From a virus (Duplodnaviria; Caudoviricetes): 61,426 bases of DNA. Positions 1 to 61,426 of the stretch are shown here, piece after piece. Numbering within the stretch: the stretch's first letter is position 1; each line of letters starts with the position of its first letter. Position numbers and translations under genes: made by a program. The DNA is taken from the IMG/VR virus record IMGVR_UViG_3300030116_002629, positions 1-61,426 of that record; one strand, given 5' to 3'. The notes under the pieces were generated by a model. That model made no database searches. It was not told the origin of the DNA and was given only the letters and a program-made list of their open reading frames with translations.

Positions 1-243
1 GAATCTGTTCTTGCTAGAAGTGCTCAAGGAGACCCAGCAGCTACAATGGCAGTAATTGCTATTTATGAATATCCTGCTGAAATGACAGATATATTAAAAC
101 TGTTTTACACTCCACAAGAGCCACAAATGTCTCCTGAAGAAGAAGCATATATACAACAACAAATGGGTATGCAACAGCAACAAATGATGGGGCCTGGACA
201 ACAAGCTCCTCCAACAGTAGCTGGTGCTTTAGGAGGAATGTAG
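1..243 (+). CDS. Portal protein, C-terminal fragment (allele A)
   Basis: Open from base 1 (ESVLARSAQGDPAATMAVIAIYEYP...); nearly identical to the end of the full portal ORF 46146-47942. Confidence 0.85.
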   Translation, partial: ESVLARSAQGDPAATMAVIAIYEYPAEMTDILKLFYTPQEPQMSPEEEAYIQQQMGMQQQQMMGPGQQAPPTVAGALGGM

Positions 244-410
244 TGGAAAATCTCGATAACTTATTTTGGGATATTATTGATAATGAATTTGGTGAACAAC
301 CATATGGTGACCCAATGCCACCTATGCCACCAATGCAAATAATTAAACCATTACCGAATATAATAATAATGATTACAGATGAGGAAGGAAATTATGGTAC
401 GGAAATCTAA
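243..410 (+). CDS. Small Pro-rich hypothetical protein, 55 aa (not in the ORF track)
   Basis: GTG overlaps the portal stop; MENLDNLFWDIIDNEFGEQPYGDPMPP...YGTEI; frame conserved in allele B (47942-48100). Confidence 0.75.
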   Translation: MENLDNLFWDIIDNEFGEQPYGDPMPPMPPMQIIKPLPNIIIMITDEEGNYGTEI

Positions 411-804
411 TAAAGGTGGTTACAGACAACCAACTCCTAGTAGGAAAAATGCTGTAAGTGGACCAGGTGCATTAAGTCAAAGAACTGATGGAAATCAACC
501 AGTTATGAGATTGCCAGATGCAGATTATGGTGAAAGTCAAGCTTTTGTACAACAACAACAAGGAGCTCCATTAGGAGATTCAGGAGGAGCTAATGCTCCA
601 TTTCCTTTGCCTGAAGCAGCAGGCCCAGATGTTTTCGGTGGAACAGATTTTCCAGACCAACCAGTAACGCAAGGAATACCAATGGGAGAAGGGGCAGGAC
701 CATCAAGAGATATAGCTAATAATGTTGATATATTGTTATCTGCTATGTATCAAGTAAATCCTCACCCTGTTATACTTCAATTATTAAATAGTAGAAGTAC
801 ATAA
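394..804 (+). CDS. Hypothetical Gly/Pro/Gln-rich virion-associated protein (allele A)
   Basis: Start moved to MVRKSNKGG (394) to match allele B, with GAGGAAGG upstream; VSGPGALSQRTDG motif conserved. Confidence 0.75.
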   Translation: MVRKSNKGGYRQPTPSRKNAVSGPGALSQRTDGNQPVMRLPDADYGESQAFVQQQQGAPLGDSGGANAPFPLPEAAGPDVFGGTDFPDQPVTQGIPMGEGAGPSRDIANNVDILLSAMYQVNPHPVILQLLNSRST

Positions 805-3800
805 TGTTTTTAGACCCCTTTCAGGTAGAGAGCTATTACATGGCTCAAAAGATGGAACAGGACTTAGTTAAGTTATATTCTAGTCCTGAGTTTAGGCCTA
901 TTCTTAATCAGCTACAAGCAGGTATGATTAGAGATTCTTTGGCTGCTCCAATTAAAGATAAACAATTAATTTTTGCTGAACAAGTTCTACCTGTATCAGA
1001 AACTCTTTCAAAACAAATGTTAGCTGATGAAGCTCAAGAAGAATGGGTATTACAAGAATCAAAAAACTGGGATGAGTTATCTGCAAAGTTTAGAGATGAA
1101 AAAATAACAGATGACATGCATCTTAGTGTTATGGATATACTTTCTGGTGGTTGGGCTCCAGGTGGTAGAACTCCTAAAGAAGTAGGTGGATGGTCATTGC
1201 CTATATGGGTAGTGGGTACTTTGGATGCAATTAGAGAGACTTGGAATAAATGGAATCCTTTACCAACTTCCGATGTATTACAATTTGGTGGTGGGGGTGT
1301 TCCTTATAGAGCACAAGGTCGTATTTGGAGATATTATCAAGACCTTAGAAGATATGATGAATTATTAGAAAAAGGATATACTCCAGAAGTAGCACAAGCT
1401 AATATAGCTTCTTTAGTAAATATATCTGAAGTTCCTAACTTAGGTAGAGATTTAGGCCCAGGAGAACTTGAACAAAATATTGATTTTATGCAAGAAGCAA
1501 TTAAATTTGCTGGAGAGAATTATATCTGGGCTGCAGCTAAAAAAGTTATGAATGGTGAAGCTGTCAATATGGATAGAAGCAAAGTATTCTTTTTTGAATC
1601 TATACATGCTGAAGAAGACCCAATATATCAAGAACTACTTTTGAAATTTAAAGGAGATGAACAGAAAGCTAAAGATTTATATTATTTAAAGATTGGTTCT
1701 CCTATCAAAGAACTAGATGCAAATGGAAATATTAATTACACAGGTATAGATAATCCTAACAAAATAAAAATATTTGCTGATAGAAGAACTAATTACAATG
1801 ATATGAATATTACTGAATATGCACAAAGAGAGTTTTTAAACGATGCTCAGTTAACTCCTTATTCATGGGGTAGATATGAAGCTGGCCAGATATATCAACC
1901 AGGTACAACTGCTTACAAAGTTACTTCTGGTTTATTAGATTTTGCTTCAGCTTTACCTGCTGAATATTTTACTGGTGGATTATTAAACTTAGGTAGGATT
2001 AAAAAATGGTCAAGAAGTACTGACATCTTAGTAGCTGAAAAAGCTAGAAGATTAAAAGCTGGTGATACTAGATATCTTGCTAACAAAAAAGAAGCTATTG
2101 AATTACACAATACAATTGTTAAAGCTACCAAAGATAGAGGTAAAGCAGGTAAACAAGCTTGGGATAATTTAACTCCAGATGAAAAGAAAATAGCTACTGC
2201 TTTAAATAATAATTCTGAAGATTTAGCTAAGCTACAATTAAACCCTACACAACTAGATGACTTAATACCGGAAGTTAAAAAAGCACTTAAACACGATAGA
2301 AAACTTAGAAGAAAACATGGTTTAATTAACGGTAGAGTTCAATCTGTATTTGCTAAAGATTCTGGTAAATTAATGGCTTTACCAGAATATCAAATAATTA
2401 GAAAACACATTGCTAATAGCGATTATCACACATTAGTAAATGATAATACTTTAAAACAATGGATACCTGATGATGCATTTTGGAAACATATTGTAGGAAA
2501 AGATGAATTAGAAATTGATAATATATTTAAAGAATTATTAAGTGATGGTGTACATTCAGCTTCATTAATACCTACTCAACCAAATACAGTCATACAAGCT
2601 AAAGGTTTACCTAAAGGTTTCTCTTACATGACTAATGCTGGTATTAGAAAAATGACAGGTAGTTCTGATTTTGCAATGAGAAGTTTAGGTTCTGTTTTAG
2701 GTGAACAAACTGCTGCTATTTGGCAAAAGAGTAAATTTGCAATGAGAACATTGAGGCATTATGACGATACTGTTCAACAAGCTAGAAAATATACACAAGC
2801 TTACAAAGTAACTGATGGTGCTGTTGATGGATTGTTTGATACAGTTAGTGCATTAAGGTTTTATTACAAAAATAAAATTGACCCTAGAAGTCAAAGTATT
2901 AAAAAATATTTAGGATTTAGTTCTAACTTTATGGATGGTTCTTCAGCTTGGGTTAAAAGAATGACAGCTTTAAGAACAGCAAACTATATGACTATGACAA
3001 ATGGAGTAGAAGGAACTAGACAGTTAATTGACAATATAAACTTAAATGGTTTTTCACCAGAGTATTTTAATAAAAAAATGGATGAATGGTTTAAAATCTT
3101 AGAAGCACCAATTGAAGAACAATATCGTTTAAAAAATAATTTCTTAATTGATTATATGGAAGATTCTATAAATCAATCTATTAAAGTTGTTAATGAAAGA
3201 GCTGAAGCAGCAGGAACTGTATATCAAGGTGAAAATATTAAGGCATTAAAAAAACATGCTAAAAAACTTATTACTGACTGGAATAGTGATAAAGCATATT
3301 GGAAGAGTTCTGGTTTCGATGGTGAAGATGTTTACAACATGGTATTTCCTGGTTCATCTTCAGGTATTCTTTATGACACTAAGAAAATGTGGTTGCAAGG
3401 AGAAGATTATAATATCATGGTACCTAAAGCTTCTACTTTAGGAGAAATGACTGAAAACTATTTCCCATTTTTAAATCAAGATATTGTAGATAGAGTTAAA
3501 GGAACAGGATTCTTTGCTTTAGATTCAAATGACCTTAAGAAATTTTCAGGATACAAAATGGCTAGACCTCATTATAAAGAATTTGTAAAAAGATTTAAAG
3601 CAAGTGGTAGTAAAGGTGTCAAACAATATGCAGCTGAAATAGGTGGATATATACCTACAAATAAAACAATGGATGATGCAGTTACATTGTTGTTAGATAG
3701 CTATACAAGAAAAATATTTAAACCTTTTGTTCTTATGAGAGCTGCTTTCATTACAAGAATATTCTTAGAGGAACAAGCTAGAGTAGCTTCTGCACAATTA

Positions 3801-6620
3801 GATTCAGCTTACAATCATCCATTTAGATATTTAACTTGGGTATTTTCTCATTCAGAAGACCAACAAAAAGCATTAATGAAAACATATGGAAACAATTTTG
3901 AAAATATTTTAAATAGTCCTGAATATAAACAATTGATGCATGAAAATCATTTTAAGAATTTACTAGCAGACCATAAGTATGATAATCAATATAAACATTC
4001 TTTTAAAGAAGTTACATTTGATGACCCTAACTATGCAGATGCAATTTATGATGGTTTATTTAAATTAAGAAATGATGAAGTAACAAGAAGAGTTGCACAA
4101 GAAGGTTCAGTATCACCAGCTCTTATTGAATGGTTTTTAGGAAGCAAAGAAAGACAATTACTTAGACAAAGAGGTGGGCCAGATTGGATTAAAGTTGCAA
4201 CAGATGATGAACATGCTATTGCTTATTTACATTCTAGAGAAAACCACATTAGACAATTAACTGGCCATACATTAGAAGAAGGTATTGATTATCAAAGATT
4301 TTCTTATAAAGATATGAAAAAGGGAGATGTAAATGCTTTTGAAGCAGCTCAATTAAGCCATAGAACAGATTCACAATATCATGGTCATCAAGTTCTAAGA
4401 GATGCTATTGCAGAAGGAAAATTTGTAACAAACGAAGGAAAGATTCTAGATTTAATGCCTGTAACAGATGATATAGGAACTTTAAAAGCTGTAGGTGTTG
4501 ATGACGAAAAAGCTATTAAAGATGCTATTCAAAGATACATAGACCAGTATGGAGATGATTTTGATTTTGGTACTTTATATCAAAAACAATTTGATAACGA
4601 AGTACAAGGTTTTGCTAAATTAGAAAAACAATGGGATGCTGGAGTAAACTTTTTCTTTGAAAATTTAGTAGAAAAATCTCTTAACTATTTAAATAGAAGC
4701 GTTGTCTTTAAACAGTATTATTGGGAAAAGATTATGGATATGTGGCACTTGTTTGATGCACCATTAAGAAAACAATATGTAGATGAAATCAAAGGTGTAG
4801 GATTAGCAGATATATTCAAAATAAATGAAAAAGGTACTGATTTAAAGAATGCTCCTAAATTAGGAACAAGATATGGTGTAAAAGATGCAAGTATTATAAG
4901 TGACACAGGTAAAGCTTTTGGTTTACAAGCTACAAAAGAATTGCTATATGATGTGACAAAGAGACATAACATATCTCATAAACTTAGAAACCTTGTACCT
5001 TTCCCAGAAGTTTGGTTTGAGTTATTAACTACATGGCCTAAATTACTTGCAGAAAATCCTACAATGGCCAGAAAGGTTCAATTAGGAATTAAAGGTGGAG
5101 CAGGAGCATCAGGCTTAGGATATACTGGTGATGGTTTCTTTGCAGAAGACCCTAATGGTTCAGGTGAACAAATGTTCGTATATCCATTTGGTGGCTATAT
5201 GAGTAACTTGATATTTGGTGAAGATTCAAATATTAAGATGTCACCTAGAGGATATGTTACAGGTGTCAACTTGTTAGGACAGGGTTTTGTTCCTGGACCT
5301 ACTCCTGTAGCTGGATGGGCCTTAGATAGAGTTCTACCTACTGGTGGAGTTGGTCAAGAACTTAGAAGTATGTTATTTGGTGATTTTGGACCTCCTAGAG
5401 GTGATGGTTTCTTGGATGCTATTATTCCTGACCACCCTTCATTTCAAAAGTTATTTACAGCTATAGGTGCTTCTCCATTTGGAAATCAAGCTGAAATAGA
5501 ATCATCAAGAGCAAGTACATCTATTGAATTGTTTAGATTACTTAAAATGGAAGGTGCAGAAAACAGATTACTTAAACAAGGAGAGTTAGATAGATATTTA
5601 AGAGAGATATCATGGAAAGGTACTACAGCTGATAAGTTACCTCCAGCTCAATTAACACCAGATATTTTAGATTCAGCATTAAGAGCATATGCTAAAGATA
5701 AAACAAGTACTACATTTACATTTAGATTTATGGCACAATTTGTGTTACCTACTGGATTTACACCTAGATATTATGCAGAAGATAAAAATGGAAAGATGTG
5801 GGCTACTCAGTTATTAGCTAAAGAGTATCAAAACTTAGTACAAAAACATCAAGGTGACCATGTAGCTGCATATGAATCATTTGTAAGATTGTATGGATAT
5901 GAGCATGGTTGGTTAACAACTTCTAAATCTGTATCTGCTAATAAACAAGCTTATTCTGAAAGAGTACTTGAATGGCAGAAAGAAAATAAAGAAATATTAG
6001 AACAATTACCTAGAAGTGCATTCTACGCTTTACCTGATAATCCAGCAGAACAAAGAAGTTATCAAGAAATAATTAGGCAGTATGAAATAGGAGAAAGAGA
6101 AGTCTTATCCTTAGAAGAGTTTAATTTAGCTGCTAATGATACTATTGGTTACTTTATGTACACATCATTTAAAAAGCAATATGAACGCTCTGGTATGCCT
6201 GAAATTGAAAAAAATAAGTTATTTAGAATTTATAGAACTGCTTTGATACAACAACTACCAGGTTTTGAAGCTACAGGTGGTTTAAGAAAGCCTGCTACTT
6301 CTAAAGAGATACTAGATGAAATGATTCAGAAATGGCCTAATTTACCTGAAATACAAGAAACAGAAGCAGGTGCTGCATTTGTTAATGTATTCTTACCTAG
6401 ATGGCAAGCAATGGAATCTCAATCAGCAAGAGTGTCTCCATCAGGAAATCCAACATGGTGGTTGTCATCTACAGATAATTTGGCTATTATGATGCGTGCA
6501 GATATGGCGAACTTTATAGAAGAAATAATAGTACAATCACCTGACTTTGCACCAATTTGGACTAATATAATTAGTAGAATGTTCAGAGACGACCATGAAA
6601 TGTTTAACGAAGGAATTTAA
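804..6620 (+). CDS. Very large putative internal virion/ejection protein, 1938 aa (allele A)
   Basis: Long ORF coupled by TAATG overlaps; lies between portal and scaffold; homologue at 48495-54302; function inferred from size and context. Confidence 0.6.
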   Translation: MFLDPFQVESYYMAQKMEQDLVKLYSSPEFRPILNQLQAGMIRDSLAAPIKDKQLIFAEQVLPVSETLSKQMLADEAQEEWVLQESKNWDELSAKFRDEKITDDMHLSVMDILSGGWAPGGRTPKEVGGWSLPIWVVGTLDAIRETWNKWNPLPTSDVLQFGGGGVPYRAQGRIWRYYQDLRRYDELLEKGYTPEVAQANIASLVNISEVPNLGRDLGPGELEQNIDFMQEAIKFAGENYIWAAAKKVMNGEAVNMDRSKVFFFESIHAEEDPIYQELLLKFKGDEQKAKDLYYLKIGSPIKELDANGNINYTGIDNPNKIKIFADRRTNYNDMNITEYAQREFLNDAQLTPYSWGRYEAGQIYQPGTTAYKVTSGLLDFASALPAEYFTGGLLNLGRIKKWSRSTDILVAEKARRLKAGDTRYLANKKEAIELHNTIVKATKDRGKAGKQAWDNLTPDEKKIATALNNNSEDLAKLQLNPTQLDDLIPEVKKALKHDRKLRRKHGLINGRVQSVFAKDSGKLMALPEYQIIRKHIANSDYHTLVNDNTLKQWIPDDAFWKHIVGKDELEIDNIFKELLSDGVHSASLIPTQPNTVIQAKGLPKGFSYMTNAGIRKMTGSSDFAMRSLGSVLGEQTAAIWQKSKFAMRTLRHYDDTVQQARKYTQAYKVTDGAVDGLFDTVSALRFYYKNKIDPRSQSIKKYLGFSSNFMDGSSAWVKRMTALRTANYMTMTNGVEGTRQLIDNINLNGFSPEYFNKKMDEWFKILEAPIEEQYRLKNNFLIDYMEDSINQSIKVVNERAEAAGTVYQGENIKALKKHAKKLITDWNSDKAYWKSSGFDGEDVYNMVFPGSSSGILYDTKKMWLQGEDYNIMVPKASTLGEMTENYFPFLNQDIVDRVKGTGFFALDSNDLKKFSGYKMARPHYKEFVKRFKASGSKGVKQYAAEIGGYIPTNKTMDDAVTLLLDSYTRKIFKPFVLMRAAFITRIFLEEQARVASAQLDSAYNHPFRYLTWVFSHSEDQQKALMKTYGNNFENILNSPEYKQLMHENHFKNLLADHKYDNQYKHSFKEVTFDDPNYADAIYDGLFKLRNDEVTRRVAQEGSVSPALIEWFLGSKERQLLRQRGGPDWIKVATDDEHAIAYLHSRENHIRQLTGHTLEEGIDYQRFSYKDMKKGDVNAFEAAQLSHRTDSQYHGHQVLRDAIAEGKFVTNEGKILDLMPVTDDIGTLKAVGVDDEKAIKDAIQRYIDQYGDDFDFGTLYQKQFDNEVQGFAKLEKQWDAGVNFFFENLVEKSLNYLNRSVVFKQYYWEKIMDMWHLFDAPLRKQYVDEIKGVGLADIFKINEKGTDLKNAPKLGTRYGVKDASIISDTGKAFGLQATKELLYDVTKRHNISHKLRNLVPFPEVWFELLTTWPKLLAENPTMARKVQLGIKGGAGASGLGYTGDGFFAEDPNGSGEQMFVYPFGGYMSNLIFGEDSNIKMSPRGYVTGVNLLGQGFVPGPTPVAGWALDRVLPTGGVGQELRSMLFGDFGPPRGDGFLDAIIPDHPSFQKLFTAIGASPFGNQAEIESSRASTSIELFRLLKMEGAENRLLKQGELDRYLREISWKGTTADKLPPAQLTPDILDSALRAYAKDKTSTTFTFRFMAQFVLPTGFTPRYYAEDKNGKMWATQLLAKEYQNLVQKHQGDHVAAYESFVRLYGYEHGWLTTSKSVSANKQAYSERVLEWQKENKEILEQLPRSAFYALPDNPAEQRSYQEIIRQYEIGEREVLSLEEFNLAANDTIGYFMYTSFKKQYERSGMPEIEKNKLFRIYRTALIQQLPGFEATGGLRKPATSKEILDEMIQKWPNLPEIQETEAGAAFVNVFLPRWQAMESQSARVSPSGNPTWWLSSTDNLAIMMRADMANFIEEIIVQSPDFAPIWTNIISRMFRDDHEMFNEGI

Positions 6621-8236
6621 TGTCTGATAATAATAAAGCAAGACAAAGAGGAATAAAGTTTAGGGAGTGGATTCTTAGCCTATTCAAAAACCCAGCAGCT
6701 CAAGATTATTTAGAAAATAAATATGGTATTACACCTGAAGTATTGCCTCAATATGGTATGTGGGATGCCAATATGGAAGATTGGGGATGGAGTTTTAATC
6801 TTGGACCAGATGGATTCTTATCTAGTGTTGTAATATCTGGAGTAGAAATTCCTATTAAAGAACTTCCAGGCTATGAAGAAGGTTTTAAACAACCATTAGG
6901 TGGTACAGGATTTTGGGGTGGTGTATTTAATTTACCTGCAGAATGGGCTGAGTATGATGTAGAAGCTTTACCTGAAGGTACTGTAAATGTTTTACCAGAA
7001 GCATATGGACCAGCTGAAACTCCTGGTGCAGAATTTTATGGTGAAGCTACAGGTGAGATACAAGAAGAGATGGATGCTGAAGAAGCAGCTGACCCTGATT
7101 TTCAAGCTTTAAAAGAAGGAGCAGTAGAAGAAGAAGAAAAAGAACCTTCATTTTTTACAAGGGAAGATTTTGAAAAAAACACATTATCTGAAGAAGAATG
7201 GAATACTTATCTAGCTAATATTAAAGCTGGTAGTACACCACAAGAAGCATGGGCTTATGCTACAAATGGTGACCCAGCTAAGTTTAATTATGTATGGACA
7301 TGGGATGAAGAAGCAAAGAGAAATAAACCAGCTTATTATTATGACCCAGAAATTAGTGAAAGTCCAATTCCAATACCTGTAGCTGCTCAGCCAAGTGAGC
7401 ATATAAATAAAAATCTTTTTATGAGTGGACTTCATAATATGTCTCCAGACGAAATTGAATGGGTAAAAGATTTCTTGATTATGGGTGGTGTAGCAGATGA
7501 AGGTGATTTTGCTGGACATGGTTTTGTTGATAGAAGTTTAGAATTAATTGTAGGAAATATGATTGATATGGCCAATATGAATTATGGACATATTGCACAT
7601 AAAAGCGATGATTATTATAAATTAATAGAATCTGGAAAAGGACTTTTTGGTGATAATCCACCTGCTATTTTTGAAGATTCAAAATGGTTTGAATGGGGAT
7701 TGTTTTCAGTAGTTGCTTCACAATATGGTATGACCATGGATAAAGCTGCTGAAGTTAAAGCAAAAGAAATAGCAGAAGATACATTAGCTGCTAATGCATT
7801 GCCAAGTAAAGAATCAATGGCTCGTGCTATTAATGATTTAGTTAAAGAAGAAATAGGTGTTGATGCTACTCCAGAACAGGTAAGAGAGTATACAGATTAC
7901 TGGATAGCTAGTCAAACTGAATGGGGTAGACAAATAGAATATGCAAATAAAGTTGCAGAAGTCGGAATGGATATAGAACATTATCATATTAAAACTGGTA
8001 GGACTATGACCATGGAAGAAGTTCAAGCAATGAGAGATGATATAGGTGCTGGAGGAGATGTTTTAGAAGGAATAGTAGGTCAAAGAGAAAAAGTTCCAAC
8101 AGTTACAGACCCTTGGACTGCTACTTACAATTTAGTTGTAGGTGATTTAGCAGGTGAAAAAGAAATTATAGAGGCTGGTAGGAAAAAGAGAGCTAAGCAA
8201 TCTGGTATCTTACAAGCAATGGCAGGTAAGTTTTAA
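6620..8236 (+). CDS. Putative internal virion protein, 538 aa, acidic (allele A)
   Basis: Coupled ORF; distant homologue at 54302-55852 (shared DDIxAGGDVLxGIVGxRE). Confidence 0.55.
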   Translation: MSDNNKARQRGIKFREWILSLFKNPAAQDYLENKYGITPEVLPQYGMWDANMEDWGWSFNLGPDGFLSSVVISGVEIPIKELPGYEEGFKQPLGGTGFWGGVFNLPAEWAEYDVEALPEGTVNVLPEAYGPAETPGAEFYGEATGEIQEEMDAEEAADPDFQALKEGAVEEEEKEPSFFTREDFEKNTLSEEEWNTYLANIKAGSTPQEAWAYATNGDPAKFNYVWTWDEEAKRNKPAYYYDPEISESPIPIPVAAQPSEHINKNLFMSGLHNMSPDEIEWVKDFLIMGGVADEGDFAGHGFVDRSLELIVGNMIDMANMNYGHIAHKSDDYYKLIESGKGLFGDNPPAIFEDSKWFEWGLFSVVASQYGMTMDKAAEVKAKEIAEDTLAANALPSKESMARAINDLVKEEIGVDATPEQVREYTDYWIASQTEWGRQIEYANKVAEVGMDIEHYHIKTGRTMTMEEVQAMRDDIGAGGDVLEGIVGQREKVPTVTDPWTATYNLVVGDLAGEKEIIEAGRKKRAKQSGILQAMAGKF

Positions 8237-11200
8237 TGGCTGAAGGAATTTCAAAAGAAGAGTTTATAAAGGCGTTAAAAGCTAATACTACAATACCTGA
8301 AGCTGCAAAAGCTACTTTGATAGAAGCATTAGAAAATGCACCAGCTAAACAAAAGTTTGATTCAAGAGTAAAAGATTATCTAGATGGAATAAAGAACGGA
8401 TACTTAGAAGTAGATGAATTAATAGGTTTCTTAGAAGATGAATTTGGATATGATAAATTTTCAGGAACTTTTGGTGACCCAGAAGCAGCCAAAGAAGTAA
8501 CAAAGAAAGCTAAAGAAACTACATCTAAAGAAGCTCAAGCTAAAGCTGATAAAGTTACTGAAGCTCCAGATGTTGCTAAACAAGCTGTATTAGAAGGTAA
8601 AGATAAGAAAGTTACACTTGTTGACGAATGGAAAAGAGCAGATGTTAAAAAAGATGTAGGTTTCTTGTATTTGTTTGGTGACAATCTTGCAGATGCTGAA
8701 AGTGGAGTTATTCCTAAAAGTACACAAGCTGTAATTAGAGGTTTAGAAAATGCTATAGGTATTCCAACAAGAATATCAAAGAGTGAAGATTTTCAACCAG
8801 AAGATTTTGAAAGATGGAAAGAACTAATTGATGAACAATTGGCATTAGCTGAAGCTGATGGTAGGCCAATTAAAATATCTAAAGGTGGTATGGCTACAGA
8901 TAAAGGTAAAAAACTTCCTGCTAATTTTAAAGAACATTTAGCTATAAAAATAAATAATTTAGCTGGAGAAGAATTATTTGGTCCAGATATGAAACAAGGA
9001 ACTTCTAATACATCAAAAAGAATAGTTGCAAGTGGAGGTACAGTACGAGCTATGCGTGGTGGTGAATTAGGTAATCCATTTTATTATAAAGGTAGTGGTA
9101 AATCAGATGAAATAGTAAAAGTAGGTACAGATAAATCTTCCACCGTAGTAATGCCAGAAGGAAGTACTGAAGATGATTTAGTTAAAAAAGTTGTTGAGCT
9201 ACATAAAGACTGGTTAACTTGGACACGATTACCTGATAATTTAGATGATGACCAATTGTTTGAATTACAAGCCCTGAGAGATAAACAATTAAGAATTATG
9301 GCTAATTTACCTGATGATTATACATTAGAATATTACAGACCAGATGCTGAATCTTCGCATGCTAAAACATTAGTAGATTTTATAGATAATGCAAAAAAAG
9401 ATATGGAGGAAGTAGATAGAAGTACTATAGGCCAAAGTGATGACCCTTATTTTGATACATCAAGAGATGTGTTAGACCTAACACTTGAACTATCAAGTAA
9501 AGGAGATGAGTTTGGTCAACAGTTCTCTGCTTTAAATGCTACTTTTAAAGAAGGTGAATATGCAGGAAGAACTATAGAAGATGTATGGCAAAATGAAATT
9601 AAAAAATCTGGTAAAGGTAAACCACCTGCAGAAGGAAGTGTACTATTTGGTAAATCTCTTGAAGATAGTAAACTTGCTTATCAAGAATTGTGGGAAATGT
9701 GGGCTGTTGAGAATCCTAGATTAATAGCTGAGTTACAAGATAAAGTTAATGAAGGATATCAATTAACAGATTGGTATGCAAGAAATAAAGACCCTAATAA
9801 AACAGTAAATCAAGCAGAAGCTTTAACTAACATAATTTATAATTTAAATAATGAAGAAAAAGCTATCAAAGCAGATGATGCTAAAAGTAGACAAGTTCCA
9901 TTTGAAAAGGTAAACGCTAGTGACCCAGGACCTGGAGCATCAAGAGCACAATATGATAACTGGGCCGTAAGAACTGGGGATAATTATTTAGCTGCTGCTA
10001 AAGCAGAAGGGTTTACTCTTGACTTTACTACTGAAGATAAAGGTAGTGGTAGTACTAAGAAGTCAGGTACTTATGAACCAAACTTAAAAATAATGAGAAC
10101 ATTTCCTCATTTAAAAGGATTAACTGATGAAGAAATACTAAATGCAACTTATAAACAAATTAAATTAACAAAAGACCTTAAATTTGCAAACCCAGATGAA
10201 GTAGCAGAAATAGCTGCATTAGTAGCAAAAGCTTTAAACAATGGTAAAACAATTAATGTTGCAGGTAATCAAGTGTATAGGTTTCCAGGTAAAACTCAAA
10301 ATGATGTCGATAGATTGTTTGCAGAATTTATGGATATGGTTCAAGATAATCCAGTTACTGATTGGAGTAATGCTGTTATTAGAAGTGGTGGCCAAAATGG
10401 ATTTGATTTATCTGGTTTAAGATGGGCCAACTTCTTTAAAATACCTTTTAGATTACATACTGGTAAAACTAAGTTATTTAGAAAAATAGGTGGTGGAGAT
10501 GTAGTAGGTGATATAAATGAATTTATTCCTTTATTACAATTTGATGAAAATGGTAAATTTAATAATGAACTATTAAAAGCACCAAAGAAAACTACTTCAG
10601 TTGATAAAGCTACAACTCAACCAAAAACAACTGAGAAGTTACCTCCTGATACTAGTAAAACTCTTAAAAGGTTAAACAGCGAATTTGAAAGTGTTAAAAA
10701 TTCTCCTAAAGCTATTAGAGACCAATGGTGGAAATCATTAACAGATATGGAAAGAGATTATATTAAAACCATTATAGAAAAGAAAAATGTTAAAGCATCA
10801 GCTGCAGGTACACCAGATGTTAAAGCAGTAGCAGAACCAGATATACCTACTAGAAAAACAGGACAAATGGAACTAGAACATTTTTGGTTAGATAAAGCAT
10901 ACAATGAAACGATACCTGTTTCAAGTATTGATGGTGCTTCTAGTTGGAAACGATATGTTGCTTATGGAACTAAAATATACGATTGGGAAACAAATCAAAG
11001 TAATTTAATAAATGGGAAAGCAGCTGGAACAGCATATGAACCTGTACAAATATTAAGAGGTTATCAAAAAGGTATAGTACTTCCTGAGACAATGGCTGAT
11101 ATAACTAAAAATCCTCAAAGTTTTGTTAAGGATGGAGAAGCTACTTGGCAAAGAACAAAACCAGGAGAATACGACCCTAGAACAGTTCAAAGTGTAGATA

Positions 11201-12792
11201 AAAAAACTGGTGAAGTTAAAAAAATACCAGGTGTTGAACCAGTTAAATTAGAAGGAGGTTCAGCAGAAGTTAAAGGTTTAATTCAAGAAGGAGACATTAT
11301 AACTGCAGGATTTGCAAGTGACGGTGAAAAAAATATTCTTAGATATGTTAATCAAATAACAGATGTAGGAGCTAGGCCTGCAGGTGGATTAGGTGTTAAT
11401 TATGGTGTACCAGTTAAAGTAGTAAAAGCTTGGCAATTACCAGAACAAATTACTGAAGAATTTTTTGAAACACCATTAGCTAAAAAAATGGCTGAATCTT
11501 TAAATCTTACCGAAGAGGCATTAAGAGAAAAATTAATGCTTGGTAAAAAGAATAAACAAGGTCAAAATAGTATGCAACCTTTTAATTCAAAGAAATTTTG
11601 GAATGGATGGTTTTATGAAATAGAACCTATTGCATTGAATGATGAAAATTATAAATGGGAAGAAGTACAACAAAAACATTTACAAGCTGATATTGAAACA
11701 GATGTTGCTATAAAGAACTGGATGGGTCATAAATATGGAATAAAAAACTTAGCTGCAGTTGGTGGTTTATTAATGAGACTAGCTCCTATAGTTGATTATG
11801 GTGAGTATGCATATGGTTTTGGTGTTAAAGGTTTTAATGCTTTAGTTAAACAAGCAGAGAGAGGATTTATAGCAGCTCAAGCTAATAAATGGATACCTGG
11901 AAATATGATATATTCTAAATTAGCTAGAGAAGTTGGAGATGTAAGAAAAGGCCTTTTACCTAAAACTAGAGGTTTCTTAGGTGAAATGGGTACTAGAGCT
12001 AAAATTACAGGATTTGGTGGTAGAGAAGCAGCTAAAGGAGCACATACAACAGGAGAACTTTTTCAAAGTAAAATAGGTAAGAGAGTAGTAGCTAGGCCTG
12101 CTACAGGTACAGTTAGAGCTGTAGGTTTGTATGAAAAATATAACTTCCTTTATGGTTTAGCTTCTGGGTTGTTGTTATCTTCAATAGAAGCATTAGGTAT
12201 TATTTCTAGAGATACTATTGGTGAAAATAATATCAGAACTCAACTAGGTGGAGATTATGAAGCATGGGCTGAAAGCAATGGAATCTTAGATAAAATAGGA
12301 CCTTGGCCATTAATATCTAGTTTGGAAAGAGCTGAGTCACTAGGTTATTTAGATGAAGGATTTACAGAAGATTATATTAATCAAACAAATACTAAATGGA
12401 TGGGAGTAGTACACGAATTTCTAGGTACAGAACATTATGACCAAATGGATAAAGTTAATGTTATTTGGCAAGATGGCAAAAGACCTAGAGGTTGGTTTAC
12501 TAGTTTCAATGATATCTTTGGATTAAGTTCTGATGGTGCAATAGCAAATGCTGGTGTTCTTCCTAGAACTGGTTTAGCTCCTGCTATTAAAAGGTCTCCA
12601 ATAGTTTCAGGTATTGAGATACCATTTGAGAATTGGTTCTTACCTAAAGTAGGATTAGAAAGCTGGGTAACAGAAGATAGGCCTGCAACAATTCAAGATG
12701 AAGAAGATTTAGCTAATCAAATAGGACAAATACCTGCTACAGTAGATAATAACGCATGGTTAGGAAACATAGCTGACTTTGGAGATTATTAA
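8236..12792 (+). CDS. Polyvalent putative virion cargo protein, 1518 aa (FGDN-motif domain, DUF4326-like, NADAR-like, SLOG/YpsA-like and ASCH-like domains, conserved C-terminal region)
   Basis: Motifs LYLFGDN..QAVIRGLENAIGIPT; GELGNPF..HAKTL; LELSSKGD..FSALNA..GRTIEDVWQ; RTGDN..INVAGN..IRSGGQNGFD; C-terminus shared with 55852-58386. Confidence 0.6.
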   Translation: MAEGISKEEFIKALKANTTIPEAAKATLIEALENAPAKQKFDSRVKDYLDGIKNGYLEVDELIGFLEDEFGYDKFSGTFGDPEAAKEVTKKAKETTSKEAQAKADKVTEAPDVAKQAVLEGKDKKVTLVDEWKRADVKKDVGFLYLFGDNLADAESGVIPKSTQAVIRGLENAIGIPTRISKSEDFQPEDFERWKELIDEQLALAEADGRPIKISKGGMATDKGKKLPANFKEHLAIKINNLAGEELFGPDMKQGTSNTSKRIVASGGTVRAMRGGELGNPFYYKGSGKSDEIVKVGTDKSSTVVMPEGSTEDDLVKKVVELHKDWLTWTRLPDNLDDDQLFELQALRDKQLRIMANLPDDYTLEYYRPDAESSHAKTLVDFIDNAKKDMEEVDRSTIGQSDDPYFDTSRDVLDLTLELSSKGDEFGQQFSALNATFKEGEYAGRTIEDVWQNEIKKSGKGKPPAEGSVLFGKSLEDSKLAYQELWEMWAVENPRLIAELQDKVNEGYQLTDWYARNKDPNKTVNQAEALTNIIYNLNNEEKAIKADDAKSRQVPFEKVNASDPGPGASRAQYDNWAVRTGDNYLAAAKAEGFTLDFTTEDKGSGSTKKSGTYEPNLKIMRTFPHLKGLTDEEILNATYKQIKLTKDLKFANPDEVAEIAALVAKALNNGKTINVAGNQVYRFPGKTQNDVDRLFAEFMDMVQDNPVTDWSNAVIRSGGQNGFDLSGLRWANFFKIPFRLHTGKTKLFRKIGGGDVVGDINEFIPLLQFDENGKFNNELLKAPKKTTSVDKATTQPKTTEKLPPDTSKTLKRLNSEFESVKNSPKAIRDQWWKSLTDMERDYIKTIIEKKNVKASAAGTPDVKAVAEPDIPTRKTGQMELEHFWLDKAYNETIPVSSIDGASSWKRYVAYGTKIYDWETNQSNLINGKAAGTAYEPVQILRGYQKGIVLPETMADITKNPQSFVKDGEATWQRTKPGEYDPRTVQSVDKKTGEVKKIPGVEPVKLEGGSAEVKGLIQEGDIITAGFASDGEKNILRYVNQITDVGARPAGGLGVNYGVPVKVVKAWQLPEQITEEFFETPLAKKMAESLNLTEEALREKLMLGKKNKQGQNSMQPFNSKKFWNGWFYEIEPIALNDENYKWEEVQQKHLQADIETDVAIKNWMGHKYGIKNLAAVGGLLMRLAPIVDYGEYAYGFGVKGFNALVKQAERGFIAAQANKWIPGNMIYSKLAREVGDVRKGLLPKTRGFLGEMGTRAKITGFGGREAAKGAHTTGELFQSKIGKRVVARPATGTVRAVGLYEKYNFLYGLASGLLLSSIEALGIISRDTIGENNIRTQLGGDYEAWAESNGILDKIGPWPLISSLERAESLGYLDEGFTEDYINQTNTKWMGVVHEFLGTEHYDQMDKVNVIWQDGKRPRGWFTSFNDIFGLSSDGAIANAGVLPRTGLAPAIKRSPIVSGIEIPFENWFLPKVGLESWVTEDRPATIQDEEDLANQIGQIPATVDNNAWLGNIADFGDY

Positions 12793-14033
12793 TGGAAGAA
12801 AATAAAGCACAAATACTTAAAGTTGTAGATGCAGATGGAAATGAAACTGGTGATTTTTATGTCATTGTAGATACAGGTGGAGTTAAATTTGTATTTAAAC
12901 CTACTCAAACATATGAAGAAACATTAGAAATATATAAAGATGTTATAGAAGTAGAAGAAACAGATTCAACAGAACTAGATTTTGAAAAAAGATTTATTGA
13001 TGATGATTTAATGGTGTATTGGGGAGACATAGACCAGTACACAGATACTACTGAAGATGTTATTAACAGTATTAAAACAGCTAGTGCTAATGAATCATGG
13101 TGGAAAAATGAGAACTTTAGAAATGCTTATGTAGATATCTGGGAAAATAACTATGATGATGTTACAGATGTATTTAATTCTGACCAATTCCTTGCTGATT
13201 TAAGAAACTCTAGTGCTATAGGTGCTGCATTTGGTGAAGATGGAATAACTAAAGCAACTTGGAATAGGTCTATTGATGAAAGATTAAATCCAGAACAATT
13301 TATATTGGATGATGATTTTGCAAAAACAATGGTATATGAAACAGCTATTGCAGGTTTAGGTCCTGATGGTGCTGATATTGTTAATGACAATAAAGATTTA
13401 AAACGAACTTTAGATTTGTTAGCCTTTAAATACAACAATGGACATTTTGGTGAAGTAGGTAGTGATAATGCTAAAGCACATTTGAGTGTTCAAATTACAG
13501 CTTTGATTGACCCTTCATCTAGATTAGAAAATGGTGGTTATTATGAATTAGAATCAGATGTAGCTAATTCTATTGATGGTATAGAAATACCAACTACTAC
13601 TAGAAAAGAAAGTGAAATACAAGAAATACTTGACCAATGGGTACCAGAAAATCAACATAGTACATTTAATGTAGCTGATGAAGCTGCAAAGTTAAGAAGA
13701 AATCCTTTGTATAAAACAGAATTCGTTGAAAAAGCTAAGGATGCTAAATTTGCACAATACCCTATGTATGATAGAAATGTAGATTGGACTACTGTTTTAA
13801 ATAGAGGTATAGCTTTAATTGAAAATGCTTGGGGAACTACTCCAAAAGATGGTGACCCTATCTTACATGAAGTATTAACATTAAACGATACTAATAAAGC
13901 AAATGCATATTTGAAAGCTGAAGGTTTGAAAATAGGTAATGAAAAGGTTAGTAACGATTATGCTAAAGCTGTAGCTCAAGCTTACGGTGATGATATAATC
14001 AGAACACCTGGATATGTGGAAGGAAGGCCATAA
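12792..14033 (+). CDS. Putative internal virion protein, 413 aa (allele A)
   Basis: Coupled ORF; homologue at 58388-59608. Confidence 0.55.
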   Translation: MEENKAQILKVVDADGNETGDFYVIVDTGGVKFVFKPTQTYEETLEIYKDVIEVEETDSTELDFEKRFIDDDLMVYWGDIDQYTDTTEDVINSIKTASANESWWKNENFRNAYVDIWENNYDDVTDVFNSDQFLADLRNSSAIGAAFGEDGITKATWNRSIDERLNPEQFILDDDFAKTMVYETAIAGLGPDGADIVNDNKDLKRTLDLLAFKYNNGHFGEVGSDNAKAHLSVQITALIDPSSRLENGGYYELESDVANSIDGIEIPTTTRKESEIQEILDQWVPENQHSTFNVADEAAKLRRNPLYKTEFVEKAKDAKFAQYPMYDRNVDWTTVLNRGIALIENAWGTTPKDGDPILHEVLTLNDTNKANAYLKAEGLKIGNEKVSNDYAKAVAQAYGDDIIRTPGYVEGRP

Positions 14034-15010
14034 TGGCACAACCATTTGTTGAAGGCGAAAATTTACAGATATGGTTATATTCTCCTGATGGACAAAGAGT
14101 AAAAAAGCAATCGGGTAGAAGAAAAGGTGAAAACCAATCTGAAGCTGATTATTTTATTAATGAGTTAGGTTATACAACTTATAATCCTAAAGCTGGAAAA
14201 ATAGAAGATATAAGAGACATAGAAGAAGGCACACAGCGTGCTAATCTCTTATTTAGTTTTATGCCTGAATCAGTTAAGAATGAATTTGCTAAATCATGGG
14301 TAGAATTAGGAGATGTTGAATTAGCTAAAGCTAAAGCTAGAACTACACCTGCATGGGAAAAAGAGTTTGGTTTTTTAAGAAGAAAAGATGGTTCTTTAGT
14401 TATGTCTGAAATAGAAGCTGTAGCTACTAAAGCAGCTTATAGAGAAACATTAGGAGAAGTAGGTATTGTAGATACTTCAGGATTTGAACAACAGTTTGAA
14501 CAGATGATTACTGGTGAAGTATCAGCACAAGAGTTCCAACAAAGAATAGATACTGTATGGAATACTGTTAAAAACAATATACCTCAAGTAGAGTCAATGT
14601 TTAGAAATCAATACAATATAGATTCAGATACTCCTACTATATTTGCTGCTTTAATTAATCCAGAGATACAAGATAAATTATTAAAAGGTGATTTAGTATC
14701 ATTAAGCATAGGAGCAGAAGCTAAAGCTGGTGGCTTTAATAGAAGTTTTGCAAGATTTGATGCACTTAGAAAAGCTGGTTTAGACCAGAAAGGAGCTAGA
14801 CAACTATATCAAACAGCTGAACCATTACTTGAAAGAGCTGGTTCAATAGGTAATGCATTAGGTATAGAGACATTAGAAGCTGCTGCTGTAGGTGACATGA
14901 AAGCACAACAACAAGTATCAAGAGCACAGTCAGAGATACTATCCGAAAGTAGTACTGTGGTAGGAGCTGCTAAAAATAATAAACAAGTTAGTGGACTTTT
15001 AGAACAATAA
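14033..15010 (+). CDS. Putative internal virion protein, 325 aa (allele A)
   Basis: Coupled ORF; homologue at 59608-60582 with an unrelated N-terminal ~60 aa. Confidence 0.55.
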   Translation: MAQPFVEGENLQIWLYSPDGQRVKKQSGRRKGENQSEADYFINELGYTTYNPKAGKIEDIRDIEEGTQRANLLFSFMPESVKNEFAKSWVELGDVELAKAKARTTPAWEKEFGFLRRKDGSLVMSEIEAVATKAAYRETLGEVGIVDTSGFEQQFEQMITGEVSAQEFQQRIDTVWNTVKNNIPQVESMFRNQYNIDSDTPTIFAALINPEIQDKLLKGDLVSLSIGAEAKAGGFNRSFARFDALRKAGLDQKGARQLYQTAEPLLERAGSIGNALGIETLEAAAVGDMKAQQQVSRAQSEILSESSTVVGAAKNNKQVSGLLEQ

Positions 15011-15019
15011 GTGTATAAT
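15011..15019 (+). promoter_or_regulatory. -10 box (gtgTATAAT) for the scaffold/capsid operon
   Basis: Perfect TATAAT at 15014-15019 directly after a stop codon; conserved at 60586-60591; same 9-mer at 31077-31085. Confidence 0.65.
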
Positions 15020-15026
15020 AAAGTTT

Positions 15027-15204
15027 AAGCGTTGCAAGGTCCGCTTTAAATGACCGCAAACCAGCTTTCAGGGCCTGCGTAGAAAGCTTGTACTAAAACC
15101 GCAGAGTAAGGACTTAGGATTAAAACCCTACCAGATTCTAAGTCAAGTGTGAAGGTAGGGCCGCAACTAATAGCCACGGGATTAGTTTGTAAGGTAAAAC
15201 CGTG
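15027..15204 (+). ncRNA. Structured 5' leader RNA with four tandem H-type pseudoknots
   Basis: Four stems, each with a loop complementary to a downstream segment; changes in allele B fall in loops or give G-U pairs. Confidence 0.75.
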
Positions 15205-15217
15205 TGGAGGTACGATT

Positions 15218-15682
15218 ATGAGTGAATTTGACGGTATAGAAAATACTGGCGTAAAAGCAATGCGAGATACTATTGACCGCAAAAATGAAGAGATAGCTAA
15301 ATTACAAGCTGAACTTCATGAGCATAAGGATGCAAAACTAAATACTGTTGTAAAACAGATAGGTTTAAATCCAGACAATGGTTTCGGTAAAGCATTAAAA
15401 CAAGTGTATGACGGTGACGCAACAGTCGAAGCTGTCAGTGAGTTTGCTAAAACTGAGTATAGTTATGAGCCAACAGGAGGATTTCAGGAAGTCACACAGA
15501 CTGAACTCCCACCAGTAGTTCAAGACGATGCAAGGGCTAGAGTAGCTTCACTTGATGATTATTCACAAAGTGATGTGCCAAGAGATGTTCTGAACGACCT
15601 TCAGGAAATCATTGCAAAGGGTACTCCGAAAGATAGTATCCGTGCAAAACTTACTCTGATGGAAGACGAAAAGAACAAATAA
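15218..15682 (+). CDS. Capsid scaffolding protein (allele A)
   Basis: ATG 15218 after GGAGG (15206-15210); coiled-coil, acidic, directly upstream of the capsid gene. Confidence 0.7.
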   Translation: MSEFDGIENTGVKAMRDTIDRKNEEIAKLQAELHEHKDAKLNTVVKQIGLNPDNGFGKALKQVYDGDATVEAVSEFAKTEYSYEPTGGFQEVTQTELPPVVQDDARARVASLDDYSQSDVPRDVLNDLQEIIAKGTPKDSIRAKLTLMEDEKNK

Positions 15683-15717
15683 GTATAAGTACAAGATAGA
15701 GTTTACGGAGGTAAATT

Positions 15718-16842
15718 ATGGCAGCAATTACGCTGACTAATAACGCTATTTACTCACAGAAGATTAATAACTTTTCTGGTGAGTTATTCCGTGTAGGTGG
15801 TCAAAGAACTCCTTTCTTATCTGCAACTGGTGGATTAAACGGAGGTAAGGTTTTACAATCTACTTTCTGGCAAATCCAAGCAGCTGACAGTCACACAGTT
15901 TCTTCTGAGCCAACAAAAGGCCAAGAAGGAGCACAACCAACTGAATATCTCGGAAGAGATAGAGTTGCGTACACAGGTGTGACTCAGGTATTCCATAAAG
16001 GTGTCAAGATGACCTATACTGCAATGGCGACTTTTCAACATCAAAATCCATTTGACTTGAGTGCAAATATTATTAACTCATCAGATGGTGACGGAACAGT
16101 TACAGCAGCTGATAAATTATCATTATCAGGTGGTAACCCAATTGTTGATGAGTTCTCAGAACAACTAACTCTTGCTCTTGAAAAAGTAGCTCGTGAGGTT
16201 GAATGGTTCGCATTCAATGGTACTTTTGCCGATGGTGCTAATACAACACCAGGTTCAGGTACTCGTGAAATGAGAGGTATTTCAGAATATATTGCATTAA
16301 ATGCTAATGCTAATAACTCAACAGCTCCAGTCGCAACTGGCGGAAACATTTATTATAATGACTCTTCTGGTGACGGTTCTGGTGCTGCTAGAGTTCTTTC
16401 ATGGGATGCAATCGCAGGTGCTATGAAGCGTCTATATGATGCTCACGCACCAATGATTCAACCAGTGCTTTGTGTAAATCCAAAGCAACTACTTGACCTT
16501 AACAAGGAATTGTTAACTGGTACAGTAGGTATTACTGGAACTATCCTACCAAGAGATAGAAGTATCGCTGGTATCGACATTGATACTATCGTTACTCCTT
16601 TCGGTGCAATTGGTCTTATGGTCATCGACCCTAACATCATGCCTGCCGATTGTGCATTTATCCTTGACTTTGCTTTCATACAACCAGTATTCACAAATAT
16701 CCCAGGATATGGTACTGTGTTCGTGAGAGACTTAGACCAAGACGATTATGCAAGAGTTGGAAAAGCAGTTTACATGGAAATGGGATATGACTTTGGTCCG
16801 CCAAGTTATCATCTCAAATTCGTTGATGCTGATTCAGCATAA
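15718..16842 (+). CDS. Major capsid protein (HK97 fold, SU10-MCP/DUF5309-like)
   Basis: 374 aa, strong GGAGGT RBS; TPFLS, EGA..P, TQVFHKGV, EFSEQ..ALEKVAREVE, REMRGI and IVTPFG motifs. Confidence 0.85.
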   Translation: MAAITLTNNAIYSQKINNFSGELFRVGGQRTPFLSATGGLNGGKVLQSTFWQIQAADSHTVSSEPTKGQEGAQPTEYLGRDRVAYTGVTQVFHKGVKMTYTAMATFQHQNPFDLSANIINSSDGDGTVTAADKLSLSGGNPIVDEFSEQLTLALEKVAREVEWFAFNGTFADGANTTPGSGTREMRGISEYIALNANANNSTAPVATGGNIYYNDSSGDGSGAARVLSWDAIAGAMKRLYDAHAPMIQPVLCVNPKQLLDLNKELLTGTVGITGTILPRDRSIAGIDIDTIVTPFGAIGLMVIDPNIMPADCAFILDFAFIQPVFTNIPGYGTVFVRDLDQDDYARVGKAVYMEMGYDFGPPSYHLKFVDADSA

Positions 16843-16860
16843 ATAAAAAATTGAAGATTA

Positions 16861-16890
16861 GGGTGGGAATCCACCTCCTGCCCTTTTCTT
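16861..16890 (+). terminator. Probable intrinsic terminator after the capsid gene
   Basis: GGTGG-GAAT-CCACC hairpin followed by a pyrimidine/T tract. Confidence 0.5.
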
Positions 16891-16891
16891 C

Positions 16892-16900
16892 TGCTATAGT
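16892..16900 (+). promoter_or_regulatory. Extended -10 promoter TGcTATAGT
   Basis: TGnTAnnnT ending 10 nt before ATG 16910; same 9-mer at 20976-20984 (+) and 36548-36556 (-). Confidence 0.55.
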
Positions 16901-16909
16901 AAGTGAGAT

Positions 16910-17242
16910 ATGATTAAAGTAAAAACAGTATTAATAGATGTATCAGCAGATGCAAGTAATTCAGTTAGTTTTAAAACTGATGGATTGTTATTATCAGGAA
17001 TTAAATTTCCTGCAGCAATGACAGGTTCTGCAATTACATTTGACCACTCAATGGATAACTCCACATGGTCTGATGTAAAAGAAACAGATGGAACAGAAGT
17101 AAGCTACACTGTATCAGCTGGAGATGTTATAAGACTTGACCCTAGTGGTTGGGCTTTTGCAGCAGAAGGTTGGTTAAGAATTACATCTGGAGGTACAGAA
17201 GCTGCAGATAGAAGTTTAGAAGTATATCTTAGACATAGTTAG
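16910..17242 (+). CDS. Small beta-rich structural protein, 110 aa
   Basis: Between capsid and tail genes; beta-strand-rich composition. Confidence 0.55.
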   Translation: MIKVKTVLIDVSADASNSVSFKTDGLLLSGIKFPAAMTGSAITFDHSMDNSTWSDVKETDGTEVSYTVSAGDVIRLDPSGWAFAAEGWLRITSGGTEAADRSLEVYLRHS

Positions 17243-17250
17243 GAGGTTTT

Positions 17251-18258
17251 GTGAGTAGTACAATAGCCGACCTAATTAATAGGACATACAGAGAATATTT
17301 AGAACCAGTAGATTCTGTAGAGAGTTATTCCTACATTACTTCTGGTATATCTGATTCAGCTACAAGTATTACCTATGACGGTAATTTATTTTCAGTTGAA
17401 GAAGAAGACGCATTAGATGCTGGTGCAATTATAGAAATTGGCCAAGAGTTAATGTACACAACAGCTCTTAATGCACCTACTAATACAATTACAGTTAAAA
17501 GAGGCCAAAGAGGTACAACAGCTGCTGCACATTCATCAGGAGATTTAATTAAAATAGCTCCTGCATTTCCTCGTAAAAATATTTATGATGCAATTGTTGA
17601 CCAAATTAAAAACTTATACCCTACATTATTTGCTGTAGAAACACTAGATGTTACAAGTGGTACAGGTTATAGAATATTAGGTAACTATGGTTCTGACCAA
17701 GATAGTTATAATTATTTAGTTACTCCAATTAAAGCTATATCTCAATATACAGATTGGAGTGCAGGTTCAGACCAAACAGGATTAACTTATAAACCTGTAG
17801 GAATTGAATTAATAGATTTACCTAATCCATTTACTTGGACAGATGATACAAGTACATCAAGAACTAAAACATATACAACAGGACCTGATGTAGTACATGC
17901 AATACAGTTTTCAGGTATAGCTTCAGGCCATACAACTTATGTAACTTTTAAAAAGAAATTTGTAATACCAACAGCTGAAACTACTACATTAACAGCAGTA
18001 GGTTTAGAAACAGAATATGAACCAATAGTTATGGCAGGTGTAGCTGCACAGTTGCTTGCTGGAAAAGATATCAATATGGTGGATGCTCCTTATATAACTG
18101 AACAATTAGAAGCTGCAGTTTATCCTGTAGGTAGTTCAAGTTCTATTAGAAATTCATTATTACAATATCAACAAGTATTAATCCAACAAGCTAGAAGTAA
18201 TTTGAGGTCTAAATATCCGGAGGCTGTCCTATTACAAGGCGTTAATTATCCTTCCTAA
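17251..18258 (+). CDS. Head-tail adaptor (tail tubular protein A-like) with a beta-rich insertion
   Basis: AGGAGG RBS; N-terminal TIADLINRT helix; IEIGQELM..TITVKRGQRGTTAAAH insert; position. Confidence 0.6.
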   Translation: MSSTIADLINRTYREYLEPVDSVESYSYITSGISDSATSITYDGNLFSVEEEDALDAGAIIEIGQELMYTTALNAPTNTITVKRGQRGTTAAAHSSGDLIKIAPAFPRKNIYDAIVDQIKNLYPTLFAVETLDVTSGTGYRILGNYGSDQDSYNYLVTPIKAISQYTDWSAGSDQTGLTYKPVGIELIDLPNPFTWTDDTSTSRTKTYTTGPDVVHAIQFSGIASGHTTYVTFKKKFVIPTAETTTLTAVGLETEYEPIVMAGVAAQLLAGKDINMVDAPYITEQLEAAVYPVGSSSSIRNSLLQYQQVLIQQARSNLRSKYPEAVLLQGVNYPS

Positions 18259-20225
18259 TGCCTAGAGTAGCAACTACTGATTTAATAAATAACCCAAAGA
18301 GATATGGGTATGACTTTAGAGTTGACAGATTATTACTTCGTGCTGCTATAAGTCCTGAAAGGCCTATGACTATACAGTCATCAGATGTTAATGCTAATGA
18401 TAATGTAAATGTTAAACAAAATCCTGAAGACTTTACATCTAACTTAGGCCGTGTATTTTCAAGAAATAACTTTAGTGCAGGCCAAGGATTAGATACAGCA
18501 CATAGAGCTAATGGACAACCTGATGATGTTAATAGATTTTGGGATAGTAAAGGTGTCGATGTATTTCATAGTGATGATGAAACATCATACAATGTACATT
18601 TATTAAACACAACACAAGACGAAGGAATTAACTTTAGTGGTAGCAATAACTACTTGACACAAACAACAGATGGAAAATTATGGGTAACTGATGCTAATAA
18701 AATATATAAATCAACAGACAATGGAGATAACTGGTCTCAAGAAACTACAGGTAATACACATAACTTTACAGGTATAACTTCTGTTGGTAATAGAGTATTT
18801 GCTACTACTGCTAATAGTACAACTGCATCAGAACTTATTGAGTGGAATGGTTCTAGTTGGAATGCAAGAACAACTGCACAAACATCAGCTGGTGGTTTAA
18901 ATGGTATATGGTTTTACAAAGGCGTATTAATTATTGCTGGAGATGATGGCACTGTAGAAAGAGTATGGATTATATCTCCTTTTAATCAAACATGGGATAG
19001 TTCAGATTTAACAGATGGTGGTGCTTTATTTAGTTTTGAAAGTACACATCATGTTTCACAAGTTGTAGATGCTGGTGCTGTAATACTTGTAGCTTCAACT
19101 AATGGTGATATATATTCTGTCAAAGATAATGCAGGTACTTGGGCATTAAGAGGCCAAACTAATATACCTTTTGAAGAAGTACACTCCATAGCTGCTGCTG
19201 AAGGTATAGTATTTTTTGGTACAAAAGATAAATCAAAAGATGTAGGAAGATTTTATAAAGCACAATTAGTAGTTGCTGATGATTTGTATGTATTAAATGA
19301 AAGACAATTAATTAAAGAATGGAGTATATCAGGACAAGACACAACACCTAAACATATGTTTGTATCTAGAGATAGTGTTTATTGTGGTATTAAAGAAAGC
19401 GGTAGTGAATCATATTTGTGGCGATATTACTTACCAACAGGTGGTATAGCCAGAGATTTGAAAGCAGGTGCTGGTGGTTTCGTTACTGGAATTACTAACT
19501 CAAATGATAAATTTGTAATATGTGTAGCTGGTGCAGACATATGGAGACAAACTTCTACATATGAAAGTACAGGTTATCTTATAACATCTGCTGCAGATTT
19601 CTTTACTGCTGAACAAAAACAATTTGTAGGTGCAGAAATATCTACTAAAAACTTAGCTGCTGATACAAGTGTATCATTGAATTTTAGTACTTCATTTGAA
19701 GATTTAGACAATCCAGATAGCAGTAATTATGTACAAGCTTTATCTCAGATAACAGGTACTGGTGATATTGAATCACAAATTTCTCCTGTTTCTAGATATA
19801 TTATAGGAAAATTAGTATTAAATTCTGATACTGGTGTTAATACACCTTATGTTAAATCTATACAATTTAGAGCACTAGCTAGGCCTGAACTTGTAGTTGC
19901 ACAAATACCTGTAAATATATCAGATAGAGTAGAAAGGCCTGGTAGAAAACCAATTAAAGTTAAAAACTTAGGAGATGCTATATACGAAGAATTAAGAACA
20001 TTAGAAGGTGATTCTGTTACATTAGAAATATTTAATCCTAATGAAGTTATTAGAGGTGTAGTAGAGCAAATAAGTTATCCTGTTACAACTAATTCTGAAG
20101 TAGGTTCTGTTACAACATATGCTACTATTACTATAAGAGGTACTAGACAGCCTACTGTTTCACAAGTATCATCTACAGTTGTACTTGGTATAGGAAAATT
20201 AGGAGAGATAAGGTTTGGTGGATAA
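18258..20225 (+). CDS. Tail nozzle (tail tubular protein B-like), probable beta-propeller
   Basis: 655 aa, beta-rich, Asp-box-like STDNGDNW; follows the adaptor as in podoviruses. Confidence 0.6.
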   Translation: MPRVATTDLINNPKRYGYDFRVDRLLLRAAISPERPMTIQSSDVNANDNVNVKQNPEDFTSNLGRVFSRNNFSAGQGLDTAHRANGQPDDVNRFWDSKGVDVFHSDDETSYNVHLLNTTQDEGINFSGSNNYLTQTTDGKLWVTDANKIYKSTDNGDNWSQETTGNTHNFTGITSVGNRVFATTANSTTASELIEWNGSSWNARTTAQTSAGGLNGIWFYKGVLIIAGDDGTVERVWIISPFNQTWDSSDLTDGGALFSFESTHHVSQVVDAGAVILVASTNGDIYSVKDNAGTWALRGQTNIPFEEVHSIAAAEGIVFFGTKDKSKDVGRFYKAQLVVADDLYVLNERQLIKEWSISGQDTTPKHMFVSRDSVYCGIKESGSESYLWRYYLPTGGIARDLKAGAGGFVTGITNSNDKFVICVAGADIWRQTSTYESTGYLITSAADFFTAEQKQFVGAEISTKNLAADTSVSLNFSTSFEDLDNPDSSNYVQALSQITGTGDIESQISPVSRYIIGKLVLNSDTGVNTPYVKSIQFRALARPELVVAQIPVNISDRVERPGRKPIKVKNLGDAIYEELRTLEGDSVTLEIFNPNEVIRGVVEQISYPVTTNSEVGSVTTYATITIRGTRQPTVSQVSSTVVLGIGKLGEIRFGG

Positions 20226-20251
20226 TAAATGTATGGTAAGATAGGACAATA

Positions 20252-20803
20252 ATGACAGCTCAAAACTTAAATTATAGCAACTTTTTTGAAACTACTTTAG
20301 ATGGTGCAGTAGGTGCTTCAGATGGAAACTTTACACTTACAGCAGCACCTACAAGTAATGGTACCGCTGTTATATCTGCACCTTTTTATTTAGTAATAGA
20401 CCCTGATAGTGCAACTAAAAGAGAAGTAGTATTAGTAACAGCATCATCAACTACAACTATGTCAACTGTTACTAGAGATGTAGAAGGCAGACATTCACCA
20501 GACCCATCACATGATGATGGAACTGTTGTTCGTATGTCAGTAGTTGGAGAAATGTTTAAAGATTTACATGACCAATTAACAGCAGGTACATTAACTTTAA
20601 CAAATAAAACTTTAACAACTCCTACATTAACAAGTCCTGTATTAAATACAGGTGCTAGTGGTACTGCAATTAAAGATGAAGATAATATGGCATCTAACTC
20701 AGCTACACATTTGGCAACACAACAATCAATTAAACAATATGTAGATACACAAGTATCTGCTAATTCAGGTGCAAGTCTTGGACTTGTAATAGCTTTATCA
20801 TAA
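20252..20803 (+). CDS. Tail fibre proximal/anchor protein
   Basis: TLTNKTLTTPTLTSPVLN repeats; DEDNMASNSATHLATQQSIKQYVD; hydrophobic GLVIALS end; TGgTAAGAT promoter at 20234-20242. Confidence 0.65.
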   Translation: MTAQNLNYSNFFETTLDGAVGASDGNFTLTAAPTSNGTAVISAPFYLVIDPDSATKREVVLVTASSTTTMSTVTRDVEGRHSPDPSHDDGTVVRMSVVGEMFKDLHDQLTAGTLTLTNKTLTTPTLTSPVLNTGASGTAIKDEDNMASNSATHLATQQSIKQYVDTQVSANSGASLGLVIALS

Positions 20804-20997
20804 TGGGTATTATAATTATGCTCAAAGAAGGTGGAAGTCTAGCAATAGACACTATTGGTAATTTACCGATAGATGAAGATATAGATTTATTACCTGATGC
20901 TGGTGGTGTATCATTAGCATTTAGGTTAATAATGGAAGCAATTTCTGTTACTAACACGACAAGTTCAACTAGTCGTGCTATAGTAATGGGAGTATAG
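20803..20997 (+). CDS. Small tail-associated hypothetical protein
   Basis: Coupled to the previous stop; hydrophobic RAIVMGV end resembles the previous gene's end. Confidence 0.45.
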   Translation: MGIIIMLKEGGSLAIDTIGNLPIDEDIDLLPDAGGVSLAFRLIMEAISVTNTTSSTSRAIVMGV

Positions 20998-21018
20998 AAA
21001 TATATGGAGAAAAAATAA

Positions 21019-21360
21019 ATGGCAACAGAAGTATTTAAAAATGGTTATCTAAATGTAACTAGCTCTGCCCAAACAATATATACAGCACCTACAGATGCAG
21101 GTGATGTTACTATTGTATTGTCACTAAGAGTAACAAATGTTGATGGTTCTGCAGATGATACAATCATTGCAGAAGTTAAAGATGTTTCTTCAGGGGATGC
21201 TAAAATAGCACACACTATGACAGTTCCTGCTGATAGCTCTTTAGAATTAGCAGGTACATCAAAACTTGTACTAATGGCAGGAGATTACATACAGCTTACT
21301 GGTGGTGCGGCATCAGGTGACTTAGAAGCGTTTATATCGGTTTTAGAAATACAAGCATAA
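21019..21360 (+). CDS. Small tail-fibre adaptor-like protein, 113 aa
   Basis: GGAG RBS; TIYTAP..IVLSLRVTNVDG..VPADSSLEL..KLVLMAGD pattern typical of phage tail modules. Confidence 0.6.
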   Translation: MATEVFKNGYLNVTSSAQTIYTAPTDAGDVTIVLSLRVTNVDGSADDTIIAEVKDVSSGDAKIAHTMTVPADSSLELAGTSKLVLMAGDYIQLTGGAASGDLEAFISVLEIQA

Positions 21361-21372
21361 CAAGGAGTAACT

Positions 21373-22296
21373 ATGGCTAAATATGGTTACACAGGTGCTA
21401 AACCAACACAATCTAGTTCTGCCAATACTGGCGTATTTGGTGTTAATGATGTCGTGGGATTATTACAAAATGGTAATTACAAATTACAAGCTATCGATGT
21501 CGAATACCTTGTAGTAGCTGGTGGAGGTAGCGGTACTACATCAGGTGGAGGTGGAGCAGGTGGTTTAAGAAATTCATATGCTTCTGAAAATACAGGAGGC
21601 GGTGTATCAGGTGAAACACCAATAAGTCTTATACCAGATGGTTCAACTACATATACAGTTACTGTTGGTGCTGCACAAAATAATTCAGTTTTTTCAACAA
21701 TTACATCTACATCAGGTGGTAATGGTGGTGTTAATAATGGTAGCAACGGTGCATCCGGTGGTTCTGGAGGTGGCGGTGGTTACAATGGTGGTGATGGTGG
21801 TTCTGGTACTTCTGGACAAGGTCATGATGGTGGTGATGCTAATACTAGTGCTGAACCTAACCAAGGTGGTGGAGGTGGTGGAGCTTCTGCAGCTGGTACA
21901 ACACGACATGGTGGCGATGGTTTACAATCTTCAATAACAGGTTCTGCTACTTATTATGCTGGTGGTGGCGGTGGTGGTTCATATCGTGCTGACCCATGGA
22001 GTTCTGGCAACAAAGGTGTTGGTGGACAAGGTGGTGGAGGAAATGGTGGTATTCGTTCATCTCCTTATACTGTTATAGCACCTACTGCAGGAACAGCTAA
22101 TACTGGTGGTGGCGGTGGAGGCTCAGGACATAATGGTGATGGTGGTACATCAGGAGGTTCAGGAGTTGTAATATTGCGTTATCCTGCAGGTAATACAATT
22201 ACAGTAGGTTCAGGTTTGACATCATCTACTGCAACTGATGGTAGTAGTAAAGTAACAACATTTACTGCAGGAACAGATACAATAACATTTAGTTAG
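21373..22296 (+). CDS. Glycine-rich tail fibre protein
   Basis: VEYLVVAGGG...GSGGSGGG...YYAGGGGG...GGSGVVILRY, typical of phage Gly-rich domains. Confidence 0.8.
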   Translation: MAKYGYTGAKPTQSSSANTGVFGVNDVVGLLQNGNYKLQAIDVEYLVVAGGGSGTTSGGGGAGGLRNSYASENTGGGVSGETPISLIPDGSTTYTVTVGAAQNNSVFSTITSTSGGNGGVNNGSNGASGGSGGGGGYNGGDGGSGTSGQGHDGGDANTSAEPNQGGGGGGASAAGTTRHGGDGLQSSITGSATYYAGGGGGGSYRADPWSSGNKGVGGQGGGGNGGIRSSPYTVIAPTAGTANTGGGGGGSGHNGDGGTSGGSGVVILRYPAGNTITVGSGLTSSTATDGSSKVTTFTAGTDTITFS

Positions 22297-22302
22297 GAAA
22301 TT

Positions 22303-22641
22303 ATGGCACATTACGCATTTATAAAAGATAACATAGTAACTGAAGTAATTACTGGAAAAGATGAAACCGAAACAGCACCTGATGGATTTTCTGATTGGGA
22401 AGAATATTATTTAACTAAAAGACCAGGACAAGATGCATGCAAAAGAACATCTTATAATACTTATGGTAATGAACATTTGTTAGGAGGAACACCATATAGA
22501 GGCAACTTTGCTTTTAAAGGTTTTACATACAATGAAGATAATGATGTATTTGTTCCACCTGAACCACCTACATATGAAGGTTGGACATTCACATTTAATA
22601 ATGATAAATGGATATGGGAAGGAGTAGAAGACAGTGAGTAA
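22303..22641 (+). CDS. Tail fibre-associated protein/chaperone
   Basis: MAHYAF..NIVTEVI..KRTSYN..YRGNFA..GFTYN..DVFVPP pattern that typically follows Gly-rich fibres. Confidence 0.65.
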   Translation: MAHYAFIKDNIVTEVITGKDETETAPDGFSDWEEYYLTKRPGQDACKRTSYNTYGNEHLLGGTPYRGNFAFKGFTYNEDNDVFVPPEPPTYEGWTFTFNNDKWIWEGVEDSE

Positions 22642-23260
22642 CGAATATGGATATATTGGTGGTGGTAATAATATTAACCAAAAAGTAAAGAACGATGGCG
22701 TATTATCAATTAATGATGCACATGATTTGCGTAGTAAAAAACAACTTGGTGGAAGTTTAGAATTTATTAAACAAGTTGATGTTTCAGGTGCAAGTACTTT
22801 GGAAGTTACTGGTATAATGGAAGATATTTATGATGTTCATTATTTTACTTACACAATGACAGGTGCTCATCAAGACCATACTCTTTTTATAGTTTTTTCA
22901 GAAGATGGCGGTACTTCTTGGGTTAGTTCTAATTATTCGTATTCAAAAGCGTATGGACAAACAGATGGAACTTTTAATCAAGCTACAAATGCTTCTACAT
23001 CATATATGCAATTAGCTCAAAGTGTTGATAGCAACAATGGTTGTTACAATTATGGCTATTTTTATTTTCTTGGTAATTCAGGAAGAAGGAGTCAATTTTC
23101 AAGCTTTTCAATTTTTGAAAGAAGTGGAGATAGTGGAGTAAAAAGATTTGAATACGGTGGTGGTAATCAGTTTGACGATAAAACAATAGATGCAATAAAA
23201 ATATATCCTAATGTTGGTACAATGACAGGAACATTTAAATTATATGGAGTTAAAGAATGA
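22634..23260 (+). CDS. Tail fibre/receptor-binding-like protein, paralogue 1
   Basis: Ends TGTFKLYGVK; shares YDV/NY motifs with the next two genes. Confidence 0.6.
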   Translation: MSNEYGYIGGGNNINQKVKNDGVLSINDAHDLRSKKQLGGSLEFIKQVDVSGASTLEVTGIMEDIYDVHYFTYTMTGAHQDHTLFIVFSEDGGTSWVSSNYSYSKAYGQTDGTFNQATNASTSYMQLAQSVDSNNGCYNYGYFYFLGNSGRRSQFSSFSIFERSGDSGVKRFEYGGGNQFDDKTIDAIKIYPNVGTMTGTFKLYGVKE

Positions 23261-23766
23261 GTAGTTTAAGATTATTAGATGAATCTACTGCAAGTGGAGT
23301 AACAACAATGAACATTACAGATGTATTTTCTGCTGATTTTGATGTTTATGTTATTACATGTCTTCGTAATGATAGTACTAATGGTCAAGGTAATTTAAAA
23401 TATATAGCTTCAGATGGAAGTGTTATATCAGACAGTAACTATGACTTTGCATCTTTATATATGTACACACATACAACTCATACTGAAAGTAGATTAACAG
23501 GCCAAAATCAAATACAAGACGCTTTTGCAAATTATGCAGAAGGTGGAAGTGTTACATATATTTTTAATCCTTTTGCATCTGATAAATATTCATATAATAT
23601 AACTCAATCAATTAATTATGCAGGTACTACTACTCCTTCAACACCTATGAGATGTATTGGTGTTTTAGAACAAACTGCAAGCATGACAGGTTTTCAAATA
23701 CTTGAGGGAACTGGAGGAACTATGACTAATTTAGTTAGGACTTATGGATTGAGAGTTGATAGCTAA
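23257..23766 (+). CDS. Tail fibre/receptor-binding-like protein, paralogue 2
   Basis: DVFSADFDVY..SNYD..VRTYGL; ATGA overlap. Confidence 0.6.
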   Translation: MSSLRLLDESTASGVTTMNITDVFSADFDVYVITCLRNDSTNGQGNLKYIASDGSVISDSNYDFASLYMYTHTTHTESRLTGQNQIQDAFANYAEGGSVTYIFNPFASDKYSYNITQSINYAGTTTPSTPMRCIGVLEQTASMTGFQILEGTGGTMTNLVRTYGLRVDS

Positions 23767-24335
23767 TGATAGGTAAATTAATACAAGTAGATTCATTTAC
23801 TATTTCAAGTCCTGTTGCTTCAGTAACTATTGGTGGTGGAACTAGTGGTAGTTCATCTATAAATTTTGAAATAAATACTGATGATGTGTATATGGTAATT
23901 TTAAACGATATACAGGGAGCTACTGATTCAGAAAGTTTAAAAGTTAGAGTAACTAAAACTGATGGTTCAGGTGGTGCAACTGCACAATCTACTTCTAATT
24001 ATGATTATTCAAAAAAAACATTTAGAACAGATAACACTTATTCTAATAATACTAATACTGACCAAAGTGAAGTTTTTGTAAATACACAATTAGCTATGGG
24101 AACAGGAACAGAAGAAACTTTACAAGGAATACAATATTTATATAGTTTTAATAATGCAAGTGAAAACAGTTTTGTTACTGATGAACTTATATTTAGAAAT
24201 TATAATAGTGGTGTTTTAATGGGTGGACAAGGTGGTTGGGTTTATACTGTTGCGGAAGCACACAATGGATTAAATTATTTTATGTCAAGTGGAAATTTAA
24301 CAAGTGGAACTTTTACATTATATAAGGTAGCATAA
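23766..24335 (+). CDS. Tail fibre/receptor-binding-like protein, paralogue 3
   Basis: DDVY..SNYD..SGTFTLYKV. Confidence 0.6.
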   Translation: MIGKLIQVDSFTISSPVASVTIGGGTSGSSSINFEINTDDVYMVILNDIQGATDSESLKVRVTKTDGSGGATAQSTSNYDYSKKTFRTDNTYSNNTNTDQSEVFVNTQLAMGTGTEETLQGIQYLYSFNNASENSFVTDELIFRNYNSGVLMGGQGGWVYTVAEAHNGLNYFMSSGNLTSGTFTLYKVA

Positions 24336-24364
24336 ATAAATATATGCTAATATAGGAGGATATT

Positions 24365-24667
24365 ATGGCAACAAAAGAAGAACTACAAACGCAAGCTGAT
24401 ACTGAAATAGAGGCAGCAAAACCTTTATATGCACAAGTTAACAACGAGCGTAGAGAGTTTACTGATGCTGAGTATGCACAAGCTAAAGTTGATTTAGGAA
24501 ATAAAAAGTGGAATGACCAACAGTTTGGTTATGTACAAGATAGGCAAGAAGCCTACGGTTCTATAGCTGACCAACTTGATATGCAGTACTGGGATGAAGT
24601 AAATGGCACTACAACTTGGAAAGACTTTGTAGCTAAAGTAAAATCAGATAATCCTAAACCTGAATAA
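24365..24667 (+). CDS. Tail fibre assembly chaperone-like protein
   Basis: RQEAYGSIADQLDMQYWD..TTTWKDFVAKVKSDNPKP; AGGAGG RBS. Confidence 0.7.
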   Translation: MATKEELQTQADTEIEAAKPLYAQVNNERREFTDAEYAQAKVDLGNKKWNDQQFGYVQDRQEAYGSIADQLDMQYWDEVNGTTTWKDFVAKVKSDNPKPE

Positions 24668-24674
24668 AATTATA

Positions 24675-24683
24675 TGTTATAAT
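24675..24683 (+). promoter_or_regulatory. Extended -10 promoter TGtTATAAT, probably giving a leaderless mRNA
   Basis: Consensus match with 7 nt to ATG 24691, which has no SD. Confidence 0.6.
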
Positions 24684-24690
24684 GTCCTCT

Positions 24691-24843
24691 ATGGATTTTA
24701 TAACTGGTTTTGTTTTTGGATATGTATGTAAAGAAGTTGTAGCTTATCTTAAAAGATTAAGTGGATATGACTGGGACAATCGTAATTATTATGATGGTGC
24801 TTACGATTGGGATACAGGATTAAATGAAGATGACCTCCCCTAA
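24691..24843 (+). CDS. Small membrane-anchored hypothetical protein, 50 aa (not in the ORF track)
   Basis: MDFITGFVFGYVCKEVVAYLKRLSGYDWDNRNYYDGAYDWDTGLNEDDLP; fills the gap after the promoter. Confidence 0.55.
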   Translation: MDFITGFVFGYVCKEVVAYLKRLSGYDWDNRNYYDGAYDWDTGLNEDDLP

Positions 24844-25021
24844 CGGTAACGGATTTACTCAAAAAGAAATGCTTACTTTAATTTTAGAAGGACAACAAGA
24901 CATAAACAAACGCATAGACGAATTGCACGAAAAAGTTAATCAAAAATTATCAAGACAAGAATTAACTGGGTGGTTAGTTGCTATATCTGCATTAGTAGTA
25001 CTAATCAACAGTGTTATATAG
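24824..25021 (+). CDS. Small coiled-coil protein with a C-terminal TM helix
   Basis: QQDINKRIDELHEKVNQK followed by LTGWLVAISALVVLI. Confidence 0.6.
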   Translation: MKMTSPNGNGFTQKEMLTLILEGQQDINKRIDELHEKVNQKLSRQELTGWLVAISALVVLINSVI

Positions 25022-26819
25022 AATAGGCCTAGCCCTTTTACTGCTGTTATTTTCTATACCAGCATACGCAGAAGATGTACCTGGTGAAGTTACAGTTAAT
25101 GAAGATTTTAGTGATAGCACTTATCAATCAGGTTTAACTATTAGTGGTGGTAATCAAGCTGCATATATTTATTGTAATGAACAAGGTAGATATGGAACTA
25201 CAGGTTGTTCATTAGCTATACAAAGTGGTACTTATGTTTTTGAATTTTCAGAAGATGTATATGAGATAGGATTTCTAGTAGGTGCAGTAAATAATTCCTA
25301 CTCTGTTAAATATTATTATTCAGATAGTACAGATGAAACAGAAAACAAATCTGCACAATCTTGGGGTAGTGATGGTAATGATATGTATGATGATTTTTAC
25401 AAATCATTTACTGATTACAACAATGATGAAGCTAACACAGATAAGTTTATTACAAAGTTTGAAGTTACATTATCTGATATATCTGTATTAGATACATTGT
25501 ATTGGCAGTATGTAGATGAAAGTACTATTCCTACTACAACTACGACTACAACTACGACTACAACTACTGTTCCACCTCCTCCACCTCCTCCTACTGAAGA
25601 GGAAATAGCAGCTCAAAAAGCAGAGGAAGAAGAGCAATCTAATGATAATTATGAGGAAACTGGTTTCTATGAAACTGATGCAGAGCGTAAACATAGAGAA
25701 GATAATCCTGAACAGTTTCAACATATATATAAAGAACAAGAAGAAACTGCTATTCGTGATGAACAGCGTGAAGCTAATGAAGAACTATATGGTTGTTATA
25801 TGACTGATGCTCAGATAGAGCGTGGTGATTGTGATATTCCTGAAGAAGAGGTTATGATTCCGGAAGAAGAGGTTATAATAGAAGTTGAGGATATTGAGGA
25901 GGAGGTTACTGATGCAGTGGTCGAAGAGTTACTTGAAGATGTCAAAGTCCCAGAAGAACCAATTGAAGAAGAAGTTGTTGTACCTACCAAAGAAGAAATA
26001 ATTGAAGATTTTGAATTTGAAGAAGAGGTTATAGTAATTGATATTCCTGAAGATATCGTTATAGTTATTGAAGATGAGTTATATGAAGAGACTGAACGAA
26101 GAGATACCGAAGGAGAACTTCCTGATGATGATATTGTGGTACCAATTGTGGAAGATGAACCAGTTAAAGAAGAAATTGAAGAGGAAGTTGAAGTCATTAA
26201 AGATACTATTGTTGAGGAAGTATCTGAAGTTGTCGAAGTAATTGATTTAGAAATAGAGGAGGATTTATCTGATGCAGAAGTTGAAGAGGCCATTGAAGTA
26301 TATGTGCAAGAACTCCCACCAGAAGAAATTGTAGAAGTCCTTGAAGAAGTCAATGACATTGGTGTACAAAATTTAGACCAAGTTACTGAAGAAGTACAGG
26401 AAGTTATACAAGCTGTTGTAGAGGAGGCCATAGAAGATGTTGAAGACCTTACACCAGAACAAGTTGAAGTTGTTGCTGAGGTATTACAAGTTGAAACTGA
26501 AGATGTTGAAATCATTGCAGAAGCAGTTAAACAAGACGAATCAGTAGCTACTGCTGTAGAAGAGTATGTTGAAAGAGCTGTAGAAAATTCAGATGTTGAG
26601 AACTATACATTAGCTGATGTTGTTACTGAAGTGCAATTTGAAGAGTTCATAGATAATCCAATTGAAGTATTAACAGATATCAACATACAAGATATCAACA
26701 TAGCAACCATTGGTAATGACATGACTAATGACCAAAAAGAAAAAGCACAAGAAGTTGTAGTTCCAGTTATTTTGACTAGAATAGCTACAATGGCAGCTTT
26801 CGTATTTAGGAGAAGTTAA
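25011..26819 (+). CDS. Exported, highly acidic surface protein with a poly-Thr/poly-Pro linker and C-terminal membrane anchor
   Basis: Signal peptide ending in AYA; T-run then P-run; long E/V/I-rich stretch; ends VVVPVILTRIATMAAFVFRRS. Confidence 0.7.
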   Translation: MLYRIGLALLLLLFSIPAYAEDVPGEVTVNEDFSDSTYQSGLTISGGNQAAYIYCNEQGRYGTTGCSLAIQSGTYVFEFSEDVYEIGFLVGAVNNSYSVKYYYSDSTDETENKSAQSWGSDGNDMYDDFYKSFTDYNNDEANTDKFITKFEVTLSDISVLDTLYWQYVDESTIPTTTTTTTTTTTTVPPPPPPPTEEEIAAQKAEEEEQSNDNYEETGFYETDAERKHREDNPEQFQHIYKEQEETAIRDEQREANEELYGCYMTDAQIERGDCDIPEEEVMIPEEEVIIEVEDIEEEVTDAVVEELLEDVKVPEEPIEEEVVVPTKEEIIEDFEFEEEVIVIDIPEDIVIVIEDELYEETERRDTEGELPDDDIVVPIVEDEPVKEEIEEEVEVIKDTIVEEVSEVVEVIDLEIEEDLSDAEVEEAIEVYVQELPPEEIVEVLEEVNDIGVQNLDQVTEEVQEVIQAVVEEAIEDVEDLTPEQVEVVAEVLQVETEDVEIIAEAVKQDESVATAVEEYVERAVENSDVENYTLADVVTEVQFEEFIDNPIEVLTDINIQDINIATIGNDMTNDQKEKAQEVVVPVILTRIATMAAFVFRRS

Positions 26820-27040
26820 TGCTAAAAAAAATTTGGAATTGGTTTATAACCATAATTAAAGAGACTTTGAATTTGTCGTGGACACTTGTTGGTTTAGTTA
26901 TTGCAACTTTAACTTTAACTGGTAGTGCTCAACAAATTACAGGTCTTGCTACTGTAATTACATTAGTTGTATGGTTATTAACAATAGGGTTTAGAAGTGA
27001 TAAACCTAAAGGTAATAAGAAACAAGGGGTGAGTAGATAA
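26819..27040 (+). CDS. Small two-TM membrane protein (holin-like)
   Basis: Two hydrophobic helices and a basic tail. Confidence 0.6.
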   Translation: MLKKIWNWFITIIKETLNLSWTLVGLVIATLTLTGSAQQITGLATVITLVVWLLTIGFRSDKPKGNKKQGVSR

Positions 27041-27078
27041 TGGATTGCTGTGGTAGCGGTTGTTGCGGAGGTAAATAA
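27040..27078 (+). CDS. Putative 12-aa Cys-rich micropeptide MDCCGSGCCGGK
   Basis: TAATG overlaps at both ends; fills the gap exactly; G-rich SD-like sequence upstream. Confidence 0.5.
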   Translation: MDCCGSGCCGGK

Positions 27079-27290
27079 TGGAAGCAAAAATTAATCTAAG
27101 TCAAATATTGCAAGGTGGTTTAGCTGCTTTAGTTGGCTGGTTATTTAAAACTGTTAACGATTTACAACAAGAAGTAGCAACACTTAAAGCACAAGTACAA
27201 GCTTATCAAGAATCTATTGCAGGATTTAATCAAAACTTAATAGTTATTGAAGAAGTTATTAGAGAAATATTATTTAAGGTAGGAGGATAA
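27078..27290 (+). CDS. TM plus coiled-coil protein (lysis accessory?)
   Basis: GGAGGT RBS; ILQGGLAALVGWLF followed by heptads. Confidence 0.6.
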   Translation: MEAKINLSQILQGGLAALVGWLFKTVNDLQQEVATLKAQVQAYQESIAGFNQNLIVIEEVIREILFKVGG

Positions 27291-27874
27291 TGGAATTAGA
27301 AGTATTAAGAATAAGTTCACAAAAGGATTCTACATCTGGAATGTTGTTCGATATCGTTAATGGTAAAAGGAATTTTCTTTGCTATACACTTGAAGATGAA
27401 CAAAGAGATGTAAAAGTCTGGGGTGAAACACGAATACCTGCTGGTAAATATAAACTATCTTTAAGAAAAGAAGGTGGTTTCCATAGTAGATATCAAGCTA
27501 AGTATGGTGATATGCACAAAGGTATGATACATGTGAATGATGTACCTGGATTTGAGTATATCTTATGGCATACTGGTAATACTGATGAAAACACTGCTGG
27601 TTGTTTATTACTAGGTAATTCACAAACTAGCAACCTTGTGCAAAAGGATGGGTTTGTTGGGTCAAGTGTTAATGCATATAAGGATGTTTATCCCTATGTT
27701 GCTGCTGCTATATCACAAGGTGATGTATGGGTGACATACATAGACTACGATGGTATTATCAATAGTAATGACAGTACAACTGTAAATAGTGATGACATAA
27801 CAGAAAAGCTGCAAGAAATATCTGGAGAGATAAAGATATTATCTGCTAAATTGGATAACCAAGTAATACTCTAA
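27290..27874 (+). CDS. DUF5675-family protein, putative endolysin
   Basis: CYTLED..ETRIPAGKY..DVPGFEYILWHTGNT..TAGCLLLG; among membrane genes. Confidence 0.75.
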   Translation: MELEVLRISSQKDSTSGMLFDIVNGKRNFLCYTLEDEQRDVKVWGETRIPAGKYKLSLRKEGGFHSRYQAKYGDMHKGMIHVNDVPGFEYILWHTGNTDENTAGCLLLGNSQTSNLVQKDGFVGSSVNAYKDVYPYVAAAISQGDVWVTYIDYDGIINSNDSTTVNSDDITEKLQEISGEIKILSAKLDNQVIL

Positions 27875-30800
27875 TGGCTAAGAAAAAAGATAAACTAACT
27901 TTATTAAAAGAAGAGTTAGAAGAACTTTTAAATAAACCTAATAAAACTCCTGCTGATATATCTAGAACAAAAGATTTAGTAAATGAAATAAAATTTCAAG
28001 AACGAGCTTTAATTACTGAATCTAAAACTTTAGAACAAGGACAGCTATTGTTTGGTGATGCTTACGGTGATGCATTCAAAAAATCTTCTAGTAAAGAGCC
28101 TAAGAAAGTTATACCTACTTTTAAAGGTTCAACAGCTGCTGAAAAATTATCGAGAAGTGATTTTCGTTCTATAGGTTGGCGTGAAAGAAATTTTCCTACT
28201 GGTATTCCTGGTTTGCCTATTGAAGGTAATGAAGCTGCTATGAAAAGAGCTAGAGAAACTAAAGCAAAAATTAAAAAAGAATTAGATTTAGGTAAAAGTA
28301 GTGAGTTACTTAGTGCATCAGATAGAATAGGTATAGAACTTCCACCTTCTATACAAGAACAAATACAAACAACAGCAAGAGGTTTAGTAGAATCAAATCC
28401 TGCAGGTATTGACCCAGCTAAACAAGAACAATTTATTCAAGATGTAGCAGATGAAATGGCTGCACAAGTTGAAGAAGCAGCTAGGTCAGATGCAGGTAAG
28501 ATAAACATTATGGATTTTTCTGAAGGTAACCCTATGATTATTGAATCAAGACAAGGTACTGTAAAAGATTTGACAGAAGCAGTTGACCCTAAATCAAAAG
28601 CTGCTTCAGCTTATGCTAAAGAATTTGGTATAGAAACTAAATCAGCAACAGATAGTGGATTTAACATATCTATTAGAACATTAGAAGGTCAGCTAGATAT
28701 GATTAATGACACAATAGAAAATACTAAAGGTGAAAGATTAAATGTTGAAGAAAATCTAACTCCTAGAATATTAGATATTGAAAGAGTTAATAAGCGTAAT
28801 GCACAAGTTGATAAAACAGTAGCTGAATTAGAAAAACAAAAAAATATTATTTCTAATTTATTACAAGAACAAGTACAAACACTTAACAAAGAAACAGCTT
28901 ATGTATATTTACAAGGTAGAGATGTTATTACAAAATCTGGTAGTAAAACAAATAGAGAAAAAGCAGACAAAATAATTAATAAATTAAATATAACTGGAGA
29001 TAGGATAATAGAAGTAGAAGATTTAGATATTATGTATAAATCAAAATTTGAAAATAAAATGCCAAAACAAGATTCTCCTGTAACTAAAGAACAATTAATT
29101 ATGACTGAATCAGAAAGGCTTATTTCTAGCTGGCAAAAACAAATAAGTCCTGGTGCTCACAATTTAAAGACACAAGAGCTGGCTGACCCAGATGCAGTTG
29201 ACCCTGATGCTGCAAAATATCAAACTAAATCAGAAGCTGAAGGAAGTATTAAGTTTAAAAAATCCCAGTCTCCCATGACTAACCTTCTTAAGAACGCACT
29301 ACAAGATGCTGGTACTTTGCCAGGTGAAGCAGGTATGATTTCAGAAAGAATGGAATATACTGAAGGAGTTAATGAACCTAGAGGTAGAGATTGGTGGTCA
29401 GAGGGATATATTGTTGAAAAACAAGAACCTTCAGTTACTAAAGGTGAACAACACATAGGTCATTTTGGAGATGAAGGCTTTGATATTAAAGGAGTTGCTG
29501 GTCAACAAATTGCTAAATCAGAAGAAGGCAAATTTATAAGAGACGCTTTAAGCAAACCTGCAGTATTAGAAACAAATGTAGTCTTTGGTTGGAAACCACA
29601 ACCTTGGTTAAGTGGAACATTAGAAGCAGATGCAAAAGGAAATATAAAACCTTACAGTCCTAAAAGAGACCCACAATCTGGACAAATATTAAATCAACCA
29701 TTACCAGTAAAATCTTTTATAGATGATAAAGGAAATCTTACCAAAGCAGGACAAAAATATAGAATTGATGTACCTAAAAAACCTGACCCAAAAAATTATG
29801 CAGCTAAAGATGATTATAAAAAAGCAGAACAAATATATAAAAGTAATTTAGAAAGTCCTGCAAAAGCTACTGTATATAAAAAAGATTTACCAGGACATGA
29901 AGGACCTGAAATAGAATTAAAAGCAGAAGTTACAAAAGGATATGTTGGAGTTGCTGAATCTAAAGATGTAGATGTTACTATTACAGGTAAACAGGGACCA
30001 GGAAAGTTTGGTTCTAAATATGATTATGGATTAAAAGATATAGCTGCAAAAGGTATTGAAGTACCAGGTAAAGTTCGTGTTACTGATTATGGTAAAGGAG
30101 CTCAAGCTACTTTTGAAGTTAGCGATAGTGATTTTAGAAGACATCTTGAAACATTAGGTAGAGTTAAAGATACTAAGTATGGTAAAGCAGAAATAACAGG
30201 ATTAGCAAAAGGATTAAAAGGTGGAGAAGCAGCAACATTTGGAGGCCTAAAAGATTTCAATGTAGGTAGCCAAGATGTATTTAATATTCTTTATGGTGAA
30301 GCTAGAGAAGTTAGAAATATAAAAGTAGGTATTGGAGAGGAATTAATATCTGCTTCTAAAGAACAGTATGCTGCAGAAATAAAAGCAAATCCAGATGCAA
30401 CTGTTCCTAATAGACCATATGGTTCAGTTACTGAATCAGCTGTTAGAAGTTTTGCTGTTGATAAAGGTTTAATGGTAACAAATAAACAAGGCAAAGAAGT
30501 TATGCCTGGAAATATAAAAGGTAGAACAGCTAAAGATGTAGTTGCTTCACTAACTCCTTCTCAGTTACAACAAGTTGCACCTAAAGAACAGAAGTATTTA
30601 TTTCAATCAGAAGCTCAGCGTGCTCCAAAACAAACATTCTCATATAAAGCAACAGGTATTGTAGATAGCAAAAATAAATTTACTCACCTGTTTAAACAAG
30701 AAGATTACACTACTCTTAGAAAGAGTTATGAAAAAGATTTAGCATGGAAAGCTTATAGTGCAGCTGTAAAAAATAGAGGTGGCGTTAAAAAATATAGTAG

Positions 30801-31077
30801 TAAAGCACCTACTGCTACATTATTAAAAGCTGCTGGACCTGAAGAAGTTAATAAGTTTTTAAGTCAGGCCTCATCAGCAATGTCAGGACAAAACATATCA
30901 CAAAACTTTTATAAAAAAGATGGTTCATTTAATACTAAAGCTTTAACTAAATTAGCTCAACAACGAATATATCATGATGCACAAACTTATGCTGATAAAA
31001 GTCTCAAGCCAGAAGCTAGTAAAAAATTCCTTACAGAATTAAAAAAAGGAATTAAAATGGTAATTGGAAAAGGATAG
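27874..31077 (+). CDS. Large Lys-rich hypothetical protein, 1067 aa
   Basis: Long coupled ORF; no recognisable motif. Confidence 0.6.
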   Translation: MAKKKDKLTLLKEELEELLNKPNKTPADISRTKDLVNEIKFQERALITESKTLEQGQLLFGDAYGDAFKKSSSKEPKKVIPTFKGSTAAEKLSRSDFRSIGWRERNFPTGIPGLPIEGNEAAMKRARETKAKIKKELDLGKSSELLSASDRIGIELPPSIQEQIQTTARGLVESNPAGIDPAKQEQFIQDVADEMAAQVEEAARSDAGKINIMDFSEGNPMIIESRQGTVKDLTEAVDPKSKAASAYAKEFGIETKSATDSGFNISIRTLEGQLDMINDTIENTKGERLNVEENLTPRILDIERVNKRNAQVDKTVAELEKQKNIISNLLQEQVQTLNKETAYVYLQGRDVITKSGSKTNREKADKIINKLNITGDRIIEVEDLDIMYKSKFENKMPKQDSPVTKEQLIMTESERLISSWQKQISPGAHNLKTQELADPDAVDPDAAKYQTKSEAEGSIKFKKSQSPMTNLLKNALQDAGTLPGEAGMISERMEYTEGVNEPRGRDWWSEGYIVEKQEPSVTKGEQHIGHFGDEGFDIKGVAGQQIAKSEEGKFIRDALSKPAVLETNVVFGWKPQPWLSGTLEADAKGNIKPYSPKRDPQSGQILNQPLPVKSFIDDKGNLTKAGQKYRIDVPKKPDPKNYAAKDDYKKAEQIYKSNLESPAKATVYKKDLPGHEGPEIELKAEVTKGYVGVAESKDVDVTITGKQGPGKFGSKYDYGLKDIAAKGIEVPGKVRVTDYGKGAQATFEVSDSDFRRHLETLGRVKDTKYGKAEITGLAKGLKGGEAATFGGLKDFNVGSQDVFNILYGEAREVRNIKVGIGEELISASKEQYAAEIKANPDATVPNRPYGSVTESAVRSFAVDKGLMVTNKQGKEVMPGNIKGRTAKDVVASLTPSQLQQVAPKEQKYLFQSEAQRAPKQTFSYKATGIVDSKNKFTHLFKQEDYTTLRKSYEKDLAWKAYSAAVKNRGGVKKYSSKAPTATLLKAAGPEEVNKFLSQASSAMSGQNISQNFYKKDGSFNTKALTKLAQQRIYHDAQTYADKSLKPEASKKFLTELKKGIKMVIGKG

Positions 31078-31083
31078 TGTATA

Positions 31084-31365
31084 ATGTTTAATAAGTTAAA
31101 AAGAAAAAGAAACTCTGATGGGACATTTAAAAAGGATGTTGCGTGGACCCCTTGGAACGAAGCATGGAGTTATAAAATGAGTGAAGAACTTAAAGATATG
31201 TTAAGTAAAACTCTTTGGACATTTGTTGAAGCATTTATTGGTGCATTAACAGTTGCTCCACTTGTGGGCGTTGACGCATCAGCTGTACAGTTAGCTGCTA
31301 TGTCAGGTGCAGGTGCAGCATTAGTTGTCGTTAAAGAGTTCGCTAAAAAACAAGTAAGCAAATAA
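31084..31365 (+). CDS. Holin-like membrane protein (alternative start 31177)
   Basis: KTLWTFVEAFIGAL..QLAAMSGAGAALVVVK resembles r1t-type/actinophage holins. Confidence 0.6.
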   Translation: MFNKLKRKRNSDGTFKKDVAWTPWNEAWSYKMSEELKDMLSKTLWTFVEAFIGALTVAPLVGVDASAVQLAAMSGAGAALVVVKEFAKKQVSK

Positions 31366-31727
31366 TGTCAGCACAAGAACCTAAGCACGATTGGACTACT
31401 CATGGTATGACTGAGCGTGAAATGAAATCAAGAATTAAAGCACATAGAGCTATGACTATTAAACATGCTACTACTGCTAAAGAATGGGAAGTTCCTAAAG
31501 CATTTTTACAACCAGAGTTTAGAACATGGGTTAAAAATAATCCACAATCTCCTTGGGTTACAGGTGGAGGAATGAATGCTTTACAAAACCAAGCCCTTAA
31601 ATCAATTGGGCATAGTTATGCAGCAGGAAAACATTACAATACTCAAAAGAAATTAACTAATGCTCTTGCTAAAAAACAGCAAGAAAAATTTAAGAAACAG
31701 TTAAATAAAATAATTGGGGGATACTAA
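31365..31727 (+). CDS. Basic hypothetical protein, 120 aa
   Basis: Coupled ORF. Confidence 0.55.
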   Translation: MSAQEPKHDWTTHGMTEREMKSRIKAHRAMTIKHATTAKEWEVPKAFLQPEFRTWVKNNPQSPWVTGGGMNALQNQALKSIGHSYAAGKHYNTQKKLTNALAKKQQEKFKKQLNKIIGGY

Positions 31728-31783
31728 TGCCAATAACTAAATCTGGTAAAAAGAAATCATACGGTAAAAAGAAAAGATACTAA
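31727..31783 (+). CDS. Putative 18-aa basic micropeptide MPITKSGKKKSYGKKKRY
   Basis: TAATG overlap with the previous gene; GGGGG upstream; last ORF of the rightward arm. Confidence 0.5.
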   Translation: MPITKSGKKKSYGKKKRY

Positions 31784-31879
31784 TACCTCTAAGAGACGCA
31801 TAGAGCCGTTTTAAGACATATTAATTGCTCGTCTGCCATTGTGTACCGTTAATTATGTATTTAAAAAAAAAGGTGGAAG

Positions 31880-32185
31880 TTAATCGTCACTAATATTATA
31901 CATTTGGTATTTTAAAGTAAGTTCTTCTCCAGTAATAATGAGTTTTTTAGTAATTAAATAATATTCATCGCCTCTTATTTCTAGTACACAATTAGGGTAA
32001 TCAGAATGATTAATGAAACCACCTAAAGGAGTTCTTATCACACCATTATCAGTCTGTTTTTCTGTCCGATAATGTGTTATTCCTAGTTCTGTATCTTTCT
32101 CTATAGGCATAGTTGAAAAGAGGCCAAGGCCTTCTACTTTTGACCTCTTAACAGTTACTTGTTTAGGAAGGGGCCTATAACTCAT
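31880..32185 (-). CDS. SET-domain protein (putative lysine methyltransferase)
   Basis: SKVEGLGLFS, GFINHSDYPNC and GEELTLKY are the canonical SET motifs; start moved to MSYRPLP. Confidence 0.85.
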   Translation of the reverse strand: MSYRPLPKQVTVKRSKVEGLGLFSTMPIEKDTELGITHYRTEKQTDNGVIRTPLGGFINHSDYPNCVLEIRGDEYYLITKKLIITGEELTLKYQMYNISDD

Positions 32186-32759
32186 CAGGGTATTTCCATG
32201 TTTGTTCAGGCACAAAGTATATACTTTCTGGAAGATTCCAGTATTGCATTATATCGTATTGACTTACATCAGTATCTACATGAATAGAGTCAGCTACATA
32301 TTTGAACATTAACTTTGTTGGTTTGTTTTTGACAAAGCCTTTTATAAAATTAATGTCAACTAGTTCGTATAGTCTTTGTAAATGATTAAGAGTTTTGATG
32401 GTCACCTCTCCACCTCTTCTCTTTTTTAACTTTCTTGTCATTGATTCATAGTTCATAATAGGTTTGGTTCCGATTTTAAATGTATATCTATCGTTTGCCA
32501 TTACACTCCCTGGTACTGTAAGTACAGAAAGTTTATGTGTAAAGGACATCTTTAATTTTAAATCGGACAGATTAATTTGATAAGAAACAAATACAGGTTT
32601 ACCTGCTTTAGTTAATCCTAAAAATCTTTTACCACCATAAGTTTTAAGCGATAAAGTATTCTCTTTATTTGCATGCTTGTCAATTTTCTCTGTATATACC
32701 ATGTCATTTAAATTCTTTTGTTCTCTTGTCATGAACTGTGTATTTATGTTATTAGACAT
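32175..32759 (-). CDS. Basic hypothetical protein
   Basis: AAGGAGG RBS before MSNNINT. Confidence 0.6.
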   Translation of the reverse strand: MSNNINTQFMTREQKNLNDMVYTEKIDKHANKENTLSLKTYGGKRFLGLTKAGKPVFVSYQINLSDLKLKMSFTHKLSVLTVPGSVMANDRYTFKIGTKPIMNYESMTRKLKKRRGGEVTIKTLNHLQRLYELVDINFIKGFVKNKPTKLMFKYVADSIHVDTDVSQYDIMQYWNLPESIYFVPEQTWKYPDEL

Positions 32760-32833
32760 ATGTGTCCTCCTTCTTCTAAATCTTGTAAACAATCTTCACA
32801 ATAATATTCATACCCCGGAACAGGATGAGACAT
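32744..32833 (-). CDS. Putative 29-aa zinc-binding micropeptide
   Basis: MSHPVPGYEYYCEDCLQDLEEGGHICLIT (CxxC..HxC); coupled to the upstream stop. Confidence 0.45.
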   Translation of the reverse strand: MSHPVPGYEYYCEDCLQDLEEGGHICLIT

Positions 32834-33078
32834 TATTCTTCCTCTTGCTTTTCTTCTTCTGCTAGTTGTTCTTGTAATTGGTTGTAATAAAAATTATAGT
32901 CGCTAACAAATTGACCTATTAATCCATCTACTTTTTCTGTATTTGGTAATATGTTTCTTTTGCTATCTCCTAAGTATCCTATTAATGTCACTGCCCAATC
33001 TCTTAAATCCATAGGACTATTAAATATATTCACTTTCTCTTTCTTTTTTGGTGTGAATTTTTTTCTACTTTTTGCCAT
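32833..33078 (-). CDS. Hypothetical protein
   Basis: Start moved to MAKSRKK, overlapping the end of the SLT gene. Confidence 0.55.
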   Translation of the reverse strand: MAKSRKKFTPKKKEKVNIFNSPMDLRDWAVTLIGYLGDSKRNILPNTEKVDGLIGQFVSDYNFYYNQLQEQLAEEEKQEEE

Positions 33079-33487
33079 AACTATCAACCTTTCCCCAGCA
33101 GCGTTTGCTACTGTTCCAATGATGCCAACCATCATTATATACTAACCATGATGCAACAGCAGTTGTTACTTCAGGGTTATATCTATTACTACTTATGTTT
33201 AATTTATTTGTCAACCATGTCCATGTATTGTCATTAAATTGCCATAGTCCTATGTCTCTTGTGCCATTAGTATTAACACCAACTGCGTCATCTCTACCTG
33301 AAGACTCACAATATATAATTGTTAATGCTTTAGGTATGTCTTCTTGTTTAAAGTATTCAGACACTAATGGTTCCCATTCAAGTACATGTTCTATTTTTCT
33401 ATTAATGTTTCTACATTGGATATACTCAGTTATGCTCTCCACGCTCACAGGCAATGTAACTGCACAACTGAGTAGTATCCCAGCCAT
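33065..33487 (-). CDS. Lytic transglycosylase (SLT/lysozyme-like)
   Basis: IIYCESSG..AVGVN..DIGLWQF..YNPEVTTAVASWL..GWHHW. Confidence 0.8.
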   Translation of the reverse strand: MAGILLSCAVTLPVSVESITEYIQCRNINRKIEHVLEWEPLVSEYFKQEDIPKALTIIYCESSGRDDAVGVNTNGTRDIGLWQFNDNTWTWLTNKLNISSNRYNPEVTTAVASWLVYNDGWHHWNSSKRCWGKVDSYGKK

Positions 33488-33488
33488 G

Positions 33489-33854
33489 TTAGGTTAAAGC
33501 CTTTTTCATTTTCTTTAAAAAGCTTTTACCTCTGCGTTTCATACTTACACTATCGGTAGGACTACTTACTAAATAATAAAGGTAATGTCCTCTCTGTTTA
33601 GCAGGTAATGTTACAATATCATAACCTTCTTTTCTAAGGTCATGTATAACTCCACCGAATCTAGTGCATCGTAATTCAAAAACGAACTCACCATTACTTA
33701 TAGGGTCTTTTTCACGATTAGCTTCTAAGGCCCATAAGATAAGCTGAGATTTGCTTTTAATATAATTAGGTACTTTTCTACCTCTGAATGATGATACTAT
33801 CAATTCAATCTCCGTTTCTCCACCATATAGCTCGTACATCCTAAGTTCGTACAA
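33489..33854 (-). CDS. Winged-helix DNA-binding protein (true start may be near 33803)
   Basis: ISNGEFVFELRCTRFGGVIHDLRKEGYDIVT. Confidence 0.65.
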   Translation of the reverse strand: MYELRMYELYGGETEIELIVSSFRGRKVPNYIKSKSQLILWALEANREKDPISNGEFVFELRCTRFGGVIHDLRKEGYDIVTLPAKQRGHYLYYLVSSPTDSVSMKRRGKSFLKKMKKALT

Positions 33855-33937
33855 GCTATAATTTGGTGATTATTTTTTGTAGTTTCTTGTAACTCTTTGT
33901 TACAAAGACTACATTTATTGTTGGCTTTCCTTGCCAT
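33800..33937 (-). CDS. Small zinc-ribbon protein, 45 aa
   Basis: MARKANNKCSLC...CTNLGC. Confidence 0.5.
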   Translation of the reverse strand: MARKANNKCSLCNKELQETTKNNHQIIACTNLGCTSYMVEKRRLN

Positions 33938-34478
33938 CAAGATTCCATTCTTGAGGAATATCGGAATTATCCAACCACCAAGATTTACGCCACTTGCCTG
34001 TATGCTGCGGGCATTCCTCAGGTGTTTTGCCTGAACAAACAAAGTCAGGACTTCTATCAGACTTCTTATTGCGTCTATTATCCCAAACCATTAACTTGTT
34101 AGGACATGGACATTTTAAGTCGTCTCGATATTTATTTTGGTTAGCCATTTGAGTAACTAACTTATCAGTTATTTCAGACACTTCTGTATCTGGTTCTGGT
34201 GTTATGTCTTTCACATCTCCCATTATACTAGATACTTTATCTATGATATCCATTTGTTCAAATTGTTCTTGTGTATAGACTTCAGGCATATCAGCTATCT
34301 TTTCTATAAACTCAAAATATTTGTTCAATTGTTCATCATTATAGTCTGTTAACTTAGGTGGGAACTTACGCAGTTTAGCGTAATCAGCAGCAGACTTTAA
34401 TATCTTTTGCTTAGTCCCCATCTCTTTGCCTTCTAACATAGCATTAATAGTAGTTTGTATAAACTCTATGTCTTGCAT
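33915..34478 (-). CDS. Hypothetical protein with a C-terminal Cys-rich motif, downstream of the annealase
   Basis: CPC..VWDNRRNKKSDRSPDFVC..ECP..SWWL. Confidence 0.6.
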   Translation of the reverse strand: MQDIEFIQTTINAMLEGKEMGTKQKILKSAADYAKLRKFPPKLTDYNDEQLNKYFEFIEKIADMPEVYTQEQFEQMDIIDKVSSIMGDVKDITPEPDTEVSEITDKLVTQMANQNKYRDDLKCPCPNKLMVWDNRRNKKSDRSPDFVCSGKTPEECPQHTGKWRKSWWLDNSDIPQEWNLDGKESQQ

Positions 34479-35020
34479 TAGAAAGGTGCCTCAGCTATGG
34501 TTCCATCATCATTTAATTTGATTTCATCCATAGATTTAGCTTCTGGCTTAGCTATTTTGTTTTCTTTTAAACGCCTATCAACTTTAGTAACTTCTACTTT
34601 AGCTTCTCTTGCAGCTTCAGCAGAGGCCTCCTCTTCAGTCTGTGTAGAACCACTCCATAGTTCAACACCTAAACCAAACCTCATACAAGCTCTCTTGAAT
34701 GCGTCTGATTCTGCGTCCTTAAGATTAGTGCCATCATTAAACTTTTCACTATTTAATTTAAAGGTATCTATATCTCCAAAGCCATCATAACTTCCCATAC
34801 CTTCTATAGTTATAGTTCCTTTAGCACCAACAATACGCTTCTCGCCATTGTGTGTACCATACACTGGTTCACATGTCCAACTATATGAGACGCCACTGTC
34901 TCTTAGTCTTTCAACATAATTAGCGTGTGGTACATAATCCCCAAACTTTCCCGCAGGTGCTGAACGCACCAAATGTTGTGGAAAAGGGGACAATAATTTC
35001 TTGGTATCTATTTCTACCAT
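34478..35020 (-). CDS. Rad52/Sak-family single-strand annealing protein
   Basis: LLSPFP..YVPHANYVERL..LKDAESDAFKRACMRFGLGVELW; acidic tail ending PF; start MVEIDT after GAAGGA. Confidence 0.8.
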   Translation of the reverse strand: MVEIDTKKLLSPFPQHLVRSAPAGKFGDYVPHANYVERLRDSGVSYSWTCEPVYGTHNGEKRIVGAKGTITIEGMGSYDGFGDIDTFKLNSEKFNDGTNLKDAESDAFKRACMRFGLGVELWSGSTQTEEEASAEAAREAKVEVTKVDRRLKENKIAKPEAKSMDEIKLNDDGTIAEAPF

Positions 35021-35039
35021 ATTATCCTTCCTATTATTC

Positions 35040-35076
35040 ATAATAGAGAAAAGAAATATAGGGACCGTTAGGTCCC
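35040..35076 (-). promoter_or_regulatory. GTTA-hairpin promoter-like element A
   Basis: GGGACC-GTTA-GGTCCC at 35061-35076; TATTAT on the minus strand at 35045-35040. Confidence 0.65.
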
Positions 35077-35084
35077 GATAAGAC

Positions 35085-35219
35085 TTAACCTACTAATTCT
35101 TTATTTAGTTTTGTAATACCTCTTTCAACAGGTACAAACTCTACTTCTCCTTGTTCATTTCGAACAATAAAGAAAGGTTCGCTACCGATTCCAGCGTATT
35201 CTATTCCAACTATCTTCAT
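35085..35219 (-). CDS. Small hypothetical protein, 44 aa
   Basis: MKIVGIEYAGIGSEPFFIVRNEQGEVEFVPVERGITKLNKELVG; GAGGT upstream. Confidence 0.5.
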   Translation of the reverse strand: MKIVGIEYAGIGSEPFFIVRNEQGEVEFVPVERGITKLNKELVG

Positions 35220-35246
35220 GTCTTGACATACCTCTATCCATATGTA

Positions 35247-36302
35247 CTATACATCTTCTAATTTTACTAGATATTCTGCAGTTACGCCAGTACCATCCTT
35301 ACAAAATAGTAACCATTGGCATGGCCTACCCATACTAGCTAGTTGTTCTAGTGCAAATGTATTGTAACTTTCAGTACTTCCATTAACCCATAACCTTATA
35401 TCATTAAGATACATTGTTGTAGGTGTATGAAAGTGACCTGCAATAGCGTTGTCAAAGTCTGGCATAAGACCATTAGCTGCTAATGTTTTCCAACCTTGTA
35501 GCTTTTTACCAAAGCCATACCATGGAAATCCACTAAAACCTCTCACATTGTCACCGTGCCAGAGTAAAAACTTACATTCTTTACCTAAATCAGCTATATC
35601 GAACCAATGGTTGTCACCTGTACTGTCAGGTATTGTGAATGTAATACGCTTTTCTTCTCTAAATATCATCTTCATGATGTTACCTAGCATCCTATCAGCG
35701 TTAGAATCTGGATGATAATCTTTACGACTTCGGCCTCCTAAATGGCCATGATTACCTATAACCCAATGAACATCTACTTCATTAAAGTTAGCAAGTAATA
35801 TGTCAAAGAACTGTGTCATTATTCTTGGGCCATCAACTGTTACTTGTTTGTACAAGCTGCTGTCAATCAAGTGTGATTGGCCTGGAAATATTAACTCACC
35901 TTCTACTATGTCTCCTACTGCAAACACTGCAACTTTATTAACAGGATGAGATTGTCTTTGGACATTAGTAATGTCAACTATCTTATTTGCATAAGCTATT
36001 ACTCTTTCTTCAGCTATCTCTGAATTATATTCAGGTGTTACTTTAGCTAATTGAATGTCACTAAGTACTGCTATTGCAGTTTCTTCATCCTTAGTTTTCT
36101 TTAAGTTGCGTGGTTTAGGTATAGAAGGTTTGTCCCATGTTCGAAGATTGGCTGATACTGCCTCATAAACTGCATCAACCATATCTTCTTTCTTCTTTTT
36201 GGCCTTCTCAAGCTGTTTCATAATATTTAAATTATCTTTTTTTAAATCTTGAACAACTTTAGACTCAACTTCTGCCATTAATCTTTCAACATCTTTAGGC
36301 AT
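35247..36302 (-). CDS. Calcineurin-like metallophosphoesterase (putative nuclease) with an N-terminal coiled coil
   Basis: LSDIQ, GDIVEG, GNHG, WHGD and GHFH motifs. Confidence 0.85.
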   Translation of the reverse strand: MPKDVERLMAEVESKVVQDLKKDNLNIMKQLEKAKKKKEDMVDAVYEAVSANLRTWDKPSIPKPRNLKKTKDEETAIAVLSDIQLAKVTPEYNSEIAEERVIAYANKIVDITNVQRQSHPVNKVAVFAVGDIVEGELIFPGQSHLIDSSLYKQVTVDGPRIMTQFFDILLANFNEVDVHWVIGNHGHLGGRSRKDYHPDSNADRMLGNIMKMIFREEKRITFTIPDSTGDNHWFDIADLGKECKFLLWHGDNVRGFSGFPWYGFGKKLQGWKTLAANGLMPDFDNAIAGHFHTPTTMYLNDIRLWVNGSTESYNTFALEQLASMGRPCQWLLFCKDGTGVTAEYLVKLEDV

Positions 36303-36540
36303 TAGATTCTTTCTCCAATCTTTGTAAGTATCTTCTCATTGCTGATTCAGATATTACAATACCAAAGTTATCTTCAAGTAATCTTGATACAACATAAGGT
36401 CTCATCTTTATCTTATCTTTTATTACCCTGTTTTTTAAAGCAATCCAAAAAGGTTCTGCTTCTGGTGTAATTTTACCTTCAACATAGTTACCTTTTTTTC
36501 CATGCTCTGCTTCATCTAGCATTTCATTTATATCAGTCAT
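36295..36540 (-). CDS. Small HTH-like protein, probably leaderless
   Basis: VVSRLLEDNFGIVISESAMRRYL; TGCTATAGT at 36556-36548, 7 nt before the ATG. Confidence 0.6.
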   Translation of the reverse strand: MTDINEMLDEAEHGKKGNYVEGKITPEAEPFWIALKNRVIKDKIKMRPYVVSRLLEDNFGIVISESAMRRYLQRLEKESNA

Positions 36541-36594
36541 ACTGACTACTATAGCAGGATATAGATATAAGTAGATGATTTAAGAAGAAAGTAG

Positions 36595-36667
36595 TGGAGG
36601 TGGCCGGAATCGAACCGGCATTAGTCTAATACAGTTGCCTGTATTAGCTACTAACCTGGACACCCCC
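36595..36667 (-). ncRNA. Non-canonical tRNA-Ala-like RNA (tmRNA TLD-like) with no D-stem and no anticodon loop
   Basis: GGGGGUG/CACCUCC-A acceptor stem with G3.U70 and A73; T-arm GCCGG-UUCGAUU-CCGGC; central 14-bp helix closed by GCAA; CCA not encoded. Confidence 0.8.
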
Positions 36668-36751
36668 AACTGATGGAATACCGTGCTTAAGGTCGGAAAG
36701 GAGTACAACCCACTGTTGCCAGTTGCACGGTACTCCTTAATTTCCTTCCTT

Positions 36752-38263
36752 TTATCCTAGCTGATTTAATGCTAAAGCAAACTTCTTTACTTCATCAATA
36801 TTAGCTAGTCTGGTTATTCCTGAACGCTTGCATATTTCTATACAATCTTTCAATAAGTTTTCACTATTCTGATTATGTAAACCAAAGACATACATATCAC
36901 TCACCCATATTCTTTTAGGTGGTTGTTTAGATAACCATTTCAAAGCAGGGCCATCAACTAAGTTACCTCCGCCTGTATATTTATTTAAGTATTCTTGATT
37001 TACTCTTTTACCATTCTGTCCTATTATTCTTAACGAACCTGTATCCCATGCACCTGCATAGTTATCGTTATACATAGCAATAGTAACAGCTGGTAGTAAT
37101 TGCATTATATCTAGGATATCTTGTCCTGAAAAATGCATTGAACCTGATGCGTCAATTAATATTGTTCCACCATATACTCTTTGTTTTTGTTTGAATACTT
37201 TTTTATCCACACACCAACGATTCATATACTTAGGATTAACACCATAGTCCATTGGCCTATATTCTCTACCACCTTTTATTTTTGATTGCATATTCACATC
37301 AAGATATGGTTTAAATATCTCCATCTTTCCCCACTTACCCATATCATTTGGTTGTGGTTTGTAGTTCATATTACCATCATTGGTAGCATTAAATATCTGC
37401 TCTTTGTTACGCTGCATTAACTCATCTAATGTTTCCATTCCTTCCATATCGCCTTCACCATCTTGTTCAGTAGATGAACTGTTAGCTTTACGATTGGCAT
37501 TCATGGCTTGTTCTTTAGCTTGTTTAGCTTTTCTAGCTTTTTCAAGAACTTCATGTTCTTTAGGCTTGTCATTGAACTCATCCATTAATTTGTTGAGTAT
37601 TATTGCAGCTTGTCTAGTTTTATTGTATTTAGTTGGTTTTCTATAATAACCTCTACTATAAGTTATCTTTTGATATAACTTATTAGCTTGTCTCATAGCC
37701 CATTGCAATTGACCTAATCTTAATTTAGTCATTTGGTTTGGACTACCTGGTTCTATATTATGAACAGATTCCATTGCTTGTTTAATAGATTCAAATTCTG
37801 GTCCAGCAACACTGTGACTATAATAACTGCCACCTTGTCCTGGTCTCATGTTCATTAATATCCATGCAGTGATATCAAATACTGAACCGTTATACAATAT
37901 GTCTAAAGTTTTTTCTTCAAACTTTGGTTGACATATAGTCCATTCATCTAACCATAAATCTTTAACAGATAAATTATAATTAACACGAACTTCTTCGCAT
38001 ATTTCTATACAAATTTCACTTTCATAATCTTTTAATTTACCTACAGTTTTAGGACTCCACTTAGCATGGCCAAGTTCATGTCTTCTAATCATTTTGTTAT
38101 GGTCAGCACCACATAAATCACATACATCACCATTTGTAGGGACATACATTTCTTTAGACAATACAGATGTTCTAGGCTGTTTTTCGTCCTCAAATATTTT
38201 CCAAGGTCCCTCTCCAGAAGCTATTTCTGGAAAGGGTATCTTGTTATTCTTCTTCTTGTACAT
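36752..38263 (-). CDS. HEXXH metallopeptidase-like plus vWA domain protein (partner of the MoxR ATPase)
   Basis: RRHELGH; ILIDASGSM MIDAS motif; GGGN..D and IWVSD vWA motifs. Confidence 0.75.
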   Translation of the reverse strand: MYKKKNNKIPFPEIASGEGPWKIFEDEKQPRTSVLSKEMYVPTNGDVCDLCGADHNKMIRRHELGHAKWSPKTVGKLKDYESEICIEICEEVRVNYNLSVKDLWLDEWTICQPKFEEKTLDILYNGSVFDITAWILMNMRPGQGGSYYSHSVAGPEFESIKQAMESVHNIEPGSPNQMTKLRLGQLQWAMRQANKLYQKITYSRGYYRKPTKYNKTRQAAIILNKLMDEFNDKPKEHEVLEKARKAKQAKEQAMNANRKANSSSTEQDGEGDMEGMETLDELMQRNKEQIFNATNDGNMNYKPQPNDMGKWGKMEIFKPYLDVNMQSKIKGGREYRPMDYGVNPKYMNRWCVDKKVFKQKQRVYGGTILIDASGSMHFSGQDILDIMQLLPAVTIAMYNDNYAGAWDTGSLRIIGQNGKRVNQEYLNKYTGGGNLVDGPALKWLSKQPPKRIWVSDMYVFGLHNQNSENLLKDCIEICKRSGITRLANIDEVKKFALALNQLG

Positions 38264-39017
38264 CTTTTAATTCATTGTCATGTACATTAACATCGGATAG
38301 TTTAATAGCGTCAAGTAACTCTTCACCTCTATCACCGAATATCAATTCAGCTGCCATTTTCATTGGCGTACCTTTTTGTTGAAGTTCAAAGTATTCTCTC
38401 CAACTTCTAACTGATATTCTTTCTTCCATATCCTCTGATAATGAAGTATCTTGTATCACTTGATGCCATGTTTTAGGAAACATCCTTAATGCACTAGGAT
38501 GAATCTCATCAACATGTATTTTAACTGGGAACCTATCTTTAAGTGCCATTGGTAGGCTTTCAGGTAGGCTGTTAGTTGTAGCAATAACATTAAAACCTGA
38601 TTTAGGCCTTACTGTTTCTTTGTCGTCATTATTTAATGTCAACTGTGCTATATCTTTATCATCAAGGATAGCATGTAAGAATGTCATGGCGTCTGGACTA
38701 GCGTGGTCAATCTCATTGACTACCAATCTTCCACCATTTCTCCATGCTTGAATTGCTATACCATCATGCCATTCAAATCCACCGTCAGAGTTTGGCTTGT
38801 AAAAGCCTTCTAAGTTTGCACTAGCAGTATCCTCTGTCATTGTGATTTGATATACATTTGGGTCGCCATTCATATTCAATCCAACCTTATTGGTTGCAGC
38901 AGCATATGTTTTACCAGTCCCTGGTGGACCGTACAACAATATTCTATCGGAGTTTCCGATTGCTGATTTTACTTTATCCCAACAAGTAACTACTTTCGTA
39001 GTCTCTTTCTCACTCAT
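38244..39017 (-). CDS. MoxR/CbbQ/CobS-type AAA+ ATPase
   Basis: GPPGTGKT Walker A; LVVNEID Walker B; IATTN; ALKDRF. Confidence 0.9.
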   Translation of the reverse strand: MSEKETTKVVTCWDKVKSAIGNSDRILLYGPPGTGKTYAAATNKVGLNMNGDPNVYQITMTEDTASANLEGFYKPNSDGGFEWHDGIAIQAWRNGGRLVVNEIDHASPDAMTFLHAILDDKDIAQLTLNNDDKETVRPKSGFNVIATTNSLPESLPMALKDRFPVKIHVDEIHPSALRMFPKTWHQVIQDTSLSEDMEERISVRSWREYFELQQKGTPMKMAAELIFGDRGEELLDAIKLSDVNVHDNELKDVQEEE

Positions 39018-39029
39018 TAGTATCCTTTC

Positions 39030-39353
39030 TTAGAATGGTTTTTCTTCCATTCCATCTATTTTTACAAAACGACAATATATTTCTATAAAGCCGTGTTCTG
39101 GGTTTCTTCGTTGCCTTACTTCAAACAAACCTTTACCTCTAAGGTGTCTGATATTTGTTTGGTTCATGCTTTCGATATTTTGTTTCACACCTGATATCCA
39201 ATTATCAGATTCAGCTATTACATACCATTCATTAGGTGTAGATAATAGTGTTTCTACTTTTTCATCAGTCAATATCGTAGGTGATTTACCTTTACGATTT
39301 GCGTGTGCAACTGGTGGCTTTTTTCTTTCTAACTTACTATTCTGAATCGCCAT
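39030..39353 (-). CDS. Hypothetical protein
   Basis: ORF in the leftward operon. Confidence 0.55.
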   Translation of the reverse strand: MAIQNSKLERKKPPVAHANRKGKSPTILTDEKVETLLSTPNEWYVIAESDNWISGVKQNIESMNQTNIRHLRGKGLFEVRQRRNPEHGFIEIYCRFVKIDGMEEKPF

Positions 39354-39894
39354 CTTTATCCTCTGTCATATCTTTTAGCCATTGTTCTGTTATGTTACCT
39401 GTATTTTCACTATGTTCCATAACTTCAGCAATTGATTTGTCAATCATAGCTTCTTCATTGGCCTCTAATACGCACTGAATAGTAGTTGGTTCCGTAAAGA
39501 AAAACCTATTGAATAAACCTCTATTTCCCATATCATTTAAACACAACATCTGTTCTTCTTGTGTTGCTTTAGGGTCTATAGTTTTAATCCAACCTGTCAT
39601 CATAGCTGCTTTACGGTAAGCGTCTAATCTCATCGCAGCATCTATTGCTTCTTTTGGTCCAACTGCTGGAACTTTATATCTAGTAGCTAGTTCTGTATGT
39701 TCATCAAAGTTAACAAACTTATCACTCCATAAGTATCCATGTTCATCTTCTCTTTGATAAACAATTATAACTACATACATATGAACTTTTTGTTCACCGA
39801 ATGCTACAACATCCCTGTCACTTAACATATTCATTCCTATAAATGAGTCATCATTACAATCATTACAATCGCAACTATCATTTTCTTCAGTCAT
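39337..39894 (-). CDS. Hypothetical protein
   Basis: AAAGGA RBS; overlaps both neighbours. Confidence 0.55.
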   Translation of the reverse strand: MTEENDSCDCNDCNDDSFIGMNMLSDRDVVAFGEQKVHMYVVIIVYQREDEHGYLWSDKFVNFDEHTELATRYKVPAVGPKEAIDAAMRLDAYRKAAMMTGWIKTIDPKATQEEQMLCLNDMGNRGLFNRFFFTEPTTIQCVLEANEEAMIDKSIAEVMEHSENTGNITEQWLKDMTEDKDGDSE

Positions 39895-40195
39895 ATATCA
39901 TTCCTTTCTCTACTTCCCATGTCTCAAAGTTAGCGTGACATCTATCACACCACCATAATTCTGAATGTTCATCGTCAAAATTTAATTCTCCTTCACATAA
40001 TGAACAATAAAATCCTGGTTGTATCTCATTATCAGTTACTAGTTGTAGCATATCTTCAATAATACGCTGCTCAATAAGCAGCTGTTTCTTGTTATACTTC
40101 CACCATCTAATAATGTCATAATTGAAATCACGCAGTCTTATATAGACTTGTTTGTAGAATCTCTTATAATCATTAAATGTCATCCTCATTGTCAA
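39887..40195 (-). CDS. Hypothetical protein with a C-terminal zinc ribbon
   Basis: CSLC..CDRC. Confidence 0.55.
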   Translation of the reverse strand: MTMRMTFNDYKRFYKQVYIRLRDFNYDIIRWWKYNKKQLLIEQRIIEDMLQLVTDNEIQPGFYCSLCEGELNFDDEHSELWWCDRCHANFETWEVEKGMIYD

Positions 40196-40388
40196 CCTTA
40201 ATCTCTACTAAGTCAATCTGATGACTCTCGAATGTAAACAATTTATTGTTATCAGCTAGTTTTACAAGGTTATCAACTTGTTCATCTATCTGGTCAACAG
40301 TTGTTTCTTCTGGGAATGTAAATGTAACCACTACATCTTTGTCCCAGGTTTTCTTTGCTGGGTTTTCATAAACATATGGTTCACTCAT
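40173..40388 (-). CDS. Hypothetical protein
   Basis: ATGA-coupled ORF. Confidence 0.55.
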   Translation of the reverse strand: MSEPYVYENPAKKTWDKDVVVTFTFPEETTVDQIDEQVDNLVKLADNNKLFTFESHQIDLVEIKVDNEDDI

Positions 40389-40588
40389 TGTTCTTCCCTT
40401 CTTGCGACATAATCAAGCTCTTTTACAATGCTTAACTTTAATCTCGCATGTTTAATTTGATTGTGTATTTTTATTTCTTCAACAATACCTTCGCTACTAA
40501 ACTGTTCAAGGTCATTATTAATATCTTTAATAATTTTAATCAATGAACCTTTGGGTAACGATTCTAATTGGTCGTCTAAAACATCCAT
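40385..40588 (-). CDS. Hypothetical protein
   Basis: AAAGGAG RBS. Confidence 0.55.
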   Translation of the reverse strand: MDVLDDQLESLPKGSLIKIIKDINNDLEQFSSEGIVEEIKIHNQIKHARLKLSIVKELDYVARREEQ

Positions 40589-40612
40589 ACATCTCCTTTC
40601 TCTATCATTATA

Positions 40613-40766
40613 TAGATAGCTTGTAGCGTACAGTTTCAGTCATTATGCAAACAGGGGAGTCACACACTCTTACTTCCATACACTACAAGCTACCTACAAC
40701 AATTACTTCCGGGTATACTGTTTATCAAGAGACCTTGAAAAACTCTTGATATTCAATATGTTGTAG
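40613..40766 (-). other. Two long intergenic stem-loops (possible RNase III sites or structured RNA)
   Basis: 40613-40630 pairs with 40679-40696 (G-U pairs work on the minus strand); 40694-40701 with 40759-40766; 40723-40731 with 40743-40751. Confidence 0.5.
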
Positions 40767-40783
40767 AATAGCTTTACTAACTG

Positions 40784-41383
40784 CTAGTTAGCACTTGTTT
40801 CTTCTGTAGGGTCTATTACTAAATTAGCTACTCTGTCAAACATCATAGCATGTTCAGCATATATCTGTTTAGTTTCTTCTTCAGATAATGGGTATTTACT
40901 TTGTACTGGTTCTCTTTCAAATTCGTGCAAAGCAGAATTACTTATCTTTAAATTATATTTTCTAGCAATATCGTTTAATAATTTAAATGGTTCTCCCCAA
41001 GCTGAGTCAAATGTCAAAACAATTTTATTTTCATCCATAAATAATAACTCTGTTTGACAGTCTCCCCATTTGGTTCCCCAGTTTTTGTATTCCCAGTCAA
41101 CTGGTTTATATGTACCATATTTGTCAACTAATTCTTGCTTTGTAATGTCAAGCATTGGCCTAGCACCGTCATCATCCTCAAACCATACATCACATCTAAC
41201 ATCATCAAATGTTCTAGCTCCTTGATGTATAGTTTTGAATATTTTAGGTCTGGGCATACAATTAGTTAAATGATATGCTATTTCACCGTCAGTTGGTTCT
41301 ATATCAGTGATTTTTAGCATAAACTTTTCTAAATCATCACCTTTACCTGTGATTACTATATTGTTATTTGTCCAATTCGGCAT
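40784..41383 (-). CDS. Api92/DUF1281 (YubB ferredoxin-like) family protein
   Basis: MPNWTNN..DWEYKNWGTKWG..LTFDSAWGEP. Confidence 0.75.
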   Translation of the reverse strand: MPNWTNNNIVITGKGDDLEKFMLKITDIEPTDGEIAYHLTNCMPRPKIFKTIHQGARTFDDVRCDVWFEDDDGARPMLDITKQELVDKYGTYKPVDWEYKNWGTKWGDCQTELLFMDENKIVLTFDSAWGEPFKLLNDIARKYNLKISNSALHEFEREPVQSKYPLSEEETKQIYAEHAMMFDRVANLVIDPTEETSAN

Positions 41384-41669
41384 TATCATCTCCCATCATT
41401 TTCTTAGCTTCTTCAATTAATTCATTAATACGAATCATTTCTAATTTTACTTCGTCAGGCACATCTTTATTTTCTTGAGTGAATTTAGTATATTCTTCTC
41501 TAAAATCATCTCTTGATAATACTGTTGCCATAAATTCATTTCTAAATTTATGTGATTTCTTGCCTAAATGCTCAACAATAGCAATTTGAACTGTAGTTAG
41601 TATGTCTATTTGTCTAGTAGCAGTTTCAACGAACTTTTCTAGCTCTTTTAACTCTTTTGGTTTAGCCAT
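41364..41669 (-). CDS. Hypothetical helical protein
   Basis: AAAGGAG RBS. Confidence 0.55.
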   Translation of the reverse strand: MAKPKELKELEKFVETATRQIDILTTVQIAIVEHLGKKSHKFRNEFMATVLSRDDFREEYTKFTQENKDVPDEVKLEMIRINELIEEAKKMMGDDNAELDK

Positions 41670-41805
41670 CTCTCTCCTTTACAACAACTTTTTTGATTGT
41701 ATCTTTACCTTCACCATATGCTTTCATATGGATTTGTGCTTCGTTATAGGAGTAACCTCGTCTAAGGCACTCCCATAACTGCATAATAATTTCTTCCTGA
41801 GACAT
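41662..41805 (-). CDS. Small hypothetical protein, 47 aa
   Basis: MSQEEIIMQLWECLRRGYSYNEAQIHMKAYGEGKDTIKKVVVKERDG; coupled to the upstream stop. Confidence 0.5.
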   Translation of the reverse strand: MSQEEIIMQLWECLRRGYSYNEAQIHMKAYGEGKDTIKKVVVKERDG

Positions 41806-42218
41806 TATTCTTCCTCGTTAATTAAAGTAGCAAGAAAGTCTTTTTGTCCCTTTGCCATATGAAAATCAATATAATCTTTCCATAAAGTATCGAATACATT
41901 TTTTAAGTCTCCGTTACCAATATCATTCTCTGATTGTCCTTGATTTGTATTTAATTTACCAAATCTATCCTTTGGATAAAGTTCTAAATCAAAGAAGTCA
42001 TTGAAATTATGTATAACTTTCCAATGTAATGTTCTATTGTTTATAGTAATGTCAAATTCTATTCCCCCGTGAAATTCTTGAAGTCTTTCGCCTGTTGGAT
42101 TGTTAGTTAGAATTACAACATCTTCTATAAGTTCTTCATACATACCTTCGGGCATTAAATCAATAATACTACCGGCACTATATGATGTAACCATATTTTT
42201 CATCTTTTCCTTTCTCAT
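41805..42218 (-). CDS. Hypothetical protein
   Basis: ORF in the leftward operon; start may be a few codons further in. Confidence 0.55.
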   Translation of the reverse strand: MRKEKMKNMVTSYSAGSIIDLMPEGMYEELIEDVVILTNNPTGERLQEFHGGIEFDITINNRTLHWKVIHNFNDFFDLELYPKDRFGKLNTNQGQSENDIGNGDLKNVFDTLWKDYIDFHMAKGQKDFLATLINEEE

Positions 42219-42253
42219 CTCGCATTTGAACTACTGCGTGACAATTACTACTG

Positions 42254-42281
42254 AAATAAAGGGGGATTTTACTCCCCCTCT
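42254..42281 (-). terminator. Intrinsic terminator after ssb
   Basis: Minus strand AGAGGGGGA-GTAAAA-TCCCCCTTT-ATTT. Confidence 0.6.
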
Positions 42282-42294
42282 ATTAACTAATTTT

Positions 42295-42747
42295 TTATTC
42301 TTGTTCTTCACTAGCATTAGTTTGAACAACTGGATTATCATATCCAAATGTTTCATTTTTAACTGGTGCTTCCCAAATATCTGTAACAACCATTTCGGTC
42401 TTATAGTGCATAACACCTTTATCATCCTCATAGTTATTATTCTGTAATTTTCCAGTAACACCAACTCTTATAAAAGGTTTATTAGTTACTGTACTAACTG
42501 GTGCATTTTGAAGAGTATTAACTATTTTACTAATTAATTTATCTCCATAAGCAACTGCTAGTAGGTTAGCTTGTTTATTTCCTCCATCTAATACGAACTT
42601 AATCCCATTAGCATAAGAGTTTCCTGTTTTGGCTGAACTACCAACTCGTGGCATTCCATCCTCTGTTATTGTTGTCATTAAACCGGTATAATTAATAGTA
42701 TTAATTGTACCTAGGTCTCCTGCAAATTGTTCGAGTCTATCTGTCAT
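42295..42747 (-). CDS. ssb: Single-stranded DNA-binding protein (OB fold)
   Basis: AVAYG..VGVTGKLQNNNYEDDKGVMHYKTEMVVTDI; acidic tail; start MTDRLE after AAAGGAG. Confidence 0.8.
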   Translation of the reverse strand: MTDRLEQFAGDLGTINTINYTGLMTTITEDGMPRVGSSAKTGNSYANGIKFVLDGGNKQANLLAVAYGDKLISKIVNTLQNAPVSTVTNKPFIRVGVTGKLQNNNYEDDKGVMHYKTEMVVTDIWEAPVKNETFGYDNPVVQTNASEEQE

Positions 42748-42784
42748 TATTACTTCATCTCCTTTCAAACAATATACAATATTC

Positions 42785-42822
42785 AAAATAGAAAAAAGAT
42801 AAAAGGGGACCGTTAGGTCCCC
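42785..42822 (-). promoter_or_regulatory. GTTA-hairpin promoter-like element B
   Basis: GGGGACC-GTTA-GGTCCCC at 42805-42822; TATTTT at 42790-42785; directly upstream of ssb. Confidence 0.65.
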
Positions 42823-42828
42823 ATTCTA

Positions 42829-42933
42829 TCATTTATTTTTCAACACATCACTTAGTGTTAACCACCAAGGTTTATTTCTGTGCCATTTATAATATGTTAT
42901 CCAACTAATTATTATCCATAGTTTCTTTAACAT
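42829..42933 (-). CDS. Small Trp-rich peptide, 34 aa
   Basis: MLKKLWIIISWITYYKWHRNKPWWLTLSDVLKNK; fills the gap. Confidence 0.4.
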   Translation of the reverse strand: MLKKLWIIISWITYYKWHRNKPWWLTLSDVLKNK

Positions 42934-42934
42934 A

Positions 42935-43078
42935 TTACTTATTGCCTTTCCATTTTGTATTGAACTTCCAATTAACATTCTCGTTAAGTGGTTGCTCAAA
43001 GCTTATATCCCAACAATCATTACATAACATACCGTCAAGTAATAAATGTTTGGTTTTTGTTTTACAATTAGGACACAT
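42935..43078 (-). CDS. Small zinc-ribbon protein, 47 aa
   Basis: MCPNC...LCNDC. Confidence 0.5.
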   Translation of the reverse strand: MCPNCKTKTKHLLLDGMLCNDCWDISFEQPLNENVNWKFNTKWKGNK

Positions 43079-43274
43079 TATCGTCACTAATTTCTTGGTG
43101 ATAAGAATAAACTATATCTTCTACAATATGTTTACTTCTATCACTTATTTCTTTTAATCCCTTAGCCTCTAATTCTTCAATTTCTTGGGCTGGGAATATA
43201 TTAATTTTTCTTAACAAATTCATACTTTTTGTAAGTGTTAAGACTTCATTGCGTATTTGTTCAAATTCATTCAT
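43068..43274 (-). CDS. Hypothetical protein
   Basis: AAAGGAG RBS. Confidence 0.6.
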   Translation of the reverse strand: MNEFEQIRNEVLTLTKSMNLLRKINIFPAQEIEELEAKGLKEISDRSKHIVEDIVYSYHQEISDDNVS

Positions 43275-43297
43275 CTGAATTTAACTCCTTTCAATAC

Positions 43298-43334
43298 ATA
43301 ATAGAAAGAAGAAGTAAAGGGACCGTTAGGTCCC
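43298..43334 (-). promoter_or_regulatory. GTTA-hairpin promoter-like element C
   Basis: GGGACC-GTTA-GGTCCC at 43319-43334; TATTAT at 43303-43298. Confidence 0.65.
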
Positions 43335-43375
43335 GTTATTCATCTCTCTTTTCTTGTGCGAAAGCTACTAAGTTT

Positions 43376-43419
43376 AAAAAAATACTAAGGGGGGAAAAAG
43401 GGCTATCCCCCCAAAGTAT
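43376..43419 (-). terminator. Intrinsic terminator after the first leftward gene
   Basis: GGGGGGA..TCCCCCC stem followed by a T run on the minus strand. Confidence 0.55.
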
Positions 43420-43426
43420 CAGCTCC

Positions 43427-43714
43427 CTAGTATCTTTCGTAGGTGTCTTTGAAAGCTTTATGGCTAACTTTAAACCATTCTACAAACTCAACAAAGATTG
43501 TATCCGAATAATCATCAGAAGCTGGAACATACTTAAAAGTTCGCTTATCATCTAAGCCATTTAAGTAATCTGTAGCGTCCTCTAAGTTCTCAAACTTAGC
43601 ACGCATTTCTAATAGTAATGTGGAATCAATAGGTTTAGAACTAACCAATTTAGCATTAGTGCCAACTGGAAGCTCTTGGCCTGATATCTCACAAGTATAA
43701 GTTTTCGTAGTCAT
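43427..43714 (-). CDS. Hypothetical protein, first gene of the leftward arm
   Basis: Start MTTKTY after AAAGGAG. Confidence 0.6.
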   Translation of the reverse strand: MTTKTYTCEISGQELPVGTNAKLVSSKPIDSTLLLEMRAKFENLEDATDYLNGLDDKRTFKYVPASDDYSDTIFVEFVEWFKVSHKAFKDTYERY

Positions 43715-43744
43715 TTTAACTCCTTTTTTAACTAACATTAACTT

Positions 43745-43782
43745 GTAATAGAGAGAAGAAGTAAAGAATGCGTTAGCATTCT
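43745..43782 (-). promoter_or_regulatory. GTTA-hairpin promoter-like element D
   Basis: AGAATGC-GTTA-GCATTCT at 43765-43782; same flank and spacing as A-C with a different stem sequence. Confidence 0.65.
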
Positions 43783-43849
43783 AAAGTCCTACTATCTCTT
43801 ATTTAATTTAGAATGTATATGAACAAAAGGGAACATATTAGTCTAAATC

Positions 43850-43946
43850 AAGTTAGAAAGAGTGTAGAAAGTAAGCGTTAGCTTACATACTGTTAAGTAG
43901 CGTTAGCAGAAGTCGTTAGACCTGCAGATGTTAATCTGGCGTTAGC
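43850..43946. repeat. Element E and an array of six GTTA-loop mini-hairpins
   Basis: Stem pairs GTAAGC/GCTTAC, TACT/AGTA, GC/GC, GTC/GAC, CAGAT/ATCTG and GC/GC, each enclosing GTTA, at 43871-43946. Confidence 0.75.
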
Positions 43947-44187
43947 TGTTTTTATATGTATGTGATAAAAAATATGATGGTAATTCTGTATTACTGTATA
44001 GGGGGAGAGCCTGTTTAGGCATGAGCGGGCCTTATATAGTAGTGTTTTAATGATTCAGCTATCTTTTTAATCCTTGAGTACTAGGTTTGTGTTTCTACTT
44101 TATCGTCCTACCGATTCCTAGCTTTCTGCCTCCCGATGGCACCTTTACTTGTAATTAATTTCCTTCTGAATGTTTGTAATTGTTTTT

Positions 44188-44202
44188 AATATAGCATATA
44201 AT
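44188..44202. promoter_or_regulatory. Back-to-back divergent -10 boxes
   Basis: TATAAT (+) at 44197-44202 before terL; TGcTATATT (-) at 44196-44188. Confidence 0.45.
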
Positions 44203-44238
44203 AATATCTAAGCAAGTATCTAAAAAGGATTAGTTTAA

Positions 44239-46155
44239 ATGTCTAACAAGCCCCATAAAGTTTGTGAAGGAACTGGGTGTAAAAAATGGTTAAAAGGAAA
44301 GCAAAGACGCTTTTGTTCTACTACTTGTAATAAAAGAACCTGGGCTCAAGAGAAAGCATCAGGTAAAGAAAACATTACCAAAGCTATTAATAGAGAATTA
44401 AAGTCAGATACTGGTGATTATGCTTCTGTAAGGAGGGGTACTTACTATTCAGAGTTTAAAGCAACCTACGCAGACGACTTAGCAGGGGGCCTAATCACAA
44501 CACTAGAGGTAGCAGAGGCCATTGGGACCAGCTCCGCTACTGTTTCACGCATGCTCGCTGCCTACAAGATAGATAAACAGAATGAAATAAATGCCGAAGG
44601 TTGGGAATTAGATGAAACCCAGACTGAAATTTTAAAAAATTTTTCTAGCTTTCGCTCAAAGTACTTTGCTACTGAAACCGGGGAAAAATTCGAGACAGCA
44701 GACTTTCATGAAAACTGGATATTAAACATAGAAGACTCTATAGAGAACGGTAAAGAGTTATTAATACTGTCACCCCCAAGACATGGAAAGACAGAACTAC
44801 TTATACACTTTGCTATATACCAAATAATGAAAAATCCTAACATAAGAATCATGTGGGTTGGAGGTAACGAGGACATTGCAAAGAATGCATTAAGTTCTGT
44901 ATTAGAACACCTTGATGATAATGAAAGATTGATAGAAGACTTTTGTCCACCAGGTACAAACTTTAAACCTGATAACCGTTCAGGAAAGAACTGGTCACAG
45001 AATCAATTTACTGTAGGTACTAGAACAGTACCAGGTATTAAATCACCAACTATGGTTGCTATAGGTAAGGGTGGAAAGATTCTTTCTCGTGACTGTGACT
45101 TGATTATTGCAGACGACATTGAAGACCACCAGACCACTATGCAACCTGGTGCAAGAGAGAACACTAGACAATGGTGGACCACTACTCTTTCATCAAGAAA
45201 AGAGGAACACACTGCTGTTGTAGTTATTGGTTCAAGGCAACACTCTGATGATTTATACCATCACTTGCTAGGCAATGAAAGTTTTACAACAATAGTTGAA
45301 ACAGCACATGATATGGCCTGTACTATTCCTGACCACTTTGTAGAAGAACATACTGACTGTATGTTATGGCCAGGTAAAAGAACATTCAAATGGTTAATGT
45401 CTCGTATGCAAGCTGCAGAGACAACAGGTGGTAGGAAAATTTATGAAATGGTTTATTACAATCAGGCCTATGTAGAAGGTACACAAATCTTTACTATGGA
45501 TATGATTGATAGTTGTATGCGTAATGATTTAATTATTGGGCAGGTACCAGGCAATTTACATTTAGTTGCCGGACTTGACCCTGCTTCTTCTGGATATCAA
45601 GCAGCTGTACTATGGGGTATAAACTCCTATAGAGGCGAGCTATTTCTTATTGATATAGAGAATAGACAAGGTGGGGGAGTGAAACATGCTTTGCAAATTA
45701 TGTCTGATTGGTATAGCAGGTATGATTTACAACATTGGATTATTGAAGAAAATGGTTTTCAAACTGCTATTAGACAGGATGATAAAATAAAAGAATTTGT
45801 TTTAAGGTCAGGTATAATGATGCAAGGACATGTTACTGGAAAAAATAAACATGACCCTATGTATGGTGTAGGTTCTATGGCTGGTTTATTTGAAAATCAA
45901 AAAATCCACCTACCAGTTGGAAATTCTGAAAGTATTGCTAAAGTTAATGCTTATAAACAACAATTGTTATACTTTGACGGGAAACCAGTGAATCAAAGAA
46001 ACAAAGAAAAGACTGATATAGTCATGGCTGGTTGGTTTCCAATGAAAGTATTCAGAAGAATGAACAAAGAGCAACTTGCTACTATGGGATTAGATTATAA
46101 TGCAAGTTACACAAACTTTGAAGGAAGCGACTATAATGAGGCACCATGGGGATAG
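44239..46155 (+). CDS. terL: Terminase large subunit with a fused N-terminal zinc finger and HTH
   Basis: PPRHGKT Walker A; LIIADD Walker B; GLDPA nuclease motif; N-terminal CEGTGC..CSTTC and LEVAEAIGTSSATVSRML. Confidence 0.9.
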   Translation: MSNKPHKVCEGTGCKKWLKGKQRRFCSTTCNKRTWAQEKASGKENITKAINRELKSDTGDYASVRRGTYYSEFKATYADDLAGGLITTLEVAEAIGTSSATVSRMLAAYKIDKQNEINAEGWELDETQTEILKNFSSFRSKYFATETGEKFETADFHENWILNIEDSIENGKELLILSPPRHGKTELLIHFAIYQIMKNPNIRIMWVGGNEDIAKNALSSVLEHLDDNERLIEDFCPPGTNFKPDNRSGKNWSQNQFTVGTRTVPGIKSPTMVAIGKGGKILSRDCDLIIADDIEDHQTTMQPGARENTRQWWTTTLSSRKEEHTAVVVIGSRQHSDDLYHHLLGNESFTTIVETAHDMACTIPDHFVEEHTDCMLWPGKRTFKWLMSRMQAAETTGGRKIYEMVYYNQAYVEGTQIFTMDMIDSCMRNDLIIGQVPGNLHLVAGLDPASSGYQAAVLWGINSYRGELFLIDIENRQGGGVKHALQIMSDWYSRYDLQHWIIEENGFQTAIRQDDKIKEFVLRSGIMMQGHVTGKNKHDPMYGVGSMAGLFENQKIHLPVGNSESIAKVNAYKQQLLYFDGKPVNQRNKEKTDIVMAGWFPMKVFRRMNKEQLATMGLDYNASYTNFEGSDYNEAPWG

Positions 46156-47942
46156 AAAATTTAGATATTAAGAATTATCAAGAAATAGTAGATAATGCTA
46201 CTCAACTTGTTAGTGGAAGGCCTACTAAACATAGGCAAGTACAAAAAGCTAGAATAAAAGCAATTTTAAATGGTGGAGCTGAAGGAATGAAAGCTCTACT
46301 AGGAAACTCGATGGAGACATCAGATGCAGATTTATTACCTGCACCTAACATGCTTCAATCTGGTATAGATAGACTTGCTCAAAAAATAGCTGGAGTTCCA
46401 GATGTAAGAGTAGATATATTAAATCACAATACTTCTGATAGAGCTAAAAGAAGAGCTGAGAAACTAGAAAGAATTGTTACATCATATGATGAAAGTCAGA
46501 ATTTAAATTTACAGTTAGCTCAGGCAGCTAGATGGTTGCCGGGTTACGGATATGCTGCTTGGATAATAACAACAAGAACAGATAAAAACGGTTATCTATA
46601 CCCAACAGCAGAACTTCGTGACCCTTATGATACATTCCCTGGGAACTTTGGTCCTAACCAAGAACCTAGAGAATTAGCTGTATTAAGACGAATACCTAGA
46701 TATAAGCTTGCTCAACTCTATCCTGAGTTTGCTAAAGAAATCTTAAACCCTGCCGAAGAAGAAAGCACTGATACTGCTATCGGAAGAGGTGGGGTAGGTA
46801 CTCAATATCAAAGTGATAAAGATAATAATTGGGAAGATAATACGGGGCAAGGTGTTCGGATTATTGAATACTACGATGTAGGTGGAACTTATGTTGTATT
46901 CCCTGAAAAGAAAATGATTCTTGACTTTGTTCCGAATTATCTCTCAAGTCCTCCTTTTGTGTTTATGAAGAGAACTTCTTTTGATGAATTAAAAGGACAA
47001 TATGACCACATTATTGGTTTGATGGGTATGATGGCCAAAATTAATATCATGTCAGCAATAGCTATGGAAGACTCTGTATTTACAGAAACAAACATATCTG
47101 GTGAATTAGAGTCAGGCCAATATCGTAAAGGTAGATTTGCTGTTAACTATTTGGCACCTGGTACTCAAGTTTCTAAACCACAAAATAATATACCTTATCA
47201 ATTATTTCAACAAGTAGATAGGTTAGAAAGACAACTCAGATTAGTTGGTGGATATCCAGTTACTGACGATGCACAATCACCTAACTCATTTGTTACTGGT
47301 GCAGGACTACAGGAACTTAACGGAACTATGTCATTAATGATTAATGAATATAGAGAAATTATTAAACATGGCCTTGAAGCTATGGATGAAAAAAGATTAG
47401 AACTTGATAGTTTGTTATCTGCACAATTTGAAGAATTAAGAAAGAAACCAATACAAGGTTTTTATGCTGGAACTGCATTCTCAGAAAACTATTCTCCTAT
47501 AGCAGATATTGGAGGAGATTATAGAACTAGAAGAGTTTATGGAGTTATGGCCGGATTTGATGAGCCACAAAAAATTGTTACTGGTTTGCAATTGTTACAA
47601 GCAGGTGTTATAGACATAGAAACATTGCAAGACAATATTGATGGCCTTGATAACATTGCTAAAGTGCAAGAGCGTATTAGAAAAAATAAAGCAGAAAATG
47701 TTTTATTTGAATCTGTACTTGCTAGAAGTGCTCAAGGAGACCCAGCAGCTACAATGGCAGTAATTGCTATTTATGAATATCCTGCTGAAATGACAGATAT
47801 ATTAAAACTGTTTTATACTCCACAAGAGCCACAAATGACTCCTGAAGAAGAAGCATACATCCAACAACAAATGGGTATGCAACAGCAAATGATGGGGCCT
47901 CAACAGCCTCCAACAGTAGCTGGAGCTTTAGGTGGTGTGTAA
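46146..47942 (+). CDS. Portal protein
   Basis: 598 aa directly after terL; helical; Q/M/P-rich tail typical of podovirus portals. Confidence 0.8.
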   Translation: MGIENLDIKNYQEIVDNATQLVSGRPTKHRQVQKARIKAILNGGAEGMKALLGNSMETSDADLLPAPNMLQSGIDRLAQKIAGVPDVRVDILNHNTSDRAKRRAEKLERIVTSYDESQNLNLQLAQAARWLPGYGYAAWIITTRTDKNGYLYPTAELRDPYDTFPGNFGPNQEPRELAVLRRIPRYKLAQLYPEFAKEILNPAEEESTDTAIGRGGVGTQYQSDKDNNWEDNTGQGVRIIEYYDVGGTYVVFPEKKMILDFVPNYLSSPPFVFMKRTSFDELKGQYDHIIGLMGMMAKINIMSAIAMEDSVFTETNISGELESGQYRKGRFAVNYLAPGTQVSKPQNNIPYQLFQQVDRLERQLRLVGGYPVTDDAQSPNSFVTGAGLQELNGTMSLMINEYREIIKHGLEAMDEKRLELDSLLSAQFEELRKKPIQGFYAGTAFSENYSPIADIGGDYRTRRVYGVMAGFDEPQKIVTGLQLLQAGVIDIETLQDNIDGLDNIAKVQERIRKNKAENVLFESVLARSAQGDPAATMAVIAIYEYPAEMTDILKLFYTPQEPQMTPEEEAYIQQQMGMQQQMMGPQQPPTVAGALGGV

Positions 47943-48100
47943 TGGAGAATTTAGATAATTTGTTTTGGGACATTATTGATAATGAATTTGGTGAAAATCC
48001 ATATGACCCAATGATGCCTCCTATGCAAATAATAAGACCATTACCTAATATAATAATAATGATACAAGGAGAGGAAGGTTATTATGGTACGGAAGAGTAA
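47942..48100 (+). CDS. Small Pro-rich hypothetical protein, 52 aa (allele B)
   Basis: MENLDNLFWDIIDNEFGENPYDPMMPP...; homologue of 243-410. Confidence 0.75.
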   Translation: MENLDNLFWDIIDNEFGENPYDPMMPPMQIIRPLPNIIIMIQGEEGYYGTEE

Positions 48101-48494
48101 TAAAGGTGGGTATAGAAAACCTACTCCTAATAGAAAAAACGCAGTCAGTGGACCAGGAGCTTTAAGTCAAAGAACTGACGGAACTCAGCCAATTATGCGT
48201 GGACAAGATATGGGTTACGGTGAAAGTACAGAATATCAAAATTTACAAAGGAGTGCTCCTATGGGAGATTCTGGTGGAGCTAATATGGGGTTACCTCAAC
48301 AAGCTGCTCCGGGGCCAGATGTTTTTGCACCTACAGAAATACCAGGAGAACCAATAACAGCAGGAGTACCTGTCGGAGAAGGAATGGGGCCACAACGACA
48401 AATAGCTGAAGATGTAGATATATTATTATCTGCAATGTATTCAGTTAACCCTCATCCTGTAATAGCCGATTTAATAAATAACAGAAGTCAATAA
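48084..48494 (+). CDS. Gly/Pro/Gln-rich hypothetical protein (allele B)
   Basis: Homologue of 394-804. Confidence 0.75.
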   Translation: MVRKSNKGGYRKPTPNRKNAVSGPGALSQRTDGTQPIMRGQDMGYGESTEYQNLQRSAPMGDSGGANMGLPQQAAPGPDVFAPTEIPGEPITAGVPVGEGMGPQRQIAEDVDILLSAMYSVNPHPVIADLINNRSQ

Positions 48495-51400
48495 ATGTGG
48501 ATTGACCCAATACAAGAAGCTGAATTTCATAAAGTTGTTGCTATTGACAAACAGAGATTCTTAACAGCACAAGAATATGTTAAAGCAAACCCTATAGTAG
48601 CAGATTTAACAATTGCTCACACAAAAGCAAATCCTATTTTATCAAAAAGTATTGTTACAACATTAGCTATGATGAATGTTCCAGTTGAAGACCCTTCAGT
48701 TCAAATGTTAGCAGATGAAGCTCAAGCAAACTGGGTTATGCAAGAAACTGAAAAGTGGAATGAGATTAATGAAAAATATAGAGATGATAAAATAACAGAT
48801 GATATGCATCTTAGTATTATTGATATTCTTACTGGTGGATATGCACCTGGAGGTAGAACTCCTAAAGAAGTAGGAGGTTGGTCACCAGCTATATGGCTTA
48901 TTGGAACATTAGACGCAATTAGAGAAACTTGGAATAAATGGAATCCATTACCAACTTCTGATGTATTACAATTTGGTGGTGGAGGTGTTCCTTATAGAGC
49001 ACAAGGTCGTATATGGAGATATTATCAAGACCTTAATAGATATGATGAATTATTAGAAAAAGGATATACTCCTAAACAAGCTCAAGCTAATATAGCTTCG
49101 CTAGTAAATATATCTGAAGTACCTAACTTAGGTAAAGATATGGGAGCTGGAGAATTTGCACAGAATTTAGATTTCTTAGAAGAAGCAATTAAATTTGCAG
49201 GAGAAAATTATATTTGGGCAGCAGCTAAAAAAGTATTTAGAGGCGAAGCTGTAAATATGGATAGAAGTAAAAAATTCTTTTTTGAATCTGTACATCATGA
49301 TAAAGACCCTAAATATCATGAATTATTACAAAAGATGAATGGAGATGAAGAAAAAGCTAAACAATTATATTATTTACAAATTGGTACTCCAATTAAAAAA
49401 CTAGATGGAAATGGTGAAATAAATTATTTAAGTATTGAAAATCCAAATAAAATTCAAATCTTTGCTGATAGAAGAACTAACTACAATGATATGAATGTTA
49501 CTGAATATGCTGCAAGAGAATTAATGAAAGATGCTCAGTTAACAGATTATTCTTGGGGAAGATATGAAACTGGACAGTTATTTACACCTGGAACTACATC
49601 ATACAAAGTAATGTCTGGTTTGTTAGATTTTGCATCTGCTTTACCAGCAGAATATGCAACAGGTGGTTTATTAAATTTATATAAAATAAAAGCTGCTTCT
49701 AGAAGTGTTGATGTAGTTAATCAAGCTAAAAAGATTAGAAAAGATACAGGAGATATCAGATGGCTTGATACTAAATTGGAAGCCAAAGAATTAACTGAAT
49801 TAATTAATACAGCTAAAGATAGAACTACTGCAGCAGGAAAACAAGCTTTTGATAAATTAACTAAGAAAGAAAAAGCTTTTATATTAGATGAAGCTGAAGC
49901 AGCAAACTGGGCTATCAATATGGCTAAAGCTGATAAATACAATGGAGTAAATCCAATATTACAAAAAGTAATGAAAGCTGATAAAACCATGAAAAGAAAA
50001 CATGGAATGTTTAATGGAAGATTACAAGGTGTATTTTCTTCAACAGCTGAAAAATTAGTAAATACTGCTGAAGCAAGAATATTAATTAAACATTTTGCAA
50101 ATTCTAGGTCAGCTGATTTAATGTCAGACCCTACATTAAGAAATTGGATTAACAATGATGATTATTGGGAATGGGTAGGAAGACAAACTGATGAAGGAGT
50201 TATTTCAGATTCATTATTGCAAATGATGCGAGATGGTTTTTCTATGCAAAAATTATCACGAAAAGGTGCAGTCGTATCTGATGAATTAATATCAATACCA
50301 GGTTTACCTAAAGGTTTTTCATATTTAACAAACAAAGCAGTGCGTTCAGTAACAGGAAATCAAGATTTTGCAATGAGAAGTCTTGGAGGTGTATTAGGAA
50401 AAAATATTAAAACTCCATATCAAATTACAAGAGGAACTTTAAGATTATTAACACACAGAGCTCAAAGAAAAGATGCTATAAAAACTGCTACAAAAAAAGT
50501 AGAAGGATTAGTAGATGGCCAAGCAGACAGTTGGGATATATTAAAACAAATATACAAAGCTGAAATAAATCCAAACACAGTACCATTTAAAAAATATTTA
50601 GGTTTTAGTGCTAACTTTAGTGATGGTGTATCTCCAAGAATGAAAGCTTTAGTAGCTGAATTACCTGGAAGTTCTATGAACTTAAGTAATCCTAAAGTTG
50701 CAGCTAGGCAATTAGTTAATCATATGAAAGTTAATCAATATACTCCTGATGAATTTGAAACAACTTACAGATTATTTCAAACAGCAATGGAGGGTGGATA
50801 TCAAAAACAAGTTCAATTTACTATGGATTTAATGGAGAATGATTATAACAGAATCAGAAGAACTCTTGAAGAAAAGAAAGCTGCAGGTTTAATAAATGAT
50901 GCACAAGCTAGAGGCCATGAAGTTATTGCTGCTCATATTAAAAAAGTAACAGCTGAATGGAATAAAAAAGAAAGAGCTTACTGGAAAAGTAATGGAGTAG
51001 ATACTAATGGTGTATCAAACAATATACATGCACCAGGTGGAAACACTCCTGAGCAAACATTTAAAATGCTTATTGATGGAGAAGAAATAGAAATTGTTGT
51101 ACCTCACGCACATGTGTTAGCAGAAATGAGTGAAAACTTTATGCCGTTTATCAATCAAGATATGGTAGATAGAGTTAATAGCAAATTGTTTTATCATGTA
51201 GATGTAGATGATGTACAAGCTTGGGAAGTATCAGGTGCTGCTAAACAAAATCTTAAAAACTTCTTTAATAACTGGAAATCTGATGGGTTACAGTTTGCTA
51301 AAAAAGAATACCCAGGTTGGATACCTACAAACAATACAATGGATGATGCAATGACTAAGTTGTTAGATTTCTATACAAGAAAAGTTTTTAAACCAATTGT

Positions 51401-54302
51401 GTTAATGAGGCCTGCATTCTTTACAAGAATATTTATGGAAGAACAGTTCAGAGTATATGCAGCTGGTTTAGATAGTGCTTGGAATAATCCATTCCAATAT
51501 ATGAAATGGGTGTTTTCTCATTCGGATAAACATCAAGCAGAAGCATTTAAAACTTTAAGTACTTGGGATAACATTGTAAGAAGTCCTGAACATAGAGCAT
51601 TAACACATGAACAATGGACTGTTAATCTTTTAGCTGGTGGAGTAAGTAAAAATAAATATTTAGCTAATTATGAACAAGTTTCATTTGGACAATCTACTTA
51701 TAACAAAGGATTAAGAGAGACATTGTTTAAATTAAGAAATGACCCTGTAGCTAGACATTTAGCTAGAGAAGGAGGAGTTACTGAAGATACTATTAAATGG
51801 TTTGTTGAAGGTAAAGGAAATAGATTTAGACAAGAATTAGCTGATAAAAGTGATAACTTTTTAGATGTTGCTACAAAAGATGAATACGCTATAGCTTATC
51901 TACATTCTGTAGAAAATAGAATTAGACAAGCAACTGGCCATAACTTAAAAGCTGGTAGAGATTATTTACCATTTGACCCTAAATCAGTGGACAACCCTAA
52001 TTTTACTAGCGACTTAGTAGTTGCACAATTAAGTCATACTAGTGACGGTATAACAGATACAGGATTTAAAGTATTAAGAGATATTATTGCAAATGGTCAA
52101 ATAAAGCGTGTAAAAGGAAGTGGAGATGACATACCTTTTTTAAGTTTATTAGATGATGATAAATTAAGACCTATTAGTAAATCAGAACAAAAAGAAATAG
52201 ATAGAGCTTTAAATGACATGATTGATTTTTATGGTCCTGAAAAAATGGATGTAGGTAATTTATTTTATGATAATCCTAAAAGAATTGCAGAAGGTAGTGC
52301 ATGGAAAGGTGAAGAGATATACGATAAAGCTGTTAATTATTTATTTGATGCTTTAATGGAAAAACCTTTAAATTATTTAAACAGAAGTTCTACATTTAAA
52401 CAATATCGTTGGGCTTACATAACTAATAACTTTCATAAATATAATGCTGCTTTACAACAAAAATTTATAGATGAAGCTGTAGCAATGGGTGTGCCTAAAA
52501 AAGTTAGAAAACAATTAGAAAATATGCAATCACAAACAGGAGGAAAATATGGTGTAGATGCTTACCAAACTATAAGTGATGCTAGTAAAGCTTTCGGATT
52601 ACAATCTACACAAGACTTGCTATATGACATAACTAAGCGACATTCTATATCTCATAAAACTAGAAACATATTCCCATTCCCTGAAGTATGGTTTGAAATG
52701 CTTACTACATGGCCAAAATTGTTAGCACAAAATCCTAAAGTATTAAGAAGAGTACAATTAGGACTTAAAGGTGGTAGGGGTGCATCAGGCCTAGGATTTA
52801 CAGGAGATGGGTTTTTTGCAGAAGACCCTAATGGTTCCGGAGAAACAATGTTTGTATATCCATTCGGTGGTTATATGGGTAACTTAATATTTGGTGAAGA
52901 TTCAAATATAGAAATGTCACCTAGAGCATATGTAACAGGAGTTAACTTATTAGGCCAAGGTTTTGTACCTGGCCCTACACCATTAGCAGGATTTGCTTTA
53001 GATAAAGTTTTACCTGCAAGTTCTACAGGAGATGAAGTTAGAAGTGTATTCTTTGGAGACTTTGGACCTCCAACAGGTAGAGGTTTTTGGGATGCAATAA
53101 TTCCTACATCACCATCATTTCAAAAGTTTATGGCTGCATCAAATTGGAACCCTGTAGGTAGTCAAAGTGAAGTTGAGTCTATGAGAGCTAGTACTTCTAT
53201 TGAAATATACAAATTATTAAAGATGGAAGGTGGAGAACAAAGATTATTAGCACAAGGAGCACTTGACCCATATTTGTCAAAAATGGAATGGAAAGGTGTA
53301 ACTGCTGATAAATTAGCACCTGAAGATTTAACTCCAGATTTAATTGATTCAGCTTTAATTAGTTATGCTAATGATAAAGCTAAAACTACTTTCTTGTTTA
53401 GAGCTGTAGCTCAGTTTATAGCACCTACTGGATTTACACCTAGATATTATGTTGAAGATGTAAATGGAAAAATGTGGGGTACACAATTGTTAGCTAAAGA
53501 ATATCAAAACATGGTACAAGAACATAACAATGACCACATAGCTGCATATGAAACATTTGTAAGAGAATATGGTTATGAACATGGTTGGTTAACTACTGCT
53601 AAAAGTGCTAGTAAATCAGGTAAAAAAGCATATACAGATAGAGTATTAAGTTGGCAAAGAGATAACAAAGAAGTATTAGAACAATTACCATTATCATCTT
53701 TTTATCTGCTACCTGATTCAGTTTATGAAGAAAGAAGCTATCAAGAAATAATTCAACAATATAACATTGGAGAAAGAGAAACATTATCTACTGAGGAATT
53801 TGCTAAAGCTGCAAATGATACTGTAGGTTACTTTAGATATACAGCTTATAAAAGAAAATTAGAAGTTACTCGTTTACCGGAAAACCAAAAAAATATGATG
53901 TTAAGAATATATAGAACTGCATTAATACAGGAATTACCAGGATTTGAAGCAACTGGTGGTTTAAGACAACCTGCAACATCTAAAGAGATATTAAATGAAA
54001 TGATAAACAAATGGCCTGAGTTATCTGTAGCTTATGAAACAGAAGCAGGTAAAGCTTTTGTAGAAGAGTTCTTACCTAAATGGAAACAAAATCAATTAGC
54101 TTCTACTTATCGTTCTCCTTCACAAAATCCTGACTGGTGGTTAAGTAGTACAAGTCCTACAGCTGTATGGATGAGAGCTGATTTTCAAGCGTGGGCAAAT
54201 GAATTAATAAGAATATCCCCTGATTTTGCACCAATATGGACTAATATAGTTAGCAGGATGTTTAGAAACGACTTAGAATATTATAATGTACAGGATGTGT
54301 AA
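48495..54302 (+). CDS. Very large putative internal virion/ejection protein, 1935 aa (allele B)
   Basis: Homologue of 804-6620. Confidence 0.6.
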   Translation: MWIDPIQEAEFHKVVAIDKQRFLTAQEYVKANPIVADLTIAHTKANPILSKSIVTTLAMMNVPVEDPSVQMLADEAQANWVMQETEKWNEINEKYRDDKITDDMHLSIIDILTGGYAPGGRTPKEVGGWSPAIWLIGTLDAIRETWNKWNPLPTSDVLQFGGGGVPYRAQGRIWRYYQDLNRYDELLEKGYTPKQAQANIASLVNISEVPNLGKDMGAGEFAQNLDFLEEAIKFAGENYIWAAAKKVFRGEAVNMDRSKKFFFESVHHDKDPKYHELLQKMNGDEEKAKQLYYLQIGTPIKKLDGNGEINYLSIENPNKIQIFADRRTNYNDMNVTEYAARELMKDAQLTDYSWGRYETGQLFTPGTTSYKVMSGLLDFASALPAEYATGGLLNLYKIKAASRSVDVVNQAKKIRKDTGDIRWLDTKLEAKELTELINTAKDRTTAAGKQAFDKLTKKEKAFILDEAEAANWAINMAKADKYNGVNPILQKVMKADKTMKRKHGMFNGRLQGVFSSTAEKLVNTAEARILIKHFANSRSADLMSDPTLRNWINNDDYWEWVGRQTDEGVISDSLLQMMRDGFSMQKLSRKGAVVSDELISIPGLPKGFSYLTNKAVRSVTGNQDFAMRSLGGVLGKNIKTPYQITRGTLRLLTHRAQRKDAIKTATKKVEGLVDGQADSWDILKQIYKAEINPNTVPFKKYLGFSANFSDGVSPRMKALVAELPGSSMNLSNPKVAARQLVNHMKVNQYTPDEFETTYRLFQTAMEGGYQKQVQFTMDLMENDYNRIRRTLEEKKAAGLINDAQARGHEVIAAHIKKVTAEWNKKERAYWKSNGVDTNGVSNNIHAPGGNTPEQTFKMLIDGEEIEIVVPHAHVLAEMSENFMPFINQDMVDRVNSKLFYHVDVDDVQAWEVSGAAKQNLKNFFNNWKSDGLQFAKKEYPGWIPTNNTMDDAMTKLLDFYTRKVFKPIVLMRPAFFTRIFMEEQFRVYAAGLDSAWNNPFQYMKWVFSHSDKHQAEAFKTLSTWDNIVRSPEHRALTHEQWTVNLLAGGVSKNKYLANYEQVSFGQSTYNKGLRETLFKLRNDPVARHLAREGGVTEDTIKWFVEGKGNRFRQELADKSDNFLDVATKDEYAIAYLHSVENRIRQATGHNLKAGRDYLPFDPKSVDNPNFTSDLVVAQLSHTSDGITDTGFKVLRDIIANGQIKRVKGSGDDIPFLSLLDDDKLRPISKSEQKEIDRALNDMIDFYGPEKMDVGNLFYDNPKRIAEGSAWKGEEIYDKAVNYLFDALMEKPLNYLNRSSTFKQYRWAYITNNFHKYNAALQQKFIDEAVAMGVPKKVRKQLENMQSQTGGKYGVDAYQTISDASKAFGLQSTQDLLYDITKRHSISHKTRNIFPFPEVWFEMLTTWPKLLAQNPKVLRRVQLGLKGGRGASGLGFTGDGFFAEDPNGSGETMFVYPFGGYMGNLIFGEDSNIEMSPRAYVTGVNLLGQGFVPGPTPLAGFALDKVLPASSTGDEVRSVFFGDFGPPTGRGFWDAIIPTSPSFQKFMAASNWNPVGSQSEVESMRASTSIEIYKLLKMEGGEQRLLAQGALDPYLSKMEWKGVTADKLAPEDLTPDLIDSALISYANDKAKTTFLFRAVAQFIAPTGFTPRYYVEDVNGKMWGTQLLAKEYQNMVQEHNNDHIAAYETFVREYGYEHGWLTTAKSASKSGKKAYTDRVLSWQRDNKEVLEQLPLSSFYLLPDSVYEERSYQEIIQQYNIGERETLSTEEFAKAANDTVGYFRYTAYKRKLEVTRLPENQKNMMLRIYRTALIQELPGFEATGGLRQPATSKEILNEMINKWPELSVAYETEAGKAFVEEFLPKWKQNQLASTYRSPSQNPDWWLSSTSPTAVWMRADFQAWANELIRISPDFAPIWTNIVSRMFRNDLEYYNVQDV

Positions 54303-55852
54303 TGGCTGAAAAGAAAAGTTTAGCACAAAGAATTGGTGAATGGTGGTATAACTACACTCTAGCTCAAGGCGAAGCAGCAATGATACAATCAGAAGCTCAA
54401 TTAGCTACAGGTGAAGCACTTTTAGGAGTTCTTGAACAAATTGAAATAGATGGAGATATTACTGATGAAGAAAGAGAAGTTATAAGTGAACTTCATAAAT
54501 ATGAATCAGGTGCAGTACTCGGTGAAGCTTTAAAAATATTTTTTACAAATTTTAGTAACGATTTTTCAAAAGGTTACAATAGTGCAGAATGGGATAATTT
54601 ATCTCCAGATGAAAAAGATGCAGTTAGAGAAACTCAATCAAAAGAATCATTTATAAATAAACCAACAGTAGCAGAAGAAGTAGTAGATACAGGAGCATCT
54701 GCTTATGAAATTCAATCTCAAATGGGTGCAGCTTTTGATGCAGATGGAACTATACAAGATGCTATTGGAGCACCAGAGGTAACAAATCAAGATATATTAA
54801 AGCGTACTCCTATTGGTGGATTAGGTGGACAACAATTAGAAATGTACCTTAATGCAGTAGCAGAAGGTAATTTAACTCCAGAACAAGCATACTTACAAAC
54901 TACTGGTACTAACTTAGCTGCATTTGTTACTGATGATGATGGAAAAATTCAATTTGAAGAAGTAACTAAACAAGATGGAACTAAAGTATTTGTACCTGTT
55001 CCAGTAACAGTACAACCTGAATCTTTATTTATGGGTGGTTTTATAAATCATATTAGAAGACAAAATCCAGCAGCTATTGAAGAATTAAAACAATTCTTAG
55101 TATTAAACGGTATAGCTGAAGCAGATGATTTTGATGATAGTGGTGAAATGGACCCAGCATTAGAAGGAATTATTCAAACATTAATGGCTGATGCTAATTA
55201 CAAATATGCACATGTAACTTATGGTAGTCACGAATGGAATGAGTTAGTTAATTCAGTACCTAGAAACTTTGGTTGGGTTCTTGATAGTGATATGGATAGA
55301 GAGAAAGCATCGTGGGCCTTACTTGGTAGAGCTATTATAGATTTCAAAGATGACAGGGCTTTTATTGAAAAAGCGGATATAAAAGCAAAAGAAAAAGAAT
55401 ATGAAGCAAATATAGATATTCCAGGTGTTGGTGAAATGTCATATAGAATAGATAACTTCTTTTCAGATGCATTAGGAAGACCTCCAACTGCAGAAGAAAG
55501 AAATAGATTTCTTAATGAATGGAATACAGGATATGATACTTATGTTCAAAAGAATATCGCTGCATATAAAGCAGCTACTTACGGTGCTGATATGGAGAGA
55601 TATTTAATTGAAAATGGTGAGTCAATTACTGCTGAAGAAGAACAAGCTTTAAAAGATGACATACAAGCTGGTGGTGATGTATTAGCTGGTATTGTTGGTG
55701 AAAGAGAAGTTGAAACAGATTTCGTTACTGATGAAGATATATTTTATGATACATATTGGAATATGACTCAATATACTGATAAAGTAAAAGCTGGTAAAGA
55801 TAAAAGAGAACATCAAGCAAATCTTATGAAATTAATAACAGGTAAAATATAA
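54302..55852 (+). CDS. Putative internal virion protein, 516 aa (allele B)
   Basis: Distant homologue of 6620-8236. Confidence 0.55.
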   Translation: MAEKKSLAQRIGEWWYNYTLAQGEAAMIQSEAQLATGEALLGVLEQIEIDGDITDEEREVISELHKYESGAVLGEALKIFFTNFSNDFSKGYNSAEWDNLSPDEKDAVRETQSKESFINKPTVAEEVVDTGASAYEIQSQMGAAFDADGTIQDAIGAPEVTNQDILKRTPIGGLGGQQLEMYLNAVAEGNLTPEQAYLQTTGTNLAAFVTDDDGKIQFEEVTKQDGTKVFVPVPVTVQPESLFMGGFINHIRRQNPAAIEELKQFLVLNGIAEADDFDDSGEMDPALEGIIQTLMADANYKYAHVTYGSHEWNELVNSVPRNFGWVLDSDMDREKASWALLGRAIIDFKDDRAFIEKADIKAKEKEYEANIDIPGVGEMSYRIDNFFSDALGRPPTAEERNRFLNEWNTGYDTYVQKNIAAYKAATYGADMERYLIENGESITAEEEQALKDDIQAGGDVLAGIVGEREVETDFVTDEDIFYDTYWNMTQYTDKVKAGKDKREHQANLMKLITGKI

Positions 55853-58386
55853 TGAACAAAGAATTATTAGATAAACTTTGGGAAGCTATTAAAAAAACAA
55901 ATATACCTGCAGGACAAAGAAAACAAATATTTGAACAATTTCAACAATCTTTTGATACATTAGATGCAGATACATTAAAAAAATTAGACGCTGAAGTTGT
56001 TATTGAGATTCTTATTGACCAAATGAAAACTTCTGGAGTAAAATCTGCAGATATAAAAGCTTTCCAAGCAGAACTTAAAGCAGAAGCTAAACCTCAAACT
56101 AAACCTGAAGTTGAAACTAAAACACCTGCACCAACTGAAGATATAGACCCTAGAGTAGTTGCAGCAGAAGCTGCAGAAATAGAAGCAGCACAAAAAGGCG
56201 AACCTATTGTTCCTAAAACAAGAGGCCCAAAAATACATAAATACGAAGAATCAATACTTAGAAATATTATTGCAGATATTAAAGCTCAAGGTGGAAGCAA
56301 AGAAGCAGCACAAAGTGTTGTATCTAATTTACCAGGAGACTTACAAAATATTTGGAATAAAAATATAGAAATTGCTAAAACAATGTGGAAGGATAAACCT
56401 AAAACAACAGAAACTCCTAAATCACCTGTAGAACCTAAGCCTAAAGAAAAAGTAATATCTGCTAAAAATGGTTATACTTTTAATAGAAAAGTACAAGGTG
56501 ACCCAACAAGAAACATGCCAGATTACAAAGGTTTGTTACCACCGGGAGGAGACCCTGGTAGTGGAAACTATGTTAGGCCTATTACATTATCTAAATTTAT
56601 TAATCAATCTGAATTAGATACAACTAAAATAATAGACGGTAAATTTGCAGCTGCAGGATTTGAAGCTAATTTAATTGCTGAAGGATTCCAAACTGCATAT
56701 CTTACTAAATATAGTTGGATAAATGATACACCTTATCAAGTAGTTGATAAAGAAAGAGTAGAAATACCAGGAGCATCTGATAAACCTCCAGCAAAAGGTG
56801 ACATTGTTTTAATTGGCCATAATCAAGGAGATTTAGATAAACTTAATATTGACCGTGATAAATTACCAGGTGTATTTGTAGAATTAGAAGATGTTATAGA
56901 ATTAGGAGATAACTGGTGGTCAGAAGGTAATATTCCTAATTATGCAAAGCTAGATGAAATGGCTAAACAATTAGGATGGACAACAGATAAATTAGTTAAA
57001 GTAATATACGGTGCTAAAACTAATCCAGCATCTATGACTACAGAACAAACAGATAAATTACTTGAATGGAATGGTGCTACTTTTTGGAAATTAAAAGTTT
57101 TAGAACCTAGCAAGATGGATGAATCTTGGGTTAAAGGGCAATCAGCTTCAAGTAAACAACCATTTGGTGCAAATGCTTGGGGAAGACAAGGACCTTCTTT
57201 CAGACATGGTCCTGGTGGTATGGCTCCTTTAGATTATGTTGACCCAGCTGAAGGTGTAACTAAAGCAGGAGACGCTAGAGATGATTATGTACAATGGTGG
57301 GATGAAAATGAATCTTATCAAGAGTGGTGGGATAGACAACCTATTGAAGGTGATTATGGTTGGGAAAAACAAACTCCACATGCAGTTGCTGAATCTTGGG
57401 GATTTAATTTTAATAAGATAAATGAATTAGCTGATATGCTACCTAAGTTAATTACACAAATAGGGCCTGCTGCAATGTTAGCTGGAGGTAAAGCATTAAG
57501 GTTATTAGATTATGGTGAAATGATTTATGGTTCTTTAGCTACTGGTATTAATCCTTTACTTAAAAAATTAGGAAAACCTGGACAAAAAATGGCTGAAATT
57601 GTAGGCCAGAGTAGTAAAATTGGTAAAGGTCCTGCATTAGCTGGTCCTCAAGTTAAAGGAGCTCCTGGAAAAGTATTAAGAGCAGGACAAAGAGCATCAA
57701 CTGGTTCTGTAGCTGTAATGGCTAACTATGAAAAATATAATTTCTTATATGGGTTAGCTTCTGGTTTGATACTTTCAGCAATAGAAACAATGGGAATTAT
57801 TGCAAAAGATTCATATGGTGAAAATTCAATTAGAAAAGCATTAGGTCCTGAATATTTTGATTGGGCTGCTGACAATGGAATTATTGATATGATAGGGCCT
57901 TATCCTTTGATGGATAGTTTAGAATTAGCTGAAGAACAAGGTATATTATCAGATGGTTTTGTTGAAGAATATGTAGATTGGACTAATGATAAATGGGTAA
58001 ATGTTTTATATGAGTTTTTAGGTACTGAAGGATACCAAGATATGGAATCAGTTAATGTTGTATGGAGAGATAAAAGATTACCTAAGAATTGGTTAGGTAG
58101 TATGAATGATGTCTTTGGATTACAAAATAATAGTGTAGCTATGAATGCTAGTTTTATACCAGAAACTGGATTAATGCCAGCTATTAAAAGGTCTCCAATA
58201 ATTTCTGGTATTGAAATACCATTTGAAAACTGGTTCTTACCTAAAGTAGGATTAGATGAATGGGTTACACCTATGGAAGAATACATTTACGGAAGTGATG
58301 TATATAATGAAATGCAAGAATATAGTAATATGCCAAGTGTAGATAATACTGCTTGGTTAGGTAATGCTATGAGTGCGGGAGATTAG
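55852..58386 (+). CDS. Short allele of the polyvalent cargo protein, 844 aa (ASCH-like domain and conserved C-terminus)
   Basis: Shares YEKYNFLYGLASGL..IKRSPI.SGIEIPFENWFLPKVGL with 8236-12792 but lacks its four N-proximal domains. Confidence 0.6.
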   Translation: MNKELLDKLWEAIKKTNIPAGQRKQIFEQFQQSFDTLDADTLKKLDAEVVIEILIDQMKTSGVKSADIKAFQAELKAEAKPQTKPEVETKTPAPTEDIDPRVVAAEAAEIEAAQKGEPIVPKTRGPKIHKYEESILRNIIADIKAQGGSKEAAQSVVSNLPGDLQNIWNKNIEIAKTMWKDKPKTTETPKSPVEPKPKEKVISAKNGYTFNRKVQGDPTRNMPDYKGLLPPGGDPGSGNYVRPITLSKFINQSELDTTKIIDGKFAAAGFEANLIAEGFQTAYLTKYSWINDTPYQVVDKERVEIPGASDKPPAKGDIVLIGHNQGDLDKLNIDRDKLPGVFVELEDVIELGDNWWSEGNIPNYAKLDEMAKQLGWTTDKLVKVIYGAKTNPASMTTEQTDKLLEWNGATFWKLKVLEPSKMDESWVKGQSASSKQPFGANAWGRQGPSFRHGPGGMAPLDYVDPAEGVTKAGDARDDYVQWWDENESYQEWWDRQPIEGDYGWEKQTPHAVAESWGFNFNKINELADMLPKLITQIGPAAMLAGGKALRLLDYGEMIYGSLATGINPLLKKLGKPGQKMAEIVGQSSKIGKGPALAGPQVKGAPGKVLRAGQRASTGSVAVMANYEKYNFLYGLASGLILSAIETMGIIAKDSYGENSIRKALGPEYFDWAADNGIIDMIGPYPLMDSLELAEEQGILSDGFVEEYVDWTNDKWVNVLYEFLGTEGYQDMESVNVVWRDKRLPKNWLGSMNDVFGLQNNSVAMNASFIPETGLMPAIKRSPIISGIEIPFENWFLPKVGLDEWVTPMEEYIYGSDVYNEMQEYSNMPSVDNTAWLGNAMSAGD

Positions 58387-58387
58387 A

Positions 58388-59608
58388 ATGGCTTTTCCAG
58401 ATAATGCAACTATTGTACAAGTAGAAGGTACAAATGAATTTTATATAAGAGTAGATAAAGGTGGAGTAAGTTTCTTTTTTAAACCAGATGAACAAAATAT
58501 AAATAGTTTAATAAAGAATTTAGGTGGTGAAGACCCAGCACAAATTAAAAAATCAGTTGAAACTGTTAGTGAAGAAGACTTTGAAGGTTCTTTTATTGAT
58601 GATGATTACCTTGTTTACATGGGTGATTACGATACTCTTACTGAAGATTTTGAAACTATATTAAATAACTTAAGCGATATATCTGCTACTGAAACTTGGT
58701 GGGGTAATCCAGAATTTAGAAGGATATACGAAAAAGAATACATGCTTAACTTAAGTGCTAATGATGGTGTGTTTGACTCAGACGAATTTTTTGCTTCGTT
58801 AAAAGAAAATCCTGATATTGATAATGCTTTAGGGCCTGGTGTTAGAAGAAGTCAATTTAACAGAGCTGTTGATTATCGTTTAGATGGAGTTGCTTATGAA
58901 GAAAGTTTAGAAGTAAAGATAGGTACTATATTATCTACAGCTGCAAAAGCTGGTTTAAATCCAGATACACTTAAAGATAATCCTCAACTAGATAACTCTT
59001 TAAAATTAATTGCTAAGAACTTTAATGATGGTGTTTACGGTGACCCTGGGTTACAAGGTACTATGACTAAAGTTGTACAGCAAATAAATGCTTTAATTGA
59101 CCCTGAAGGTGCAGGTCAGTTTTATAATTTAGATGAAGATATTAAAGCTGCTTCTAAAGGTATGTCTGACTTTACTATAACTACTAAACAAGACGATGTT
59201 AGAGAGTTATTAAATACCTGGGTACCACAAACAAAATGGGGTAATTTTGATATAGGAAAAGAAGCAGGTAAATTAAGAGCTAATCCTGAATATGAAACAG
59301 AATTAATTGAAAAAATGAAAGATGCTAGATTTGCAGAATATTCTATGTATGATAGAGAAACAAGTTGGTCAACTATATTAGCTAATAAGAAAGCATCTAT
59401 TATGAATGCTTGGGGTATAGATGTTGGATATGATAGTCCAGTATTACATGAAGTTATTAAATTAAATGATTCTGCTGCAGAGGGTAAATATCTAAGAGGT
59501 AAAGGTTTAGAATTAGGAATACAAAAAGTAATGAATGACCAAACACTAAGTGAAATGCAAGCATACGGTGAAGGTGTTATTGCATCAGCAGGATACACGG
59601 AGGGATAA
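58388..59608 (+). CDS. Putative internal virion protein (allele B)
   Basis: Homologue of 12792-14033; start moved to MAFPD. Confidence 0.55.
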   Translation: MAFPDNATIVQVEGTNEFYIRVDKGGVSFFFKPDEQNINSLIKNLGGEDPAQIKKSVETVSEEDFEGSFIDDDYLVYMGDYDTLTEDFETILNNLSDISATETWWGNPEFRRIYEKEYMLNLSANDGVFDSDEFFASLKENPDIDNALGPGVRRSQFNRAVDYRLDGVAYEESLEVKIGTILSTAAKAGLNPDTLKDNPQLDNSLKLIAKNFNDGVYGDPGLQGTMTKVVQQINALIDPEGAGQFYNLDEDIKAASKGMSDFTITTKQDDVRELLNTWVPQTKWGNFDIGKEAGKLRANPEYETELIEKMKDARFAEYSMYDRETSWSTILANKKASIMNAWGIDVGYDSPVLHEVIKLNDSAAEGKYLRGKGLELGIQKVMNDQTLSEMQAYGEGVIASAGYTEG

Positions 59609-60582
59609 TGGTAGAAGTTTTTAGAAAAGATTTAGATAGTTCTTATACAGTAGAAAATGATACAGTAATTGAAAATGGTAAAGAAGTAACTAGAGATTTA
59701 CAATATTATTTAGATAGAGGATATACAACTAATTCTTCTGTACAAGGTACAGGTTCTGGTGGTAGTTCTGAACCTGTTGAAACTAGAAATTTAAATCAAG
59801 GAATGGCTCAAGCAAAAGCTTTACTACAACATATGCCAGAATCAATACGAAATGAGTTTTCTAAATCATGGGTTGAATTTGGAGATGTTAACATAGCTAA
59901 ATCAGCAGTAAGAACTACAGCTGCATGGGAAGCTGAATTTGGTTATTTAAAAAGAGATGATGGTAGTTTAATAATGGATGAGTTAAGTGCATTAGCTACA
60001 AAAGCTACATACAGAGAATCTTTAGCTGAAGTTGGTATTGCTGATACTTCTGCATTTGAAGAACAATTTGAACAATTAATAAAAGGTGAAGTATCTGGTG
60101 CAGAGTTTCAACAAAGAATAGATACTGTATGGGGTTCTGTTAAAGACAATATACCTCAAGTAGAAGCAATGTTTAGAGAACAATATAACATAGATTCAGA
60201 TACTCCTACTATATTTGCTGCTTTAATTAATCCAGATATACAAGATAAATTATTAAGAGGTGAACTACAAAGCTTGAAGATTGGTGCAGAAGCTAGAGCT
60301 GCTGGATTTAATAGAAGTTTCTCTAGATTTGAATCGTTAAGAAAAGCTGGTATGACACAAGAGAAAGCTAGAGATGTATATCAATCAGCTCAACCATTAC
60401 TTGAAAGAGCTGGCTCAGTAAGTAGTGGATTAGATATAGGAACATTAGAAGCTGCTGCTATAGGTGACATGAAAGCACAACAGACAGTAGCCAGAACACA
60501 ATCTCAAATACAATCTGAAAGTAGTACTGTACTTGGAGCTGCTAAAAAAGGTAAACAAGTTAGTGGACTTTTAGAAGGATAA
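59608..60582 (+). CDS. Putative internal virion protein, 324 aa (allele B)
   Basis: Homologue of 14033-15010. Confidence 0.55.
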   Translation: MVEVFRKDLDSSYTVENDTVIENGKEVTRDLQYYLDRGYTTNSSVQGTGSGGSSEPVETRNLNQGMAQAKALLQHMPESIRNEFSKSWVEFGDVNIAKSAVRTTAAWEAEFGYLKRDDGSLIMDELSALATKATYRESLAEVGIADTSAFEEQFEQLIKGEVSGAEFQQRIDTVWGSVKDNIPQVEAMFREQYNIDSDTPTIFAALINPDIQDKLLRGELQSLKIGAEARAAGFNRSFSRFESLRKAGMTQEKARDVYQSAQPLLERAGSVSSGLDIGTLEAAAIGDMKAQQTVARTQSQIQSESSTVLGAAKKGKQVSGLLEG

Positions 60583-60598
60583 GTGTATAATAGACATT

Positions 60599-60776
60599 AA
60601 GCGTTGCAAGGTCCGCTTTAAATGACCGCAAATCGGCTTTCAAGCCTGCGTAGAAAGCTTGTACTAAAACCGCAGAGTAAGGACTTAGGATTAAAAACCC
60701 TACCAGATTCTAAGTCAAGTGTGAAGGTAGGGCCGCAGCTAATTGCCACGGGATTAGTTTGTAAGGTAAAACCGTG
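60599..60776 (+). ncRNA. Four-pseudoknot leader RNA (allele B)
   Basis: All eight helices of 15027-15204 are retained. Confidence 0.75.
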
Positions 60777-60787
60777 TGGAGGTACGA

Positions 60788-61249
60788 ATGAGTGAATTTG
60801 ACGGTATTGAAAATACTGGCGTAAAAGCAATGCGTGAAACCATTGATAGAAAGAATGAAGAGATAGCTAAATTGCAATCTGAACTTCATGAACACAAGGA
60901 TGCAAAGCTTAATTCTGTTGTAAAACAGATAGGTTTAAATCCAGACAGTGGTTTTGGTAAAGCATTAAAACAAGTGTATAACGGTGATGCAACAGTTGAA
61001 GCCGTTAGTGAGTTTGCTAAGACTGAGTATAGTTATGAGCCAACAGGAGCAATTCAGGAAGTCACACAGACTGAAGAGCCACCAGTAGTTCAGGACGATG
61101 CAAGGGCTAGAGTAGCTTCACTTGATGCAAATTCTACAAGTGATGTACCAGGAGATGTTCTGAGTGAACTTCAGGATATAATTAGCAAGGGTACTCCTAA
61201 AGATAGTATCCGAGCAAAACTTACTCTGATGGAGAACGAAAAGAACTAA
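60788..61249 (+). CDS. Capsid scaffolding protein (allele B)
   Basis: ATG after GGAGG; homologue of 15218-15682. Confidence 0.7.
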   Translation: MSEFDGIENTGVKAMRETIDRKNEEIAKLQSELHEHKDAKLNSVVKQIGLNPDSGFGKALKQVYNGDATVEAVSEFAKTEYSYEPTGAIQEVTQTEEPPVVQDDARARVASLDANSTSDVPGDVLSELQDIISKGTPKDSIRAKLTLMENEKN

Positions 61250-61289
61250 ATAAGTATAAGTACAAGTTAAGAGTTTACGGAGGTAAATT

Positions 61290-61426
61290 ATGGCAAGCAT
61301 AAGCTTGACAAATAACGCTATTTACTCACAGGCAATTAATAATTTTTCCGGTGAGTTATTCCGTGTAGGTGGTCAAAGAACTCCTTTCTTATCTGCAACT
61401 GGTGGATTAAACGGAGGTAAGGTTTT
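61290..61426 (+). CDS. Major capsid protein, N-terminal fragment (allele B, cut by the window end)
   Basis: MASISLTNNAIYSQAINNFSGELFRVGGQRTPFLSATGGLNGGKV. Confidence 0.9.
   Translation, partial: MASISLTNNAIYSQAINNFSGELFRVGGQRTPFLSATGGLNGGKV

What the first reader, a model, noticed from the sequence alone, without database searches (positions are those of the whole stretch)
43871..43946. Six consecutive GTTA-loop mini-hairpins, each within its own inverted repeat
Seen in 76 nt: GTAAGC-GTTA-GCTTAC (43871-86), TACT-GTTA-AGTA (43888-99), GC-GTTA-GC (43900-07), GTC-GTTA-GAC (43912-21), CAGAT-GTTA-ATCTG (43925-38) and GC-GTTA-GC (43939-46). Every GTTA in this stretch is centred in an inverted repeat, all on one strand, with mostly different stems. 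It is a repeat of structure that sequence-repeat finders would miss. It lies in the 0.5-kb divergent gap between the early arm and terL, the likely genome end, pac site or origin. Inference: a multivalent loading site for whatever reads the hairpin promoters, a single-strand priming origin, or the packaging signal for the Zn-finger/HTH terminase.
Basis: partly seen in the sequence, partly recalled or inferred. Interest (0 to 1): 0.8.

Follow-up and report, generated by a model that had tools for sequence, protein, structure and literature searches.

The report
Six-unit DNA mini-hairpin array in phage
An uncultured marine phage carries six tiny, very stable DNA hairpins in a row just upstream of its early genes; the same hairpin heads each early promoter, so the array is probably a docking or strand-opening site for whatever starts early transcription or replication.

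Summary
All six GTTA words in 43871-43946 sit in inverted repeats. No dinucleotide shuffle of the window gives six same-loop hairpins within 80 nt (0 of 200).

The array is conserved in a sub-clade of a large family of uncultured marine phages: 14 of 73 relatives examined. Stems differ and change in compensating pairs while the loop stays constant.

All units lie on the strand that templates the leftward early arm. The same cGTTAg hairpin, followed at a fixed 21 nt by a TCTATTATG-like box, precedes early genes; the leftmost array unit is such a module. In one relative, every loop in both the array and the modules is GCTA or GATA instead.

GCGTTAGC belongs to the published GCGNNAGC class of extraordinarily stable DNA mini-hairpins, reported at N4 promoters and at primase-dependent origins of phages St-1 and alpha3.

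Best reading: a DNA-level hairpin cluster that serves the early-promoter hairpin reader. An origin or priming role is not excluded. TerL as the loop reader is disfavoured. No phage RNA polymerase was found. A clade-specific Zn-ribbon protein co-occurs with the system.

The parts
43871..43886 (+). Array unit 1, GTAAGC-GTTA-GCTTAC. It is also the hairpin of a promoter-type module (P0).
   Evidence: Orthologous stems change in compensating pairs, for example GTAGAC/GTCTAC in L005 and GAAAGC/GCTTTC in L071.
43848..43870 (-). Pyrimidine-rich tract and degenerate box (TCTAACTTGA) that follow unit 1 on the minus strand, at the spacing seen in the other modules.
43888..43899 (+). Array unit 2, TACT-GTTA-AGTA (T-A closing pair).
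43900..43907 (+). Array unit 3, GCGTTAGC, the minimal mini-hairpin.
   Evidence: GCGNNAGC class.
43912..43921 (+). Array unit 4, GTC-GTTA-GAC.
43925..43938 (+). Array unit 5, CAGAT-GTTA-ATCTG. It overlaps a family-wide conserved core (GACCTAC..GTTAAYCT).
   Evidence: Stem variants CGGAT/ATCCG and CAGGT/ACCTG occur in relatives.
43939..43946 (+). Array unit 6, GCGTTAGC.
43741..43782 (-). Module P1: hairpin AGAATGC-GTTA-GCATTCT (43765-82), tract and box TCTATTACA, then a ribosome-binding (Shine-Dalgarno) site and the ATG at 43738.
43297..43334 (-). Module P2: hairpin GGGACC-GTTA-GGTCCC, tract and box TCTATTATG, upstream of ORF 43068-43274.
42784..42822 (-). Module P3: hairpin GGGGACC-GTTA-GGTCCCC and box TCTATTTTG, upstream of the SSB-like gene.
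35039..35076 (-). Module P4: hairpin GGGACC-GTTA-GGTCCC and box TCTATTATG, upstream of the Rad52-like annealing protein gene.
43947..43984 (.). AT-rich stretch with a conserved single-copy core, AATATGATGGTAAT at 43971-84, directly right of the array. The core is present in all relatives.
39887..40195 (-). Small Zn-ribbon early protein (CxxC...WWCxxC) whose presence tracks the hairpin system. It is a candidate reader; this is an inference.

Best explanation
The six units are single-strand DNA mini-hairpins of the cGNNAg / GCGNNAGC type. They form on the + strand, which is the template strand of the leftward early arm. They belong to one recognition system with the hairpin-plus-box modules that sit 10-35 nt ahead of the ribosome-binding sites of early genes.

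The array consists of one complete module (unit 1 plus its box) and five box-less hairpins stacked directly upstream of it.

Proposed mechanism (inferred):
- The gap lies between divergent transcription units, so negative supercoiling collects there.
- Supercoiling lets the + strand fold into stable hairpins, while the complementary cTAACg strand cannot do so equally well.
- The result is a strand-asymmetric, partly open region that displays six copies of the loop.
- The factor that reads the promoter hairpins is concentrated or loaded there, next to the first early promoters.

The logic resembles the coliphage N4 early promoters. The parts differ: the loop has four bases, the conserved box lies 20-29 nt from the loop, and no N4-like virion polymerase is detectable.
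For: **Shown**
- Pairing with a constant loop and variable stems. Among 52 distinct array units from 11 genomes, the closing pair is kept in 51 (CG 38, TA 12, TG 1). The second pair is kept in 49 and uses all four Watson-Crick types. The covariation score is 0.609, against 0.242 in shuffles (0 of 500 reach it) and at most 0.208 for slid partners.
- Strand and place. cGNTAg hairpins with a stem of 4 or more occur only on the early-arm template strand, and only in the early arm plus the gap, in the window and in 4 fuller relatives. There are none in the non-array relative G005.
- Modules. There are 24 distinct hairpins outside the arrays (stem 4 or more) in 13 genomes. Most are followed by a T/C-rich tract and a TCTATTAT(G/A)A box at a fixed distance. 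A few lack the box (L001 -964, L007 -1744, L010 -1213, L020 -939). The leftmost array unit has the same layout in every array genome.
- Concerted loops. In L005/G002, all 6 array loops and all 4 module loops are GCTA or GATA, and none is GTTA.
- Literature, from passages read in a 2026 review (PMC13037366). GCGNNAGC forms an extraordinarily stable DNA mini-hairpin. The GTTA loop is accepted. The RNA form r(GCGAAAGC) melts at 39 C against 76.5 C for DNA. Such hairpins bind SSB poorly. They occur at the N4 promoter and in hairpin I of the St-1 and alpha3 origins.
- N4 precedent, from passages read in PMC4496689: a template-strand hairpin, extrusion by supercoiling and stabilisation by SSB.
- Many units have only 2-bp GC stems (22 of 91). 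That is meaningful for DNA mini-hairpins but not for RNA.
- Internal stem mismatches are G-T type on the + strand in 5 cases, against 1 of the type that would be G-U on the minus strand.
- The + strand DNA fold reproduces the six hairpins.
Against: - No reader is identified.
  - No RNA polymerase was found by PHROGs, Pfam, NCBIfam or PDB sequence search.
  - No DxDxD motif occurs in the large proteins.
  - A model of the C-terminal 1039 residues of the giant virion protein matches no solved fold. Its first 900 residues were not folded.
- No transcription start or RNA coverage of the gap could be obtained.
- Hairpins with 2-3 bp stems are not expected to extrude from duplex DNA unaided.
- The thermodynamic z-score of the array is modest (-2.42).
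- The box resembles a sigma-70 -10 hexamer, so the modules could be ordinary host promoters joined to hairpins.
- The units compared are related by descent, so the shuffle controls overstate independence.
- L007 and its duplicates keep GTTA words with weak stems in 3 of 5 array units.
Confidence: 0.45

Rival explanations
1. Replication origin or single-strand priming site. The hairpin cluster and the adjacent AT-rich stretch open under transcription-driven supercoiling. The SSB-resistant mini-hairpins then mark where a primase or helicase loads, as proposed for hairpin I of the G4, St-1 and alpha3 complementary-strand origins.
For: - GCGTTAGC is reported as the St-1/alpha3 origin mini-hairpin, and mini-hairpins bind SSB poorly (passages).
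- The array lies at the divergence point of the two gene arms, next to an AT-rich, family-wide conserved single-copy core.
- The phage encodes SSB, a Rad52-like annealing protein and an Mre11-like nuclease but no polymerase, so it must recruit host replication.
- Non-array relatives often carry one + strand mini-hairpin (GCGAAGC, CCGAAGG or CCGTAAGG cores) in the same gap: 21 on the + strand against 2 on the minus strand in 41 distinct gaps. Many of these gaps are near-duplicates.
Against: - The same hairpin recurs 3-5 times per genome immediately ahead of early genes, at a fixed distance from a promoter-like box. That points to transcription.
- An origin should be conserved across the family, but only a sub-clade has the array.
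- No primase or initiator gene was recognised.
Confidence: 0.2
2. RNA-level element. Early transcription starts right of the array, so the leader RNA carries six C(UAAC)G hairpins. These load or titrate an RNA-binding protein, such as an antiterminator or terminator-stabilising factor, that also acts at the UAAC-loop hairpins between early genes.
For: - The scan calls the module hairpins terminator-like on the minus strand: 6 sites against 0.9 expected.
- The hairpins lie between genes.
- A conserved block with sigma-70-like spacing (TTACCA-17-TACATA on the minus strand) lies right of the array (my reading of the sequence).
Against: - Two-base-pair RNA stems would be unstable. The review gives 39 C even for r(GCGAAAGC).
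- The minus-strand RNA fold of the array is no better than shuffles (z -0.52).
- Many module stems are AT-rich, and several lack a U run directly after the stem. The conserved part is the distal box.
- Mismatch types favour + strand pairing, 5 against 1.
- The putative -10 lacks the conserved final T.
Confidence: 0.12
3. Composite terminator-promoter cassettes of the PeSL/PmSL kind. The CGTTAG word is a duplex activator box at about -35 and the box is a -10. The stems pair only because they double as RNA terminators. The array is a cluster of duplex activator sites.
For: - If TATTAT is the -10, the loop falls at -37 to -34 (my arithmetic).
- T4-like PmSLs combine a Mot box with a TATTAT -10, and they sit in mosaic early regions (passages of PMC4122927).
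- Early gene content here is mosaic between close relatives.
Against: - In the array there is no room for terminators or boxes, yet complementarity is kept. The second pair is paired in 49 of 52 units with all four pair types, and compensatory changes occur between near-identical genomes, for example L010 against L012.
- In PeSLs the stems carry the consensus. Here the loops do.
Confidence: 0.1
4. Packaging (pac) signal read by the Zn-ribbon/HTH N-terminus of TerL, or ordinary duplex iterons.
For: - The array lies about 290 nt upstream of terL, and no small terminase gene is seen.
- In distantly related Streptomyces podophages, terL is gene 1, 679 nt from the genome's left end.
Against: - The TerL N-terminus is conserved in relatives without the array. 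It is nearly identical in L003 and L005, whose loops differ.
- The same hairpins occur up to 9 kb away at gene starts.
- Spacing between units is irregular: 15, 10, 13, 15 and 11 nt.
- Only 4-6 bases are constant.
- The family-wide core at 43971-84 is the better candidate for a terminase site.
Confidence: 0.06

Closest known systems
Coliphage N4 (Schitoviridae) early promoters read by the virion RNA polymerase
   Same: - Small hairpin on the template strand.
- Variable stem with a conserved loop closed by C-G, and a G...A arrangement of the mini-hairpin type.
- Several copies at the start of the early region, all in one orientation.
- Strand asymmetry that lets SSB keep one hairpin.

   Basis: for N4; for this phage.
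   Different: - Four-base loop, against three in N4.
- The conserved box lies 20-29 nt from the loop. In N4 the start is about 11 nt from the loop centre.
- No N4-type virion polymerase was detected.
- An extra array of five box-less hairpins; none was mentioned in the N4 passages read.
- An unrelated phage family of about 44 kb.
Hairpin I of the primase-dependent complementary-strand origins of phages G4, St-1 and alpha3
   Same: The identical eight-base mini-hairpin GCGTTAGC is reported for St-1 and alpha3. The structure is SSB-resistant and marks an initiation site on single-stranded DNA.
   Different: - Those are single-stranded DNA phages with one origin of three long hairpins.
- Here a double-stranded DNA phage has six to seven short units, plus copies at gene starts.
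- No priming is shown.
DNA mini-hairpins GCGNNAGC / GCGNAGC (Hirao and co-workers)
   Same: Units 1, 3 and 6 and module P1 contain GCGTTAGC exactly. The GTTA loop is listed as accepted.
   Different: Units with T-A closing pairs (2 and 5) or TC/GA stems (4) fall outside the tested class. Their stability is unknown.
PeSL/PmSL promoter-stem-loop cassettes of T4-like phages
   Same: Stem-loop plus promoter element repeated between small, mosaic early genes, with a TATTAT-type -10.
   Different: - In PeSLs the stems carry the consensus and a -35 or Mot box is present.
- Here the loop is the constant part and no -35 is present.
- No tandem box-less array was mentioned in the PeSL passages read.

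Membership tests
N4-type virion-RNAP hairpin promoters | Hairpin on the template strand of the early genes, with a variable stem and a conserved loop. | tested here: met
   All cGNTAg hairpins lie on the strand that templates the early arm. Stems covary while the loop is constant.
N4-type virion-RNAP hairpin promoters | Three-base loop in a GC-rich heptamer centred at -11, with conservation from -17 to +1. | tested here: not met
   The loop has four bases. The conserved box lies 20-29 nt from the loop.
N4-type virion-RNAP hairpin promoters | Giant virion-packaged T7-like RNA polymerase. | tested here: inconclusive
   - No hit in PHROGs, Pfam, NCBIfam or PDB sequences for the 1938-aa and 1518-aa proteins.
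- The C-terminal 1039-aa model has no clear fold match.
- The N-terminal 900 aa were not folded.
N4-type virion-RNAP hairpin promoters | Dependence on gyrase supercoiling and SSB. | not testable with these tools
   This needs probing of supercoiled DNA and transcription assays.
GCGNNAGC DNA mini-hairpin class | Two G-C pairs closing a G-N-N-A loop. | tested here: met
   GCGTTAGC occurs at 43875-82, 43900-07, 43939-46 and 43770-77. The closing pair is C-G in 38 of 52 array units. Units 2, 4 and 5 do not fit strictly.
GCGNNAGC DNA mini-hairpin class | Extraordinary thermal and nuclease stability. | not testable with these tools
   Only nearest-neighbour folding was possible. Melting data come from the review.
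Primase-dependent origins (G4/St-1/alpha3 type) | Single-stranded DNA genome with one three-hairpin origin and a primase start site. | tested here: not met
   This is a tailed double-stranded DNA phage with terminase, portal and major capsid genes. It has many copies of the hairpin. A primer start was not tested.
PeSL/PmSL cassettes | Stem-loop followed by a sigma-70 -35/-10 pair or a Mot box plus -10. | tested here: inconclusive
   A -10-like TATTAT box is present. No conserved -35 is present. The loop falls where a -35 or Mot box would.
Iterons / duplex repeat sites | Direct repeats of constant sequence, usually in helical phase. | tested here: not met
   Only C-GTTA-G is constant, the flanks are complementary rather than constant, and the spacing is 10-16 nt.
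Terminase recognition (pac) site | Co-variation with the terminase DNA-binding domain, and a cut or end nearby. | tested here: not met
   The TerL N-domain does not track the presence of the array or the loop sequence. No fixed terminus was seen in contig ends. Raw reads were unavailable.

The most novel reading that the evidence does not exclude
A previously undescribed, structure-specific initiation system in a widespread family of uncultured marine phages. A factor reads cGNTAg DNA mini-hairpins on the template strand to fire early promoters. This factor could be the clade-specific small Zn-ribbon protein, an injected giant virion protein with no known fold, or a host enzyme. The six-hairpin array would be its supercoil-driven loading pad, possibly doubling as the replication origin.
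Probability: 0.25. Interest if true: 0.85.

Novelty: new variant of a known kind. Interest (0 to 1): 0.72.

Why it matters
- In the two reviews read here, DNA-hairpin promoters were described only for N4, and mini-hairpin initiation sites only for a few single-stranded DNA phage and plasmid origins.
- Here the same physical device appears in an unrelated, abundant marine phage family, and it is multiplied into a conserved six-unit array.
- A natural specificity switch in one lineage and a co-occurring Zn-ribbon protein give direct handles for experiments.
- If confirmed, hairpin-read initiation would be a recurrent strategy rather than an N4 oddity.
- It would also supply a compact, orthogonal, structure-encoded promoter or origin element.
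- The case shows that structure repeats, invisible to sequence-repeat finders, can be found by loop-anchored searches.

Tried and rejected
- **Close DNA relatives in GenBank phages:** none. By protein, only distant Streptomyces podophages at no more than 29% identity.
- **Rfam on 42000-44600:** only sub-threshold MicX matches. No tRNA genes.
- **Genome ends.**
  - Contig starts of relatives scatter from -28 to -672 nt relative to the conserved core, with no common terminus.
  - Ends of fuller records fall in the hypervariable tail region.
  - The 83-bp end repeat of G005 lies far from the gap.
- **Sequencing runs.**
  - All 24 runs are kept as contigs, none as raw reads, so no read-terminus or 5'-end analysis was possible.
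  - One DNA contig spans 43370-44149.
  - The single RNA run laid left the gap uncovered at very low depth. This says nothing either way.
- **Search for a polymerase.**
  - Family and PDB sequence searches, a DxDxD scan, the protein Atlas (nearest named cluster LPD38, score 0.93) and one AlphaFold model with Foldseek and VIA-align searches all gave no polymerase.
  - The VIA-align list holds only short helical matches with Z below 6.
- **Collection scan for two GCGTTAGC words within 20 nt.**
  - Among the 80 loci I screened, 8 had 4 or more GTTA hairpins within 120 nt.
  - Three of the 8 are relatives of this phage. Five are plain tandem direct repeats with constant flanks.
- **Late-promoter idea for the core motif:** rejected, because the core occurs once in the window.
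- **DnaA box in the gap:** none seen by eye.

Full report
**What the window is.**
- The 61,426-base window is the whole record held for this genome. It has 34% G+C.
- It is a tailed phage with a T7-like large terminase (weak match), a portal, a major capsid protein and giant virion proteins of unknown family.
- Plus-strand virion genes run from 804 to 31077. A minus-strand arm (32175-43738) encodes an SSB-like protein, a Rad52-like annealing protein, an Mre11-like nuclease and an AAA ATPase.
- terL starts at 44239, which leaves a 500-nt divergent gap.
- No close relative is in GenBank phages.
- IMG/VR holds at least 276 relatives, of which 80 were kept. A complete one is 43,905 bp.
- The window is about 1.4 genome units long. 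Its two ends are homologous at 70-86% identity, and they resemble two different relatives.

**Check of the observation.**
- Outside the ten hairpins of this system, 24 of 384 GTTA words have 2 or more flanking pairs. That is the chance rate.
- I tested any tetraloop, not only GTTA. No shuffle of 200 reached six same-loop hairpins within 80 nt, and 2 reached five.
- As single-stranded DNA, the + strand folds into precisely the six hairpins (z -2.42).
- The minus strand and both RNAs fold less well or differently.

**Comparative evidence.**
- Of 73 relatives with at least 300 nt upstream of terL (7 of the 80 kept were too short), 13 have 4-7 GTTA hairpins at the same place. One more, L005, has the same array with other loops. 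The other 59 have two or fewer.
- In 12 distinct genomes, 77 of 91 loop words in the gap have a stem of 2 or more. Elsewhere in the same loci the figure is 58 of 785. I dropped L008, L009 and L013 from this count as duplicates.
- I aligned 56 array units on their loops (52 distinct).
  - The closing pair is kept in 51 of 52 and the next pair in 49 of 52.
  - The next pair appears as G-C, A-T, T-A and C-G.
  - Covariation exceeds all 500 shuffles and all slid controls.
- Orthologous units change in compensating pairs.
  - Unit 5 appears as CAGAT/ATCTG, CGGAT/ATCCG and CAGGT/ACCTG.
  - Unit 1 differs by two double changes between L003 and L005.
  - Unit 1 also differs by a double change plus a repaired mismatch between the otherwise near-identical L010 and L012.
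- Against the structure reading, L007 and its duplicates keep the words but lose pairing in 3 of 5 array units.
- The units are related by descent, so the shuffle statistics overstate independence.

**The array is part of a larger system.**
- Read on the minus strand, four strong hairpins in the early arm (loops at 35067, 42812, 43325 and 43772) share a layout.
  - Each is followed by about 12 pyrimidine-rich bases and a TCTATTATG-type box.
  - The box starts exactly 21 nt after the loop.
  - A Shine-Dalgarno sequence and a start codon follow.
- Across 13 genomes there are 24 distinct such hairpins outside the arrays. The box positions are 70-95% conserved, although a few hairpins lack a box.
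- The leftmost array unit has the same tract and a more degenerate box in every array genome. The array is therefore one module with five box-less hairpins stacked upstream of it.
- A whole-record census finds cGNTAg hairpins (stem 4 or more) only on the template strand of the early arm, and only in that arm and the gap. The non-array relative G005 has none.
- In L005/G002, every loop in both the array and the modules is GCTA or GATA. The stems stay close to those of L003.
- One reader therefore serves both classes, and its specificity has shifted in that lineage. This last step is inference.

**DNA or RNA, and which strand.**
- A 2026 review (PMC13037366; I read passages) describes GCGNNAGC and GCGNAGC as extraordinarily stable DNA mini-hairpins held by two G-C pairs and a sheared G-A pair.
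  - It lists GTTA among accepted loops.
  - It gives 76.5 C for d(GCGAAAGC) against 39 C for the RNA.
  - It reports poor SSB binding.
  - It names three natural sites: GCGAAAGC in G4 hairpin I, GCGTTAGC in St-1 and alpha3, and GCGGAGC in the N4 promoter.
- GCGTTAGC is the core of units 1, 3 and 6 and of module P1.
- Several facts favour a + strand DNA structure over an RNA.
  - Two-base-pair units are frequent (22 of 91).
  - All units lie on one strand.
  - Internal mismatches are G-T type on the + strand in 5 cases, against 1 of the opposite type.
  - The complementary loop cTAACg is not of the stable class.
- The N4 review (PMC4496689; passages) gives the precedent. There, template-strand hairpins are extruded by gyrase-driven supercoiling and kept by SSB. 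They have variable stems and a conserved loop, and they are read by the injected polymerase.

**Who reads it.**
- I found no RNA polymerase.
  - Family and PDB sequence searches were negative for the large proteins.
  - A DxDxD scan was negative.
  - The protein Atlas gave only a polyvalent-protein domain as its nearest named cluster.
  - An AlphaFold model of the last 1039 residues of the 1938-aa protein (45-sequence alignment, pLDDT 73) matched no solved fold.
  - The first 900 residues remain untested.
- The TerL N-terminal Zn-ribbon/HTH domain is conserved in relatives without the array. It is nearly identical in L003 and L005, so it is not the loop reader.
- One small early protein with an invariant CxxC...WWCxxC Zn ribbon (39887-40195) tracks the system.
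  - It is present in 6 of 6 array loci that hold at least 5 kb upstream, and in the window.
  - It is absent from that region in 0 of 28 cases reversed: none of the 28 non-array relatives has it.
  - It has no family above threshold.
- The co-occurrence is confounded by shared ancestry, and the gene itself lies behind hairpin modules.

**Mechanism proposed.**
- Shown: a conserved, strand-specific, structure-defined array that shares its loop with promoter-type modules.
- Inferred:
  - The array lies between leftward early promoters and a rightward sigma-70-like promoter at 44174-44202. That promoter is invariant in the family.
  - Negative supercoiling accumulates between divergent promoters.
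  - The + strand folds into SSB-resistant mini-hairpins while the other strand stays single.
  - The open, multivalent structure concentrates the hairpin reader beside the first promoters.
- The same structure could serve as an unwinding and priming site, which is the main rival.
- More distant relatives have long inverted repeats in this place, or a single + strand mini-hairpin. This fits a lineage-specific regulatory region better than a family-wide origin or pac site.
- The single-copy core at 43971-84 and the structured element at 44054-44170 are conserved in all relatives. They are better candidates for the origin or pac role.

**What could not be done.**
- No raw reads were on offer, so neither genome termini nor transcript starts could be mapped.
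- Contig ends give no fixed terminus.
- My searches of the paper library for hairpin promoters, mini-hairpins and the motif itself found no description of this array or of this phage family's promoters. The library lacks many subscription papers, and supplements were not consulted.

**Verdict.**
- The finding is real, it is conserved, and it is more than its first description.
- It is a new variant of hairpin-type initiation elements, with an unknown reader.
- It is well suited to experiment.

Noticed in passing
window 44054-44170 (+): A conserved structured element lies between the array/core and the terL promoter. RNAalifold on 38 relatives gives 27 pairs, 20 with compensatory changes, arranged as a multi-branch fold. 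It has no Rfam match. Its strand and function are unknown. It could be a leader or small RNA, or a DNA-level site for packaging or replication.
   Followed up: partly
window 43971-43984 and 44174-44202: The core AATATGATGGTAAT occurs once in the window and is almost invariant in all relatives. A TTGTAA-17-TATAAT promoter-like site just upstream of terL is also invariant across the family.
   Followed up: partly
window 1-15854 and 47709-61426: The two ends of the record are homologous at 70-86% identity. One copy of the giant protein is 93% identical to relative G001, and the other is 89% identical to G002. Complete relatives are about 43.9 kb. The record is probably an assembly that ran around the genome from one strain into another, not a 61-kb genome.
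   Followed up: partly
window 39887-40195 (-): A small early Zn-ribbon protein (invariant CxxC...WWCxxC) was found in 6 of 6 hairpin-bearing loci with enough flank, and in none of 28 other relatives. It has no known family.
   Followed up: partly
window 804-6620 and 48495-54302 (+): A giant virion protein of about 1,940 aa is conserved in the whole family but diverges fast (29% identity to G005). It has no Pfam, PHROG or PDB match. The model of its C-terminal 1039 aa is mostly helical with no clear fold match.
   Followed up: partly
window 43783-43862: Between modules P0 and P1, a short motif (GGAACAkAT on the + strand) is conserved in the array clade. No conserved reading frame accompanies it. 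A short transcript from P0 ending at the P1 hairpin is possible.
   Followed up: no
L016, L035, L054 and other non-array relatives, about 360-420 nt upstream of terL: Single + strand hairpins with mini-hairpin cores (GCGAAGC, CCGAAGG, CCGTAAGG) recur in the gap of relatives that lack the array. There are 21 on the + strand against 2 on the minus strand in 41 distinct gaps, many of them near-duplicates.
   Followed up: partly
early arms of L001, L007, L010, L020 against window 41800-43738: The first early genes behind the hairpin modules are replaced wholesale between close relatives. The modules and the array stay. This mosaicism is reminiscent of promoter-stem-loop cassettes in T4-like phages.
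   Followed up: no
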